From positions 1,018,300 through 1,082,299 of the forward strand of contig OY969429.1 of the NCBI GenBank assembly GCA_963699285.1: 64,000 nt of DNA, given 5' to 3'. This document shows positions 1 to 64,000 of this stretch, in pieces (position 1 is the first letter of the stretch; every line of letters starts with the position of its first letter). A model generated the notes under the pieces. That model had not been told where the DNA came from, did not search any database, and worked only from the letters and a program-made list of their open reading frames with translations. A program made the translations under genes and the position numbers. This stretch comes from Vulcanimicrobiota bacterium (GTDB lineage: Bacteria > Vulcanimicrobiota > Vulcanimicrobiia > Vulcanimicrobiales > Vulcanimicrobiaceae).

Positions 1-837
1 GGAACGGCGATCGACGCCTTCCTCGGCGCGCCGCGCGTCGTACTCGGGCAATCCGATCCGCGCGAACCGCGGGCGCGAGAACTCTTTTCTGCGTTCCCGG
101 CCGACGTGCTCGAGATGTCGCTCGAATCGGCGGAAATGGCCAAACATGCGCTCAACGCGCTGCTGGCGACGGAACTTTCGTTCGTCAACGAGATCGGAAC
201 TTTGTGCGAAGCGGCCGGTGCCGACGTTGCCGACGTCGCGCGCGCGCTGAAAAGCGATCCACGCATCGGCCCGAATGCATACCTGTCGCCCGGACCCGGC
301 TTCGCCGGCGGCACGTTGGCGCGCGACGTCGGGACGCTGGCGGACGTGGCGCGCGCGGCGGGAGTGTCGTTGCCGCTACTGGGTTCGATTCGCGCCAGCA
401 ACAAGCAAAACCAAGCGTGGCCGCTGCGAACGCTGCGCGAGATGCAAGAACCGGCCGGCGCGACGATCGCACTGCTCGGTCTGACGTATAAGCCCGGCAC
501 CGATACGCTGCGGCGTTCGAGCGCCGTCGAGCTGGCCCTAACGTTGCACCGTGCGGGCGCGCGCGTGCGCGCGTACGATCCGGCAATCGAGTACCTGCCC
601 CCGGACTTGCTGGGCAAGATGGACCTTTGCGGCTCGGTGGACGACGCGCTAAAAAATGCCGATGCCGCCGTCGTGGCGACGGAATGGCCGCAGTTCGGCC
701 GGATTCCGGCAACGCGGTTCGCTTCGCTCATGCGTTCGCCGCTCGTCATCGACGCACGTCGAATACTCGACGAAAGCGTGCGGGCGGATCCGCGCATTCG
801 CTATTTCGCGATTGGCCTGGGAAAGTCTAAATCGTAA
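1..837 (+). CDS. UDP-glucose/GDP-mannose 6-dehydrogenase family protein, 3' part (5' end upstream of window)
   Basis: Frame 1 is open from nt 1 into listed ORF 106..837. The translation shows the central-helix and C-terminal UDP-binding domain pattern (SAEMAKHALNA..SFVNE, LLGLTYKPGTDTLRRS, ATEWPQF). Confidence 0.8.
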   Translation, partial: GTAIDAFLGAPRVVLGQSDPREPRARELFSAFPADVLEMSLESAEMAKHALNALLATELSFVNEIGTLCEAAGADVADVARALKSDPRIGPNAYLSPGPGFAGGTLARDVGTLADVARAAGVSLPLLGSIRASNKQNQAWPLRTLREMQEPAGATIALLGLTYKPGTDTLRRSSAVELALTLHRAGARVRAYDPAIEYLPPDLLGKMDLCGSVDDALKNADAAVVATEWPQFGRIPATRFASLMRSPLVIDARRILDESVRADPRIRYFAIGLGKSKS

Positions 838-1846
838 CGGGGCGATCCTCGCGCGCCGACGCATACAAGGCGTCGAGCATGCGCATCGCGGCCAAACCGT
901 CCGCAGGCGTCCCGTCGTACGGAGTACCGGACCGGATCGCTCGGACGAAGTCGTTCCATTCAAGTTCCCAGGAGCGGTCCGGCTCTTCAAACCGCGTCTC
1001 CGTGTAGTCGGGCGCTCCGCCCTCCATTCGGCGCTCCGTCTCGATAAGGCGCTCGACGCCGTAACTTCCGCCGAGCCCTTCGATCGCAATCGCCCCGGCC
1101 GTGCCGGCGATCTCGAACGAAAAAATGTTCTTCCACTGCGTCCAGCTGGTGTGCATGCTCGCAACGCAGCCGCCCGGAAAACGAAAGAGCGCGAACGCGC
1201 CGTCTTCCAGCGGTTCGATCGGCCACACCGCGGTTTGCAGATACGCGAACCCCTCACCGGGTAACCCGAGAAACCAGTGCAGCAAGTCGGCGACGTGCAC
1301 CCCTTGGTCGGTGAGCTCGCCGCCGCCGGCGAGACGCGCGTTTCCGCGCCATTCGCGCTCGTATCCGGGACGGCCGCCGTGGCCGTAGCGGGCACGTACC
1401 GAGATGGGGGCGCCGATCGCTCCGCCGGCGACCAGTTCGTGCGCGCGGCGGATCGCGGGGTGGTAACGATGGTTGAAACCGACCTTCAACAGGCGGCCGG
1501 AGGCGGCGGCCGCATCGGCCATTAGCCGCGCTTCCTCGAGGTTTCGTCCCATCGGCTTCTCCACGAGGACGTGTTTGCCGGCCCCCAGCGCCGCCAGTGC
1601 GATTTCGCACAGAAACGCATTCGGCGTTGCGGCGACGACGACGTCCACATCGGGATCCGTCGCGATCGTCTTCCAGTCGGCGTGATGCGGGACGCCGTGC
1701 CGCGTGCCGGCTTCACGCGCGACCTCCTCGGATGCGTCGGCGACGGCTACCAAACGCGTGTCGCGATTCGATGCAGCCTGTTCCGCCCGGCGCGTACCGA
1801 TGAGACCGCACCCGATAACCGCGCAGCGAAGGGGTCGAACCGGCAT
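827..1846 (-). CDS. Gfo/Idh/MocA family NAD(P)-dependent oxidoreductase
   Basis: Part of ORF 827..2059. Rossmann N-terminus CAVIGCGLIGTRRA and the family motif VLVEKPM are present. I chose ATG 1846 (MPVRPLRCAV..) because it abuts the stop of the upstream gene (TAATG overlap); the longer ORF would overlap that gene. Confidence 0.8.
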   Translation of the reverse strand: MPVRPLRCAVIGCGLIGTRRAEQAASNRDTRLVAVADASEEVAREAGTRHGVPHHADWKTIATDPDVDVVVAATPNAFLCEIALAALGAGKHVLVEKPMGRNLEEARLMADAAAASGRLLKVGFNHRYHPAIRRAHELVAGGAIGAPISVRARYGHGGRPGYEREWRGNARLAGGGELTDQGVHVADLLHWFLGLPGEGFAYLQTAVWPIEPLEDGAFALFRFPGGCVASMHTSWTQWKNIFSFEIAGTAGAIAIEGLGGSYGVERLIETERRMEGGAPDYTETRFEEPDRSWELEWNDFVRAIRSGTPYDGTPADGLAAMRMLDALYASAREDRPVTI

Positions 1847-2559
1847 TACGGGGCGCGCCGTTCGAAGCGCGTTTTGACGTTTTCGTAATCGGGCACCGTG
1901 TCGATCCACCACAGATCGCCGGTCATGCGGTATCCGTACACCGGAACTCCTTCGACGATGAGTTGGGGCAGAACGTCGTGGCCGAGATCGCAGGGCGTCT
2001 TCGCGGGGATGTGACCCAGAAGAGCCGACGAGACGGCGAGGTATCCTGCGTTTACCCATTTGCTGAACACGCTGTCCCCGGCGGGCTTTTCCAAAAAGCG
2101 CGTAACGCGTCCGTGTGCGTCGATTTCGACGATGCCGCTAGCCCGCGGGTCTTCGCGATGGAAGAGCGCTATCGTAACGACCGCTTTTTTCGAACGATGA
2201 AACTCCGCGAGCTCGCGCAGATCCAGCCTCGCGATGTTGTCGCCGTAGACGACGAAGAAATCGTCGTCGCCCAGGAACGCCGCGGCGTTGCGGATCGTTC
2301 CGGCCGTCCCCAGAAGCTCGGCTTCGTACGCGTACGAAATCGAGACGCCGAACTCGGCGCCGTCGCCAAAGTGGGCGATTACGGCTTCGGGGCGATGGTG
2401 AAGGTTGATTAAGACGTCGCGAACCCCCGCGTCCCGGACCATCTCGACGTTGTATTGCAGCACGGGCTTCCCACCCACCACGAGCATCGGCTTGGGCGTA
2501 TCGTCGGTGTGCGGACGCAGGCGTTCGCCGGCGCCGGCAGCCAGAATAAGCGCGCGCAC
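1846..2559 (-). CDS. sugar-phosphate nucleotidyltransferase (HddC/RmlA-like)
   Basis: 237 aa. NTP_transferase N-terminal signature MRALILAAGAGERLRP..KPML, then LGTAG and YGDN. The size and context (gmhA/gmhB nearby) fit a heptose-1-P nucleotidyltransferase. Confidence 0.75.
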   Translation of the reverse strand: MRALILAAGAGERLRPHTDDTPKPMLVVGGKPVLQYNVEMVRDAGVRDVLINLHHRPEAVIAHFGDGAEFGVSISYAYEAELLGTAGTIRNAAAFLGDDDFFVVYGDNIARLDLRELAEFHRSKKAVVTIALFHREDPRASGIVEIDAHGRVTRFLEKPAGDSVFSKWVNAGYLAVSSALLGHIPAKTPCDLGHDVLPQLIVEGVPVYGYRMTGDLWWIDTVPDYENVKTRFERRAP

Positions 2560-2566
2560 GCGGCGG

Positions 2567-3298
2567 CTAGAGGCGCTTTTTGAGACGAAGCGCGATGCAC
2601 AAGTTCATGGCGTCGATCGGAACGTTGAACGGAAATCGTTTCGTATGCACCGGCTCGAACTCCGCGAGCAGCAAGTAAAGGACTTCGTCGAGCGTGTTGA
2701 CGTGCTCGTTGGCGATGATCGGATCGTACGACATGCCGAAGCGCCGCTCGAACATCCGCTTTGCGGAGATTCGCCGCGCGATGGAATAGGCGAAGCTTCC
2801 TTCGCACGGAAGGACGACGTCCAGCGTGCCGTCGTCGGCGAGCAGGCGCTTTATTTCCGCAATCGCCGCCGGGAGATCGCGCAAGTGCTCCAGGACGTGG
2901 ATGGCGACGATGCGATCGAAGGATCCGTCCGGGAACGGCGTACGTCCCTCGATGCTGGCTTCGTGAACGTCCTCGACGCCGGGCAGGCCGCGCAACACGT
3001 CGCAAAACTCGTTGCGATACTCGAGGCAATGGTATTCTTGTTTGCTCAAGTCCTCGAACGGGAGATGCCCGCCGATTCCCGAGCCGATCTCCAACGTGCG
3101 CCAGCGATCGCGTTTCTCGGGAAGCCTCGAAAGCGCTCCGTGGTTGAATCGTTCGACGATCGAATATTTGGTCGGAAGCTCCTCGTGCCATAGCTTCATA
3201 AAGGCTTCGCGCGCAGCTTCTTGGTCCGGCGAAAGCTGAGGCGGGTGCTTCGGCCAGACGTATCGCGCCGCCTTAGGTGGAATCGTGCCGGTCGTCAT
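2567..3298 (-). CDS. class I SAM-dependent methyltransferase
   Basis: 243 aa. Motif I LEIGSGIGGH and post-I/II pattern RIVAIHVLEHL. Confidence 0.75.
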   Translation of the reverse strand: MTTGTIPPKAARYVWPKHPPQLSPDQEAAREAFMKLWHEELPTKYSIVERFNHGALSRLPEKRDRWRTLEIGSGIGGHLPFEDLSKQEYHCLEYRNEFCDVLRGLPGVEDVHEASIEGRTPFPDGSFDRIVAIHVLEHLRDLPAAIAEIKRLLADDGTLDVVLPCEGSFAYSIARRISAKRMFERRFGMSYDPIIANEHVNTLDEVLYLLLAEFEPVHTKRFPFNVPIDAMNLCIALRLKKRL

Positions 3299-3912
3299 GG
3301 TATATCCCCATCGTGAATGGTTCGTTCTTCTCTGAATACCTGGGAGAGGCCCGCCGCGTCATCGACGAGCTCGATGCCGGTGCTGCGGAACGCGTCGCCG
3401 ATCGATTGGCCGATCTGCGCGAGCGCGGCGGCCGTCTTTTCGTTCTCGGCGTCGGCGGCAGCGCCGGCAACGCATCGCATGCGGTCAACGATTTTCGCAA
3501 ACTGACCGGAATCGAAGCGTACGCGCCGACCGACAACGTTTCCGAATTGACCGCGAGGACCAACGACGAGGGGTGGGCGACGGTGTTCGAGGCCTGGTTG
3601 AAAGTGAGCCGCCTGTCGCGCGCCGACGCGGTTCTGGTCTTTTCGGTCGGCGGCGGCGATGCCGCCAACAACGTGAGCCCCAATCTCGTCCGCGCGCTGG
3701 ACTATGCAAAATCTGTGGGAGCGACGATCCTGGGCGTCGTCGGCCGGGACGGCGGCCACACCGCAAAGATGGCCGATGCATGCGTCATCGTGCCGACGGT
3801 CAACGCCGCGCACGTCACCCCGCATTCCGAAGCGTTCCAGGCAGTGATTTGGCACGGATTGGTTTCGCATCCGAAACTCAAGTCCGCCCCGACGAAGTGG
3901 GAGTCTATTTGA
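3277..3912 (+). CDS. gmhA: SIS-domain sedoheptulose-7-phosphate isomerase-like protein
   Basis: SIS signature LFVLGVGGSAGNASHAVNDF, then VLVFSVGGG and HSEAFQAVIWH. The start may be GTG 3313 rather than ATG 3277, because 3277 overlaps the divergent methyltransferase start. Confidence 0.7.
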   Translation: MESCRSSWYIPIVNGSFFSEYLGEARRVIDELDAGAAERVADRLADLRERGGRLFVLGVGGSAGNASHAVNDFRKLTGIEAYAPTDNVSELTARTNDEGWATVFEAWLKVSRLSRADAVLVFSVGGGDAANNVSPNLVRALDYAKSVGATILGVVGRDGGHTAKMADACVIVPTVNAAHVTPHSEAFQAVIWHGLVSHPKLKSAPTKWESI

Positions 3913-3931
3913 GCGACGCGATGCGGGTAGC

Positions 3932-4477
3932 ATGAAACGAGCCGTGTTCTTCGATCGCGACGGCGTCCTGAACGAAGCGGGCGTCGTCGATGGAACCCCA
4001 CATCCGCCCGCCTCGCTCGCAGACCTGCGGTTCGTGCACGGCGCGCGCGAGGCGGTTCGCGCCGTGCGGCAGCTCGGTCTCGAGAGCATCGTCGTGACCA
4101 ATCAACCCGACGTAGCGCGCGGCAAGCAGAGTCGCGCCGTGGCGGACGCCATCAACGACGAAATCGAGCGATCGCTCGCGATCGATGCGGTCTACGCGTG
4201 TTTTCACGACTCGGGCGACGGCTGCGATTGCCGCAAACCAAAGCCGGGCCTGATGTTGCGGGCCGCGGCCGATCGCGATATTTCGCTGGCCGGAAGCTAC
4301 CTCGTCGGAGATCGTCATAGCGACATCGCGAGCGGACGGGCCGCCGGCTGCGTTACGGTGTTCCTAGACCGAGGATATGGCGAAACGCCCGCCAACGTCC
4401 AAGCTGACGTGCGCGTGGCTTCGCTCGGCGAAGCGATCGCGTACATCGTGGAACGAGAGGGGCGACGCGATGATTGA
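3932..4477 (+). CDS. gmhB: D-glycero-D-manno-heptose 1,7-bisphosphate phosphatase (HAD-IIIA)
   Basis: HAD motif I FFDRDGVLN, motif II VVTNQ, Zn-loop CFHDSGDGCDCRKPKPG, motif IV VGDRHSD. Confidence 0.85.
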   Translation: MKRAVFFDRDGVLNEAGVVDGTPHPPASLADLRFVHGAREAVRAVRQLGLESIVVTNQPDVARGKQSRAVADAINDEIERSLAIDAVYACFHDSGDGCDCRKPKPGLMLRAAADRDISLAGSYLVGDRHSDIASGRAAGCVTVFLDRGYGETPANVQADVRVASLGEAIAYIVEREGRRDD

Positions 4478-5186
4478 TCCGCTCACGATTAAGATTTTTG
4501 CCGACGGCGCGGACAAAGCCGCGATGCTCGAGCTCTCCAAGAATCCCGTGATCAAAGGTTTCACGACGAACCCGACCCTGATGCGCAAGGCCGGAGTCCG
4601 CGACGTCGAAGCGTTCGCGCGCGACGTGTTGGCGGCGATCCCAGACCGGCCGATTTCGTTCGAGGTGTTTTCCGACGACTTTGCGGAGATGGAACGCCAA
4701 GCTAGAACCATCACCGCCTGGGGCGACAACGTCTACGTAAAGATTCCGGTCAGCGACACGAAGGGCACCAGCAGCGCACCGCTGGTTCGCAAACTTTCGG
4801 GCGAGGGCATTAAACTCAACGTCACGGCGCTCATGACCGTCGAACAGGTACGAGAGGTCGGCCGGGCGCTCGCCGACGGCCCCAGCTCCTACGTTTCGGT
4901 CTTTGCCGGCCGCATCGCCGATGCCGGCGTTGATCCGCTTCCGATCGTACTGGCGTCGCTGGCCGAGCTGCGGCCTTATCCGCAACTCGAGCTGATATGG
5001 GCCAGCCCGCGCGAGGTCTTCAACATCGTACAGGCCGACCAAGCCGGTTGCCATATCATCACCGTCACCGGCGATTTGCTTGCCAAGCTGCCGACGCTGG
5101 GGAAAGGTCTCGAGCAGTTTTCGCTCGAGACCGTCCAGATGTTCCACCGCGACGCGCAGGCCGCGGGCCTAGAGATTCCCGTCTAG
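4470..5186 (+). CDS. transaldolase / fructose-6-phosphate aldolase family protein
   Basis: Internal ATG 4470 of ORF 4377..5186 (MIDPLTIKIFADGAD..). Signature GFTTNPTL and Schiff-base lysine context VYVKIP. The ATG overlaps the gmhB stop by 8 nt. Confidence 0.8.
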   Translation: MIDPLTIKIFADGADKAAMLELSKNPVIKGFTTNPTLMRKAGVRDVEAFARDVLAAIPDRPISFEVFSDDFAEMERQARTITAWGDNVYVKIPVSDTKGTSSAPLVRKLSGEGIKLNVTALMTVEQVREVGRALADGPSSYVSVFAGRIADAGVDPLPIVLASLAELRPYPQLELIWASPREVFNIVQADQAGCHIITVTGDLLAKLPTLGKGLEQFSLETVQMFHRDAQAAGLEIPV

Positions 5187-5189
5187 CGC

Positions 5190-6554
5190 CTAGTTGTTGG
5201 CCGGTTGGGCGGATGCGTCGGAGTGCGCGAGCTTGTCGTTGACGAACTGCAACGCGCGCTGCAGCTGGGCGTCCCGGGCCGGTTCGCCGAAGCGCGGGGT
5301 CTTGTTTTCGACGACGACGACGTCCGGCGCTATGCCGAGATGGTTGATGTCGCGGTTGTGCGGCGTGAGGTACCGCGCCGTCGTGATTTTCACGGCCGAG
5401 CCGTCTCCGAGCGGAAAGACCGTCTGTACGACGCCCTTGCCGAACGTACGCGTTCCCATGATCGTCCCTACCGCGCTGTCTTGGATGGCGCCGGACGTGA
5501 TTTCCGAAGCCGACGCGGTGTGTCCGTTGACGAGTACGACGAGCGGAACCGGGGTTATGGCGGTGTCGTCGGCCTCGCGCGTCGTGATGTTCGATGCCCG
5601 GGATTCGACCGACACGATCGGCCCGCTTGCGATGAATTCAGAACTGACCGCGACGGCCGCCTCGAGATAGCCTCCGCCGTTGTCGCGCAGATCCATGATG
5701 ACCGCGCGCATGCCTTCTTGCTGTAAGCGCTGCAGCGCCGTCGCCAGCTCGTCGCCCGTGTCGCGGCCGAAGACGGTCAGCGCGACGTAGCCGATTTTGC
5801 CCGGCAGCATCTTGGAGAAAACGCTCAGCTGATGGATTTTCGCGCGCGTGATGACGATCGGCGCGAGCGTCGAGCCGGAGCGCGAAATCGTCAACGTCAC
5901 GTTGGTGCCTTGCTTGCCGCGCAAGTGCGAGCTGGCTTTGTCGATCGACATTCCCTTGGTCGAAACGCCGTCGATCGCGGTGATGAGATCGTCTTGCTGG
6001 ATGCCGGCCTTGTCGGCCGGCCCGTCGGGAACGACGTTGCTCACGCTGATATATTTGCTCGGGTCGTCGCTCTGAATGACGATGCCCGTGCCGCCGAAGT
6101 CCGCGCCGTCGAGATCTTGATTCAATCCGCTGTAATCGCTCGGCTTGAGGAACACCGTGTAACGGTCGTTGACCGAATTCATCATGCCCGATATAGCGCC
6201 GTAGCTCAGTTGCCGCTCGTCGACTTTTCCGCGAGCTTCCCGCTCGGCCGTCTCGACGGCGAGATCGATCGCGCTGAGATTAACGCGATCGGAGCTGTCC
6301 GCGTGCAATTTCGGCAACGAGGCGGACCTGACGCCGGCCGACGTCATCACGGCCAGGATCCCGGTCCGCGCGCCGTCGAGGACGGCTTGGTCGTCGACCT
6401 TACGATAGAAATCCTGGGTCAAGTGCTGGTAGCTGGCTTCGATCTCACCCATGTCGGACGGCGAGAGCGTGTTGCGAGCGGCCGCGTAGGACGGGCCGAG
6501 CAGCATGGGCGCGAACAGCGCGCCCGCGAGGACGAGAACGAATATACGCTTCAT
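5190..6554 (-). CDS. S41 family C-terminal processing peptidase (PDZ-containing)
   Basis: 454 aa. Signal peptide MKRIFVLVLAGALFAP, a PDZ segment, catalytic-region motifs NGHTASASEI and TFGKGVVQ. Confidence 0.85.
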   Translation of the reverse strand: MKRIFVLVLAGALFAPMLLGPSYAAARNTLSPSDMGEIEASYQHLTQDFYRKVDDQAVLDGARTGILAVMTSAGVRSASLPKLHADSSDRVNLSAIDLAVETAEREARGKVDERQLSYGAISGMMNSVNDRYTVFLKPSDYSGLNQDLDGADFGGTGIVIQSDDPSKYISVSNVVPDGPADKAGIQQDDLITAIDGVSTKGMSIDKASSHLRGKQGTNVTLTISRSGSTLAPIVITRAKIHQLSVFSKMLPGKIGYVALTVFGRDTGDELATALQRLQQEGMRAVIMDLRDNGGGYLEAAVAVSSEFIASGPIVSVESRASNITTREADDTAITPVPLVVLVNGHTASASEITSGAIQDSAVGTIMGTRTFGKGVVQTVFPLGDGSAVKITTARYLTPHNRDINHLGIAPDVVVVENKTPRFGEPARDAQLQRALQFVNDKLAHSDASAQPANN

Positions 6555-6560
6555 ATAGCC

Positions 6561-7971
6561 TTACGAACGAATGAGTTGTTGCAAATGTGCCTTGGCGGCC
6601 GAGAGTTGTTTGTCGTTGGCCGATCCAGGCCAAATCAGAGGATCTTGTTCGATCACGACGTCGGGCGTGATGCCGCGGTGCTGGATGTCCCGCCCGAGCG
6701 GCGTGACGTAGCGGGCGGTCGTGATCTTGAGCGAGCCCTGGTCGGGCATGCGGTAGACGTTTTGGACGACCCCTTTGCCGAACGTCTTGGTTCCGATGAT
6801 CGTAGCGGCGCGATAATCCTGGAGCGCGCCCGACGTGATCTCCGAGGCGCTGGCCGTGTACTTGTTCACGAGCACGACGATCGGGCCCAAGTTGGGGATT
6901 GCGTCGCCGTTCGCCGACTCGACGTCGCGATTTCCGGCGCGGTCGATGGTCGAGACGATCGTACCTTGCGGAATGATGAAGCTCGAGATGTCGACCGCCG
7001 CTCGCAGCAGGCCGCCGCCGTTGTCGCGCAGATCGAGGATGTATCCTTTTGCGCCGTTGGCCTTGCCTTGCAGCAGCGCCCGATGCACTTCGTCGGCCGA
7101 CGTCGTTCCGAAATCGGCCAAGCGGATGTACTCGATGTCGCCTTCTTTCTTGGCCAGTACGGTGGGCACGTGAATGACGTCGCGAACGATGTCGTAGCGA
7201 TGCGGGCTTCCGCCCGAGGCTCCGGAAGGTTCGTGCGCGACGAGAACCACTTTGGTCCCGGCCGGTCCGCGGATCAATCCCTCGACTGAGCTGAGCGGAA
7301 CTCCCTTGGTGGCGTGGCCGTCAACGGAGTCCAGCACCTCTTGCGGTTTCATGCCGGCGCGCGCGGCGGGCGTGCCTTCGATCGGATAGATCGTGATGAC
7401 GCCGTCTTTGGCCTCGTCGATGTACACGCCGATGCCGCCGAAATCGCCGCCCGAGAGCAGTTCTTCGAGGCTCTGCGCTTCGTGCGGAGACATGTATTCG
7501 GTGTAGGGGTCCTTTACCGACGCCATGATCCCGCGTAGCGCGGCTTGGGTCAGGTCGGCGTCGCCCTCGGAACCGAGGCGCTTGGCGTAACGATCCTTCG
7601 CGTCGGCCAATACCTTTTCGGCCATGACGGCGTCGTCGCTCTGCGTGCCCGTCGCGGTTTCTTGCGGAAGCGTGGCGTCGGGAACTTGGTGCCGTAAGAC
7701 GGCGATAAGCGCTTTGCGCTCCCCGTCGATCGGCGTCTGCGGATCGATGGGCCGGTAATAGTTGGTTTCGAGCTTCTGCAAAGCGAGATCGACGAGCTGA
7801 GAATCCGAGCTCCCGCCTCAGCTGAGCGGACGGTCCCGAGAGATCGAAGGCTAAGCCGCCATCGGCCAAGTTGGACGCGTTGCGGTGCGCGATGTAAAAC
7901 AAGCCCGTTGCGGCTAGGGCGACGACGACCAGCGCGGCCATAAAGGCGCGAAACCAAGCACTCATATTCAC
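6561..7971 (-). pseudogene. second S41 C-terminal processing peptidase, interrupted by an apparent 1-nt indel near 7812-7820
   Basis: The body is ORF 6561..7781 (NKYTASASEI, TFGKGVVQ), whose first start codon is TTG and which has no signal sequence. The signal anchor MSAWFRAFMAALVVVALAATGLF lies in ORF 7321..7971 in another frame. Skipping one nt near the CCC run 7812-7814 fuses ..FDLSGPSAQLRR to SSDSQLVDLALQKLETNYY. Confidence 0.7.
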
Positions 7972-8019
7972 CTGTATCTACCCTGCCGGACGAGGCTGGG
8001 TTTCTCTTGGGTTGGTTCT

Positions 8020-8100
8020 AAAAACGGGGCGGCACGGCCCCCCGTTTCCCCCCGAGCCGCCACTCGGCGGCTCAAGGGGGCCGAGCCCCCTTTAACCCCC
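8020..8100. repeat. triple-hairpin intergenic element, copy A (acts as a terminator for the minus-strand M23 gene)
   Basis: aaaaACGGGGcggcacggCCCCCCGT..GAGCCGCCactcGGCGGCTC AAGGGGGCcgaGCCCCCTTt. It is nearly identical to 45838..45918. On the minus strand, hairpin 1 is followed by TTTTT. Confidence 0.8.
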
Positions 8101-8117
8101 GCTAGCTTCTTGGCTAC

Positions 8118-9299
8118 CTACTTTAAGTGTGCGGCGGGGTCGACGGGCTTTCCGTTGATACGGACTTCGAAGTGCAGATGGGGGCCGGTCGATTCGCCGG
8201 TCGAGCCGACGGCTCCGATCGCCTGGCCGCGCGCAACCTGCTGGCCGGACGAGACGTACATCGCCGAAAGGTGACCGTAGCCGGTCGAGTAGCCGCCCCC
8301 ATGGTCGATCAAGATGTAGTTGCCGTACCCGCCGTACCACTGCGCCATGATGATGGTTCCGGAAGCGGCGGCGGTGACCGTCGTGCCGGATGGCGCCGCG
8401 ATGTCGAGCCCTTGGTGGAATTCGGGCGCGCCGCCGAACGGATTTCGGCGCCAACCGAACGGCGAAGTGATCGTTCCGGAAACGGGCCACGAGAACTGGC
8501 CACCCGAGTTGTCGGAACCCGCCGAGCCGGTGGCGATGCCGGCCGCCCGGCGCTGATCTTCGAGCTCGCGCTGGCGTTCTTGAATGAGGCCTTCGAGCTC
8601 CGATTCCTCGGCGGCCGATAGGTCTTCCATCTCGGCGACCTGCGCCTGAACGTGTTGCCGCTGGGCGTCCGCGAGGTCCACGAGATTGCGTCGCTCCGAA
8701 GCGAGCGCGTCGAGCTGGCTCTGCGCCTGCCGCTGCGCTTCTTGCTGCTGCTGTAGCGCCATCTGCGTCTGCTCGAGCTCGGCTTGAACGACCGAGACGC
8801 GCTGCTCGGCCGCGCGGCGCGCGCGGACCGCGCGCTGATTCGCAGCGATCAGCAGGCGCAAGTCTTGCCAGCGTTCGACGAAATCGCTGAACGAGCTTGC
8901 AGACAGCAGTACGCTAAGGTACGTCAAGTCACCGTTTTCGTAAATATCCACGAGCCTGCGTTTGAGCGCGTCGTCGTGCAGTTTGAGCGAGGCTTGCGCG
9001 GCCTCGAGCTGCACGGTGTTCGAAGCGATGCGCCGCTGCGTCGACGCCTCTTGAGCGCCTAGCTCGTCGAGCTGGGCGCCGACGCTCGAGATCGCGGCGT
9101 TGGTTTGCTGCAATTGCCCCTGCAGATTGGTCACCCGCACCGTAGCCGCGTTCAGTTGGGTCTTCTTTTCGTGAAGCGCCGCTTGGATCTGCTGCTCCTT
9201 GGCGCGATGGGCTTCGATCCGTTCTTGGATCGAATCGGCCATGGCCAGGCCCGGAACGAACGCGAGCAGCAATACGGCCGCGATCGAGCTCCGCGTCAT
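8118..9299 (-). CDS. M23 family metallopeptidase with N-terminal coiled coil (EnvC-like)
   Basis: LytM motifs HQGLDIAA and GSTGESTGPHLHFEV, a long Q/A/L-rich coiled coil, and signal peptide MTRSSIAAVLLLAFVPGLAMA. ATG 9299 overlaps the stop of the upstream gene (ATGA). Confidence 0.85.
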   Translation of the reverse strand: MTRSSIAAVLLLAFVPGLAMADSIQERIEAHRAKEQQIQAALHEKKTQLNAATVRVTNLQGQLQQTNAAISSVGAQLDELGAQEASTQRRIASNTVQLEAAQASLKLHDDALKRRLVDIYENGDLTYLSVLLSASSFSDFVERWQDLRLLIAANQRAVRARRAAEQRVSVVQAELEQTQMALQQQQEAQRQAQSQLDALASERRNLVDLADAQRQHVQAQVAEMEDLSAAEESELEGLIQERQRELEDQRRAAGIATGSAGSDNSGGQFSWPVSGTITSPFGWRRNPFGGAPEFHQGLDIAAPSGTTVTAAASGTIIMAQWYGGYGNYILIDHGGGYSTGYGHLSAMYVSSGQQVARGQAIGAVGSTGESTGPHLHFEVRINGKPVDPAAHLK

Positions 9300-10273
9300 C
9301 GGCGCTTGTCCTCGACCCAAATCGAACCCGGCTGGGTCTTGGCGAAGCCTTTGAGCTCGGCGGCGATCTCGCCGACTTGGGCGTAGTTGGTCAAGGGCTG
9401 GCGGCTCGTAGAGACGATCGCGATCGAAAGCGAGACGATCGGAAAGCGGCGCACGGTGCCTCGGCGATCGTGCGTTTCGAGGTATCCGGCTTCAAGGTCC
9501 GCGGGCGAGTACAGCGTCCGGATCTCACGGTCGAACGTGGCGATGACGTCTTTTGCGATCGGGATTGCGATGTCGGGATCGGCGACGACGATGAAATCGT
9601 CGCCGCCGATGTGCCCGACGAAATCTTTCGAGGTTCCCAGCCGGCGGACGGCTTCGGTTGCGATTCGTGCCGTCAAGCGAATCGCTTCGTCGCCGTGCGT
9701 GAAGCCGTAGACGTCGTTGAAGGCCTTGAAATTGTCGAGGTCGAGATAGAGCACGGCGAAGGGCGAACCTTCGGCGATCCGGCGGCGCAACTCGTTCTCG
9801 ATCGCTAAGTTTCCCGGCAGCCGCGTGAGCGGCGAGAGCGAAACGTCGAGCGCGACTCGCCGGATTTTTGCGGTCACGCGCGCCAGCAATTCGAGTGGAC
9901 CGAACGGCTTGGTGATATAGTCGTCGACCCCGGTTTGGAAGGCCTTGACCTTGTCTCCCGTCTCGCCTTTCGCGGTCAGCATGATGATCGGCAGATTCGC
10001 GATCGCGGGGTTTGCGTGTGCGCGCACCCACGCCGCGACTTCGTAGCCGTCCATGTGCGGCATCATGACGTCGAGAACGACCAGATCGGGAACGACTTCC
10101 TCGAGGCGCGCGATCGCTTCGCGCCCGTCGGTCGCGGTGTCGACGACGTAACCGGCGATTTCGAGATTGGTGCAGGTGATCTTACGAATGTTGCGGTCGT
10201 CGTCGACGACGAGGATGCGCTCTTTATGGCGCTCGGTGCCGTTGTTGCCCGCGCCGAGCGGATACGTAGCCAT
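9296..10273 (-). CDS. response regulator with GGDEF-type output domain (signature reads GGDDF)
   Basis: REC: ILVVDDD..DLVVLDVMMPHMDG..LTAKG..DDYITKPF. GGDEF-like: LTRLPGN..LYLDLDNFKAFNDVYGFTHGD..GHIGGDDFIVV. ATG 10273 is preferred over TTG 10282. Confidence 0.8.
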   Translation of the reverse strand: MATYPLGAGNNGTERHKERILVVDDDRNIRKITCTNLEIAGYVVDTATDGREAIARLEEVVPDLVVLDVMMPHMDGYEVAAWVRAHANPAIANLPIIMLTAKGETGDKVKAFQTGVDDYITKPFGPLELLARVTAKIRRVALDVSLSPLTRLPGNLAIENELRRRIAEGSPFAVLYLDLDNFKAFNDVYGFTHGDEAIRLTARIATEAVRRLGTSKDFVGHIGGDDFIVVADPDIAIPIAKDVIATFDREIRTLYSPADLEAGYLETHDRRGTVRRFPIVSLSIAIVSTSRQPLTNYAQVGEIAAELKGFAKTQPGSIWVEDKRR

Positions 10274-10282
10274 CGACGGCAA

Positions 10283-11164
10283 TTACGTGCGCAAGTGACG
10301 GCCGACAGAAATCCACGATGCCAGGATTCCGATCGCTCCGCCAACCGCGAGCAGCTCGAGGGCCAAACGTAGTGGGTCGACCGATGCCGAGTTCAACGGC
10401 ATCCAGGGAAGCGCTTCGAGCATCCGCGGCCAAAGCGTCACGCGCGCGATCCACAGAATGCCGATCGCAACCAGGCCACCCAGAATTCCGCCCAGCGCGC
10501 CCTCGCAGATGAACGGCATCCGGATGTACATGTTGGTCGCGCCAACCAGCTGCATGATGGCGATCTCGCGCCGGCGTGCGAACACGGTGAGCCGGATCGT
10601 GTTCGATATGATGATCGAGGCGACGATTAGGAACACCAAGATCGCGCCCAGCCCGACGCGGCGCAGCACGGCGCCCAAGCTCAGCAAACGCTGTACGTAA
10701 TCTTGTCCGTAAACGACGTTCCCGACCCCCGCGAACCCGCGCGCCCACACGGCGACGGCGGTCACGTTGTCGGGATCGCGCACCTTTACGCGGAACTTGT
10801 CGGGGAGCGGGTTTTCGGTAAGGAGCGCCGTGTCGATCTCGCCCTTGGTGCGCGCGCGCAGCTCCACCAAACCTTGTTTTTTCGGGACGTACTCTACCGA
10901 CAAGATGCGCGGATCTTTGACGAGCGCGGAACGTATCGCGGCGGTTTGAGCCGCCGTTGCGTCGGGTTTGAGATAGATCGAGACCTCGATCTGGTCCAGC
11001 AGCTGTCCGCCTAGCCCGGCCAAAGCCGTGCGGACGAACAAGAAGGAACCTAGGAGGACGATCGTTATCGCGACCGTTCCGATCGCGGTCGCCTGCATGC
11101 CGGCGTTGCGCGTGAAATTGCGCAACACCTCACCCAGAAAGAACTTGACCTTGCCCCAGTCCAA
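10283..11164 (-). CDS. ftsX: cell-division ABC transporter permease FtsX
   Basis: 293 aa. N-terminus KFFLGEVLRNFTRNAGM, four TM segments around a large extracytoplasmic loop, directly downstream of ftsE. TTG start. Confidence 0.8.
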   Translation of the reverse strand: MDWGKVKFFLGEVLRNFTRNAGMQATAIGTVAITIVLLGSFLFVRTALAGLGGQLLDQIEVSIYLKPDATAAQTAAIRSALVKDPRILSVEYVPKKQGLVELRARTKGEIDTALLTENPLPDKFRVKVRDPDNVTAVAVWARGFAGVGNVVYGQDYVQRLLSLGAVLRRVGLGAILVFLIVASIIISNTIRLTVFARRREIAIMQLVGATNMYIRMPFICEGALGGILGGLVAIGILWIARVTLWPRMLEALPWMPLNSASVDPLRLALELLAVGGAIGILASWISVGRHLRT

Positions 11165-11840
11165 GATAGTAGTAACCCCGTTCCTCGTCCGTAACGATTT
11201 TGCCGTTTTCCAGCCGCACGACGCGGCGCCGCATGCGGTCCACGACCGCCTGGTTATGCGTGGCGACGACGACCGTCGTGCCCTTCATGTTGATCCGGAG
11301 CAGAAGTTCCATGATTTCGGTGGTGTTGGCCGGGTCGAGGTTTCCCGTCGGCTCGTCGCAGAGCAACAGCTTGGGATTGTTGACCAGCGCGCGCGCGATC
11401 GCCGCGCGCTGCTGCTCGCCGCCGGACAGCTCGCCCGGATACATCCGGCTCTTGTGCGCGAGCCCCACGAGATCGAGCGTGCGCGGCACCTGCCGCATCA
11501 CGTCGCGCGACGAAGCCCCGGTCACTTGCATCGCAAACGCGACGTTTTCCCACACCGTCTTGTCGGAGAGCAGCTTGTAATCTTGGAACACCACGCCGAG
11601 ATGGCGGCGCAGCGCGGGCACGCGCGAACGCTTGAGCGCGTCTACGCGAATGCCGTCAACGCTGATCTCGCCGGCGGTCGGTCTGGCCTCTCGATACAGA
11701 AGTCGCAGTAGACTGGATTTCCCCGTTCCCGAGTGGCCGACGAGAAAGACGAAATCGCCTTTCCCGATCTCCAGGCTCACGTGGTCGAGGGCGTGTACTC
11801 CATTGGGATACACGAGGGAGACGCCGCGCAAAGAGATCAT
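11130..11840 (-). CDS. ftsE: cell-division ATP-binding protein FtsE
   Basis: Internal ATG 11840 of ORF 11130..12086 (MISLRGVSLVYPNG..). Walker A GHSGTGKSS, signature LSGGEQQR, Walker B LLLCDEPT. Confidence 0.9.
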   Translation of the reverse strand: MISLRGVSLVYPNGVHALDHVSLEIGKGDFVFLVGHSGTGKSSLLRLLYREARPTAGEISVDGIRVDALKRSRVPALRRHLGVVFQDYKLLSDKTVWENVAFAMQVTGASSRDVMRQVPRTLDLVGLAHKSRMYPGELSGGEQQRAAIARALVNNPKLLLCDEPTGNLDPANTTEIMELLLRINMKGTTVVVATHNQAVVDRMRRRVVRLENGKIVTDEERGYYYLGLGQGQVLSG

Positions 11841-11889
11841 CGCTTGAGGAAAGGGTTTTTCCGACGACCGCGGCCTATACCTTCGGGCT

Positions 11890-13038
11890 ATGAATTTCGA
11901 TCTGACCGAGGAGCAGAGGGCCATCCAAGATCTCGCCCGCGAATTCGCGCAGCGCGAGGTCCGGCCGGCTGCCGAGGAAATGGATCGCGAAGCCGCGTTT
12001 CCGTACGGACTCGTCGCCAAGATGGCTGAACTGGGCTTTATGGGACTGCCCTTCCCCGAGGAGTACGGGGGAGCCGGTGCCGACACGGTGAGCTACGCGC
12101 TGGCCGTCATGGAAATCGCGCGCGCCGACGCATCGACGGGCATCACGCTGGCGGCCCACGTTTCGCTCGGCTCGTCGCCCTTCTACACGTTCGGAACCGA
12201 AGAGCAAAAGCGCAAGTTCCTCGTACCCCTCGCTCGCGGCGAGCGCCTGTGGGGATTCGGGCTGACCGAGCCTGAGGCCGGCAGCGACGCCGGTAACTGC
12301 CAGACCAAAGCCGTGCTGGACGGCGACGCCTGGGTCATCAACGGTACGAAGGCTTTCATCACGAACTCCGGCACCGATATCACCGCCGGCACGACGATCA
12401 CGGCCGTAACCGGAACGCGCCCCGACGGCAAGCCCGAAATCTCCAACATCATCGTTCCGCAAGACACGCCCGGCTTCTCGCATGGAAAGAAATACCGGAA
12501 GATGGGCTGGCGCGCCTCGGATACGCGCGAGCTCTCCTTCGTTGACGCGCGGGTGCCGAAGGAAAACCTGCTCGGTCCGCGCGGAGCGGGTTACAAGCAG
12601 TTCCTCAAGACGCTCGACGGCGGCCGTATCTCGGTAGCGGCCCTATCCGTCGGGCTCGCGATGGGGGCTTACGACGAAGCGCTCGCTTACGCTAAGGAGC
12701 GTCGTGCGTTCGGCAAGCCGATCAGCTCGTTCCAGGCCATCCAGTTTAAGCTGGTGGATATGCTCAGCGAGATCGAGCACGCCAAGCTGATGATGCTCAA
12801 GGCGGCTTGGGAGAAAGACAATGGACGCGATTTCGAACGGACGGCGTCCTTTGCAAAGCTCTACGCCGCCGAGGTGTCGCGCCGCGTAGTCAACGAGGCG
12901 GTGCAGATTCACGGTGGATACGGATTCATGGACGAATACCCGGTTTCGCGCATGTACCGCGACCAGAAGATCAACGAGATCGGCGAAGGGACCAACGAAG
13001 TACAGCGTTTGGTGCTCGCACGCATGATGGGGCTGTAA
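11890..13038 (+). CDS. acyl-CoA dehydrogenase (short/branched-chain type)
   Basis: 382 aa. Family-wide pattern LTEPEAGSD, ..GGRISVAA.., QIHGGYGFMDEYPVSRMYRD.KI.EIGEGT. Confidence 0.9.
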   Translation: MNFDLTEEQRAIQDLAREFAQREVRPAAEEMDREAAFPYGLVAKMAELGFMGLPFPEEYGGAGADTVSYALAVMEIARADASTGITLAAHVSLGSSPFYTFGTEEQKRKFLVPLARGERLWGFGLTEPEAGSDAGNCQTKAVLDGDAWVINGTKAFITNSGTDITAGTTITAVTGTRPDGKPEISNIIVPQDTPGFSHGKKYRKMGWRASDTRELSFVDARVPKENLLGPRGAGYKQFLKTLDGGRISVAALSVGLAMGAYDEALAYAKERRAFGKPISSFQAIQFKLVDMLSEIEHAKLMMLKAAWEKDNGRDFERTASFAKLYAAEVSRRVVNEAVQIHGGYGFMDEYPVSRMYRDQKINEIGEGTNEVQRLVLARMMGL

Positions 13039-13052
13039 AGGAGAATGCAAGG

Positions 13053-13604
13053 ATGATCGGACGAACGCTGTTGGCACTCGCCCTGGCCGCGTCGCTTACG
13101 GCGCCGGCATACGCCGCGCTCAAGGACGGCTCGAAGGCGCCGGACTTTACCCTCCAGGCTTCGCAAGCCGGGAAAGTTTTTACGTTTAACCTGGATTCCG
13201 CGCTGAAAAAAGGCCCGGTCGTGCTGTACTTCTATCCGGCCGCGTTCACGACCGGCTGCACCATCGAAGCGCACGACTTCGCCGACGCGATCGATCAGTA
13301 CAAAGCCTACGGAGCGACCGTGATCGGCGTCTCGCACGACCCCATCGACAAACTGCAGGCGTTCTCGACCTCAGAGTGCCGCGGTAAGTTCCCGGTCGCC
13401 GCCGACACCGACGAAAACGTCATCAAAGCGTACGATGCGGTCCTTACGATGGCGCCGCAGTATGCCAACCGCACGTCGTACGTGATCGCGCCCGACGGTA
13501 CGATCCTGTATTCGTACACGGATCTCCATCCCGACAAACACGTGCAGAATACGTTGGACGCCCTCAAGGCGTGGAAAGCCGCTCAACCTAGCGCGAAACC
13601 GTAA
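13053..13604 (+). CDS. secreted peroxiredoxin (AhpC/TSA/BCP family)
   Basis: Internal ATG 13053 preceded by AAGGAG (13038-13043). Signal peptide MIGRTLLALALAASLTAPAYA and peroxidatic Cys context FYPAAFTTGCTIE. Confidence 0.8.
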   Translation: MIGRTLLALALAASLTAPAYAALKDGSKAPDFTLQASQAGKVFTFNLDSALKKGPVVLYFYPAAFTTGCTIEAHDFADAIDQYKAYGATVIGVSHDPIDKLQAFSTSECRGKFPVAADTDENVIKAYDAVLTMAPQYANRTSYVIAPDGTILYSYTDLHPDKHVQNTLDALKAWKAAQPSAKP

Positions 13605-13626
13605 GGCCGCAGCGCGCTGCGCCCTG

Positions 13627-14851
13627 CTAAGCGCTGCGCGCGTCGTTGGCCGAATCGAAGAGCGCGGGCGGAGCCGCGCCTTCGCGCGTCGTCGTTGCGT
13701 CGAGCGCGGTGATGGCCTTGGGTTGCATGTCGATTCCGCCGATTTCCGGCAGCTCGTCGTCGGTATCGAGCGCGGCCTCGTCTTTGAGTTTGCGGCCCTG
13801 CGGCAGCAGGCGCGATTCGTACGAGTTCACTGCGGAATTAAAAGCGTCGACCGATCCGGCCAAGCTCTTACGTAACGCTTGCAGGTGCCGCGAGAATATT
13901 TGCGCGCGCTCGTAGAGTTCGCGTCCGATCGCCGCGATGCGCTTGGCGTTTTCTTCCTGGCGAACCGCCTGCCAGCCGAGCGCGAACGAACGTAACAGGC
14001 TGATCAAAGCGAGGGGCCCCGTAACGAGCACGCTCTTGTCGAGCGCGTACTCCATGAGCAGCGGATTCTCGCTGCAGGCGGCGCTCAAGAACGATTCGCC
14101 CGGCACGAACAGGATGACGAAGTCGGCGGAGTTGCGCGCGCTGGGATAGTTGCGTCGCGCCAGCGCATCCACGTGATCTTGCAGCGCCTTCGCGTACTGT
14201 TTGAGCAAGATTCGGCGCTCGTTCTCGTCGGGCGCTTCGAGTGCGGCCTGCATGGCGTCGATCGGCGCCTTTGCGTCGACGAAAATGCAGCGGTCGCCCG
14301 GTAAATTGACGGTCATGTCCGGACGAATGCGTCCGTCGTCGAGCGACACGGTCTGCTGCTCGCTGAAATCGCAGTGCAGCGACATGCCGGCTTTTTCCAC
14401 GACGTTGCGGCAGCTGCATCTCACCCCAGCGACCGCGGGTGGTCGGGTTGCGGAGCGCCGTGACGAGCGTGGACGTTTGCGTCGAGAGCTGCGAGGCGGC
14501 CAGTTCCAGATTTTGCGTACGGCTCATGAGGCCCGACATCGCCTCTTTCAGTTGGCCGCTGTCGAATTTGCGGTTCTTCTCGATGTCGGCGATCAGCCGG
14601 TTGAACTCGGTGAGCTGATCGTGCATCGGCTTGACCAGGTCCCCGACGCGCTCGCCCGCGCGCGCGGCCGTCGCGTCGCGCATTTCGTTCTTGGCCCGTT
14701 CGATGAGCGCTTCGATCGCCGACTCTTGCACGTGCGACCGTTCTTCCAAACGCGTCCGCAGCTCGGCGAGCCGGGTGCGCGCAAACAGCCACGTCACGAG
14801 ACTCCCGGCCGCCAGGCCGGCTAAAAGAAATTCCAGCGAGGCGGCGTTCAC
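13627..14851 (-). pseudogene. rmuC: DNA recombination protein RmuC, interrupted by an apparent 1-nt insertion near 14409-14410
   Basis: The N-terminal TM and coiled coil end in ..RGRWGEMQL, in the frame of ORF 13868..15124. The nuclease-like C-terminus (RNVVEKAGM..IFVDAKAP..FVILFVPGE) is in ORF 13627..14424. Removing one C from CTGCCGC joins them. GTG 14851 overlaps the upstream stop (GTGA). Confidence 0.75.
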
Positions 14852-15711
14852 GGCTGCGGTTGCCCGAGATGCGCGGCGACGAAAGCGAGCAGCCGCGCCC
14901 ACGCGTCCGATGCGGCGGTCGCCACGTACGCCGAGCGCTGGTCGTCGAAGAACGCGTGGCCGGCCTCGGGATAGATTTTGATGTCGTTCGGAACACTCAG
15001 CGCCGCGGCAAATGCGCGCACGCCGTCGGGTGGAATGCTGGTGTCGCGGCCACCGTAACTCCCCCACACCGGCATGTGGATCTTGGCTGGGTCCACGCCT
15101 TCGACCGCGCCGTAGAACGCGCACGTCGCAGCGAACGCCGCCGCGTTATCGATCGCTTGTAAGAGCGCGATGTGCCCGCCCATGCAAAAACCCATCACGC
15201 CGATTTTGCTCTTCGAAAATTTTCCGGCGAGCCAGGTGCGTCCGGCGAGCAAGTCCGCCGCGTTCTGTTTGTGATCCAGCTGTTTGGCGTAGGGCCGAAA
15301 GACGCTCGAGTCGCTGATGCCGTCGCCGCTGGGAGCGCCGAGGCGTGCGTACAAGTTCGGAGCGATCGCTGCGATGCCGGCTTTCGCAAGACGGCGCGCG
15401 GTATCGCGTATCGAGGTGTCCACGCCCCAGATGTGCATCGTGACGACCAGCGCGGGGACCGTTGCGGCCGCGCCCTTCGGCCAAGCCGCATACGCGTCGA
15501 TGGCGCCTCCCGGCGGCTCGAGGGTTACGTGCGCGGTCGAAATCGCCGGATCGTTCTCGGCAACGGACGGCGCGTGCGTTTGACCGAGTCCTTGCGCCAT
15601 GACGGCGGCGGTCGAAGCGGCGCTCGCGGTGGCGACGGTCGTGAGACCCAGGAACGTGCCGCGCGCGACATCGGGGCCGACCGCGGCGCTCGGATCGACG
15701 TGCTCGCTCAT
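14848..15711 (-). CDS. dienelactone hydrolase family protein
   Basis: Internal ATG 15711 of ORF 14848..15852. Nucleophile elbow GVMGFCMGG, C-terminal ..YPEAGHAFF.., and a hydrophobic export-like N-terminus. Confidence 0.75.
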   Translation of the reverse strand: MSEHVDPSAAVGPDVARGTFLGLTTVATASAASTAAVMAQGLGQTHAPSVAENDPAISTAHVTLEPPGGAIDAYAAWPKGAAATVPALVVTMHIWGVDTSIRDTARRLAKAGIAAIAPNLYARLGAPSGDGISDSSVFRPYAKQLDHKQNAADLLAGRTWLAGKFSKSKIGVMGFCMGGHIALLQAIDNAAAFAATCAFYGAVEGVDPAKIHMPVWGSYGGRDTSIPPDGVRAFAAALSVPNDIKIYPEAGHAFFDDQRSAYVATAASDAWARLLAFVAAHLGQPQP

Positions 15712-16137
15712 CAAATCCCGGTATTTGACTTTTGACGTCCGGCGACCTAGCAAATGCCGTTCTCGACAACGTGAACGGCGGCGTATAGGAGCCGCGTAAC
15801 GATCGCAATCATCGCGCACCCGGATGGCTCTCGCGCGGCCGCGCAACGACACGGACGACGCCCGTCATAGCGCAGTCGCTTCGCCGGCGCCGGCATGCCC
15901 GAGGTTCCGGTTGCTATCTCGCCGGGATTCCTCCGACTTCTCGGCCCACCCGGCGGCACGCGGATGCCCACGTTTGACCGTGGGTGGGAGATTCGAACCA
16001 CTCGGCCCCGAACGGGAGCTTCTAGGCCGCACGAGCGGACGAGTATGGTCGTTGCCACCCGCAGGCGGGCGGGGATACACTGTTCAGACTTGTAAAATCT
16101 AGTAGATACCATCCTTTCTGGAACGGAGTAAAGCGAG

Positions 16138-19100
16138 TTGGCGGACACGATGGTCACGGTGACGCTGCCCGAGATGGGCGAGTCGGTCACCGAAGGCTCC
16201 ATCGTCGAGTGGCGTAAGCACGTCGGCGACAGCGTCGCCGAGGGCGACCCGCTGGTCGAGGTTACCACCGACAAGGTCGACGTCGAGGTTCCGGCCACGG
16301 CGACCGGCGTAATCGCGCACATCCTGGCAGACGAAGGCGCCACCGTCGCGGTCGGCGCGGTGATCGCGCAAATCGACACGTCTGCCGTACTCGCGTCAGG
16401 CAACGGGGCGGCTGCTAAGGCCGTTCCACCTAACGGTGCCGTCGAACCGCATCCCGTAGCCGTCGTTCTTCCGGAGATGGGGGAATCGGTCACCGAAGGC
16501 ACGGTCGTCGAATTCCGCAAGAAACCCGGCGACCGCGTGCGTGAAGGCGAAACGATCGTCGAGATCACCACCGACAAGGTGGACGTCGAAGTGCCCGCGC
16601 CGGCCGACGGCGTGGTCACGAAGATTTTGGTCAAAGAGGGCGACGTCGTTGCGGTCGGCGCGCAACTTGCCGAAATCGACGCGGCTGCCGGCGCGACTGC
16701 GCCCGCGCAAACCACGCCAAGGCCCGCACCGTCGTCCGTCCCGGCGACTGCGCCGGCGCGCACCGGCGGCGAAGAATCGCTCGCATCGCCGCAGGCGCGG
16801 CGTGCCGCGCGCACACTCGATCTCGACGTCGCTGCGATTCGCGGTTCGGGTCCGTCGGGATTGATCTTGCGTTCCGACGTGCTCGCGCAGGCCTCGACGG
16901 CGAAGCGCCGCGCTCCCGCAGCTGCTCCCCAAGCAAACGTCGCGCCGATTCCGGCGGGCGCGCGCGTCACGCAGCTCAAAGGACCGGCCGCGACGCTTGC
17001 GGCTTACATGGAGCAGAGCTTAACGATCCCGACCGCTACGAGTTTTCGCACGCTCGGCGTCGACGTACTCGACGCGCGGCGCGCGGAGCTCAACGCGGCC
17101 ATCAAAGCGGCCGGACGCCCCGAAAAAATCTCGTTTACGCATCTGATCGCGTACGCGCTGGTTCGCGCGGCCGAAGAGATGCCCGCGATCGCGGCGAGCT
17201 TCAGGCGCGACGAGAACGGCGCTCCGCAGCGCATCGAGGCCGGCGTACATCTGGGTCTGGCGGTGGACACCGAGCGCAAGGACGGGACGCGCTTTTTGGT
17301 CGTGCCCGTCATCAAGGGCGCCGGTGCGCTCGACTTCGCCCACTTTCGCGCCGCCTACGAAGAGCTCGTCGGAAAAGCGCGCGACAACAAGCTGACGGCC
17401 GACGATCTCCAAGGCGCGACGCTCACGCTCACCAATCCCGGCGGCCTCGGCACGGTCGCCAGCGTTCCCCGCTTGACGGCCGGTGGAGCTATCGTCGCGA
17501 CCGGCGCGATCGGCTATCCGCCCGGGTTTGCAAGCGCGGACGCGCAAGCGTTGAGGTCGCTCGGCGTTTCCAAGGTGATGCAGGTGACCAGCACTTACGA
17601 TCACCGCGTCGTGCAAGGCGCGCAGTCCGGCGAATACCTGCGCCGCGTCGACGAATTGCTCCAGGGGCGGGCGGAATTTTACGAACAAGTCTTCACCTCG
17701 CTCGGTCTCGAAGCGGCGCCGTCGCCACAGCTCGACGGGGCGGCGGCTGCGCCGGTTTCTCGCCCTGCCGCGGCCGCATTTGCGGCGCCGGCCGACGAGA
17801 TCTTGCGCGCCGTCGGCGCCGGCATGGCGCTGGTTTCGGCCTATCGCACGCACGGCCACCTGGCGGCCAATCTCGATCCGCTAGGGTCGCACGCGCCCAG
17901 CGACTCCAAGCTCGATCCGGCGACGTACGGCCTGACGCCGGCCCTGCAAAGCGCGATTCCGGCGTCGGTCCTCGACGTCAAAGTCGGCGGCAAAACGCTG
18001 GCCGACGTGTTGCCGAAACTGCGCGACATCTACAGTTCGACCATCGCCTACGAGGTCGAGCACATCTCCAACACCGAGCAGCGCCGCTGGCTGCGCGAGT
18101 ACATCGAGACCGGCAAGCACAACGTCTCTCTTTCGCGAGAACGGCAGATCGACGTCCTACAGCGTCTTACTCGCGTCGAGGCGTTCGAACGTTATCTGCG
18201 CAAGGCGTTCCTCGGCCAGAAGACGTTCTCGGTCGAAGGCCTCGACGTTATGATTCCGATGCTCGAAGAAGTGCTGCGGATGTTGATCGCCGACGGCACG
18301 CCGAACGCCGTCATCGGCATGGCGCATCGCGGCCGCCTCAACGTCATCGCACACGTCGTGAACGCACCGTACGGCGAGATCCTCGAGGAGTTCGAAGCGG
18401 CGCACCGGCGCGGCGAAACCGGCGGTGACGACGACGTAACCGGCGACGTCAAGTACCATCACGGCGCGACCGGCGTCTATTCGGCGCCCAACGGTAAGTC
18501 GATCGCCGTCACGCTCGCGCACAACCCGAGCCACCTCGAGGCCGTCGACCCGGTCGTGGAAGGTCAGACCCGCGCGCTGCAGACCGATCGCGCGCGCAGC
18601 GTTCCGTCGGTCGACGCGCGCAAAGCCGCGCCCATCCTGATTCACGGCGACGCGGCCTTCACCGGTCAGGGCATCATCTCCGAAGTCTTCAACTTACAAT
18701 CGCTCCCCGGCTATGCCACCGGTGGCACGCTTCATCTCATCGCAAACAACCAGGTCGGCTTTACGACCGACGTTCGCGACTCGCGCTCGACCCGTTACGC
18801 GTCCGACCTTGCCAAGGGCTTCGACGTGCCGATCGTGCACGTCAACGCCGACGACGTGGAGGCGTGCATCGCCGCCGTGCATCTGGCCGTGGATTTCCGC
18901 CGTCGTTTCGATCGCGACGTTCTTATCGACTTGGTCGGTTACCGGCGCTCGGGACACAACGAACAAGACGAGCCCGCGTACACGCAGCCGTTGATGTACG
19001 ATAAAATCAAGGCGCATCCGACCGCGCGCGAGCTCTTTGCCAACAAGCTGGTCGCTCAAGGCGTCGTGACCGCGGACCAGGCCAACGCGATGGTCGAACA

Positions 19101-20367
19101 AGCCGCCGCGCGCCTTCAGGAAGAATACAAGCGCGTCAAGAGCCAGCGCGGTAGCGGCATGCTCGAGAAGATCGCGCTCGCGCCGGCGCCGCCGGCCGTC
19201 GCGCTCGCGCCGATCGATAAAGCACGACTGCTTGCGTGGAGCGAGGGGCTGGTCGGCGTTCCGGACGGATTCACCGTCAACCGGAAGCTGGTCACGCAGT
19301 TCGATCGCCGCAAGGCGACGATCGTCGAAAAGAATCTCGTCGATTGGGGAATGGCTGAAGGCCTCGCGTTCGCGTCGCTGCTGGCGTCCGGCGTGCCGGT
19401 TCGCCTCACCGGCCAAGACACCGAACGAGGGACGTTCAGTCACCGCCATGCCGTCCTACACGACCCGTCCAGCAACGCGACGTACGTACCGCTGCAGCAC
19501 GTGGACGGAGCGCGTGCTTCGTTCGAGATTTTCAACAGCCCGCTGTCGGAATACGCGTGCGTCGGTTTTGAATACGGGTACGCCGCCGAAGTTCCGGCGG
19601 CGCTGGTTCTGTGGGAAGCCCAGTTCGGCGATTTCGTCAACGGAGCCCAGATCGTCATCGATCAGTTCATCGCCGCGGGTCAAGCGAAGTGGGGCCAGAC
19701 CTCGCGCCTGACGCTGTTGTTGCCCCACGGATACGAAGGCCAGGGACCCGAGCACTCCAGCGCGCGTTTGGAACGCTTCTTGCAACTGGCGGCCGAGGGA
19801 AACTTGCGCGTCGCCTATCCGTCAACGGCCGGTAACTACTTCCACTTGCTGCGCTTGCAGGCCGGCATGCCGAATCCGGTGCCGCTGGTCGTCATGACGC
19901 CCAAGTCGCTGCTGCGCCTCGAAATCGCCTCCGGCAATCTCGACGACATGGCGACCGGTTCGTTCAAGCCGATCGTGGACGATCCGCGTCCGCTCGACAA
20001 GAATGCGATCGAGCGCATCCTGCTATGCACGGGAAAGATCTACTACGATCTCATCGCGTCCGAACGGTACGCGGCGCTGCAGAAAACGGCGATCGTGCGC
20101 ATCGAACTGCTCTCGCCCATGCCCGGCGAAGCGATCAACGCCGTTCTCGACACGTATCCCAACGCGAAACGCCTGGTGTGGGTGCAAGAAGAGCCCAAGA
20201 ACATGGGCGCGCGGGCCTACGTCCGCCGCCGCCTGATCGAACGCATGCGGCGTCCGCTCGACATCGACTACATCGGCCGTTCGTATCGTGCGAGCCCGTC
20301 CGAAGGCTACCCGGGAGCGCACGCCGTCGAGCAAGAGCGCGTTATCGAGGCCGCGCTGAACGAGTGA
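16138..20367 (+). CDS. multifunctional 2-oxoglutarate dehydrogenase: 2 lipoyl domains + E3-binding domain + E2o-like acyltransferase core + E1o (Kgd/OdhA-like)
   Basis: 1409 aa. There are two copies of LPEMGESVTEG..TTDKVD.. (lipoyl Lys codons at ~16270 and ~16573). PSBD-like ASPQARRAARTLDLDVAAIRGSGPSGLILRSDV. E2 core ends TSTYDHRVVQGAQSG. The rest shows E1o hallmarks (GMAHRGRLNV, HGDAAF.GQG, EAQFGDF.NGAQ). Confidence 0.85.
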   Translation: MADTMVTVTLPEMGESVTEGSIVEWRKHVGDSVAEGDPLVEVTTDKVDVEVPATATGVIAHILADEGATVAVGAVIAQIDTSAVLASGNGAAAKAVPPNGAVEPHPVAVVLPEMGESVTEGTVVEFRKKPGDRVREGETIVEITTDKVDVEVPAPADGVVTKILVKEGDVVAVGAQLAEIDAAAGATAPAQTTPRPAPSSVPATAPARTGGEESLASPQARRAARTLDLDVAAIRGSGPSGLILRSDVLAQASTAKRRAPAAAPQANVAPIPAGARVTQLKGPAATLAAYMEQSLTIPTATSFRTLGVDVLDARRAELNAAIKAAGRPEKISFTHLIAYALVRAAEEMPAIAASFRRDENGAPQRIEAGVHLGLAVDTERKDGTRFLVVPVIKGAGALDFAHFRAAYEELVGKARDNKLTADDLQGATLTLTNPGGLGTVASVPRLTAGGAIVATGAIGYPPGFASADAQALRSLGVSKVMQVTSTYDHRVVQGAQSGEYLRRVDELLQGRAEFYEQVFTSLGLEAAPSPQLDGAAAAPVSRPAAAAFAAPADEILRAVGAGMALVSAYRTHGHLAANLDPLGSHAPSDSKLDPATYGLTPALQSAIPASVLDVKVGGKTLADVLPKLRDIYSSTIAYEVEHISNTEQRRWLREYIETGKHNVSLSRERQIDVLQRLTRVEAFERYLRKAFLGQKTFSVEGLDVMIPMLEEVLRMLIADGTPNAVIGMAHRGRLNVIAHVVNAPYGEILEEFEAAHRRGETGGDDDVTGDVKYHHGATGVYSAPNGKSIAVTLAHNPSHLEAVDPVVEGQTRALQTDRARSVPSVDARKAAPILIHGDAAFTGQGIISEVFNLQSLPGYATGGTLHLIANNQVGFTTDVRDSRSTRYASDLAKGFDVPIVHVNADDVEACIAAVHLAVDFRRRFDRDVLIDLVGYRRSGHNEQDEPAYTQPLMYDKIKAHPTARELFANKLVAQGVVTADQANAMVEQAAARLQEEYKRVKSQRGSGMLEKIALAPAPPAVALAPIDKARLLAWSEGLVGVPDGFTVNRKLVTQFDRRKATIVEKNLVDWGMAEGLAFASLLASGVPVRLTGQDTERGTFSHRHAVLHDPSSNATYVPLQHVDGARASFEIFNSPLSEYACVGFEYGYAAEVPAALVLWEAQFGDFVNGAQIVIDQFIAAGQAKWGQTSRLTLLLPHGYEGQGPEHSSARLERFLQLAAEGNLRVAYPSTAGNYFHLLRLQAGMPNPVPLVVMTPKSLLRLEIASGNLDDMATGSFKPIVDDPRPLDKNAIERILLCTGKIYYDLIASERYAALQKTAIVRIELLSPMPGEAINAVLDTYPNAKRLVWVQEEPKNMGARAYVRRRLIERMRRPLDIDYIGRSYRASPSEGYPGAHAVEQERVIEAALNE

Positions 20368-20409
20368 CCTCGCTCGCGGGGATTATCGCGGCATCTCGCG
20401 GGGACGCCC

Positions 20410-21270
20410 ATGGCCGATAGCACGCACGTTCCCGCGGACGAAGGATGCGATCGCCGCCGGTACGGCTGGCCCGCCACCCTCGCGTTCGGACTGGCGATGA
20501 ACGGGCTCGCGCAAGTGCTCGGACCGGTGTCCGCAGCGAAGTCCGAATACGCGCGCAGCACGCGGCCTCCGTTCGCACCGCCGAGTTGGCTATTCGGCGT
20601 TGCGTGGCCGATCAACAACCTCTTGACCCTGTGGGCCAATCGCGAAGTTCTCAACGCACCGCCGTCGCCCGACCGCACGGCCTACTTGCAGTTGCAGTTC
20701 GCGACCTGGGTGCTGTTCGCAACCTACGGACTCGCGCGTTTCCGGCTCAGGAGCCCGATCTTAGGTTATGCGAACACCGTGATGTTCTTGGCGCTAGCCG
20801 TACCATCGGCGGTCCGAGCGGCGCGCATCGACCGCAAGCTGCTCGCCGCCTACGCGACGCTCGGGCCGTGGCTGGTTCTCGCGACGGTGCTCTCGGTCTA
20901 CCAGCTGAGGAGATCCCGACCCGCTTTTCGGCGGCCGAAACGAAGCCGCTTAGATCTCGATAGGATCGACGCGCATGCGCGCGAGCAGATCGACGGGCGT
21001 AGTTGCCTCGACGAAAAGGGCGCGCGTGCGGTCGGCTACGAAGCCCTGGTTCTTCATCTCATCGAAGAGTTCGAGCAGCCGGTCGTAATAGCCGATGGCG
21101 TTGAGCAAACCGATCGGTTTCTCGTGCAGCCCGAGCTGCTTCCAAGTCAGGATCTCGCAAAACTCGTCCATCGTTCCGAAGCCGCCCGGCAGGGCGATGA
21201 ATCCGACGCTGAGCTCGGCCATCATGGCTTTGCGCTGGTGCATGCTCGAAACGACGTGGAGCGCGGATAG
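20410..21270 (+). CDS. TspO/MBR (tryptophan-rich sensory protein) family membrane protein; 3' end doubtful
   Basis: The first ~170 aa are TspO-like (five TM segments; PPFAPPSWLFGVAWPINN). The ORF then runs 320 nt into the convergent LOG gene, so the true stop is probably near 20900-20965. Confidence 0.55.
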   Translation: MADSTHVPADEGCDRRRYGWPATLAFGLAMNGLAQVLGPVSAAKSEYARSTRPPFAPPSWLFGVAWPINNLLTLWANREVLNAPPSPDRTAYLQLQFATWVLFATYGLARFRLRSPILGYANTVMFLALAVPSAVRAARIDRKLLAAYATLGPWLVLATVLSVYQLRRSRPAFRRPKRSRLDLDRIDAHAREQIDGRSCLDEKGARAVGYEALVLHLIEEFEQPVVIADGVEQTDRFLVQPELLPSQDLAKLVHRSEAARQGDESDAELGHHGFALVHARNDVERG

Positions 21271-21504
21271 GCCCGAATGCGCGACCTCCGTCACGGCCAG
21301 CGATTCGGGAATGACGCCGATAACCTCGCCGCCTGCGTCCAACGCCGCATCCGCTATGACGCCCATCAACCCGATTCGCCCGCCGCCGTATACCAGCCCA
21401 TAGCCGGCGTTCACGATCGCCGCCGCCATATCTCGCGCGACCTGCGCGTAGTCGGGGTCGTGCCCGGTTTGGGCTCCGCAAAAGACGCAAAGTCGCCGGA
21501 TCAT
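20950..21504 (-). CDS. LOG family protein (TIGR00730 / cytokinin riboside 5'-monophosphate phosphoribohydrolase-like)
   Basis: Internal ATG 21504 of ORF 20950..22125 (MIRRLCVFCGA..). Motifs GGGRIGLMG and PGGFGTMDE. Confidence 0.85.
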   Translation of the reverse strand: MIRRLCVFCGAQTGHDPDYAQVARDMAAAIVNAGYGLVYGGGRIGLMGVIADAALDAGGEVIGVIPESLAVTEVAHSGLSALHVVSSMHQRKAMMAELSVGFIALPGGFGTMDEFCEILTWKQLGLHEKPIGLLNAIGYYDRLLELFDEMKNQGFVADRTRALFVEATTPVDLLARMRVDPIEI

Positions 21505-21591
21505 GTCGCCATCGCGTTTATCCCGGCGGTTGCAAAACGCCTTTGCAACGCAAGCGGCGATTTCGCGACGGCGTTGAACAAGCGCCGGACG

Positions 21592-21939
21592 ATGATGGGG
21601 CCGGGAGACGATCGCGAGCTGGTCTATTCCAGCGACGCGGGCTGGACCGATACCGGAAAAGGGGACGCCGCACCGCGCGCTTCGGCGGGGAAAGCGCGCG
21701 CACTTCCGGACGACGGCATCGTGCGCGTGTTGCGCGAGCGCCGGCGCGGCGGAATCGTGAGCGTCGTTACGGGACTGCGCGCCGACGAATTCGAGCAGAC
21801 CGCCAAATCGCTGAGGCGCCTGTGCGGCGCGGGGGGCACGGCCAAAGGCGGGGGCGTTGAGATTCAAGGCGACCATCGCGACAAGATCGTCGCCTGGTTC
21901 GCCGAGCGCGGGCGCAAGGCAAAACGTGCGGGTGGTTAG
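21592..21939 (+). CDS. yciH: SUI1/YciH translation initiation factor-like protein
   Basis: C-terminal part of ORF 21277..21939 starting at ATG 21592. ..LVYSSDAG.., DGIVRVLRERRRGGIVSVVTGL, CGAGGTAKGGGVEIQGDHRDKIV. Confidence 0.75.
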   Translation: MMGPGDDRELVYSSDAGWTDTGKGDAAPRASAGKARALPDDGIVRVLRERRRGGIVSVVTGLRADEFEQTAKSLRRLCGAGGTAKGGGVEIQGDHRDKIVAWFAERGRKAKRAGG

Positions 21940-23230
21940 CGCCCCGATTCCCGGCTTCTCGACTTGGACCACGATGCGCCGGCTGATGCCGACGCCGTTT
22001 CTCAAACTTCCGGATTTCCTACGGGAAGGCGCGGAGCGATACGGGACGCTGGTTTCGTTTGCGACATGGTGGCGGCGCTTCGTGCTGGTCAACGACCCGG
22101 CGTACGTCAGGGACGTCCTCGTCACGCATCAGCACGCGTTTCGCAAATCCATCGGCACCGCGTCGTTGGGTCTGCTGCTGGGCGACGGCCTGCTTACGAG
22201 CGAAGAACCGCTGCATCGGACGATGCGGCGGATCGTGCAGCCGGCCTTTCATCGCGAACGCATCGCATCGTACGTGGAAACGATGAACGAGTTTGCCGGA
22301 GCGTTCGTGGACCGGATCGAGCCGGGCGTCCCGTTCGATCTACATGCCGCCGCGACCGAATTGACCCTTCGTATCGCCAGTACGACGCTATTCGGCATGG
22401 ACGCCGGCGACGACGCGCGCGACGTCTCGGCTGCGATGCACGACCTGATGGACATCTTTCCGTACGTTGCGGGGCCGATCGGCGAACTGCGCCGGAAATT
22501 CGGCATGGCCAAGAACGCGCGCTTCGACCGCGCGCGCGCCACGCTCGACCGGATCGTTTACCGCATCATTGCGGAGCGCCGTAAGAGCCCGTCCGATCGC
22601 GGCGACGTCCTGTCGATGCTGCTCGCCGCGAGCGACGCGGAGACCGGCGAGCCGCTGACGGACGAACAAGTTCGTGACGAGGCCCTAACGCTGTTCGTTG
22701 CCGGTCACGAAACGACGGCAACGGCACTGGTGTGGACGTTCTACTTACTTGCGCGCCACGCGGACGTCGACGCCCGGCTGGCGACTGCCGTCCGCGATGG
22801 CGATGCCGAGTTCGTGCGCCGCGTCTTCCAGGAGAGCATGCGGCTCTATCCGCCGGCTTGGATTTTCGCGCGCGAGGCGATGCGCGACGTCACGCTTTCG
22901 GACGGACGCACGATCGCGCGCGGGACGACGGTCTTCATCGCGCCCCTCGTACTGCATCACACGCAGGCGCTCTATCCCCAACCCGAACGATTCGATCCCG
23001 ATCGCTGGCTTGACGGCGCACGGCGCGATCCGTTTGCGTACGTTCCGTTCGGCGGCGGCGCGCGACGGTGCATCGGGGAAGAGTTTGCGTGGGCCGAAGG
23101 CGTTGCGGTCATTTCGAAGGTTGCCGGCGCCTACCGGCTCGAGCTGGTTTCCGATCGGGAAATCGTACCGGCCGCGATGGTGACGTTGCGCCCGCGCGGG
23201 CCCGTTATGGTGCGCGCGTTGCGGCGTTAG
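21926..23230 (+). CDS. cytochrome P450
   Basis: I-helix FVAGHETT, ExxR (ESMR), heme loop [14 protein letters not shown]. The start is uncertain (GTG 21926/21932 or ATG 21974). Confidence 0.85.
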
Positions 23231-23504
23231 GCCCGGAGTCGACCGGGCAGAAGCGAACTTCGTGCGGCTGCGCGGCTTGTTCGGCAAAGCCCTTGATCCA
23301 GCACCGTTGCGTTAGCGAACAATAGCAGATCGAAATGTCGAGGTGCGGGGCGGCGGCAACGACGCGCTCGACGAAAGGCGCGCCTTCGGCCATGAGAAGT
23401 TGAATCGAACGCCCCGCCGGAATGACGTCGCCGGCTGCGATCGTCGAATTCAGGTTACTCGAGCTTAGTGGGATGCGGCGCGTGCCTTTGCGACAGCACG
23501 GCAT
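23205..23504 (-). CDS. hypothetical Cys-containing protein fragment (possibly the 3' part of the 23455..23802 gene)
   Basis: ORF with GC3-rich codons (..GDVIPAGRSIQLLMAEGAPFVERV..ISICYCSLTQRCW..). No recognised family. It overlaps the upstream ORF by 50 nt in another frame. Confidence 0.3.
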   Translation of the reverse strand: MPCCRKGTRRIPLSSSNLNSTIAAGDVIPAGRSIQLLMAEGAPFVERVVAAAPHLDISICYCSLTQRCWIKGFAEQAAQPHEVRFCPVDSGPNAATRAP

Positions 23505-23802
23505 CGTGCATGAGAGGCGCTACCGCGGCGTCGACCGATGCGACCGGCTTTCCGTCCACGGTGACTACCGCCGAGCGTATCAGCGCGGGACCGAGCCCGT
23601 CGTTTCGAAGGTCCGCTTCCACGAACGACGCCTGCGCGGGGTCGCGCGACACGACGAAGCTCAGATACGGCCAGACGGCCGAGTCGTACTGCTGCCGGAT
23701 AACGTACGACTGATAGACCGACGCCCCAGATGCGATCGCCGCGATCGCGACCGCACAGATCGTGATGAAGAGGTCGATCCGGAGGCGCCCGTCCTCGCCC
23801 AT
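23455..23802 (-). CDS. hypothetical single-pass membrane protein
   Basis: ATG 23802 lies 2 nt downstream of the kamA TAG stop (23805-23807). TM segment LFITICAVAIAAIASGASVY. It is the tail of listed ORF 23455..25179. Confidence 0.45.
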   Translation of the reverse strand: MGEDGRLRIDLFITICAVAIAAIASGASVYQSYVIRQQYDSAVWPYLSFVVSRDPAQASFVEADLRNDGLGPALIRSAVVTVDGKPVASVDAAVAPLMHDAVLSQRHAPHPTKLE

Positions 23803-23804
23803 TC

Positions 23805-25179
<1,375 letters not shown>

Positions 25180-25203
25180 GATCTCTCTCCGTCGGATGGG
25201 GAG

Positions 25204-26268
25204 TTAGTGTTTGGTCGCTGCATAGGTTGCGTGGAAGTGCTTGTGGATCTCCGGATGGTCGCGCAGCGTTTGCAACGCGGTGTCGGCGTGCCCCTTGGCA
25301 TATCCGTTACCGACGATCATGGTGACGTCTTTGCCCACGCCCTCGGCGCCCAGCGCGGCGGCCGTGAACGACGTGGACATCGAAAAGAAGTAAACGATAC
25401 CGTCGTCCTTCGTTGCTAGAATCGAACCGAGCTCGGTGCCGGGAACGTTCACGCAGTTGATCGTGATGTCGGCCAGGCCGGGGGCGGCCTCGCAGACTTT
25501 TTCGTAGACGTCGAGCGCGTCGCGCGCGTCGGCGACGATCAGCCGGTCCACGTAGCCGAGTTCGCGAATGAGCCGGGCCGCGACGGTGCCGTCGTTGGGA
25601 ACGATGCCGACGACCGTGCCGCCGGGGCCGACGCGTCCCTTGGCTTGCGCGCACGACAGCATGCCGCTCTTGCCGTCGGCGCCGATGACGACCACCGTCT
25701 GCCCGGTCTTGCAGAGCCGCCGGACCTGAGCCGGCGCGCCCGCGACGTCGAGGACCGCCAGCGCGACGCTTTCGTCGATGTCGGCGGGCAACTTGGCCCA
25801 GAGGCCGCTGGCGAAAAGGATCGCTTTGCCGACGATCCAGACGCGCCCGGTCGCGACGTCGACGCGTTCGATCGTTTCGACGTGCAGGGGCGTTAGCGAG
25901 AGCGAAACGAGCGATGCGATGCGGTCGCCCGCCTCCAAATCGATCTTTCCGCGTAGCGCGGTGCCGATTTCCGCCACGCGGCCGATGAACATGCCGCCGC
26001 TGCCGGTCACCGGATTGTGCTGCTTGCCGCGTTCGCGAACGATGGCGCGGATGTGCTCGGAGATCTTGGCCGCGTCGCCGCCGCATTCGTCCGAAATCTG
26101 CTTGAACGAGGCGGAGTCGATGTTCAACGTCTCGACTTCGCACAGAATCTCGTTCTCGCGCGCGACCGGCGTGTTGTCGATTTTCCACGCGCTCTGCGGC
26201 GTCGAGCCGGGCGGGTGGATGACGCGATGCGTTCCGAAAGGGTGGCTCTGCCTGGTTGCGGTGCTCAT
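25204..26268 (-). CDS. kdd: L-erythro-3,5-diaminohexanoate dehydrogenase-like protein
   Basis: Internal ATG 26268 (MSTATRQSHPFGTHRVIHPPG..NEILCEVETLNIDSASFKQI..), Rossmann VVVIGADGKSG. The ATG overlaps the lrp stop (ATGA). Assignment is from remembered Kdd N-terminal similarity. Confidence 0.7.
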   Translation of the reverse strand: MSTATRQSHPFGTHRVIHPPGSTPQSAWKIDNTPVARENEILCEVETLNIDSASFKQISDECGGDAAKISEHIRAIVRERGKQHNPVTGSGGMFIGRVAEIGTALRGKIDLEAGDRIASLVSLSLTPLHVETIERVDVATGRVWIVGKAILFASGLWAKLPADIDESVALAVLDVAGAPAQVRRLCKTGQTVVVIGADGKSGMLSCAQAKGRVGPGGTVVGIVPNDGTVAARLIRELGYVDRLIVADARDALDVYEKVCEAAPGLADITINCVNVPGTELGSILATKDDGIVYFFSMSTSFTAAALGAEGVGKDVTMIVGNGYAKGHADTALQTLRDHPEIHKHFHATYAATKH

Positions 26269-26735
26269 GACGTTACGGCGATGCCTCCGCGCTCGAACGG
26301 GGTCGAAAGCACGATCGTCGTCTTCGTGCGCGCCATCCCGGGCAGCGACTTCAGCCGGCCGAGTAATTCGTCGAGATGCTGGGTGGAGCGCGTCATTACT
26401 TTGCAGACGAACGTTTCTTCGCCCGCCACCGAATGGACTTCGCACACCTCCGGCAGACCGGCGAGCGCGGCCACGAAAGAATCGTAATTACAATCGGGCG
26501 CCGTAAAGCAACTGATGAACGCGACTAGTTCGAGTCCGAGCCGTTTGCCGTCGAGCAAAGCCGAGTAGCCGCGAATGAGTCCGCGCTGTTCGAGCCGCTT
26601 GACGCGGTCGTGGACCGCGGGGGCCTTGAGTCCGACCAGAGAACCGAGCTCGGCAAACGTCGAGCGCGCGTTGCTCTGGAGCGCGTCGAGCAGTTGGAGG
26701 TCGAGGTCGTCAAGGTCGTCGGTTGCTATTACCAT
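26265..26735 (-). CDS. Lrp/AsnC family transcriptional regulator
   Basis: 156 aa. wHTH LDLQLLDALQSNARSTFAELGSLVGLKAPAVHDRVKRLEQRGLI followed by an RAM/ACT-like C-terminal domain. Confidence 0.9.
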   Translation of the reverse strand: MVIATDDLDDLDLQLLDALQSNARSTFAELGSLVGLKAPAVHDRVKRLEQRGLIRGYSALLDGKRLGLELVAFISCFTAPDCNYDSFVAALAGLPEVCEVHSVAGEETFVCKVMTRSTQHLDELLGRLKSLPGMARTKTTIVLSTPFERGGIAVTS

Positions 26736-26827
26736 TATTCGCCAAAATTAAGATTTCACCGAGGTATTGTTCGGCAGACTGACTATACCACCACTGATTC
26801 GTTCGGCGCAAGTGGGCAAGGGCTAAC

Positions 26828-28435
26828 TTGAGCCCTAGGTGGTCGCGGACGGCGGCCGGGCTGGTCCTGGCCTTGGGCGTTCTCGGCGGTTGCGGGCATC
26901 CGCCCCCGGCCCCCAACACGCTGCGCTTCGACGTAGCCGCCGACCCTACGACGCTCAACCCGTTGTTTCTCCATCCCGATGCGTCGTCGGTGGAGTTGCA
27001 GCTGGCCAGGCTCCTGTTCGAGCCCTTCGTCGATCTGGACGCCCGCGGCCGGCCGCAGCCGGCGCTGCTCGCCCGGATACCGAGCGTCGCGAACGGCGAC
27101 CTCTCGGCCGATGGCCGGACGATCGTCTTTCGTCTCCGTCCCGGCGTGCGCTGGAGCGACGGAACGCCCGTTAGCAGCGACGACGTGCTGTTCACTTTGC
27201 ACGCGATCCTCGATCCCGACAATCCGGTGCGATCGCATGCCGGCTACGACCTCATCGACCGGGCCGTCGCCGGTGACGCGCGCACGGTCGTCTTTCACTT
27301 AAGACGGGCGTGGGCGCCGGCGGCCGTCACGTATTTTTCTTACGGAGCCGTCCCGCAGTTCGTGCTTCCGGCGCACGTGCTACGGCACGAAGCACCCCTC
27401 GAGCGTGCCGCTTTTAACGCCGCGCCCGACGTGGGCGACGGTCCGTACCGGTTCGCGTGGTGGCACCGCGGTGACGGCTTGCGTTTCGTGGCGAACGCGC
27501 GCTACTGGCGCGGTGCGCCGAGGATTGGCGCGCTCGACGTTCGCATCGTGCCCGACCCTTCCACGAATCTGTTGATGCTGCGATCCGGCGCATTGGATTG
27601 GAATCTCATCGCGCCGGTGCAGCGCGCGTCGCTGCAGGCCCAGCCGGATCTGCAGTTCATCTCGGTCCCGACCGCCGTCGTCGCAGGACTTGCTCTCAAC
27701 GCGGCGCGCGGTCCGCTTGCGGACGTTCGCGTGCGCCGCGCGCTCGCCATGAGCGTCGATCGCGCTGCAATCTCGTCGAAGATCACGCTGGGAGCCTATC
27801 CGGTGACCAACGTGATTCAGCCGCAATTTTCGTGGGCGTACGATCCGGCGATCCGTCAACCGGCGTTCGACCCGAAGGCCGCCGACGCGCTGCTCGACGC
27901 GGCGGGATGGACGCGCGGGCCGGACGGCACGCGCCGCAAGAACGGCATGCCGCTGCGCTTGGTGTACGTTGCGTTCCCCGAGTCCATGACGGGCGTGCGC
28001 GTGGCCGCGTTCGTTCAACGCGAACTCACCGACCGCGGAATCGAGGCCACGATCAAAAGCGTGAGCAACGCGCAGCTATTCCTCCCGCGCACGGGCGTGC
28101 TGGCAGCGGGCAATTTCGATCTGGCCTACGTCCCATGGACGATGGGCGCCGATCCCGACGACTCCGCGATCCTCGCGTGCGGCGGCTCCGAGAATTACAT
28201 GCGCTGGTGCGATCCGGCAGTGGACGCGCTCGAGCGTCGAGCCCTGGCCTCTACCTCGCAGGCCGAACGCAGGACTCTTTACGGCCGTATCGGCCGCATC
28301 GCCGCGCGCGACGTCCCGGTCATGTACCTCTTCAACGCCGACTACGTCTACGCGTACGGGCGGCGCTTAGACGGTTTCTCGCCCAACGCATTTCTCCCGA
28401 CCTGGAACGCGGGCGTCTGGTCGCTTCGCCGTTAA
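26828..28435 (+). CDS. ABC transporter substrate-binding lipoprotein, peptide/nickel (family 5)
   Basis: 535 aa. Lipobox LGVLGGC. Family-5 pattern ..DPTTLNP...VRWSDGTPVSSDDVLFT.. TTG start. Confidence 0.8.
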   Translation: MSPRWSRTAAGLVLALGVLGGCGHPPPAPNTLRFDVAADPTTLNPLFLHPDASSVELQLARLLFEPFVDLDARGRPQPALLARIPSVANGDLSADGRTIVFRLRPGVRWSDGTPVSSDDVLFTLHAILDPDNPVRSHAGYDLIDRAVAGDARTVVFHLRRAWAPAAVTYFSYGAVPQFVLPAHVLRHEAPLERAAFNAAPDVGDGPYRFAWWHRGDGLRFVANARYWRGAPRIGALDVRIVPDPSTNLLMLRSGALDWNLIAPVQRASLQAQPDLQFISVPTAVVAGLALNAARGPLADVRVRRALAMSVDRAAISSKITLGAYPVTNVIQPQFSWAYDPAIRQPAFDPKAADALLDAAGWTRGPDGTRRKNGMPLRLVYVAFPESMTGVRVAAFVQRELTDRGIEATIKSVSNAQLFLPRTGVLAAGNFDLAYVPWTMGADPDDSAILACGGSENYMRWCDPAVDALERRALASTSQAERRTLYGRIGRIAARDVPVMYLFNADYVYAYGRRLDGFSPNAFLPTWNAGVWSLRR

Positions 28436-29592
28436 CGCGCGACCGGCGAACCGTCTTTGACGACCGCGCTGACGTTGCGGAAAGCGCGAGGGTCTTTGCC
28501 GGCATCTGTGGTGAGCAGCAGCAGATCGGCCGGTTCGCCTTCTGCCAGAATGCCGCGCTGCAGGCCGAGAAGATCTGAGGCGACCGCCGTCGCGGCGTGC
28601 AGCGCTTGCTGGGGTGTCATCCCGACCAGCGTGTGCATCAGCTCCACTTCGTGCGCGTAGTCCTCGTGAAGGTTAAAAGGCGTGCCTGCGTCCGATCCGC
28701 CGGCGATCTTCACGCCCGCGTCGAACGCACGCTTGATATTGCGCAGGAGCGCCTCGTTCACGTGCGCGGCTTTCTCGCGTACGTAGGCCGGCATGCCGCC
28801 GTCGGCGGCGTGCTCGAGAATGCAGGCCGGCGCGGACAGCGTCGGCACGAGAAAGACGTCGCGCTTTTTGAAGAGTTCGATCGCTTCGTCGTCGAGCATG
28901 TGGCCGTGCTCGATCGAATCGATGCCGGCACGAAGCGCGTTCTTGATGCCTTCGGTCCCGATCGCGTGCGCGGCGACGCGAAGTCCGTGGCGGTGTGCTT
29001 CGGAAATTGCCGACTCGAGCTCGTCGGGCAGCAGCTGTGCGTTTCCGGGGACCGCGCCCTTGGTCAGCACGCCGCCGGTGGCGATCACTTTGATGCAGTC
29101 CGCGCCGTCGAAGAGCTGCTCGCGAACGGCTTTTCGCGCCTCGTACGGACTATCCACCATGCGGCCGGCAAACCAGCCGTGTCCGCCGGTCATGCAGATG
29201 ACCGAGCCGGCCGCCCGCATTCGCGGGCCCGGAATGCGGCCGGCGGCGATCGCGTCGCGAACGTCCATGGCTACCGAATTCGTGCAGCCGACGTCGCGCA
29301 CCGACGTCACGCCTGCCTGCAGCGTCTTGCGCGCGTTCTCGACCGCGTGGATCACGCGTTGATTCGGCGTGAGCGCCCGCACCGCGTTCATGGTATCGGT
29401 CTCGCCGGTCATCTCGAGATGAACGTGTGCGTTCACCAAACCCGGCGTGACGCACTCGGCGGCCAGATCGAAGTCGCCGCCTTCGGCTGCGTTACGGATC
29501 TCGCGAAGGCGCGTCCCTTCGATGACGAGGTCGACGTTGTGCCTTGGTTTATCGAGCGACCCATCGTAACAAATGCCTGCCCGGACGATCAT
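28432..29592 (-). CDS. metal-dependent amidohydrolase family protein
   Basis: 386 aa. GLVNAHVHLE metal-binding motif, later HAIG and GSDAG. Its stop overlaps the convergent SBP stop (TTAA). Confidence 0.8.
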   Translation of the reverse strand: MIVRAGICYDGSLDKPRHNVDLVIEGTRLREIRNAAEGGDFDLAAECVTPGLVNAHVHLEMTGETDTMNAVRALTPNQRVIHAVENARKTLQAGVTSVRDVGCTNSVAMDVRDAIAAGRIPGPRMRAAGSVICMTGGHGWFAGRMVDSPYEARKAVREQLFDGADCIKVIATGGVLTKGAVPGNAQLLPDELESAISEAHRHGLRVAAHAIGTEGIKNALRAGIDSIEHGHMLDDEAIELFKKRDVFLVPTLSAPACILEHAADGGMPAYVREKAAHVNEALLRNIKRAFDAGVKIAGGSDAGTPFNLHEDYAHEVELMHTLVGMTPQQALHAATAVASDLLGLQRGILAEGEPADLLLLTTDAGKDPRAFRNVSAVVKDGSPVAR

Positions 29593-29605
29593 GGGTGAAG
29601 CTCTC

Positions 29606-30989
<1,384 letters not shown>

Positions 30990-30993
<4 letters not shown>

Positions 30994-31304
30994 TTGCCCG
31001 GCCCTTCCTTGCGGCGGAACATCTGCAGCATTCGCTCGGTGACGGCAAACCCGCCGAAGACGTTGATCGCGCCGAACGTCACTGCCAAGATGCCGAGCAC
31101 CGTGAGTACCGGCGAACCACTTTTCACGAAAACGTCGGCGACCACGATGATCGCGCCGACGAGAACGACACCGTGGATTGCGTTGGTGGCCGACATCAGC
31201 GGCGTGTGTAGCGTCGTCGGAACCTTCGAAACGACTTCGAATCCTACGAAGATCGCCAGCACGAAAACCGTCAGCAGGCTGAGAAGTTGGTCGACCTCCG
31301 TCAC
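30990..31304 (-). CDS. pntAB: NAD(P) transhydrogenase subunit alpha part 2 (membrane)
   Basis: 104 aa with three TM segments, LHTPLMSATNAIHG. GTGA overlaps on both sides. Confidence 0.85.
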
Positions 31305-32422
31305 GGGGTGCTTCCTCCTAAGAGAACGTTGCCGTCGCGGACGATGCAGCTCCCGCGCACGACCTCGTCCTCGGGATCGAGCACGAGTACCCCATCCTTC
31401 ACCATCGGCGAGAGCAACGCGAACAGGTTGCGCGAGTACAACTGGCTGGCGTGATATGGCATGGTTCCCGCGAGGTTCGTCGTTCCGACGATCGTGACGC
31501 CGTTCGGGGACACGATCGTTTCGCCCGGGACGGTCAGCGCGCAGTTCCCGCCCGCTTCCGCCGCGAGGTCCACGATCACGCTGCCCGGTTTCATCGCGGC
31601 CACGGCATCTTCGCTCACGAGCACCGGCGCGCGGCGTCCGGGCACGAGCGCGGTGGTGATCACGACGTCGTTCTTACCGATTTGCTCGACCATCCACACG
31701 CGCTGGCGCTCTTGCTGCTCGGGCGTCAACTCTTTTGCGTAGCCGCCGGCGGCTTCGGCATCCGCTCCAAGATCGAACTCGAGAAACGTAGCGCCCAGCG
31801 ATTGCACTTGCTCCTTGACGACGGCCCGCACGTCGTATCCGCTGACGACGGCGCCGAGCCGGCGGGCCGTCGCGATCGCTTGTAACCCTGCCACGCCGGC
31901 GCCGAGAACGAGTGCTTTCGCCGGTGGGATCGTTCCGGCGGCGGTTGTGAGCATCGGAAAAAACTTCGGCAGCGCCGCTGCGGCGAGCAGCACCGCTTTG
32001 TATCCCGCGATATTGCTCTGCGATGAAAGCGCGTCCATCGACTGCGCGCGCGTGATGCGTGGAATCAACTCGACCGCCAGCGCGGTCACGCCGGCGCCCG
32101 CAAGCCGCTTCGCGTACTCGGGGTCGCCTAGCGGGTTGAGGAAGCCGACGACGACGGCACCCGGCCGCAGCGCCGAGAGCAGCGCGTCGCCCGGACGGCC
32201 GACGGTCGCCACCGCATCGGCGTCGCGCGCCAGTTCGGCGGAATCGGATACGAGCGTTGCGCCGGCCTTCTCGTAGAGCTCGTCGGGAAAGGCAGCTTGC
32301 GTTCCGGCGCCACGCTGAACGCGCACGGTAACGCCGCTTTTCGTAAGACGCGAAACGGTTTCCGGTACGAAGGCAACACGGCGCTCGTCAGAAGCGTCCT
32401 CGCGGGGAACGGCCAAAATCAT
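31301..32422 (-). CDS. pntAA: NAD(P) transhydrogenase subunit alpha part 1 (AlaDH-like dI)
   Basis: 373 aa. LVLGAGVAGLQAIATARRLGA Rossmann fold and overall AlaDH/PNT N- and C-domain pattern. Confidence 0.9.
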   Translation of the reverse strand: MILAVPREDASDERRVAFVPETVSRLTKSGVTVRVQRGAGTQAAFPDELYEKAGATLVSDSAELARDADAVATVGRPGDALLSALRPGAVVVGFLNPLGDPEYAKRLAGAGVTALAVELIPRITRAQSMDALSSQSNIAGYKAVLLAAAALPKFFPMLTTAAGTIPPAKALVLGAGVAGLQAIATARRLGAVVSGYDVRAVVKEQVQSLGATFLEFDLGADAEAAGGYAKELTPEQQERQRVWMVEQIGKNDVVITTALVPGRRAPVLVSEDAVAAMKPGSVIVDLAAEAGGNCALTVPGETIVSPNGVTIVGTTNLAGTMPYHASQLYSRNLFALLSPMVKDGVLVLDPEDEVVRGSCIVRDGNVLLGGSTP

Positions 32423-32458
32423 GAAGGGCGGCGTTCCGCGCGGTTCGGGCGCCTCCTG

Positions 32459-33307
32459 TTATGAAATCGCGATTACGTTGCGCAGCCTGCCGATGCGTTC
32501 GATCTCGACTTCCACGACGTCGCCGTTTTGCAAGAAACGTGGGGGCGTCCGCGCGAAGCCGACGCCGTCGGGCGTTCCCGTCGCGATGACGTCACCTGGC
32601 TCCAGGGTCATGCCTTTGCTCAACTCCGCGATCAGCCTGGCGATCGGGAAGATCATCTGTGACGTGTTGCTGCTCTGCATCGCGACGCCGTTGAGACGCA
32701 GTCCGATTGCCAGCGACTGCGCGTCGTCGATTTCACGGCCGTCCGCTATCCATGGCCCGATCGGGCAGCTCTCGTCCAAGCTCTTTCCTTTGAACCACTG
32801 CAGGTGCGCGCGCTGGAGATCGCGCGCCGTGAGATCGTTCAAACACGTATAGCCGAAGACGACGCCGGCGGCGTCCCGCTCGCGGACGTCCTTGCAACGC
32901 GTTCCGATCACGACCGCGAGTTCGGCCTCGTAGTCGTACTCCCGGGAGACGCGGGAAGCAAAATGGACGGTTGCCTCGGGTCCGACGATTGCCTGCGGAG
33001 CCTTGGTGAAGAAGGTCGGCACGTCCGGCAGTTTGAGCTCGCGTCCGGACGCGCGAGCGCCTTCCTTTGCGTGTTCCAGGTAGTTGCGCCCGACGCAGAA
33101 CACGTTGCGGGCCGGCCGGATCGGCGCGACGAGTTCGATCGACTCGAGCGCGAACCGTTCGCCGGTCGCGCGGCTCGCTCGAGCGCTCGGCTCCAGCGCG
33201 ACGTAGGCGCGCAACGATTCGCAATCGATCGCGCGCACCGTCTTTCCTTCGAGCGTGCCGGGGCGCTCGCGCGCGTCGCCGGGAACGCGGAAACTAACGA
33301 ATCGCAC
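32459..33307 (-). CDS. fumarylacetoacetate hydrolase (FAH) family protein
   Basis: 282 aa. ..VGRNYLEHAKE.., YEAELAVVIG, ..LEPGDVIATGTPDGVG. GTG start. Confidence 0.85.
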   Translation of the reverse strand: MRFVSFRVPGDARERPGTLEGKTVRAIDCESLRAYVALEPSARASRATGERFALESIELVAPIRPARNVFCVGRNYLEHAKEGARASGRELKLPDVPTFFTKAPQAIVGPEATVHFASRVSREYDYEAELAVVIGTRCKDVRERDAAGVVFGYTCLNDLTARDLQRAHLQWFKGKSLDESCPIGPWIADGREIDDAQSLAIGLRLNGVAMQSSNTSQMIFPIARLIAELSKGMTLEPGDVIATGTPDGVGFARTPPRFLQNGDVVEVEIERIGRLRNVIAIS

Positions 33308-33309
33308 CG

Positions 33310-33540
33310 CTATCTCGTCGCCGGCGGATCGTCACCGATGGCTCCGCGCCGTCGCGTAAGGTGCCAGAGGTCGCAGTATTTGCAGGCGTATACGGAGAGG
33401 GTCATGCCGTTCATCGCCGCGACCGCCCGGGCGTGTGCCTCCGACTCGTAGCCGTCTTTCGACGTGCAGCTGCGCGAGCGGTCGGCGACTTCATCGTTAA
33501 ACAAAACGCGCGGCAACGGTCGGTGACGGCGGCGCGCCAC
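33310..33540 (-). CDS. small hypothetical protein with C-terminal CxxC..WH motif
   Basis: 76 aa. ..YESEAHARAVAAMNGMTLSVYACKYCDLWHLT.. It is tightly packed between the neighbouring stop and start. GTG start. No family recognised with certainty. Confidence 0.4.
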   Translation of the reverse strand: MARRRHRPLPRVLFNDEVADRSRSCTSKDGYESEAHARAVAAMNGMTLSVYACKYCDLWHLTRRRGAIGDDPPATR

Positions 33541-33543
33541 GGA

Positions 33544-34068
33544 TTACCGCGGATGCTGCGAAGCGGACGCCGCGGGTGGGACGTTGATGATCTGGTTGAG
33601 GGCCGGCAGCTTCGGCGTCGGCGTTGCTGCCGGGGCGCCTTTCTTGGCCTCGCGCGTCGCGATGTCCATCATCTCGTTGGCGGCGCCTTCTTGGTTGGCC
33701 CAGTTGCCGCCGGCTTGAACCAGCGCGACCGAACGCATCACCTTGTGGCTGGACGGATCGTAGTCGTAGGTGACGCGATACATCCCAACTTCGGCGGTGC
33801 CGTCGGGATGGCGAATCCACATCTGCAAGACGTTACCGTAGGTCTGCGCGTTGAACATGAGATTGCTGCACGACTTGCCGGACTTCACGCGCACGACTTG
33901 GCCTTGCTTGTTTACCTCGACCAGAAATTCGGTGTGCAGCTTCGTGGTCGGGTACGGCGGCGTGGGGTGCGCGGGCCTAGGCGTCGCCGCGGCGAGCGCG
34001 GAGCCGGTGCCAAGTAAAAACATCGTCGCGAGCGCCGCGGCTCGAAGGCGTGGGTGGGCGTCGTTCAT
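33544..34068 (-). CDS. secreted hypothetical protein (possibly TonB-C-like fold)
   Basis: 174 aa. Signal peptide ..LATMFLLGTGSALAAA, a Pro-rich linker, and a compact C-terminal domain. Confidence 0.5.
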   Translation of the reverse strand: MNDAHPRLRAAALATMFLLGTGSALAAATPRPAHPTPPYPTTKLHTEFLVEVNKQGQVVRVKSGKSCSNLMFNAQTYGNVLQMWIRHPDGTAEVGMYRVTYDYDPSSHKVMRSVALVQAGGNWANQEGAANEMMDIATREAKKGAPAATPTPKLPALNQIINVPPAASASQHPR

Positions 34069-34095
34069 AGCGTCCTGTTAGAGTTCGGGGGTTCC

Positions 34096-34260
34096 TTAGT
34101 TGCGCGAGAGTGCCACGAAGGGGTGCCCGCACTTGCCGCAGGCAACGACGACCTGAAGGTGGCGCTTCTCGTCCGCCGCAGCGGCAGGGCCTCCGTCGTC
34201 GCAACCGCAGAAACGGCAAGGGGTAGCGGTAAAGTTCCCCTGCGAGTCGGTTTCGTCCAC
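34096..34260 (-). CDS. possible 54-aa zinc-ribbon protein
   Basis: Not in the ORF track (below the length cutoff). VDETDSQGNFTATPCRFCGCDD..VVACGKCGHPFVALSRN has two CxxC pairs and GC3-rich codons. The GTG start has poor SD spacing. Confidence 0.25.
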   Translation of the reverse strand: MDETDSQGNFTATPCRFCGCDDGGPAAAADEKRHLQVVVACGKCGHPFVALSRN

Positions 34261-34358
34261 GCTCCCAGCTTACGCGAGGCCTTGAAAGTGCCCTGCCCGG
34301 CCGCGAGTCCGGCGACCGCAGGCCGCGCCCGCAATCTTCGTCGAAGCCCGTGCCACCC

Positions 34359-36719
34359 ATGGATGTCCGACGATTCGTAGCAGTGGTGCTGCTTTGGTTT
34401 GCAATGTGTCCGGCAACGGCGTCGGCCGAGCGGCCGATCGTCGATCTCCACAAGCTCGACGCGTACTTTGCGCTCTTCGCCGGTGATTCGAGCGTCCCGT
34501 GGAAGCCGACCTCGATTCGCCTGGATACGTACTCCAGCGCTCCGGTTGCTCTGTCCGTCTATCAAGTCGATCCGGCCGAGGTGCTTTCCGCGGGATCCAA
34601 CGAGCGCGCGCGCGCGATCGATACGCGCGGCCGGCGCGCCGTCGCGCGCTTTTCGTACGTACCGCCGGGCGGGTATCAATTTCAATCCAACACCATCGAC
34701 GTGCGCCTGGGCAACCGCGAGGGATTTTTCGTGGTCGAGGCGCGACGGGGTAGCGTGGGCGAGCAAGTGTGGATCAATCGCACTCGCGTTGGCCTCTTTG
34801 CGAAAGGTACGGCATCGGAGCTGCTACTCTACGGGGCCGACCTGGGAACCGGCCGAGCGATTCCCGGTATGCGCGTGCAGCTGGTGGTCGGAGCGCATTT
34901 TGACGAGCGCACGACGGACCGCCGCGGGATCGTCGAATGGACCGAGCGTTCGCGCCCGGTCTTCGCGCTGGCGCAGTGGGGCCCAAGCTACGCGTTCTTG
35001 AGCCTGTTGCCGCAGGCGCCCGTCTCGAACGTGGTAGTCGGCGTCCGGACCGATTCGGCCGTCGTGCATGCCGGCGAAACGATCCGGGTCGTCGGGTTTG
35101 CGCGGGTTCGCAGCGGAAACGTGCTGCGTCCGGCGAGCGGAACGGCGAACGTAACGATGCGATTGGGGGCGGCCGCGATCGGCCAGCAAAACGTGCCCCT
35201 CGATCAAGCCGGCGCGTTCGTCGCGCAAATTCCGGTCCCGGACGGCGCGGCCGCCGGGGACTACGCCGTGCTCGCGCAAACCGGCGGCGGCATCGGCGGA
35301 GCCACCGTTCACGTCGATGCCAACGCGGGCGGTCTTTCGCTCTCGGTAGCGGCGCAGTGCGGCGGGTCGTGCGATCCGTATCGCGACGTGCAGCTCGAAA
35401 TTCACTCTTCTCAAGGAAACCGCGACGTGCGCGTCACCGTCGTACGCTCGCCGCACGTTTACGTCAACGGCGCGCCCGACGGCGTCGCGTGGGCGACGGC
35501 CAAGTGGTTGGATACGACGGTGCGGACCGGTGACGACGGCCGCGCGGTTGTGGCGATCGCCCATCCCACCGACGACCTCGCGTCCACGTACGGCGTCGTC
35601 GTTTCTTCGGGGGGTGCCACCGCCAACACGCGAATCGTCGTGCCGACGGCGCGCGCGGCCGTGCTGGTGCGCGTGGATTCCGACGAGCAGACGGTCGGGA
35701 CGCCACTAGGGTTCGACGTATACGCGAACTCGATGGAAGACGGAAAGCCGGTGGCGGGCGGTGCGGTGACGGTGCAGCTCGTCCACGGTCAATCGGTTCA
35801 GCAGCAGCAACTTAAGCTGGACGGATCCGGGCACGCGCGCGGTTCGTTTTCATCCGCACAACTCGGCACCAACTTGGTCTTCGCGCGGCTGACCACGGCG
35901 GACGGACAACGCGCAACCGACGCCGCACAGGTCTCGGTGATCGCACAAGCGGCCTTCGATCCGTCGGGTGCGGGCAGCCCGAACGTTCGCATCGCACTCG
36001 ACCGCGGTACGTACCACAGCGGCGACGGAGCGCGCGTTGACGCGTCGCTCGATGGCGCGGAAGGCGATGCGTTGCTGACGCTGGATAGCGCGCTGGACGT
36101 TTCGGCCGGCGTCGCCCCTGTGGCGGGCGGTCGCGCAACCGCGAATCTGCGCGTCCGCAATTCGGTCGGCGCGCTGCGGGCGTCGGCGGCGTTCGTACGA
36201 GACGGTTCGATCGAATGGAATGCGTCGCCGCTGGTGCTCGACGCGCCCGGGCGGCCGGCGTTCGTGGCGCTCGCCTCGGTTCCGTCCTCGTTCTCGCCCG
36301 GCGAAGCCACGACGGTGACGCTTCGCGATCAGCAACCGGGTCCGGGAACCGCCGTCGTTCGTCTCTCGCGCGGAGATCCGTCGGGGAGCGCGCTCTTCGA
36401 CTCGGCGCCCGGCCTGCTCGACGTCGGTCTGGCTACGACGCAGAATAGCGCTCCTGCGGGCGTAACGTGGCATCCGTGGGTGGACTCGACCGGAAATCAC
36501 GCGCAGGTGATCGGGTTCGTCGCCCGGACTGCGGCGCCGCAGGATTTGGCCATCGCGCAAGCCGCAACCCAAGCCGTTTCGTGGAACGTCGCGCGCGTCA
36601 CCGGAACCACCATCCCGGTTCAAATGCCGCAAGAACGCGGACGCTATACGCTATCGGTATTGAAGATCTCCGACGACGGTCGCGTCACCGCGTCTTCCGC
36701 GGTGATCGTGGTACAGTAA
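34359..36719 (+). CDS. large secreted protein of unknown function (repetitive beta-sandwich/MG-like architecture suspected)
   Basis: ORF 34350..36719. Signal peptide MDVRRFVAVVLLWFAMCPATASA. Long Ala/Gly/Val-rich, all-beta-looking sequence. No catalytic motif recognised. Confidence 0.6.
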   Translation: MDVRRFVAVVLLWFAMCPATASAERPIVDLHKLDAYFALFAGDSSVPWKPTSIRLDTYSSAPVALSVYQVDPAEVLSAGSNERARAIDTRGRRAVARFSYVPPGGYQFQSNTIDVRLGNREGFFVVEARRGSVGEQVWINRTRVGLFAKGTASELLLYGADLGTGRAIPGMRVQLVVGAHFDERTTDRRGIVEWTERSRPVFALAQWGPSYAFLSLLPQAPVSNVVVGVRTDSAVVHAGETIRVVGFARVRSGNVLRPASGTANVTMRLGAAAIGQQNVPLDQAGAFVAQIPVPDGAAAGDYAVLAQTGGGIGGATVHVDANAGGLSLSVAAQCGGSCDPYRDVQLEIHSSQGNRDVRVTVVRSPHVYVNGAPDGVAWATAKWLDTTVRTGDDGRAVVAIAHPTDDLASTYGVVVSSGGATANTRIVVPTARAAVLVRVDSDEQTVGTPLGFDVYANSMEDGKPVAGGAVTVQLVHGQSVQQQQLKLDGSGHARGSFSSAQLGTNLVFARLTTADGQRATDAAQVSVIAQAAFDPSGAGSPNVRIALDRGTYHSGDGARVDASLDGAEGDALLTLDSALDVSAGVAPVAGGRATANLRVRNSVGALRASAAFVRDGSIEWNASPLVLDAPGRPAFVALASVPSSFSPGEATTVTLRDQQPGPGTAVVRLSRGDPSGSALFDSAPGLLDVGLATTQNSAPAGVTWHPWVDSTGNHAQVIGFVARTAAPQDLAIAQAATQAVSWNVARVTGTTIPVQMPQERGRYTLSVLKISDDGRVTASSAVIVVQ

Positions 36720-36724
36720 GCGTT

Positions 36725-39340
36725 ATGCCGAAGCTGATGCTGCTCGACACGTACGGATTGGTTTATCGCGCGTTTTTTGCGCTTCCTCCGCTGACCACTC
36801 GCGCCGGCGTTCCGATCAATGCCGCGTACGGCTTCGCGATGATGCTGAACAAGTTGATCGCAGACGAGCGGCCGACGCACGCGATCGCCGCCTTCGATAA
36901 GGGAATGCCGGCCGAACGCGTGGCGCTGTATAAGGAATACAAAGCGCAACGAGAGGCCATGCCGGAGGATTTGCGCGGGCAGTTCGCGCTGGTGCGCCGG
37001 ATTCTGGAGACGTACGGCATCCCCGTCGCCGAAATCGAGGGGCAGGAGGCCGACGACGTTATCGCCACGCTGGCGCATCAGGCCGCCGAGGCCGGGGCCG
37101 AGACGGTCGTCGTGACGGGCGATCTCGATTTGCTGCAAATCGCCGACGAGCACACGACGATACTGACCACGAAGCGCGGTATCACCGAATTGGGTCGCTA
37201 CGATCCGGCGGCGGTCTACGAGCGTTTCGAGCTGCAACCCTCGCAACTTCCGGATTATCGGGGCCTTAAGGGCGACCCGTCCGACAATCTTCCCGGCATT
37301 CCGGGCGTGGGCGAAAAGACGGCCGTTAAATTGATCAAATCGGCCGGATCGCTCGACGCGTTGGTCGCCGATCCCACCCTCGCCGGATCGGAAAAGCTGC
37401 GCGGACTCATCGAACGGTACGGCCTGCAGGCCCAGGTTTGCCGCGACGTTTCCGTGGTTCGGCGCGACCTGAACGTGCCGCTCGATTGGGACGCGAGCCT
37501 TTATCACGCGCCGGGTAACGATGCGCTCTATGCGCTGTACGGCGATCTGGAATTCAAGACTCTGCTGGCCAAACTGTCCGCGCCCGTGGACGCACCGCTC
37601 TTCGAAGAAGCGCGCGCGCTCGCTGGCGACTACCGCTCCTTTTCGGCCGCGGTCGATCCGCCGGAGTTCGCGCGCCTGGGCACCGCGCTGGCGGAGCTCG
37701 CGGCTCGTGCCCCGCTCGGCCTGGCGTTGCGCGGCGACGAACTAGGCGTGAGCGGCGCGGCCGGCACCGGGATCTCGCTGCCGCTGGCCGCGCTGGCTCA
37801 CGACCCCGTACGCGAGGGCTTGACGCGGGCGCTGGCGGATCGCCGGGACGTCGTCGCGTACGACGCAAAGAACGTGGCGCGCGCGCTCCACGCGCACGGC
37901 ATCGCGGCCGGTCCGTTTTCGGACGATCCCATGATCGCGGCGCATCTCCTCGATACCGCCGCTCGCAATTTCGCGCGCGCCGGCGATGCGGCGTCGGCCT
38001 TTCTGGATGGGGCGCTCGCCGACGACGCGGCGGCGTACGCCGACGGCGCGCTGCGGATGATTCCGGAGATGCGCGCGAGATTGGAAGAGCGCGGCCAAAT
38101 CTCCCTCTACTCCGGGGTGGAGGTTCCGCTCGCTCCGATCCTAGCGAAGATGGAGGCGGCGGGCGTGGCGATCGATCCGTCCGAGCTCGTCGTGCTATCG
38201 CGCGAAATCGACGAGGCGGCGGCGCGTTTGCAGCAACGCATCTACGATTTCTCGGGCGAAACGTTCAACATCGGTTCGCCTCAGCAACTGGGCGCGGTGC
38301 TGTTCGAGAAACTTCAGATTCCGGGGGGCAAGAAGAACAAAACGGGGTGGTCGACCGGGGCGGACGTCTTGCATGCGCTAGCCCGCGAATATCCGATTTG
38401 TTCGGTGGTGTTGGAATGGCGAGAGGTGACGAAGCTCAAGAATACATACGTGGACGTTATCCCGCAGCTGATCGACCCGGCCGACGGACGGCTGCGGACC
38501 GTGTTCAACCAGACGGCAACCGCCACGGGGCGCCTCTCGTCTACCAGTCCGAACCTGCAGAACGTGCCGGTGCGCGGCGAACTCGGCCGTCGCATTCGAC
38601 GCGCGTTCGTAGCGAAGAGCGGCGACTACGCGTTGTTGGCCGCGGATTACAGCCAGATCGAGCTTCGCATCATGGCGCACATGTCCGGAGACGAGGCGAT
38701 GCGGCGAGCGTTCCACGAGGGGCAAGACATACACGACTTTACCGCGCGGCAAATCTTCGCCGTTCCGTCCGGGACCGCCGTGGACGACAATCAGCGCCGC
38801 CTGGCCAAGAGCGTCAATTTCGGACTGCTCTACGGCATGTCGGATTTCGGCTTGGCGCAGCGGCTGGAGATCGACCGTTCCCAAGCCAAGGAAATTACGT
38901 CCGCGTATTTCGCACGTTTCCCGTCGATCCGCGAGTATATCGAGCGTACGCTCGAGCGGGGGCGCACCGACGGATACGTCTCGACGCTTCTGGGCCGGCG
39001 CCGTTACATGCCGTCGCTGGCGTCGTCCAATTACGCAATGCGCTCTGCTGCGGAACGCGAAGCGACCAACGCTCCGTTGCAAGGTAGTGCGGCGGACCTC
39101 ATGAAGCTCGCGATGGTCGAAGTGGATCGCGCGCTCGGCAAAGCTGGGGTGGACGCGACGATGCTCCTGCAAATTCACGACGAGTTGATCTTCGAAGTCG
39201 CGGCATCCGATTTGGCGCAAACGGCCCGGATCGTGCGCGCGAGCATGGAGGGCGCCATCGAGATTTCCGTTCCACTCGAAGTCACGTTGAAGTCCGGCCG
39301 GAACTGGTACGACGTGGAGACGTTCGACGATGCCGATTGA
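36725..39340 (+). CDS. polA: DNA polymerase I
   Basis: Internal ATG 36725 of ORF 36467..39340. 5'-nuclease LLDTYGLVYRAFFA..GDPSDNLPGIPGVGEKTA. Pol motif A DYSQIELR, motif B RRLAKSVNFGLLYG, motif C QIHDELIFE. Confidence 0.95.
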   Translation: MPKLMLLDTYGLVYRAFFALPPLTTRAGVPINAAYGFAMMLNKLIADERPTHAIAAFDKGMPAERVALYKEYKAQREAMPEDLRGQFALVRRILETYGIPVAEIEGQEADDVIATLAHQAAEAGAETVVVTGDLDLLQIADEHTTILTTKRGITELGRYDPAAVYERFELQPSQLPDYRGLKGDPSDNLPGIPGVGEKTAVKLIKSAGSLDALVADPTLAGSEKLRGLIERYGLQAQVCRDVSVVRRDLNVPLDWDASLYHAPGNDALYALYGDLEFKTLLAKLSAPVDAPLFEEARALAGDYRSFSAAVDPPEFARLGTALAELAARAPLGLALRGDELGVSGAAGTGISLPLAALAHDPVREGLTRALADRRDVVAYDAKNVARALHAHGIAAGPFSDDPMIAAHLLDTAARNFARAGDAASAFLDGALADDAAAYADGALRMIPEMRARLEERGQISLYSGVEVPLAPILAKMEAAGVAIDPSELVVLSREIDEAAARLQQRIYDFSGETFNIGSPQQLGAVLFEKLQIPGGKKNKTGWSTGADVLHALAREYPICSVVLEWREVTKLKNTYVDVIPQLIDPADGRLRTVFNQTATATGRLSSTSPNLQNVPVRGELGRRIRRAFVAKSGDYALLAADYSQIELRIMAHMSGDEAMRRAFHEGQDIHDFTARQIFAVPSGTAVDDNQRRLAKSVNFGLLYGMSDFGLAQRLEIDRSQAKEITSAYFARFPSIREYIERTLERGRTDGYVSTLLGRRRYMPSLASSNYAMRSAAEREATNAPLQGSAADLMKLAMVEVDRALGKAGVDATMLLQIHDELIFEVAASDLAQTARIVRASMEGAIEISVPLEVTLKSGRNWYDVETFDDAD

Positions 39341-39752
39341 CTCGCCGCCGCCGCTGCCTCCGGCGCCTCCGGCCATCGTCGTGCGCGCGCCGCTCGCGAC
39401 GCTGCATCTGGAAGTTGCAGTCACGCAGTCGCAACGCGAACGCGGATTGATGGATCGCAGCGTACTTCCGGCAAACACCGGCATGCTGTTCGTCTTCGAT
39501 GCCGACGGGCCGGTGGATTTCTGGATGAAGGACACGCTCGTTCCGCTCGACATGATCTTTATCGCCGGCGACGGGACCGTACGTAAGGTATTCGCGCGCG
39601 TTCCGACGGTGGCGCCGTCGCTTCCGGATGGGCGGATCCCGCTCGAAGCCGGCAACGCGCGCTACGTCATCGAGCTGCCCGCCGGAGAGGCCGCAACCGA
39701 CGGAATCGTGCCGGGGACCAAACTCCCCGACGTCACGTCGCAGCGCGGCTAG
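39330..39752 (+). CDS. DUF192 domain-containing protein
   Basis: 140 aa. ..ERERGLMDR..GMLFVF..FWMKDTLVPLDMIF.. is typical of DUF192. It overlaps the polA end by 11 nt. Confidence 0.75.
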   Translation: MPIDSPPPLPPAPPAIVVRAPLATLHLEVAVTQSQRERGLMDRSVLPANTGMLFVFDADGPVDFWMKDTLVPLDMIFIAGDGTVRKVFARVPTVAPSLPDGRIPLEAGNARYVIELPAGEAATDGIVPGTKLPDVTSQRG

Positions 39753-39762
39753 AGCCGAGAAG

Positions 39763-40575
39763 TTGCCCGAGCTGCCCGAAGTCGAGACCATCGCTCGCGG
39801 TCTGGCCAACACCATCGTCGGAAAGACCGTCGCTTCGGTACGCGTGGGCCTGCCCAAGATGGCGCAGGCGCCGCCTGGCGTGAACTTCGCCCGGGCACTG
39901 CGCGGCGAACGTATCGCCGGGGTGACGCGGCGCGGGAAGTATGCGGTCATCGCACTGGGCTCCGGCCGCAGCCTGGTTACCAGCCTGCGGATGACGGGGC
40001 GTTTGGTGGTCCAGCGGCCCCGCGAGCGCGACTACGCGGGGACCCACATCAGCCTCCGCTTTGACGATGGCGCGCGCCTCAGTTTCGCCGACGTACGGAC
40101 CTTCGGGCGGATGCGCCTGGTCGAGCCCGGCGAGCCGTGGGACCGGGACCTCGGCGTCGAGCCCCTCTCCTCAGGCTTTACACAACAAGGCTTTGCGGCT
40201 ATGCTGTCGGGGCGGACGACGCCGGTCAAGGCATTTCTCCTGGACCAGCGGCGCATTGCCGGCATCGGCAACATCTATGCCTGCGAGGCGCTATGGGAGG
40301 CTCGGATACGTCCCAGCCGGCCCGCGAAGGCGTTGAACGAAGCAGCGATCGGCCGGTTGTACGTCGCAATCGTGGACGTTCTGGAGCGCGCGACTCAGAT
40401 GCGCGGGACGAGCGTTGACGATTACGTGGATGCCGCGGGCCTTGAGGGCGGATTTCAAAACGCGCTCTCGGTCTACGGAAGACTCGGCCTCCCCTGCGCG
40501 CGATGCGGCAAGCCGATCGTTCGGACCGTCCTCGCGCAACGCGGTACCTGGTGGTGCCGAACGTGCCAGCGGTAG
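39763..40575 (+). CDS. mutM: formamidopyrimidine-DNA glycosylase
   Basis: The TTG 39763 start gives the obligatory N-terminus (M)PELPEVET. H2TH motif and C-terminal zinc finger CARCGKPI..WWCRTCQ. Confidence 0.9.
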   Translation: MPELPEVETIARGLANTIVGKTVASVRVGLPKMAQAPPGVNFARALRGERIAGVTRRGKYAVIALGSGRSLVTSLRMTGRLVVQRPRERDYAGTHISLRFDDGARLSFADVRTFGRMRLVEPGEPWDRDLGVEPLSSGFTQQGFAAMLSGRTTPVKAFLLDQRRIAGIGNIYACEALWEARIRPSRPAKALNEAAIGRLYVAIVDVLERATQMRGTSVDDYVDAAGLEGGFQNALSVYGRLGLPCARCGKPIVRTVLAQRGTWWCRTCQR

Positions 40576-40616
40576 CGTTCGCAAAAAAATCAAATATGTA
40601 AGGTAGGAACCATAAC

Positions 40617-41850
40617 ATCTCTACGACAGAAATCGCCCCCGTCCAATTCGAAGAAGAGGACCAACTCGCGCTCGAGCAGCGCCTCTACGAGGAATCGCTC
40701 AAAGTTCTCGACGAGGGCCAAGTCCTCACGGGCATGATCGTCCAGAAAGACAAGGACGAACTGCTCGTCGACGTCGGCGGCAAGTCCGAAGGCGTGCTCC
40801 CCTTCCGCGAGCTCTCGCTTGCAATCGACCACAAACTGCTCAAGGTGGGCGACACCCTCGAGGTGATGGTGCACCGCATCGACGAGCTCGACGGAACGCT
40901 GTTCTTGTCGGAACGCCGCGCGCGCGCGCTCAAGACCTGGGAAAAAGTCATCGAAGCGCACGAGCACGACGAAGTCATCGAGGCGACCGTCACGCAGGTC
41001 GTCAAAGGCGGCGTTCTCGTCGACCTCGGTATGCGCGGCTTCGTTCCGGCCTCGCAAATTCGTCGCCAACCGGTCGGCAATCTCGACGAGTTGGTGGGGC
41101 AGCACCTGCGTCTGAAGGTCATCGACCTCGATCACAAGCGCCATCGCGTGGTGCTGTCCCAGCGCCTCGTGCTCGAGGAAGAGCTGCAAGCCAAGAAGCA
41201 AGAGTTGCTCGACACGCTGGAGATCGGCCAGATTCGCGAAGGCGTCGTCGTTCGGTTGGCGGACTTCGGTGCGTTCGTCGACCTCGGCGGCATCGATGGG
41301 CTCATTCACAACAGCGAGTCTGTCGTACGCGCGCATCAAGCATCCGTCCGAAGTAGCCAAGATCGGCGACGTCGTCCAGGTCGAGATCATGAAGTTCGAT
41401 CCGGAAGCCAAGAAGGTCAGCCTGTCCCTCAAGCACGCGCTGCCGGATCCGTGGGACGAGCACGTCGACAAACTGTTCGAAGCTAATAAGTTAAACGCGC
41501 AGATCGTCAAGATTACGCCCAACTACCTGCTCGTCGAAATCGTGCCGGGTATCTTGGCGATGGTTCCCAAGGGCGAGTTCGACGCCGCGGCTCAGTTTAC
41601 GCCCGGTCAGGCCGTCGAAGTAACGCTGCTTACGATCAACAACGCGACGCGCCGCATCACCGCGTCCATCCAGCACGTCGCCGACGTTGCGCCAGAGGAA
41701 ATCGAACGCTACGCCGAGCTCGAGCTGCCGGCCCCCGTGACGGCACCCGCTCCGGAGACGGGCGCGGACCAGCCGGCGCAAGCCGCACCCGAAGCCGCGC
41801 TCGCGGAAGAGCCGCCGGCGCCTCCGGCCGTGGAAGCCACGATCGAATAA
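40617..41850 (+). pseudogene. rpsA: 30S ribosomal protein S1, apparent 1-nt insertion at ~41319 and no canonical start codon for the conserved N-terminus
   Basis: S1 repeats in ORF 40734..41486 run up to ..GGIDGLIHNSE, then continue as LSYARIKHPSEVAKIGDVVQVEIMKFD.. in ORF 41269..41850. The upstream in-frame sequence back to TAA 40599 encodes an S1-like N-terminus (..FEEEDQLALEQRLYEESLKVLDEGQVLTG) with only ATC 40617 as a plausible start. The 5' coordinate is tentative. Confidence 0.75.
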
Positions 41851-41890
41851 GCGCGGGGATCCGTCTCGCACAGAGGGTCCTCGCTCCGCC

Positions 41891-41912
41891 GGAGTGGGGA
41901 CTCTTTCTTTTT
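41891..41912 (+). terminator. weak intrinsic terminator candidate after rpsA
   Basis: GGAGTggggACTCT followed by TTCTTTTT. The stem is short, so support is low. Confidence 0.25.
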
Positions 41913-41930
41913 CGCAAGAAGGGCGGCGCA

Positions 41931-42527
41931 ATGCGCGTAGGTTTAACCGGCGGCATCGGAAGCGGGAAAAGCGTCGCCGCCCAGGCGTTCGCCGACCTCG
42001 GCGCGCTCGTGATCGACACCGACTTGCTGGCCCGGGAAGCCGTCGCCCCAGGCGGCGACGCTTTCATGCAGATCGCGCGCGAGTGGCCCGCGGTGATCCG
42101 CGCCGGGACGCTGGATCGTGCGGCACTGGCGCGCATCGTATTCGACGACCCGGCCGCGCGGGCGCACCTTAACGCGATCGTGCATCCGCACGTGCGGCGG
42201 CTTGCGGTCGAGCACGAATCCCGTGCCGTCCCCGGCCAACTGATCGTCCACGTCGTACCGCTCTTGTTCGAAACGGGGTATGCCGACCTCGTCGACAAGA
42301 CCGTCGTCGTCATCGCACCGGATCGCGAGCGCCTCGCGCGCGTGATGACTCGCGACCGCATCGACGAAGCCGCCGTGCGCGCGCGCATGGCGGCTCAGAT
42401 TTCGCCCGGAGAGGCGCGCCGCCGAGCCGACTACGCGATCGAGAACGACGGGGATTTGGCACATCTGCGCGCGGCCGTGAAGGGCGTTTATGAAAATTTG
42501 ATGATGGAGCGTTCGCCGGGCGTTTAG
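41931..42527 (+). CDS. coaE: dephospho-CoA kinase
   Basis: 198 aa. P-loop MRVGLTGGIGSGKS and typical CoaE length and pattern. Confidence 0.9.
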   Translation: MRVGLTGGIGSGKSVAAQAFADLGALVIDTDLLAREAVAPGGDAFMQIAREWPAVIRAGTLDRAALARIVFDDPAARAHLNAIVHPHVRRLAVEHESRAVPGQLIVHVVPLLFETGYADLVDKTVVVIAPDRERLARVMTRDRIDEAAVRARMAAQISPGEARRRADYAIENDGDLAHLRAAVKGVYENLMMERSPGV

Positions 42528-42622
42528 CCCGCCGCCGAACGGGTACCTTGCTCTCATGCCCCTCTAAGAAGTGTGCACTAGACTGAGGCGACATTCCACT
42601 CTTCCCCAGTTTCGGAGATTCG

Positions 42623-42937
42623 ATGACAGACAAGAATACGAACGACAAAGGCGAGCGTCGCGAGATGTCGGTGCGAGAAGCAGGGAAAAAAGGTGGCGAT
42701 GCCGTCCGCGAGCGCTACGGTTCCGAGTTTTTTGAGAAGATCGGCCGAAAGGGCGGCACCGCGACGCGCGATCGTCACGGCGTCGAATTTTACGAAACGA
42801 TCGGGCAAAAGGGCGGTCGTGTCGTCAAGGAAAAATATGGCGCCGACTTCTACGAAGAGATCGGCCACAAGGGCGGCCAAAAAGTCAAGAGCCTGATCGC
42901 GGAAGCGACCAAGAGCCGCGAAGAGAAGCAGTCCTAA
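42623..42937 (+). CDS. KGG-repeat general stress protein (GsiB/YciG-like)
   Basis: 104 aa with four ~22-aa repeats, each containing [GR][KQH]KGG..YG.EF[FY]E.IG. GGAGA sits 5 nt upstream of ATG. Confidence 0.8.
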   Translation: MTDKNTNDKGERREMSVREAGKKGGDAVRERYGSEFFEKIGRKGGTATRDRHGVEFYETIGQKGGRVVKEKYGADFYEEIGHKGGQKVKSLIAEATKSREEKQS

Positions 42938-42944
42938 ACGCACG

Positions 42945-42971
42945 ATAGGATCCCGCAGGACGGGATCCTAT
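42945..42971. terminator. bidirectional hairpin between convergent genes
   Basis: Perfect 11-bp inverted repeat ATAGGATCCCG-cagga-CGGGATCCTAT, followed by TTT on the plus strand. It overlaps the TAG stop of the minus-strand gene. Confidence 0.6.
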
Positions 42972-43534
42972 TTCATGTGCTTGACTTCGATCTTTCCGCC
43001 GATCTTGCCGAGATGGATCTCGTCCGTGTTGAAGTCCACGACGATCTTGTCGATTCGTAACGTTCCACCGGCGGTGTGAATGTAGCTCGGATGGCTGAGC
43101 GTCAGCAGCTTGGTGGCGTTCGTCCAGGTCACGAGATCGGTGTCGAACGAGCGGCGGCCGGGGTCGTCGATTCGCTCGACGTGCACTTTGCCGATGGCCG
43201 TGAAGTCGAGCGAATCCGTATTCACGCTGATGTGCTCCGCGGAAATGGATAGGTAAGGCTTTCCGGCGCGAAACACGACGCCGTTCTTGACGTCTTCGAT
43301 ATCGCCCGTAGAACCGTCGGCCGAAAGCTCCGCGCGCCCGTAGTCGAACGACCAAGAGCGCGTCGTGATGCGATGCCCCAGGACGCGGCCGCCGTGAAGA
43401 TCGACCGGCACCACCGATGGAGGAACCGGCGGCAGCCCGCGGCCGGCCAGGATGATGCCGATCGTGAGATAGATCCCGAGAGCGACCGCCAGAAGGATGA
43501 CGATCCGTCTCCAGGTGCGCTTAGAGATCTTCAC
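42968..43534 (-). CDS. LptC/OstA-like periplasmic beta-jellyroll protein (membrane-anchored)
   Basis: GTG 43534 inside ORF 42968..43645. TM segment WRRIVILLAVALGIYLTIGIILA, then a repetitive beta-strand pattern resembling LptC/LptA. The family call is tentative. Confidence 0.4.
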   Translation of the reverse strand: MKISKRTWRRIVILLAVALGIYLTIGIILAGRGLPPVPPSVVPVDLHGGRVLGHRITTRSWSFDYGRAELSADGSTGDIEDVKNGVVFRAGKPYLSISAEHISVNTDSLDFTAIGKVHVERIDDPGRRSFDTDLVTWTNATKLLTLSHPSYIHTAGGTLRIDKIVVDFNTDEIHLGKIGGKIEVKHMK

Positions 43535-45005
43535 GCCGGCGCCCAAAAAACAAGCAGATCGCATAGATCGCTGCCAATACCGTCGCGACGAACGTCGGAC
43601 CCAAGGTTGCGAACGGCGTGCGGACCGGCGGTCCGACGTTCGCAACGGCGACGGCTTGCCGGTCCAATCCGATTCGCGTGCTCCACGACCCGTCGGGCGC
43701 GATGATTCCGCTTATTCCGGTCGCGGCGGCCCGCACCACGTAGGTTCCGTACTCGATCGCGCGCAGCCGCGCGATTTCGGCATGTTGATAAGGTCCCGCG
43801 CTGGTTCCGAACCATCCGTCGTCGGTGCTCACGACGAAGAGTTGGGCGCCGCGCCGGACTTGCTGGAACGCGAGGTCGCTGAACGCGGATTCCCAACAAA
43901 TGAGCGGCGCGACGCGCAGCGCCGTGGTCGTGTAGACCCCGTCCACGTCGCCGCTCGCGAAGCCGCCTCCGAGCGTGCCGACGTACGGGAGCCACCACAA
44001 AAACGTGCGTCCCGGAAACGATTCGGCGAACGGAACGAGCTGGCGCTTCCGGTAGATCGTCACGCCGCCGTCGGGAGCGAAAAAATAGAGTGCGTTGTAA
44101 AGAGCCCCGTTTTGCGAGTAGAGGCTGCCCGCGATGACGGTGCTGCGAGCGTCGCGCGCCGACGCAGAGATTCGCATCGCGAGAGCCGGGTCGCGCGAAA
44201 GATCCGTCGTGATGACGGTTTCCGGCCACACGATGAGATCCGGACGACCGGCTGCGGCTTCGTGCGTCATGGCGATGTAACGCTCGACCGCGAGCGCGAA
44301 CGCCGCCGGGGACCATTTGAGGGATTGCGCGACGTTGCCTTGGATCGCCGCGACGGGAATCGTGGCGGGCGCGAGCGTTTTCGCAGGCCACCAAGCCCAA
44401 CACGCGATCCACGCGGCGGCCAGCGCGCCGACGGTTACGGCCAAGGGCGCGACGCGCCGGCGCCGCACCGCGTCGGCGAGATACGCGCCGGTCAAGCAGA
44501 TGACGAACGTGATGCCGTAGGTTCCGCCGTAGGCCGCGAAAATGCGCAGCGGCGTGTCGGCTTGCGTGTAACCGAGCTGCGCCAACGGCGCACCGATTAG
44601 CCCGACCGATCGAAACCATTCGCAAAACGCAAAGGCCGCCGCTGCCGCCAGCGGCGCGACCGCGGGTTTCAGGTTGCGATAAGCAAGCGACACGAGAACC
44701 CCCGCCAGGGCCCAGGCGGTGGCCTCGATCGCCGCCCCGGCCAGCACCGCGAGATAGGCCAAAACGCCGACGTAGTGGACGATCGTGGAGGACCACCATG
44801 CGAACGTAATCGCGAAAAAAATCTCGCCCGCGAACCAACCGAGCAGAACGGAGCGTTTCAAGGATGAGCCTTGCCACGCCCAGAACAGCGCGGCTGCTCC
44901 CAGCGGCGCGAGCCAGACGGCTCCGACCTTGGGGAATGTTGCTGCCAACGCCAAAGCGCCGATCGCAGATACCGTAAAGGCCTGGAGACGCGTGGTGGAA
45001 TTCAA
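43521..45005 (-). CDS. lnt: apolipoprotein N-acyltransferase
   Basis: TTG 45005 is preceded by AAGAGGA. Multi-TM N-terminal half and C-terminal CN-hydrolase domain (..LIVWPET.., YRKRQLVPFAE, PLICWESAF). Confidence 0.8.
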   Translation of the reverse strand: MNSTTRLQAFTVSAIGALALAATFPKVGAVWLAPLGAAALFWAWQGSSLKRSVLLGWFAGEIFFAITFAWWSSTIVHYVGVLAYLAVLAGAAIEATAWALAGVLVSLAYRNLKPAVAPLAAAAAFAFCEWFRSVGLIGAPLAQLGYTQADTPLRIFAAYGGTYGITFVICLTGAYLADAVRRRRVAPLAVTVGALAAAWIACWAWWPAKTLAPATIPVAAIQGNVAQSLKWSPAAFALAVERYIAMTHEAAAGRPDLIVWPETVITTDLSRDPALAMRISASARDARSTVIAGSLYSQNGALYNALYFFAPDGGVTIYRKRQLVPFAESFPGRTFLWWLPYVGTLGGGFASGDVDGVYTTTALRVAPLICWESAFSDLAFQQVRRGAQLFVVSTDDGWFGTSAGPYQHAEIARLRAIEYGTYVVRAAATGISGIIAPDGSWSTRIGLDRQAVAVANVGPPVRTPFATLGPTFVATVLAAIYAICLFFGRRREDL

Positions 45006-45017
45006 CGGGAGTCCTCT

Positions 45018-45803
45018 TTGATCCGCAGACTTAGTCTCTTCGTGTTCGTGACCGCGCTGGTCGTGTCCGCATGCGGCCGCCAAGTCACGCCCAACCGGCC
45101 CGGTTTCGGGGGCGGCTCGCCGGGATACATGACGGTCAAGTTCAACGTGCAGAGCCCGTTCAACTTTGCGTCCTATCGCTACGTGTTCGTCTTCAACACG
45201 TCGGGCAGCGGGGTTACGCCTTACGGCAACGTCTTGCAAACCAATTATCAAGGATACAGCTTCGCGTTGATCGCGGGCTCGAACGGCGGCAATACGGCGG
45301 GCATTCAGGCGGTGCAATATATCCGCCAGGCCGGAACCAACGTTCCGATTCTGGCGAACCTCAACCCCTCACCCGTGCAGTTACAGTTTAACCCGAATAG
45401 CAACGGGCTGGGTACGCAGCTCTCGGTCACGTTCGCGCGTGCGCTCTTTTACGGATACGTGACGCCGAGCCCCGGCCCGGGCGGATCCTCGACGCCGTCC
45501 CCCACTCCGTCGCCGACGTCCACGCCCACGGGTGGCCCGTCGCCGACCGCCAGTCCGTCGGCGGCTCCCTACCCGACCACGCAGGCTCAAGTGAACTGGA
45601 CGTTCAACGCCTTCGTCACGCAGCCCGGCGCTCCAAATGCGCTCGACTCGATGGGCAGCGGCGGCGGAACGGACACGACCTTTCAATCGCCGCAACTAGT
45701 GACCGACCAATCGTTCGACAACGTCGTCACCGCATCGATCGGCGTCGTCCCGTCGGATCCGGCCGCCGAAATCACCGGCGTCGAATTCATCAACAACCCG
45801 TAA
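45018..45803 (+). CDS. hypothetical lipoprotein with Pro/Thr/Ser-rich linker
   Basis: TTG 45018 is preceded by GGGAG. Lipobox ALVVSAC. Central linker SPGPGGSSTPSPTPSPTSTPTGGPSPTASPS. Confidence 0.6.
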   Translation: MIRRLSLFVFVTALVVSACGRQVTPNRPGFGGGSPGYMTVKFNVQSPFNFASYRYVFVFNTSGSGVTPYGNVLQTNYQGYSFALIAGSNGGNTAGIQAVQYIRQAGTNVPILANLNPSPVQLQFNPNSNGLGTQLSVTFARALFYGYVTPSPGPGGSSTPSPTPSPTSTPTGGPSPTASPSAAPYPTTQAQVNWTFNAFVTQPGAPNALDSMGSGGGTDTTFQSPQLVTDQSFDNVVTASIGVVPSDPAAEITGVEFINNP

Positions 45804-45918
45804 GAACGGGGCGGCACGGCCCCCCGTTGGCCCCCTTTAAAAACGGGGCGGCACGGCCCCCCGTTCACCCCCCGAGCCGCGACTCCGCGGCTCAAGGGGG
45901 CAAAGCCCCCTTAATCCC
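45804..45918. repeat. triple-hairpin intergenic element, copy B (truncated copy plus full copy)
   Basis: 45805-45840 holds hairpin 1 plus the 3' arm of hairpin 3. 45838-45918 is a full copy of the 8020-8100 element. The hairpin 2 stem carries a compensatory C:G to G:C swap. Confidence 0.8.
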
Positions 45919-45949
45919 GCAATCGTTAGTGTCGCGGTGCATCTGCCCG

Positions 45950-48451
45950 TCAAAAATTAAAGCTTTGGGGGACGATTGAGCCGCCTTGGCCTAGGGCGAA
46001 GGATGCGGTCTGCGATGGAAGCGCCAGCAGGTTGATCGAGAAGGTTACGAGTTGCTGCGACTGATTGTAGAGCGCCTGTAGCTGGTAACATTCGCCGATC
46101 GTCTTGGTGTAGTAGATCACTTTGTTCTGCAGTTGAAAGTGGGCTTTCCAGTTGACGTCGGTGGCCATCTGGAGCTGCGTTTCGTATCCGAACGGCGTTG
46201 CGAATTGCACGTTGGTTGAGTAGAAACCGGCACCCGGTCCGGGAACGAACGCACCGCTAAGCAAGACGACGGATCTTCGCGACGGACGCAGGGAAAGCTG
46301 GTAGCTCACGGGCTGCGCGAGCGCGTCGAAGTTCGTCGCGAAGCCGAGCGCGAGCGCATAGGTGTCGCCGTTGAAGAGCCGCACCAGATCTTGCGCGTTC
46401 TTGACGTTCTGCGTCGGCTGTTGGTCCATGAACTGAAACGGTACGAACGGTGGCCCGTTATAGTTGGCTTCGTTGTACGTAATCGCGTTGACGAAGTGGT
46501 CGCTGATCGGCGTCGTCAAACTCCAAACTTGCTGGATCGACGCCTTTAAGTCGCCCGTCCCGTACGCATATTGCTGCACGTTTGCCGAAGCTTGCAGGTC
46601 GCTGCCGAATACTTTCGCAAGCACGGGGCCGAGTACGAACGCCAGGTCGGCGCGCGACGTCGTAAGCCTGTTGCTCGGCTCGTTGTATTGTCCGATCGTG
46701 AATTGCGCGGACAGCGGAAAGATGAAGTGCTGAAAAAAATCGTATGGGCGAATTTGGAGTTCGGGAACGGTGTTGTCTCCGAACGGCGTCTGCGTGTACG
46801 TCTTATTGTAGACGAGCTGATAATCGGCGCCTTTGGTGGTGAAATGCGTCAGCGAGTTGATGTTCGACGAAATCGTCGATTCGTTGAAGCCGCCGAAGCT
46901 GGATTGGTTGCTCGAGAAGCTGAAGTTGAGCGCTTCGCTAAGAGCTTGATTAAACTGCTGCGTGTCGGAGAACGCAAAGGTCGTGGCACTGGACTGCGTG
47001 CCGACCGAGCTGTGCGAGAACGTGTAATTTTGCGACGATTTCTGCGTCTGATGAATGACCGTCGCGTTTAGGCTTTCGTTGGGAGGCACGTTGGTCAACG
47101 ATCCGTAGTTGGACTGGTACGTGAACCCGAAATTCGACCGGAGGGTTTGCGAAAAATTTTCCTGTTCCGTTGCGGCAAAGTTGTAGGTCGTGGTGCTGGT
47201 CCGGCGGTCGCGAATGCCGTAAAAGTTCAGCGAAGCCGAACGTCGTCCGTTCTTCTTCGAATAGAAGCCGACGTACCCCAAGCCGAGGCCGACCTTCGTA
47301 AAATAGTTGACGATGTAGTAGCCGTAATAATATTGATCCTTGCCGAAGTTGATGTTCGTTTTTACCCAAAAGCCTTCGTACTGGTCGTAGCCTACGTCCG
47401 GGAAATAACTGGTCTTCGGGCGTTCGGCGGAAACGGTGCGTAGCGGAATGACGACTTTGGGCAAGTAGAAAACGGCGGCCGCGCCCAGCCACAGGATGGC
47501 TTTGTAGATAACGATCTTGTCGCCGGGGATAACGTCCATTTTCTTGCCGGTAATGTGGTATCCGGCCCGGGCGTTTTCGCAGGTCGTCAGATACGGGTCG
47601 ATGCCGTGAGCGGTGCCGTCCGGATCGGTGTGCATGTCTGCCGATTTGTAGTGGATTAGGCCCTTCTCGATGCCTTGCGAGCTTACGCCCTTCGCGTTGA
47701 CCATCTTGGCCGTCTGATCGATCACGTCGAACGTGATCGTATCGGCGGTGAGAACCGAATCTTGTGCGTGGTCTACGATGAACGGATGCCCCGTTACGGT
47801 GACCGTACGGATGCCGTCGTAATGTGCCCGGTCGCCGACGATTTCTTCTTGCTGGTAGAAGATGTGCACGTTTCCGATCGCGTCGCCCGGCTTGCCGTCG
47901 TTGGTGTTGCCTTGGACGGTGTCGGAAATGATGGCGACGTAATTCGGCGCGAGCGTCGCGACGCCGATCGGCTGCGGCGTCGGAGACGGCGGCAACGCTC
48001 CGGCGGGCGTGATCGGCGGCGGCGTGCTGCCGCCGCGAACCAGAAAGACGGGTGCGTTGGCTTGCTCGGGATTGGGCGTCGGCGTGGGCACCGGAGGCGG
48101 CGTACTCGACGGGCTTCCTTGCGGCCTCGGCGTCGCGACGAGCGTTTTTGCAAAGCCGGGCGGCGGAGGAAAAGTCGGCGTAGCGTACGGTCCGGGCGTC
48201 GTGGAAGCCGACGGGCTGGGCGCCGGCGTCGGCTCTTCGAATTGCGCGACGAGCGCCGGCGCGCTCTGCGAGCGCGCCGGCTGCGAACGCGCTGCCCGCG
48301 AACCGCAAGTATTATCGTTGAGGAGCGCGAGCGCTTGCTCTCCGTCGTCGCTCGAAGCTGCCGCTACCTGCGCCGCTACGATGCCGCAAACGAACGCAAG
48401 GAGGGTCCCAATCGCGACGGAGCCGCGACGCCAATTCCAACCCAACAACAC
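45950..48451 (-). CDS. LptD/OstA-like outer-membrane protein with long Pro-rich N-terminal region
   Basis: 833 aa. Signal/anchor, ~150 aa Pro/Thr/Ser-rich, OstA-like segment (..VGDRAHYDG..VTVTGHPFIV..LTADTITFD..), then ~550 aa of aromatic-rich alternating beta-barrel-like sequence ending ..QSFNF. It follows lptF/G. Confidence 0.55.
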   Translation of the reverse strand: MLLGWNWRRGSVAIGTLLAFVCGIVAAQVAAASSDDGEQALALLNDNTCGSRAARSQPARSQSAPALVAQFEEPTPAPSPSASTTPGPYATPTFPPPPGFAKTLVATPRPQGSPSSTPPPVPTPTPNPEQANAPVFLVRGGSTPPPITPAGALPPSPTPQPIGVATLAPNYVAIISDTVQGNTNDGKPGDAIGNVHIFYQQEEIVGDRAHYDGIRTVTVTGHPFIVDHAQDSVLTADTITFDVIDQTAKMVNAKGVSSQGIEKGLIHYKSADMHTDPDGTAHGIDPYLTTCENARAGYHITGKKMDVIPGDKIVIYKAILWLGAAAVFYLPKVVIPLRTVSAERPKTSYFPDVGYDQYEGFWVKTNINFGKDQYYYGYYIVNYFTKVGLGLGYVGFYSKKNGRRSASLNFYGIRDRRTSTTTYNFAATEQENFSQTLRSNFGFTYQSNYGSLTNVPPNESLNATVIHQTQKSSQNYTFSHSSVGTQSSATTFAFSDTQQFNQALSEALNFSFSSNQSSFGGFNESTISSNINSLTHFTTKGADYQLVYNKTYTQTPFGDNTVPELQIRPYDFFQHFIFPLSAQFTIGQYNEPSNRLTTSRADLAFVLGPVLAKVFGSDLQASANVQQYAYGTGDLKASIQQVWSLTTPISDHFVNAITYNEANYNGPPFVPFQFMDQQPTQNVKNAQDLVRLFNGDTYALALGFATNFDALAQPVSYQLSLRPSRRSVVLLSGAFVPGPGAGFYSTNVQFATPFGYETQLQMATDVNWKAHFQLQNKVIYYTKTIGECYQLQALYNQSQQLVTFSINLLALPSQTASFALGQGGSIVPQSFNF

Positions 48452-48455
48452 GAGG

Positions 48456-49610
48456 TTAGCGGTCTTCCCGCCAAAGCAAGACGATACCCGTGATGCCCAT
48501 GATGACGTTGGGCAGCCAAGCGGCGAGAACAGGATCTATTTGACCGTTGCGTCCGAATGCCGACGCGATCGACATTAAAATAAAATAAATAAAGAATGCG
48601 ACGACCGCGAGCGTGATGCCGAGCGTCCTTCCGCGGCTTCCGAAACGGATCGCGAGCGGCAGCGCGATGATGACGCCGATGACGCAGGCAAACGGCCAAG
48701 CCAGCCGGTTCGCAAGATTGATTTGCAGACTTCCCAGCGCACTTCCGCCCAAGCCTTGAGCCTGCATGGCGCGCACTTGCGTAGACAAGGCCTTGCTGCT
48801 CATCGTCCACGGGTCGCTGTTTAGGCTGCTCATGAATTGTGCTGCCGTTTCCGCCAGCGGCAGCCCGATCGCGATGGTGTCCACGTGCTGCTGGCTCGAC
48901 ATAAAGCCTTCTTGGTTGTAGCGCGTGTCGATGACGTCGTGCAGGTCCAGCTGCGTGCCGTCCACGTTCGCCGTTTTGGCTTGCAGCGTTTCGACCCAAG
49001 GCCCTCCGTGGCCGGGTTTGAAGATCTCGACCCCTTCCATCGTCCGGTTGTCGGGCGCGACTTGCGTTACGTAGAAGACGTTGCCGGTGTCGGGATCCTT
49101 GCGAAAGAACTGCGATTCGACCGGAAGCGAATCGGTGTGGTAAATGATTTGGTAGAACGTGCGCGTCGAAAGATCGACCGACGTCGGCTCGATGTATTCG
49201 TTCATCGCATACGTGGCCGCAAACATGAAGATGCCGAATAACATCGGCGCCAGTGCGATGCGCCAAATCGAGATACCGGCGGTCCGCATGGCCGGGATCT
49301 CGTTGTCTCCCATGAGGCGGCCGGTCGCGAGCAGCGTCGCAAAAAGGCAGGCGAAGGGGAACGCCATCGGGATGGACTGCGGGATCCGGAAGATCACGAA
49401 ACGCAGTGCCAAGAAGAACGGCGCGTGCTGGTTGATGATGTAGTCGGCGGCGAGAATGAAGATGTTCAGCGCCCAGAAGATCAGGAACGCCCCGAACGCA
49501 AAAAGGAACGGCCCGATCATCTCTCCCAGCAGATACTTGTCGAGGATATGGAGGCGCGGCACGAGGGCGCGCCGCTGCGGTAACGGCTGACGTTCGATCA
49601 GGGTCGCCAT
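48456..49610 (-). CDS. LptF/LptG family LPS export permease
   Basis: 384 aa. YjgP/YjgQ pattern: ILDKYLLGEMIGPFLF.., six TM segments with a central periplasmic domain. Confidence 0.8.
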   Translation of the reverse strand: MATLIERQPLPQRRALVPRLHILDKYLLGEMIGPFLFAFGAFLIFWALNIFILAADYIINQHAPFFLALRFVIFRIPQSIPMAFPFACLFATLLATGRLMGDNEIPAMRTAGISIWRIALAPMLFGIFMFAATYAMNEYIEPTSVDLSTRTFYQIIYHTDSLPVESQFFRKDPDTGNVFYVTQVAPDNRTMEGVEIFKPGHGGPWVETLQAKTANVDGTQLDLHDVIDTRYNQEGFMSSQQHVDTIAIGLPLAETAAQFMSSLNSDPWTMSSKALSTQVRAMQAQGLGGSALGSLQINLANRLAWPFACVIGVIIALPLAIRFGSRGRTLGITLAVVAFFIYFILMSIASAFGRNGQIDPVLAAWLPNVIMGITGIVLLWREDR

Positions 49611-49623
49611 GGCCCGGAATCGG

Positions 49624-50097
49624 CTAGTAGCTGCGGTATGCCGAAATCACGCGCGCGACGTAGGCCTGCGTTTCGGCGAACGGCGGCACGCCGCCGTAAC
49701 GGTCCACCGCGCCGGGGCCGGCATTGTACGCGGCGACGGCCAGCGTTGCGTTGCCGTGATATCGATCGAGCAGCGTCTTGAGATAGGACGAGCCGCAAGC
49801 TACGTTTTCGTTTGGATCGAAGGGATTGCTCACGCCGCACGAGCGCGCCGTCGCCGGCATGATCTGCATCAAACCTTGAGCGCCGGCGACGCTGAGCGCG
49901 GACGGGTCTCCGGCCGACTCGGCCATCAGCACGGCGCGAATCAATCCCGGCGGTACCTGGCTGCGAGCCGATGCGTCGTTGACCAGCGTGTGAATTTGCT
50001 GCGGGTCCAGGGCGTGCGGCGAATACGGCAGATAGCCCGCGCCTCCACATCCGTAGAGCAGGCCCAAGAGACCGAGAGCGGCGAGCAGCCTTTGCAT
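49624..50097 (-). CDS. lytic transglycosylase (SLT domain) lipoprotein
   Basis: Internal ATG 50097 (MQRLLAALGLLGLLYGC lipobox). Catalytic region LMAESAGDP..GAQGLMQIMP..AYNAGPG. Confidence 0.85.
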   Translation of the reverse strand: MQRLLAALGLLGLLYGCGGAGYLPYSPHALDPQQIHTLVNDASARSQVPPGLIRAVLMAESAGDPSALSVAGAQGLMQIMPATARSCGVSNPFDPNENVACGSSYLKTLLDRYHGNATLAVAAYNAGPGAVDRYGGVPPFAETQAYVARVISAYRSY

Positions 50098-50242
50098 AGC
50101 ACCTAGCAGTATAGCGAACGGGCGTACCGGAGCCCGGGACCCCGCATCCTTTGGTCGAGCGATTTTCTCCGCCGCCTCGTCACGGCCTGTGGATGAGGCC
50201 CGGGCTGAGCGGCTTTTCATCTTCGAACGCCCGTTCGGGGCG

Positions 50243-50834
50243 TCAAAGCATGTTGAGCGCTCGCGCGGCGGCGATCACGACGGTCAGCAACGAGACGCCC
50301 GCTTCGGCCATCATTAACATGCGGGCCCGCGTGGTCAGGGGCGGCGTGTCGGTCGGACTGAACGCCGTCGCCGTGGTAAACGAGACGAACAGGTAGTCCG
50401 CAAACGTCGCCGGAGCGATCTCCGGCGCCGGGGCTCTTGCTGAACTGGAACTCTCCTTCGCCCAACAGATCGTAGATGATCGCGAACGAGATGACGTTTC
50501 CGATCCAGATGAACAGTGCGGTCTTTAGTAAACGGACGGCGTTGATGCTCGCGGGCTCATAAATGGCAAGGCCCGTGATCCGGAGGAGAGAAACGGCGGC
50601 CGAGAACGCAAAGAAGATCCCCCCGATGAATAAGATCGTCCGTCGCTGCTTCGCAGATCCGAAGGCCGTCGCCGCAATCGACAGCGCGCAAAGCGCGATC
50701 AGGAACCCGCCCAAAGCTCGCGTGAACGTCGGTCCCCCAAGCGTATAGCGCTCTTTCATGACTAGAAACAGAACGAGCCCCGCTACGAGTGCGAAGCTCG
50801 GCCCCCAGTCGCGTTTCGTGGCCGTGGACGTCAT
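50243..50834 (-). pseudogene. DUF1345-like membrane protein, apparent 1-nt indel near 50420-50432
   Basis: The N-terminal TM region is in ORF 50217..50909 up to ..GEGEFQFSKSPGA. A clean continuation PEIAPATFADYLFVSFTTATAFSPTDTPPLTTRARMLMMAEAGVSLLTVVIAAARALNML* lies in another frame and ends at TGA 50243-50245. Confidence 0.6.
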
Positions 50835-50910
50835 AGGGGCAGGATTCTCCGTCGGCGCGGTGTTGCGTTCCAATGTCTTTTGGGGCAAGCGGAGAAACGG
50901 TTCCTCCAAT

Positions 50911-51249
50911 ATGAATGCGGTCGAGACGCTGTTCTACGAAGTTTCCAACGGACTCGCGCTTTGCGTTGAGGCCGGCTCGGTCATCATCATCTTCATCGCG
51001 TCCGTTCAAGCGCTCTACCTTTCGGTGATGACGGCGTTTCAGACGCGAACGTTGCACAGCAAGCGGGAGATCTGGGCGCGGTACGCCGTCTGGCTGCTGC
51101 TCGGTCTCGAGTTTTTGCTCGCGTCGGACATCATCCGTACCGCGATCTCCCCAACCTGGAGCGACATCGGCCAGCTCGCGGCGGTGGCCGTCATCCGCAC
51201 CTTCCTGAACTACTTCCTAACCAAAGATATCGAGACGATCGGCTCTTAG
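50911..51249 (+). CDS. small membrane protein (DUF1622-like)
   Basis: Internal ATG 50911 of ORF 50758..51249 (MNAVETLFYEV..). ..LEFLLASDIIRT..AVAVIRTFLNYFL.. It is divergent from the DUF1345 gene. Confidence 0.55.
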   Translation: MNAVETLFYEVSNGLALCVEAGSVIIIFIASVQALYLSVMTAFQTRTLHSKREIWARYAVWLLLGLEFLLASDIIRTAISPTWSDIGQLAAVAVIRTFLNYFLTKDIETIGS

Positions 51250-51308
51250 GAGTGCCGACGGACCGAAGCGGTCCCTCCCGCGCGGCTCTTCCACGAACAT
51301 ACGTTCGT

Positions 51309-51337
51309 TTGCCTGAGGCTTCCCTGGGGCGTATAGT
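51309..51337 (+). promoter_or_regulatory. sigma70-type promoter of the dcw operon
   Basis: TTGCCT (51309-51314), a 17-nt spacer, then TATAGT (51332-51337), ~40 nt upstream of mraZ. Confidence 0.6.
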
Positions 51338-51371
51338 GGTGTGAAGTGGTGCAAAGTGGTGCCAATGGGAG
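51335..51371 (+). promoter_or_regulatory. MraZ operator: direct repeats with 10-bp period
   Basis: AGTGGTG at 51335, 51345 and 51355, plus a degenerate ATGGGAG at 51365. The array overlaps the -10 element and the SD GGGAGGG. Confidence 0.65.
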
Positions 51372-51377
51372 GGCTTT

Positions 51378-51821
51378 GTGCACGCGGATCTTCCGCGCTT
51401 TTTGGGTTCGGCCGAGCATGCTCTTGATGACAAGGGCCGGCTCATCGTGCCCGCACGGTTCCGCGAACGCCTCGGACCCGGCTTCGTGATCACCATCGCT
51501 CCGCCCGAGCCTTGCCTTGCCTTATACCCTACCGTTACGTGGGGGGAGTTTTGTGCGAGGCTGGAGTCCGCTCCGCGTAAGGACGAGCGCTTTCGCCGTT
51601 TGGTGCGCCACTTGTTTGCCAACACCGAAGAAGTTGCGTGCGACGCGCAAGGCCGTTTGCTCGTTCCCGCTTCGCTGCGCCAGTACGCCGGAATCGAGCG
51701 GGACGTCGTATCGGTCGGTTCGCTCACGCGAGTGGAGATCTGGGCGAAAGACCGCTATCCGGCGCACGCCGCGCCGGAAGGCGAGGTCGCGGAGTTCATC
51801 GCGGACCTCGGTCTGTTGTGA
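51378..51821 (+). CDS. mraZ: transcriptional regulator MraZ
   Basis: 147 aa. Two SpoVT-AbrB halves with DDKGRLIVPARFR and DAQGRLLVPASLR. GTG start. Confidence 0.95.
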   Translation: MHADLPRFLGSAEHALDDKGRLIVPARFRERLGPGFVITIAPPEPCLALYPTVTWGEFCARLESAPRKDERFRRLVRHLFANTEEVACDAQGRLLVPASLRQYAGIERDVVSVGSLTRVEIWAKDRYPAHAAPEGEVAEFIADLGLL

Positions 51822-51836
51822 TGTGGTGTTGCTTCC

Positions 51837-52712
51837 TTGAGTCACGTCTCGGTGCTGTTGAAGCCGGCGCTGGATTACTTGGCGATCCGCGCCGATGGGG
51901 TCTACGTCGATGCGACCTTTGGTGCGGGCGGTCACACGCAAGCGATCCTGGAGCGCATCTCGACGGCGGGTCGCGTCATCGCCCTGGATTCCGATCCGAC
52001 GGCGGCGGATCGAGCGCGAGCGCTGGCGTCGCCGCAATTGACCTTCGTGAACGCCAACTTCCGTCAACTCGCGGAAGTACTCGACGAGCTCCGGGTGGCG
52101 CTGGTGGACGGCGTGCTCTTCGATTTGGGGGTATCTTCGATGCAATTCGATGAAGCGTATCGCGGCTTTTCGCTGTCGAAAGACGGCCCGCTCGACATGC
52201 GCATGAACCCCTACGTGGGAAAGAGTGCATACGAAGTCCTAGCGGGCGCCAGCGAGCGCGAGCTCGCCGACATCTTTTTTACGTTCGGCGAAGAACGCTC
52301 GGCGCGGCGCATCGCGCGGTCGATCGTCGAGCGCCGCTCGATCGGCGCCTTGCCCACGACGACGACGGACTTTGCCAAACTCGTAGCGGGCGCCGTGCAT
52401 CGTCCCGGCTATCGCGAACGCATCCATCCGGCGACGCGGGTTTTTCAGGCGCTGCGAATTGCGGTGAACGACGAGCTCGACGCGCTGCGCGACGGTCTCG
52501 ATTCTGCCGTCGGGCGGCTGTGCGGCGCGGGCCGCGTCGTCGCGATCAGCTTTCATTCGCTCGAAGATCGGATCGTGAAGCGGAAATTTCGCGAGGATTC
52601 GCGGCTGAACGTACTGACGAAGAAACCGGTCACGCCCGACGAAAACGAGTGCGACGAGAATCCCCGCGCCCGTAGCGCGAAAATGCGTGCTGCGGAACGG
52701 AAGACCGGATGA
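51837..52712 (+). CDS. rsmH: 16S rRNA (cytosine1402-N4)-methyltransferase
   Basis: 291 aa. HVSVLL.., DATFGAGGH, FDLGVSS.Q.D, SFHSLEDR. TTG start. Confidence 0.95.
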   Translation: MSHVSVLLKPALDYLAIRADGVYVDATFGAGGHTQAILERISTAGRVIALDSDPTAADRARALASPQLTFVNANFRQLAEVLDELRVALVDGVLFDLGVSSMQFDEAYRGFSLSKDGPLDMRMNPYVGKSAYEVLAGASERELADIFFTFGEERSARRIARSIVERRSIGALPTTTTDFAKLVAGAVHRPGYRERIHPATRVFQALRIAVNDELDALRDGLDSAVGRLCGAGRVVAISFHSLEDRIVKRKFREDSRLNVLTKKPVTPDENECDENPRARSAKMRAAERKTG

Positions 52713-53122
52713 TGGTCCAGCGAGAGTACGTCGAGCGCCGGCATCAGCGCATCGACAATCCGCGCCGCGCAAAGTCGGCGGCCCAGCGCCGGGTCGTTCG
52801 GAGCGTGCGCGGACGTTACGCCGGCATCGTTCAAGTATCGTGTACGCTCGCCATCGTTTCGGCGATGCTGCTCGGCTACGTCATGCTGACCTCGAACTTG
52901 ACGGGGCTCACCTACGCCGTCACCCGCGCTCACGTTCAACGCGAAGCGCTATTGGAAGAAACGGCTCGACTCGACGACCGGCTCGAAGTACTCAGTTCGG
53001 ACCGCCGGCTCGCGGCGATCGCCGCCAAACTCGGCATGAAGGATCCGCAGCGCTTCGTCGTGATCGCGCCGCCGGCCGCCGAGTCGATTACGCCCCATCT
53101 CGCACTCCTGACTTCGCACTAG
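52709..53122 (+). CDS. ftsL: cell division protein FtsL-like (single-pass, coiled coil)
   Basis: 137 aa. Basic N-terminus, TM segment VSCTLAIVSAMLLGYVMLTS, then a coiled-coil stretch. The position between rsmH and ftsI supports the call, as does the ATGA overlap with rsmH. Confidence 0.7.
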   Translation: MMVQREYVERRHQRIDNPRRAKSAAQRRVVRSVRGRYAGIVQVSCTLAIVSAMLLGYVMLTSNLTGLTYAVTRAHVQREALLEETARLDDRLEVLSSDRRLAAIAAKLGMKDPQRFVVIAPPAAESITPHLALLTSH

Positions 53123-53143
53123 CCCGGGCGGAGCGGGAGGAAG

Positions 53144-54894
53144 ATGCATAACAGAACGTTCGCGCGCGTCGGTCCGATGCGCGCGAAGACGTTCTTCTAC
53201 ATCTGCGCTACCATCGCGCTGTTCTTGGTTTGGCGACTGTACTTCGTGCAGGTCGTGCGCGGCCCGGTGCTGGCGCGCGAAGCCCTGGCGCAACGCTCCG
53301 ACACGGTCGAAGTATTCGCGCGGCGTGGCAGCATCTTGGATCGGGGGGGTGACGTGCTCGTCCGGTCGCTGCCTTCGCAGAGCGCGTTCGTCGTTCCGCA
53401 CGACGTCGTGGATCCCGACGCCACCGTCGCGAAGCTCGAAACGATCTTCGGGAAGCTCGACCCGGCGCTGGTGGCGACCGTCCACGACCGTCACGTCTGG
53501 TTTGCGTGGATCGCGCGGAAGATTCCCAACGAAACGGCGACGCGCCTGGCGGCGCTGAACCTGGCCGGCGTCGAACTGGAACAGGAAGACAGCGGCAGGC
53601 GCGTGGACGCAGCCGGAACGACCGCGTCGACGGTTCTCGGTTTCGTCGGTACCGACGAGAACGGATTGGACGGGGCCGAGTATGCGTTCGACGACTTGTT
53701 ACGCGGACGGTCGGGAAAGGTAACGCTGGAGGCCGACGAGTTCGGGCGCCCGATTCCTTTCGGCAAAGAGAGCGTCGTCGTTCCGGCCGACCCGGGCCTG
53801 GATTTGGTGCTGACGATCGATTCGTACCTGCAATTCGTAGCCGAGCAAGCGCTGCAGGAGCAGGTGTCGAAGTTTCACGCTCTCGACGGGACGGCCATCG
53901 TTATGGATCCGTGGACCGGCGAAATACTTGCGATGGCCAATGCTCCCGATTTCGATCCAAATCGTTTCTCCGCGTTCGACGACTCGCACCGGCGCGATCG
54001 CGCGGTGATGGATGCATACGAGCCCGGCTCGACCTATAAATTGCTCACGGTCGCAGCGGGTCTTGAGTCTGGGAAAATCACGGCTTCGTCGCGCTTCCCG
54101 GCGCGCGACGAAATACAAATCGGCGGCCGCACGATACATAACGCCGAAGACGGCTTCATGGCCAACCAAGGCGGCAGCGAAACGGTCGAGCAGATCGTCC
54201 AATACTCCCACAACGTCGGCGCCGCCGAGATCGGACTTTCGCTCGGCCCGAAAACGTTCTTCGATATGGAGCGCAAGGCCGGGTTCGGCGACCCGACCGA
54301 AGTTGGGCTGCCGGGCGAAAATCCGGGCATCGTCCCGCCGCCTGCGGAGTGGAGCGACTCGTCGCTCGCCACCATGTCGTTCGGGCAGGGCGTTTCGGTG
54401 ACGCCGATCGCGATGGCGCGCTTCTACTGTGCGATCGCGAACGGTGGGATTTCCATGCGGCCGCGAATCTTGCACGCGATCCAGAGCCCCGACGGCCGCA
54501 CGCTCTACACGTACGGTCCGGAGGTCGAGCGGCGCGTCTTCTCCGAGCGAACGGCAGCGACGTTACGCGGTTTCTTGCGTCAGGTCGTGCTCGCCGGCAC
54601 CGGCGATCCCACCGCGCAGATCGCCGGCTATTCGACCGCCGGCAAGACCGGTACCGCGCAGATGGTGGTCGACGGCCAGTACCGGGCCGGATCGTATGCG
54701 GCGTCGTTTATCGGGATGGTGCCTTACGAACGTCCGCGCTACGTTATCTACGTGAAAGTCGAACGGCCGATCGGGTCCTACTACGGCAGCGTCGTCGCGG
54801 CGCCGGCATTTGCCAAGATCGCGCGCGCGGCGATGCTCTACGCGGGCGTGCTTCCCCAGTATACGCCGCCGCCGCGCACTCCGGGCGCGGCGCG

Positions 54895-54898
<4 letters not shown>
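53144..54898 (+). CDS. ftsI: penicillin-binding protein, class B transpeptidase (FtsI/PBP3-like)
   Basis: 584 aa. TM anchor, then SxxK = STYK, SxN = SHN, KTG = KTGT. GGGAGGAAG precedes the ATG. Confidence 0.9.
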
Positions 54899-56354
<1,456 letters not shown>

Positions 56355-56358
<4 letters not shown>

Positions 56359-57734
56359 GGCTGCCGTTCGAAGACGCGGTCGAGAGGTTGCGCGCGACCG
56401 TGCTGCGCCCGGAGTTGGCTCCGGCTTTTTTGCGCGTCGTCACCGATACGCGCTCGTTGCAGTCCGGTGACGCATTTCTGGCCCTTCGCGGCGATCGTTT
56501 CGACGGCCATGCGTTTACGAGCGAGGCCGTCCGGCGGGGAGCCGTGGCGCTCGTCGTCGAGCGCGCCGAAGCGGCCGCCGGCGACGTTACGGCGCTGGTC
56601 GTACGCGATTCGCTGCAGGCCTACATGCAGCTCGCGGGCCTCGCCCGCTCGCGCTTTAGCGGAGAGGTGCTCGGCATTACGGGCAGCGCCGGCAAGACGA
56701 CGACGAAAGCTTTCGCCGCGCAGCTGCTGCAGCCGCGCTTCGGCGACCGGGTACTCGCGGCGCCCGCCAACGAGAACAACGAAATCGGCGTCAGCAAGCT
56801 GTTGCTCGCGGCCGACGACGAGAACCACAGTGCGCTCGTCGTCGAGATGGGCGCGCGCAAGTACGGCGACGTCGCCGCTCTGGTGGAGATCGCTCGTCCG
56901 GACGTCGGCGTGCTGACGAACGTCGGTGACGCGCATCTCGAGATCGTGGGAACGCGCGAGCGCCTGGAAGAGACGAAATGGGCTCTGTTCGGACGAGGCG
57001 CGCGCGCGGTGCTGAACATCGACGATGCTGCGTCGGTGCGGCGTGCGCCGGAGTTGCCCGAGCCGCCGCACTGGTTCTTCGCCGGCGGTCCGGACGACGA
57101 TCCGCCCGCGACCGGGAACGTCACCGCACTGCTCGGAACGCGTTTGCTCGTGGACGTTGCCGGCGGCGCATCGCAGCGGGCTGCGGTCGACGTTCGCGTG
57201 CCGGGCGCGCATAACCGTGCGAATGCCGCCGCAGCCGCGGCCGCCGCGCTCGAGCTCGGCGTACCGTTTGCCGCCGTGGCGCTCGCGCTTTCGGATTTGC
57301 AGATGCCCGAAGGCCGCTACGAGAAGACGACGCTTCCCTCCGGTGCCACGGCGATCTACGATGCGTACAACGCGAATGCGGCGGGCACGATCGCAGCGCT
57401 CGACGCGTTCGCGCAGGAGCCCGCGCGGCGGCGAATCGCCGTGCTAGCCAGCATGGCGGAACTCGGTTCCGAGGCCGCCGCGCTGCACGAACGCGTCGGC
57501 GCGCGCGTGGCGGAACGTTCGATCGACGTGCTGCTCGTCGGCGGAGATTTCGCCGAGCGGCTCGCGAGCGGGGCGCGCGAAGCCGGTCTGTCCTCAGAAC
57601 GAATCGTGCACTTTGCAACGAACTCGGACGCCTCGTCGTGGTTGCGCGAAAACGGACGCGAAGGCGACGTCATTCTCCTCAAGGGATCGCGAAAATACAA
57701 ACTCGAGGAAGTACTCGAAGGAATGCGGTCGTGA
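56355..57734 (+). CDS. murF: UDP-N-acetylmuramoyl-tripeptide--D-alanyl-D-alanine ligase
   Basis: 459 aa. GITGSAGKTTTK. GTGA overlap with murE. Confidence 0.9.
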
Positions 57735-58435
57735 AAGGACGCCTAACCGTAACGCGCCCGGAGGTTCCGGCGGGTTTGGTCGCGATTCCGGTGCGGACGC
57801 GCCTGGTGCGCGGCGGCGATGATTTGCCCGCGGTCGTCGGCGAAGCGGTTCGCGGTATCGCAGGCCCCGGCGACGTCGTCGCAATCTCGGAAACGGCCGT
57901 TGCAATCGCTCAAGGCCAGTTCGTCGCGGCCGAGTTCGTGCGCCCGTCCAAACTCGCGTACGCGCTTTCGCGGCGCGCCGGCGCGCTCGCAACGGTGAGC
58001 CAGCCCGAGTCGCTCCAGCTGGTCATCGACGACGCGGGAGCGTTGAAGGTCGTCTACGCCGCGGCGATGCACGCGATCGGGCGTTTGAGCGGGAAGCGAG
58101 GCGCGTTCTACGAGATATTGGGGGAGTCCATCACCGCGATCGACGGATACACCGGAACGCTTCCACCGTACGAACGTGCCATCGTGCTCGCCCCGCGCGA
58201 CCCCGACGCGTTCGCGCGGGCGGTTTTCGAGCGCACCGGCGTAGCCTGCGCGATCGTGGACGTCAACGATCTGGAGAAAGCCAAAGTACTCGGCGCGTCC
58301 GAGGGCGTCGCGCGCGCGTGCGTGGCCAACGCCCTGCTCGACAATCCGCACGGCAACGGCGACGAGCAGACACCGATCGTGGTGCTCAAATGGCGCGGGC
58401 GCGGCCGGAATCCGCTCTCGGAACCCGTCGCGTGA
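57731..58435 (+). CDS. CofE / F420-0:gamma-glutamyl ligase-fold protein embedded in the dcw cluster
   Basis: GTG 57731 inside ORF 57638..58435. GTGA overlaps with both murF and mraY. Segments GDDLPAVVGEAV..GDVVAISETAVAIAQGQ, ACAIVDVNDL..VLGASEG and LLDNPHGNGDEQTPIVVLK resemble PF01996. Confidence 0.6.
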   Translation: MKGRLTVTRPEVPAGLVAIPVRTRLVRGGDDLPAVVGEAVRGIAGPGDVVAISETAVAIAQGQFVAAEFVRPSKLAYALSRRAGALATVSQPESLQLVIDDAGALKVVYAAAMHAIGRLSGKRGAFYEILGESITAIDGYTGTLPPYERAIVLAPRDPDAFARAVFERTGVACAIVDVNDLEKAKVLGASEGVARACVANALLDNPHGNGDEQTPIVVLKWRGRGRNPLSEPVA

Positions 58436-59388
58436 CGGTCTGGTGGGCGTCGCTGCTGTTCGGTTTCGTTGCCGCGGCTGTGGCCGGCGCGCTTGCGTTG
58501 GCGGCGCTGCGGGGCCTGAAAATCGGTCAGCACGCCTACGAAGACGCTCCGCAAACGCACCAGAAGAAAACGGGAACGCCGACGATGGGCGGCGTCGTCT
58601 TCATCGTAGCGCTCTTGCCGCTGGCGTTTCGCCCGGACCTGCCGCTCGCGATGCAAACGTTTTTCGTGGTGGCTGCCTGCGGTGCGATCGGTTTTTGCGA
58701 CGACTTCCTTTCGATCCGGCGCGGAAAGAACCAAGGCTTGCGCGCGCGCACGAAGTTTTTGGCGAGCGCGCTGGTGTCGGTTCTCTTCCTGCGTCTGTGT
58801 TCCGATTCGACGGCAATCTTTCCGCGCGACGTGCTCTTTCACGCCGGTACGATGACGGTCGTCGCACCGCACTGGCTTTGGTTGCTGCTCGGCATATGTG
58901 CGATCACCGGTACGATCCACGCCGTCAATCTTACCGACGGGCTCGACGGCCTGGCCACCGGCACGGCGATTCCGCCGCTCGCCGTGCTGGCGTACGCGGC
59001 TCGAAATTCGGGCGTCCCCGTTCCGGAGGAAGCGGCCCTGCTAGGTGTGGGCGCGTGCTTTGGATTCTTGATCTACAATCGTTACCCGGCCAAGATGTTC
59101 ATGGGCGACACCGGCTCGCTCGCCCTCGGCGCGCTACTCGCGAGCGTCGCCATTCTATCGGGTCAAATGCTGTTGCTGATCCTCGTGGGCGGCGTCTTCG
59201 TCGCCGAAACGCTCTCGGTAATCCTTCAGGTCGCATACTTCAAGAGCAGCGGCGGCAAGCGGATCTTTCGCATGAGCCCTTTACACCACCACTTCGAGCT
59301 CGGCGGCTGGCCCGAGACGAAGGTGACGGGGGCGTTTTGGGCCGCATCGCTGGGCTGTTCGCTGCTCGGACTGGCGCTGGTGCGATGA
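58432..59388 (+). CDS. mraY: phospho-N-acetylmuramoyl-pentapeptide transferase
   Basis: GTG 58432 inside ORF 58318..59388. ..KKTGTPTMGG.., NLTDGLDGLA, MGDTGSLALG, SPLHHHFELGGW. Confidence 0.95.
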   Translation: MTVWWASLLFGFVAAAVAGALALAALRGLKIGQHAYEDAPQTHQKKTGTPTMGGVVFIVALLPLAFRPDLPLAMQTFFVVAACGAIGFCDDFLSIRRGKNQGLRARTKFLASALVSVLFLRLCSDSTAIFPRDVLFHAGTMTVVAPHWLWLLLGICAITGTIHAVNLTDGLDGLATGTAIPPLAVLAYAARNSGVPVPEEAALLGVGACFGFLIYNRYPAKMFMGDTGSLALGALLASVAILSGQMLLLILVGGVFVAETLSVILQVAYFKSSGGKRIFRMSPLHHHFELGGWPETKVTGAFWAASLGCSLLGLALVR

Positions 59389-60773
59389 GCGAGTCGATGC
59401 GCGGACAGACGTGGCTGGTGATCGGTTTGGGAAAGAGCGGCGTCGCCTGCTGCAACGTTCTCGCCGAGCTCGGGGCCCGCGTTATCGTCACCGACGAGAA
59501 GCCGGTCGCGGAATTAACCGCCCGGATCGCCGAAGCCGGCGCCCACGCCACGTTCGTTGCGCCCGCGTCGCTTGACGCCGCGCTCGCGCAAGTGACGTCG
59601 GCGGTGCTTTCGCCGGGTATTCCGCTGACTGCGGCCGTCGTCGCCCGCGTCCGTGCGGCCAACGTTCCCATCGTCGGCGAGATCGAGCTCGCCTATCGCC
59701 TGTGCCGCGCGCCGATCGTTGCCGTTACCGGCACCAAGGGAAAGTCGACGGTGACCGCGCTGACCGGGCACTTGTTAGCCGGCGCCGGCAAGAACGTTCG
59801 CGTCGGGGGAAACATCGGGAACCCGCTGGTGAGCGAAGTGCGCGGGCTCGGACCAAACGACTGGGCCGTCGCGGAAGTCTCGTCGTTCCAGCTCGAAACG
59901 GTCGATCGGTTCAAGCCGCGCGTCGCCGTTCTGCTCAACGTCGCGCCCGATCACCTGGACCGGTACGCCTCGATGGAGGAGTACGCCGCCGCCAAGTTTC
60001 GCATTTTCGCCCGCCAGGACGAATCGGATGCGTTCGTGGGAAATCTCGACGACGCGCGCGTCGCCGCTCTCCGTAACGAAACCGCCCGGCCGCTTCGGGC
60101 AAAGCAGTCCTGGTTTACGCTGGCAGCGAATCGTGACGGGGCCACGATGTATCTTGCAAACGGGACGATTTTTTATGCGCCGGCAACGCCGGCTGCCCCG
60201 CCCGTGGAGGTGGCGTCGCTGGCGGAGATTCCGATCGCCGGGCGCCACAACGTCGGCAACGCGATGGCGGCCCTCTCGGCCGCAATCGCCGCCGGATGCG
60301 AACCCCGCCGGCTGCGCGCTGCGCTTGCTTCGTTCCGTCCGATGCCGCACCGGCTCGAACCCATCGCGGAAATCGACGGCGTCCTTTACGTCGACGACTC
60401 GAAGTCCACCAATCCCGAGTCCACGATCGCGGCGCTGCGCGCTTACGACCGCCCGATCGTGCTGATCGCCGGAGGCCGCGCCAAGGGAACGCCGTTTGCG
60501 GCTATGGGCGCGGTCGTTCGCGAGCGCGTCAAACGCTTGATCGCGATCGGCGAAGCGGCCGGCGAGGTCGTCGCGTGCTCGGGAGATACGCCGTCGCAGC
60601 GCGCGAGCTCCATGGAAGAAGCCGTCCGCGCCGCGCGCGATGCCGCCGTAGCGGGCGACGTCGTGCTGCTGTCGCCTGCCTGCGCGTCGTTCGACATGTT
60701 CGCGTCGGCCGAGGATCGCGGGGAGCGTTTCGTCCGGGCCGTTTCGGCGCTGCGGGAGCGAGCCGGTGCATAG
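59385..60773 (+). CDS. murD: UDP-N-acetylmuramoylalanine--D-glutamate ligase
   Basis: ATG 59385 (ATGA overlap with mraY) inside ORF 58443..60773. VIGLGKSG, VTGTKGKST, ..DDSKSTNP.. Confidence 0.9.
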   Translation: MSESMRGQTWLVIGLGKSGVACCNVLAELGARVIVTDEKPVAELTARIAEAGAHATFVAPASLDAALAQVTSAVLSPGIPLTAAVVARVRAANVPIVGEIELAYRLCRAPIVAVTGTKGKSTVTALTGHLLAGAGKNVRVGGNIGNPLVSEVRGLGPNDWAVAEVSSFQLETVDRFKPRVAVLLNVAPDHLDRYASMEEYAAAKFRIFARQDESDAFVGNLDDARVAALRNETARPLRAKQSWFTLAANRDGATMYLANGTIFYAPATPAAPPVEVASLAEIPIAGRHNVGNAMAALSAAIAAGCEPRRLRAALASFRPMPHRLEPIAEIDGVLYVDDSKSTNPESTIAALRAYDRPIVLIAGGRAKGTPFAAMGAVVRERVKRLIAIGEAAGEVVACSGDTPSQRASSMEEAVRAARDAAVAGDVVLLSPACASFDMFASAEDRGERFVRAVSALRERAGA

Positions 60774-61923
60774 CCGCAAAGTAACGGCGCGGCCGATCGA
60801 ACACGCGCCGCCGCGCTCCTACGTCGCGACCCCGCCCGACACGTGGTTGTTCGCCGCGGTTGCGGCGCTGGTCGCGTTCGGCCTGATTATGGTCTACAGC
60901 GCCTCGAGCGCGACCGCGTTCGCCGAACACGGCGATGCCGCCTACTATATGAAACGCCAGCTGGTGTGGCTCGTCGTTGGCTGCGTTCTGGCCGTCGCCG
61001 CTTTCCAAATGGACTACCAAAAGCTGCGAAAACCGGCGCCGTACCTCTTGCTCGGCGCGATCGTGCTGCTCGTTCTGGTGTTGGTCCCGCACGTCGGCCT
61101 GTCGGTCAACGGGGCGCGGCGTTGGATCGGCGCTTCCGCGGTTTCTCTACAGCCCTCCGAGTTCGCCAAACTCGCGCTGGTCGTGTACTTGGCCGCGATC
61201 CTCTCGACGCGCGGCGAGCGCATCACGCAGCTCGCGAGCGGTCTCGCACCGTTGTGCGTGCCGGTGTTCCTTCTGGCGCTGTTGGTTCTCAAGGAACCCG
61301 ACATGGGTACGGCCAGCATTTTCGTCTTCGTCGCTTTTACGATGTTCTTCGCCGCCGGAGCGCGGGTGCCGCACCTGGCCGCCATCGCGGCGGCGACGCT
61401 TCCGATCGTTCTCTTTACGGTGATGTCGAGCTCCTACCGCCGGGCTCGGATCTTTGCGTTCCTCGATCCATGGAAGGATCCGCAGAACACCGGATTTCAC
61501 ATCGTGCAATCTCTGCTGGCACTGGGAAGCGGAGGCCTGTTCGGCGTCGGGCTCGGAGCGTCGCGTGCGAAGTTCTTTTATCTGCCCGAGCAGTACACCG
61601 ACTTCATCTTCGCCGTTATCGGTGAAGAACTGGGCATGATCGGCGGTTTGTTCGTGCTCGCGGTCTTCGTCCTCATCGCGTACCGCGGCGTCAAGATCGC
61701 GCTCGCGGCAACCGACCGGTTCGGCTACTTTCTCGCCATCGGGTGCACGGCCATGATCGTGCTCCAAGCGTTCGTCAACATCGGCGTCGTCACGGCCTCG
61801 TGGCCCGTGACCGGCGTGCCGCTTCCGTTCATCTCGTTTGGCGGAAGTTCGCTGATCGTGAACCTGGTCGCGGTGGCGCTGGTGGCCAACGTCGGCCGCC
61901 GCCGCCGCGTCAACGCGCCCTAG
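60766..61923 (+). CDS. ftsW: SEDS family peptidoglycan glycosyltransferase FtsW
   Basis: 385 aa, polytopic. ..LQPSEFAKL.., LPEQYTDFIFAVIGEELG, PLPFISFGGSS. GTG start overlaps the murD end by 8 nt. Confidence 0.9.
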   Translation: MHSRKVTARPIEHAPPRSYVATPPDTWLFAAVAALVAFGLIMVYSASSATAFAEHGDAAYYMKRQLVWLVVGCVLAVAAFQMDYQKLRKPAPYLLLGAIVLLVLVLVPHVGLSVNGARRWIGASAVSLQPSEFAKLALVVYLAAILSTRGERITQLASGLAPLCVPVFLLALLVLKEPDMGTASIFVFVAFTMFFAAGARVPHLAAIAAATLPIVLFTVMSSSYRRARIFAFLDPWKDPQNTGFHIVQSLLALGSGGLFGVGLGASRAKFFYLPEQYTDFIFAVIGEELGMIGGLFVLAVFVLIAYRGVKIALAATDRFGYFLAIGCTAMIVLQAFVNIGVVTASWPVTGVPLPFISFGGSSLIVNLVAVALVANVGRRRRVNAP

Positions 61924-63038
61924 TGGCGGCGGCGTTGAAGGTGCTCTTCGCCGGCGGCGGCACCGGCGGTCACGTTTATCCCGCCATCGCGCTCGCGGAC
62001 GCGCTGGGAGCGCACGCCGATGCCGCGTTCGTGGGCACCGCCGGGCGCCTGGAATCCGATCTCGTTCCGGCTGCCGGCTATCCGCTGCACCTGGTTGCGA
62101 GCCGGCCCCTCGCGCGCAAAGCGCCGGTCGCATTGGCCGGCACGTTGGGCGCCAACGTCGCCGGCACGCTGGAGAGCTTGCGGCTCATCTCGGCGCTGCG
62201 ACCCGACATCGTCATCGCAACGGGCGGTTACGTCTGCTTTCCGGTCGTCCTCGCTGCACGGATCTTACGCGCGACGGGACGCTTTCGCGGCAAGATCGCG
62301 CTGCTCGAGCCCAACGCCAAGCCCGGTCTCACGAACCGGTTGCTGGCGCCGATGGTTGACGAAATTTGGGGAGCATTTCCGCGCACGGATCCACGTTTTC
62401 GTGGAAAATACGTGCGAACCGGCGTTCCGGTCCGCGCCGCGTTGCGCACGCTGCCGCAACGCACCGGTGCGATCGAGCGTCTCGGGCTCTCGCCCGCAGA
62501 CCACACCCTGCTCGCGCTGGGCGGGAGCCAGGGCGCGCGAACGATCAACGACGCGCTCGTCGCTCTCGTGTCGCAAGCGCGCTTCCCGCCCGGGTGGCAA
62601 CTGGTGCTCGTCACGGGCGAGAGCGATTACGCCCGCGTAAACGCGGCGCTGGGCACGGAGAACGCGCGAGTCGCGGTATTCCCCTACGTACCCGATCCAT
62701 CCGACGCGTACGCTTGCGCCGATCTGGTGCTCGCACGAGCGGGGGCTTCGACGCTGGGCGAACTCGCGGCAATCGGCCTGCCGGCGATATTGGTTCCCTA
62801 CCCGTACGCTTCCGACGACCATCAGGCCGCGAACGCCGAGGCCGTACGGAGCCGCGGCGCTGCCGTTACGGTTACCGACGCGCAGGTCGCGGCCGGCTCG
62901 CTCGCGGCCGTCTTGGCGGAGGCGACCGCGCCTGCGCGTCTGTCCGCTATGGCGCAGGCCGCCTCGGACGGCCGCGCCGGGGATGCGGTTGCGTCGATTC
63001 TCGCGCGGATTGACGCCCTGACGGCGCGAAAGAGCTGA
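61923..63038 (+). CDS. murG: undecaprenyldiphospho-muramoylpentapeptide beta-N-acetylglucosaminyltransferase
   Basis: Inside ORF 61743..63038. KVLFAGGGTGGHVYPA, ..GGSQGA.., ..RAGASTLGELAA..Q..NA. The start is GTG 61923 or TTG 61935. Confidence 0.9.
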   Translation: MAAALKVLFAGGGTGGHVYPAIALADALGAHADAAFVGTAGRLESDLVPAAGYPLHLVASRPLARKAPVALAGTLGANVAGTLESLRLISALRPDIVIATGGYVCFPVVLAARILRATGRFRGKIALLEPNAKPGLTNRLLAPMVDEIWGAFPRTDPRFRGKYVRTGVPVRAALRTLPQRTGAIERLGLSPADHTLLALGGSQGARTINDALVALVSQARFPPGWQLVLVTGESDYARVNAALGTENARVAVFPYVPDPSDAYACADLVLARAGASTLGELAAIGLPAILVPYPYASDDHQAANAEAVRSRGAAVTVTDAQVAAGSLAAVLAEATAPARLSAMAQAASDGRAGDAVASILARIDALTARKS

Positions 63039-63043
63039 CGTTG

Positions 63044-64000
63044 ATGACTCGTGGAGATTGGCATTTCGTCGGAATCGGCGGCATAGGCATGAGCGCGATC
63101 GCGCGCATCTTACTCCAGCGCGGCGAGAGGGTCTCCGGCTCGGACGTGAGGGAATCCCCGCTGCTCGAGCGGTTGCGGGCCGAAGGCGCCCGCGTCGAGA
63201 TCGGCCACGATGCGGCCAACATCAACGGTGCGAAGACGGTCGTCGTGAGCTCGGCCATCGACCAGCGTAACCCCGAGTACGTCGCCGCGCGGCGTGCCGG
63301 AATTCCGACGCTGCACCGCGGCGAGATACTTGCCAAGCTACTGCGCGCGGGGCGCGGCATCGCGATTTGCGGCACGCACGGCAAGACGACGACGACCGCG
63401 ATGACGCACGCGGCCCTACGCGCCGGCGGGATCGACGCGACGCTGGTTCTGGGCGGCATCGATGCGGTGCTCGACACCAACGGCCACAGCGGCGCCTCGC
63501 CGTGGTTCGTGACCGAAGCCGACGAGTCCGACGGTTCGTTCGCACTGCTGGATCCCGAGGTCGCCGTCGTACTCAACGTCGAGAACGACCATCTGGCCAG
63601 CGACGACGAACTTCCCAATCTCGTCCGCTTGTTCGAAGAGTTCTTGCGCAAGGTTCCCGCCGAAGGCACGGTAATCGCCGGCGTCGACAACGCGCTTTCG
63701 GCTTCGCTTGCCGGCATCGCGCGCAACGCGCGCACGACGACCTTCGGCTTTTCGTCGAGCTCCGGCATTCGCGCGGTCAACCTTCACCACGACGGGTTGG
63801 GCACGCGCTTCGACGCGATCGCGGGCGGCGTGTGTTTGGGAACGGTCGAATTGACGGTTCCGGGCGCGATTAACGTCGAGAACGCGCTGGCGGCCATCGC
63901 CGTGGCGCGGCACTTGGAAATTCCGTTTGCGACGATCGCGCAAGCGCTTCACGATTTTCGCGGCGTGCGCCGGCGGTTCGACGTCCTGGCGCGCACGGAG
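63044..64000 (+). CDS. murC: UDP-N-acetylmuramate--L-alanine ligase, 5' part (runs off the window end)
   Basis: Not in the ORF track because no stop is reached. ATG 63044 gives MTRGDWHFVGIGGIGMSAIA..GSD.., ICGTHGKTTTT, ..EADESDGSF.. Confidence 0.9.
   Translation, partial: MTRGDWHFVGIGGIGMSAIARILLQRGERVSGSDVRESPLLERLRAEGARVEIGHDAANINGAKTVVVSSAIDQRNPEYVAARRAGIPTLHRGEILAKLLRAGRGIAICGTHGKTTTTAMTHAALRAGGIDATLVLGGIDAVLDTNGHSGASPWFVTEADESDGSFALLDPEVAVVLNVENDHLASDDELPNLVRLFEEFLRKVPAEGTVIAGVDNALSASLAGIARNARTTTFGFSSSSGIRAVNLHHDGLGTRFDAIAGGVCLGTVELTVPGAINVENALAAIAVARHLEIPFATIAQALHDFRGVRRRFDVLARTE

Follow-up and report, generated by a model that had tools for sequence, protein, structure and literature searches.

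The cytoplasmic steps that lead from UDP-MurNAc to lipid II are considered a complete and almost universal pathway, and in the dcw clusters that we know of, murF is followed directly by mraY. The locus described here raises the question of what an additional gene, placed exactly between these two, could be doing. We analyzed a window of 64,000 nucleotides that holds a dcw cluster on its forward strand. In this cluster, murF (UDP-MurNAc-tripeptide:D-Ala-D-Ala ligase; 56355..57734, 459 aa, with the Pfam domains Mur_ligase, Mur_ligase_M, and Mur_ligase_C) and mraY (phospho-MurNAc-pentapeptide translocase; 58432..59388, 318 aa, with Glycos_transf_4 and MraY_sig1) flank a gene for a protein of 234 aa, hereafter X (57731..58435). 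Upstream, the block at 51378..56358 runs from mraZ (51378-51821) through rsmH (51837-52712), an ftsL-sized ORF (52709-53122), and ftsI (53144-54898) to murE, which opens with a GTG and spans 54895-56358. Downstream, the block at 59385..64000, assigned from Pfam matches and junction sequences, holds murD (59385-60773), ftsW (60766-61923), murG (61923-63038), and murC, which begins at about 63041 and runs off the window end. Pfam agrees with the identities that a first-pass annotation had given to these neighbors, apart from the ftsL-sized ORF at 52709-53122, for which the Pfam scan returned no match. The MurE of the window carries a DNPR motif, which we take to indicate an mDAP-type stem peptide; a stem peptide of this type has two free carboxylates.

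X is joined closely to both of its neighbors. At 57731-57734, cgGTCGTGAaagg combines the GTG start of X with the TGA that closes the murF frame (56355-57734), and at 58432-58435, gtcgcGTGAcggtc combines the TGA stop of X with the GTG that opens the mraY frame. Both junctions had been described in this way in the first-pass annotation, and the peptide strings that it quoted for X are all present in the translation. The mechanical ORF extends further back, to a GTG at 57638 that would give 265 aa. We rejected this start in favor of 57731, since the public gene call (P0001; 234 aa, 100% identity over 100% of the X query) has the same extent and 46 of 70 related loci offer a start with this 4-nt overlap with the murF stop. 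The maximum 19-residue hydropathy of X is 1.42; with no hydrophobic segment, its product is predicted to be cytoplasmic.

The order ftsI-murE-murF-X-mraY was found in 71 of the 71 Eremiobacterota-type loci recovered, a count that describes where X sits when it is present rather than its presence in every Eremiobacterota genome, as the loci were found via X itself. The homologues from these 71 genomes are equal in length and 58-87% identical. Stop and start codons overlap around X in most related loci: at the X/mraY junction the overlap is 4 nt in 43 of 70 and 7-10 nt in 19 more. Across 121 Eremiobacterota sequences, 99 of the 234 positions of X are conserved at a level of at least 98%. Given this conservation, the same-length homologues in 71 genomes, and a GC3 of 0.76, the ORF is not a chance frame. 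X is under strong purifying selection and is a fixed, translationally coupled cistron of the Eremiobacterota dcw operon; the first-pass annotation, working from a single cluster, had called it an integral, coupled cistron and had set the recurrence of the murF-X-mraY synteny in relatives as a check. A strongly conserved, enzyme-like cistron in this place across a phylum implies an extra, undescribed step in the making of the precursor, or an undescribed partner.

To which family does X belong? Pfam matches it to PF01996 with 50.6 bits (E 2.2e-13, cut-off 25), over profile positions 2-144 of 218 only. A sequence search of the PDB, either with X alone or with a profile, likewise gave a CofE alignment limited to the N-terminal 65-70 residues, so that hhalign and Foldseek were needed for the relationship over the full length. 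With hhalign, residues 16-225 of X align with residues 2-223 of CofE (23 true CofEs) at 98.5% probability and an E-value of 2.9e-15. The AlphaFold2 model of X (pLDDT 91.4) found a sole match in the PDB with Foldseek, the CofE of A. fulgidus (E 4e-10, TM 0.57-0.61, 22% identity). The Mur ligase domains Mur_ligase_M and Mur_ligase_C are absent from X in the Pfam scan. X therefore belongs to the PF01996, or CofE/FbiB, fold superfamily, and the family call that had been made earlier by reading the translation was right. X and CofE have in common the GDDL, GD, ID, and xxD motifs, as well as a C-terminal G-x-G-x-x-x-x-P-x-V-V-x-(R/K). Judged by model scores, however, X is not a CofE orthologue. It reaches 32.5 bits against TIGR01916 (CofE; cut-off 180.65), 29.2 bits against NF009809 (CofE; cut-off 274), and 11.2 bits against TIGR04132 (folate type; cut-off 350), and a CofE HMM that we built gives X 29.8 bits versus 272-405 bits for true CofEs. 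An HMM of the X clade, built solely from relatives outside Eremiobacterota, scores X at 237 bits. The motifs of this clade (T23, Q61, G124-x-F-Y, D138, P146, D177-x-N-D, and N205-P-x-G-N/Q-x-x-E/Q-Q-T-P) are all present and conserved in X. X thus falls in a distinct, uncharacterized clade within the superfamily.

We compared the residues kept and lost by X relative to CofE, the latter numbered as in the reference CofE P0293. X retains D30/D31, D48, D138, and D177, which align with the CofE-invariant D17/D18, D33, D108, and D149; CofE D108 and D149, the counterparts of X D138 and D177, are presumably the holders of two metal ions. Near-invariant residues peculiar to the X clade are Q61, N179, D180, N205, G208, T214, and P215, and all of these, together with the retained aspartates, are 100% conserved in the 121 Eremiobacterota sequences. 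A compact acidic and polar set (D48, Q61, D138, D177, N179, D180, N205, E212, and T214) is invariant across phyla, again with 100% conservation in the same 121 sequences. Other CofE-invariant residues are exchanged (K44 for I59, S110 for Y140, N111 for T141, G152 for D180, and R153 for L181), and R156 has no counterpart in X. Some of these six we take to be GTP-binding, following the UniProt annotation, and their replacement makes the use of a nucleotide by X uncertain. The position of CofE R48, residue 63 in X, is E, A, or Q in Eremiobacterota and R in the rest of the X clade. X has a helical insertion at residues 92-135 relative to CofE. Moreover, about 27 CofE residues (the segment roughly from 160 to 195) are missing from X and from the entire X clade, among them the invariant positions G177, D180, G183, L186, D195, and E196. 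This deletion falls in the region of the domain-swapped beta-hairpin that contacts and covers the bound F420 in CofE (PMC10861534). The six replaced residues and the absent segment leave it doubtful whether X is a GTP-dependent glutamate ligase. The conserved acidic and polar pattern fits a working catalytic site better than one in decay.

Outside Eremiobacterota, the X clade is repeatedly associated in genomes with peptidoglycan enzymes, in Firmicutes, Spirochaetia-type MAGs, and cyanobacteria, so that the link to peptidoglycan suggested by the dcw position has independent support from fusions and operons in other phyla. The commonest and most independent partner is an Amidase_3 protein without a signal peptide (a cytoplasmic MurNAc-L-Ala amidase), whose top hit among the NCBIfam models, CwlD, stays under the cut-off. 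It is fused to the X-clade domain in 6 of 86 long representatives, one fusion cluster counting 25 members on several contigs; as a separate gene, it is coupled to X by 4 nt in L095/L096 and lies two genes upstream of X in L087/L088. The neighborhood in L095/L096 consists of PAP2, Amidase_3, X, YhcN/YlaJ, a polysaccharide deacetylase, and a D,D-carboxypeptidase. The Amidase_3 partners, and in this one neighborhood also the deacetylase, the D,D-carboxypeptidase, and the YhcN/YlaJ gene, recall the CwlD/PdaA spore-cortex muramic-lactam system; unlike in that system, the X-linked amidases lack signal peptides, and the Eremiobacterota X has no amidase neighbor.

Further fusions of the X-clade domain are to AsnB-type amidotransferases (six to seven representatives) and, in single representatives, to a polysaccharide deacetylase and to MurF (P0124). 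In Sporomusa and Thermosinus, an Asp/Glu-racemase-family gene, likely murI, is followed by a membrane-anchored partner and then by X; X lies two genes downstream of such a racemase-family gene in Lucifera and Methylomusa as well. An Orn/Lys decarboxylase gene stands directly upstream of one Amidase_3-X fusion. Members of the clade also occur in Pelotomaculum, Thermanaeromonas, gut Clostridia, and cyanobacteria. Tethering to the membrane is seen in other lineages, through an N-terminal transmembrane partner domain and in one PlsY fusion. With an HMM of the membrane-anchored partner domain (about 180 aa) we detected it in cyanobacterial and Negativicutes loci; the same search, in which the positive control worked, gave none in the window and none in the Eremiobacterota loci L001-L071, L081, and L082. 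In Eremiobacterota, MurF and MraY fill the positions held elsewhere by the partner domain or by Amidase_3. With these ties to murein amidases and amidotransferases, to a deacetylase, and to a racemase-family gene, the X clade may define a broadly distributed, unrecognized class of peptidoglycan-modifying enzymes, and given the heterogeneity of its contexts it may lack one single substrate. The neighborhoods of AsnB-X, of TPR-X-deacetylase, and of one transmembrane-form locus say nothing on function. The apparent X-MraY fusions P0129, P0161, and P0246 result from frameshifts, and P0218 is likewise out of frame at its N-terminus; none of them was counted as a real fusion.

Because its family adjoins or is fused to peptidoglycan enzymes in several phyla, X probably stands for a step of cell-wall precursor chemistry that has yet to be described. 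As to what this step would be, we tentatively suggest, at somewhat less than even odds, that X is an NTP-dependent carboxylate-amine ligase with UDP-MurNAc-pentapeptide or lipid I as its substrate. X would be a cytoplasmic enzyme, translated in step with MurF and MraY, which by analogy with CofE chemistry would use a nucleotide triphosphate and a divalent metal to activate a free carboxylate of the completed cytoplasmic precursor as an acyl phosphate, and would then join this to an amine. It would act on UDP-MurNAc-L-Ala-D-iGlu-mDAP-D-Ala-D-Ala or, directly after the MraY step, on lipid I. The carboxylate modified would most plausibly be that in the alpha position of D-iGlu or the free one of mDAP, and the amine could come from an amino acid, ammonia, or a polyamine. 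The catalytic activity, the ligase role, and the choice of substrate and amine are all things that we infer from this analogy. The membrane tethering of the clade elsewhere fits with an enzyme that works on the side of the membrane on which lipid I is formed. The earlier proposal of a CofE-fold ligase that modifies a peptidoglycan precursor is thus kept in outline, on the strength of the fold, the dcw position, and the peptidoglycan links, and is doubtful in its details: besides the GTP/glutamate chemistry, the lactyl carboxylate of MurNAc is a questionable target, as it is already amidated after MurC and X sits after MurF.

The suggested chemistry has precedents. MurT/GatD, the AsnB/LtsA-type enzymes, and MurD work at the cytoplasmic face, where they form amides on stem-peptide carboxylates after activating them; chemistry and kind of substrate are those proposed for X, and AsnB-type fusions are found in its clade. 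The fold of the Mur ligases is unrelated to that of X, and the likeness lies in a proposed way of working, not in family membership. For CofE itself, a mechanism very close to that of MurD has been described (PMC10861534). Moreover, members of COG1478 serve F420 as well as folate: FolC2 of Chlamydia (CT611; TIGR04132-type), recognized by gene clustering, has the CofE fold, acts on a non-F420 substrate, and stands in for FolC, so that a CofE fold replaces a Mur-ligase fold (PMC1971073, PMC4161248). X differs from FolC2 in its low TIGR04132 score and in clustering with mur genes, not with fol genes. Our literature searches returned no paper with both "dcw" and "gamma-glutamyl ligase," and nothing relevant for CofE with peptidoglycan or for Eremiobacterota with F420. 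We found no published muropeptide analysis of any Eremiobacterota member; the description of Vulcanimicrobium alpinus reports the peptidoglycan simply as a thin layer. Eremiobacterota are a lineage with LPS export genes. With V. alpinus in culture, as well as Negativicutes, the function of X is directly testable.

A more specific form of the carboxylate-amine ligase, to which we assign a low probability, is that the X clade derivatizes the alpha-carboxylate of D-iGlu. It would then relate to MurT as FolC2 does to FolC, serving as an analogue with the CofE fold, and would attach cadaverine or putrescine in Negativicutes. In Eremiobacterota it would add a related, so far unseen modification to the stem peptide, as a step that cannot be skipped on the way from MurF to MraY. 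The racemase context in Sporomusa, Thermosinus, Lucifera, and Methylomusa, the Orn/Lys decarboxylase neighbor, and the AsnB-type fusions are consistent with this, as circumstantial support, and the peptidoglycan-polyamine literature examined names no gene for the attaching enzyme. The presence of the clade in Firmicutes taken to be monoderm, such as Pelotomaculum and Thermanaeromonas, speaks against it. If it is true, the Negativicutes enzyme would attach the cadaverine or putrescine through which OmpM anchors the outer membrane.

X could instead be a non-catalytic or regulatory pseudo-enzyme that binds UDP-MurNAc-peptide, or that bridges MurF and MraY for the handover of the soluble precursor to the membrane step. 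The loss of the six CofE residues and of the segment around 160-195, the coupling on both sides, the fusion P0124, and the apparent X-MraY read-throughs P0218 and L010 all point in this direction. We nonetheless consider it unlikely: the invariant acidic and polar residues form a pattern typical of a catalytic, metal-binding site, the fusions with MurF and MraY are single cases of which several come from frameshift-prone assemblies, and the members of the clade in other phyla operate apart from both proteins.

The amidase partners raise a different possibility, namely that X belongs to a module for cytoplasmic recycling or editing of peptidoglycan and acts on the products of MurNAc-L-Ala amidases. 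It would act either on MurNAc or UDP-MurNAc with a free lactyl carboxylate or on the released stem peptide, for instance in an Mpl-like re-ligation of the peptide. Indeed, the first substrate of CofE itself is a lactyl carboxylate (PMC10861534), and no association of the clade is as common or as independent as that with signal-less Amidase_3. For the Eremiobacterota protein we find this improbable, since the dcw region there has no Amidase_3 gene, the lactyl carboxylate is occupied by the time that X, following MurF, would act, and the change at residue 63 from R to E, A, or Q suggests that this branch differs from the amidase-linked one.

The carboxylate-amine ligase acting on a murein precursor also has to be weighed against a reading in which X makes or modifies a small soluble amide, such as an osmolyte-type or cofactor-type peptide comparable to N-acetylglutaminylglutamine amide, the dcw position then reflecting co-expression with growth. 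Several contexts could be read in this sense: the AsnB-type fusions, of which P0199 also matches the model for N-acetylglutaminylglutamine amidotransferase (225.8 bits, short of the cut-off of 570.1); a single M20 peptidase fusion; the conserved, coupled GNAT-like gene downstream of the cyanobacterial X; and the YnbB-like PLP enzyme coupled to the clostridial X. We hold this to be quite improbable, as X is fixed between consecutive enzymes of one pathway, with overlaps on both sides, across a phylum, and the contexts with an Amidase_3, a deacetylase, a racemase, and a D,D-carboxypeptidase indicate murein.

Finally, it is very improbable that X is a true cofactor glutamyl ligase, either CofE (F420-0/F420-1:L-glutamate ligase) or a FolC2-type folate ligase: it passes the PF01996 gathering threshold, P0001 and many relatives bear the corresponding NCBI name, and COG1478 does serve both cofactors, but the scores against all CofE and folate models are far below their cut-offs, the deletion removes six CofE-invariant positions in the F420-contacting region, no cof, fbi, or fol gene is present among the ORFs scanned in the 64-kb window, the context being a dcw operon and not cof or fbi genes, and close members of the clade occur in Sporomusa, Thermosinus, Pelotomaculum, gut Clostridia, and cyanobacteria, groups not known to us to make F420. 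In public annotation, hundreds of X-clade genes, including those of cultured Sporomusa, are named "coenzyme F420-0:L-glutamate ligase," a systematic misannotation that inflates predictions of F420 biosynthesis.

X, the 234-aa ORF at 57731-58435, lies on the + strand in a tightly packed dcw operon with the order mraZ, rsmH, an ftsL-sized ORF, ftsI, murE, murF, X, mraY, murD, ftsW, murG and murC, each named dcw gene being backed by Pfam. Its reading frame opens with a GTG at 57731, closes with a TGA at 58433-58435 and, as the first-pass annotation had it, overlaps both neighbors: its start shares a GTGA with the murF stop (57731-57734), and its stop shares another with the mraY start (58432-58435). 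Stop and start codons overlap at all junctions from ftsI to murG, all on the + strand: GTGA four times, including ftsI/murE (at 54895) and murE/murF (at 56355), ATGA at mraY/murD (59385), 8 nt at murD/ftsW (60766) and TAGTG at ftsW/murG (61921). Translational coupling thus looks like a property of the whole ftsI-murG block, not of X alone. The longest mechanical ORF for X begins 93 nt upstream of 57731; the start at 57731 matches the public 234-aa gene call (P0001, 100% identical) and the starts of relatives, and the peptide strings quoted earlier are all found in the translation.

The first-pass annotation had read X as a CofE-fold protein. X scores above the cut-off of Pfam PF01996 (50.6 bits against 25), aligned to profile positions 2-144 of 218 only, and in PDB sequence searches only its first 65-70 residues align, to A. 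fulgidus CofE. When 36 X-type proteins were compared with 23 true CofEs, profile against profile, homology extended over the full length (98.5% probability, E 2.9e-15). When the AlphaFold2 model (pLDDT 91.4, pTM 0.88) was searched against PDB structures, CofE was the sole match (E 4e-10, TM 0.57-0.61), and no other structure came in below E = 1. The fold call was therefore right. The model also contains a helical insertion at residues ~92-135.

An HMM trained solely on X-type proteins from outside Eremiobacterota gives X of the window 237 bits versus 29.8 with a CofE HMM, and true CofEs display the reversed pattern (medians of 33 and 356 bits, respectively). As judged by these opposite scores, X is a member of a separate clade within the CofE superfamily, here called the X clade. 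We rejected X as a true CofE on its scores with TIGR01916 (CofE; 32.5 bits, cut-off 180.65) and NF009809 (29.2 bits, cut-off 274), on replaced invariant residues and on the loss of a segment; the folate-type model TIGR04132 rejects X as well (11.2 bits, cut-off 350). In the numbering of the reference CofE (P0293), X keeps D17/D18 (D30/D31 in X), D33 (D48), D108 (D138), D149 (D177) and P213 (P215), and replaces K44 (I59), S110 (Y140), N111 (T141), G152 (D180) and R153 (L181); R156 has no counterpart. Around 27 residues are absent from X in the CofE segment ~160-195, which holds the invariant G177, D180, G183, L186, D195 and E196. Which CofE residues bind metal and GTP is taken here as an assumption, backed by conservation only. 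Among X-type proteins, T23, A76, G103, G124, F126, G131, N205, P206 and P215 are invariant, and the near-invariant residues include D48, Q61, Y127, D138, P146, D177, N179, D180, G208 and T214; from the alignment to CofE, we assume that the conserved residues cluster in space.

Public annotation calls X-clade genes "coenzyme F420-0:L-glutamate ligase," a name that is not supported by the residue and score evidence. So annotated are P0436, P0444, P0447, P0462, P0519 and P0520, proteins of cultured Negativicutes (Sporomusa, Thermosinus, Lucifera), and Eremiobacterota MAGs. This is probably a systematic mis-annotation, and could inflate genome-based predictions of F420 biosynthesis.

In the protein database X has 2,420 relatives, the best 120 of which are 74-100% identical, 223-239 aa long and come from MAGs with the names Vulcanimicrobiaceae, Aquilonibacter, Baltobacteraceae or Eremiobacteraeota, which places the window in Eremiobacterota (WPS-2). 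A scan with one genome per species yielded 80 loci. The murF-X-mraY order noticed in the window recurs in relatives: scored as far as each contig reaches, ftsI, murE and murF lie directly 5' of X and mraY directly 3' in 71 of 71 loci of at least 58% identity (tblastn), a count that, with loci recovered via X, shows where X lies when present and not the share of genomes without it. A closed 4.5-Mb chromosome reads mraZ-rsmH-ftsL-ftsI-murE-murF-X-mraY-murD-ftsW-(DUF2332)-murG-murC-murB-ddl. The DUF2332 gene between ftsW and murG, a second insertion, is absent from the window; in a related Eremiobacterota chromosome (OY969808.1, locus L081) it encodes 351 aa at 14443-15498. In 46 of 70 loci X has at its disposal a start codon with the 4-nt murF-stop overlap, and the X stop and mraY start overlap by 4 nt in 43 of 70, most others being 7-13 nt; outlier junctions look like frameshifted assemblies. 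Across 121 Eremiobacterota sequences, 99 of the 234 positions are at least 98% conserved, every clade motif residue among them, and the equivalent of CofE R48 is E, A or Q, versus R in the remaining X clade. A few X loci are labeled otherwise (Verrucomicrobiia, Acidiferrales, Rhodospirillales and Armatimonadota MAGs). Apparent single-ORF X-MraY or MurF-X fusions occur in a few assemblies (L010, 6001-7671; P0218; P0124); similar ones in P0129, P0161 and P0246 are clearly frameshifted translations, so the former may reflect faulty assembly and not biology.

Among 1.84 billion cluster representatives, searched exhaustively, 701 relatives reach E <= 1e-3 and 401 of these reach E <= 1e-10; domain architectures were taken from 86 representatives of at least 300 aa among the matches listed. 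Many are ~400-aa proteins in which an N-terminal transmembrane helix and a ~150-aa domain of no assigned family precede X. Among these 86, X is fused to Amidase_3 (MurNAc-L-Ala amidase) in 6, to an AsnB-type glutamine amidotransferase in 6-7 and to TPR in up to 11; fusions seen once involve an M20 peptidase, PlsY, MurF (MurF-X) and a polysaccharide deacetylase, the X part of the last preceding a transmembrane segment. The 25 members of one Amidase_3-X cluster are spread over many contigs of Firmicutes and Spirochaetia MAGs. Signal peptide and hydrophobic segment are both absent from the amidase-X fusions, and one fusion gene is preceded by an Orn/Lys/Arg decarboxylase gene.

In a Pelotomaculum-like lineage, a stand-alone "ITNVW"-type Amidase_3 gene immediately precedes X, overlapping it by 4 nt, in the order PAP2, Amidase_3, X, YhcN/YlaJ, polysaccharide deacetylase and D,D-carboxypeptidase; in another lineage, such a gene is two genes upstream. 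This Amidase_3 family, with its "ITNVW" N-terminal domain and without signal peptide, is fused to X, coupled with it or (L087) two genes away, at L095 6081-7633, L096 1180-2732, L087 3435-6687, L083 8001-9620 and L091 6001-7557. Even taken alone, a cytoplasmic MurNAc-L-Ala amidase of this kind is unusual. In the cultured Negativicutes Sporomusa aerivorans and Thermosinus carboxydivorans, an Asp_Glu_race-family gene, likely the glutamate racemase gene murI, is followed by a 180-aa membrane protein and then X. The membrane-anchored ~180-aa domain, which has no Pfam match, is a separate gene there (L093 7445-7987; L094 7456-7989) and, in cyanobacteria-type proteins, is fused ahead of X (L072-L076, where it forms the N-terminal half of each X ORF). 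Cyanobacteria carry a conserved GNAT-like gene 3' of X: at each of L072 (6282-7421), L073 (2958-4103), L074 (6911-8158) and L076 (6677-7960), the fused X gene is followed by one for a 380-430-aa protein that shows only a weak GNAT signal and matches nothing in NCBIfam and nothing significantly in Pfam, those of L072 and L076 being 50% identical. X is coupled to a YnbB-like PLP enzyme in gut Clostridia, and the neighborhood is uninformative at three X-clade loci. Near X in Eremiobacterota, the ~180-aa partner domain and Amidase_3 are both absent.

Four independent kinds of genomic evidence tie the X clade to murein: the fixed murF-X-mraY position in one phylum, the Amidase_3 fusions and operons in others, the racemase-gene neighborhood in Negativicutes, and fusion to or neighborhood with deacetylase or carboxypeptidase. 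The cytoplasmic X domain is frequently tethered to the membrane, in keeping with action at its inner face. Enzymes of the CofE fold use NTP and metal to form an acyl phosphate on a carboxylate, which an amine then attacks. The authors of the CofE structure noted that its mechanism closely parallels that of MurD (PMC10861534), and Chlamydia FolC2, which like X has the CofE fold, stands in for an enzyme of the Mur-ligase fold (PMC1971073, PMC4161248). Given this chemistry and these precedents, the most economical mechanism would be that X is an amide ligase, activating a free carboxylate of the finished precursor as an acyl phosphate, with NTP and metal, for attack by an amine; we favor this tentatively, with a confidence slightly short of even. 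MurE of the window carries a DNPR motif, which we take to indicate mDAP; the stem would then offer the D-iGlu alpha-carboxylate and the free mDAP carboxylate as candidate targets. The MurNAc lactyl carboxylate, raised in the first-pass annotation, is unlikely to be the target so late in the pathway, having been consumed by MurC beforehand; for amidase-linked members of the clade it is a plausible one.

That the X clade is the enzyme family that derivatizes the D-iGlu alpha-carboxylate seems rather doubtful. In Negativicutes this carboxylate bears cadaverine or putrescine, required for OmpM tethering (PMC10628300, PMC12826042). Consistent with such a role are the racemase-family gene near X in Sporomusaceae, the single decarboxylase neighbor and the AsnB fusions. 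Counting against this role, the X clade also occurs in Firmicutes that we take to be monoderm. As rivals to the amide ligase, we consider it unlikely that X is a scaffold or pseudo-enzyme, and give a similarly small chance to a recycling or editing enzyme working with an amidase. A ligase for an unrelated small molecule appears improbable, and a true F420 or folate ligase, with TIGR01916, NF009809 and TIGR04132 all far below their cut-offs, can hardly be entertained.

Our literature search found no paper combining "dcw" and "gamma-glutamyl ligase," and CofE homologs linked to peptidoglycan only via mechanistic analogy; for the only Eremiobacterota strain in culture, the published description mentions a thin peptidoglycan layer, but neither wall chemistry nor F420. 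The CofE fold and its general chemistry were already known; new relative to the literature searched are the X clade, the context it is found in and the class of substrate it probably has.

Just upstream of the dcw operon, 43521-50220 (-) carries Lnt (apolipoprotein N-acyltransferase), an 832-aa ORF that matches no Pfam family, and LptF/LptG. With these last, LPS export genes are present, and the host is presumably diderm. In a second cell-division and wall cluster (5190-12086, -), ftsE and ftsX are accompanied by a GGDEF response regulator, an M23 peptidase that has a PcsB-type coiled coil, and a tandem pair of S41 CtpB-like PDZ proteases. At 16138-20367 (+), a single 1,409-aa ORF encodes a full E2o-E1o fusion, which joins two lipoyl domains and an E3-binding domain to the catalytic domain of the E2 acyltransferase and to an entire 2-oxoglutarate dehydrogenase E1 (E1_dh, Transket_pyr, OxoGdeHyase_C).
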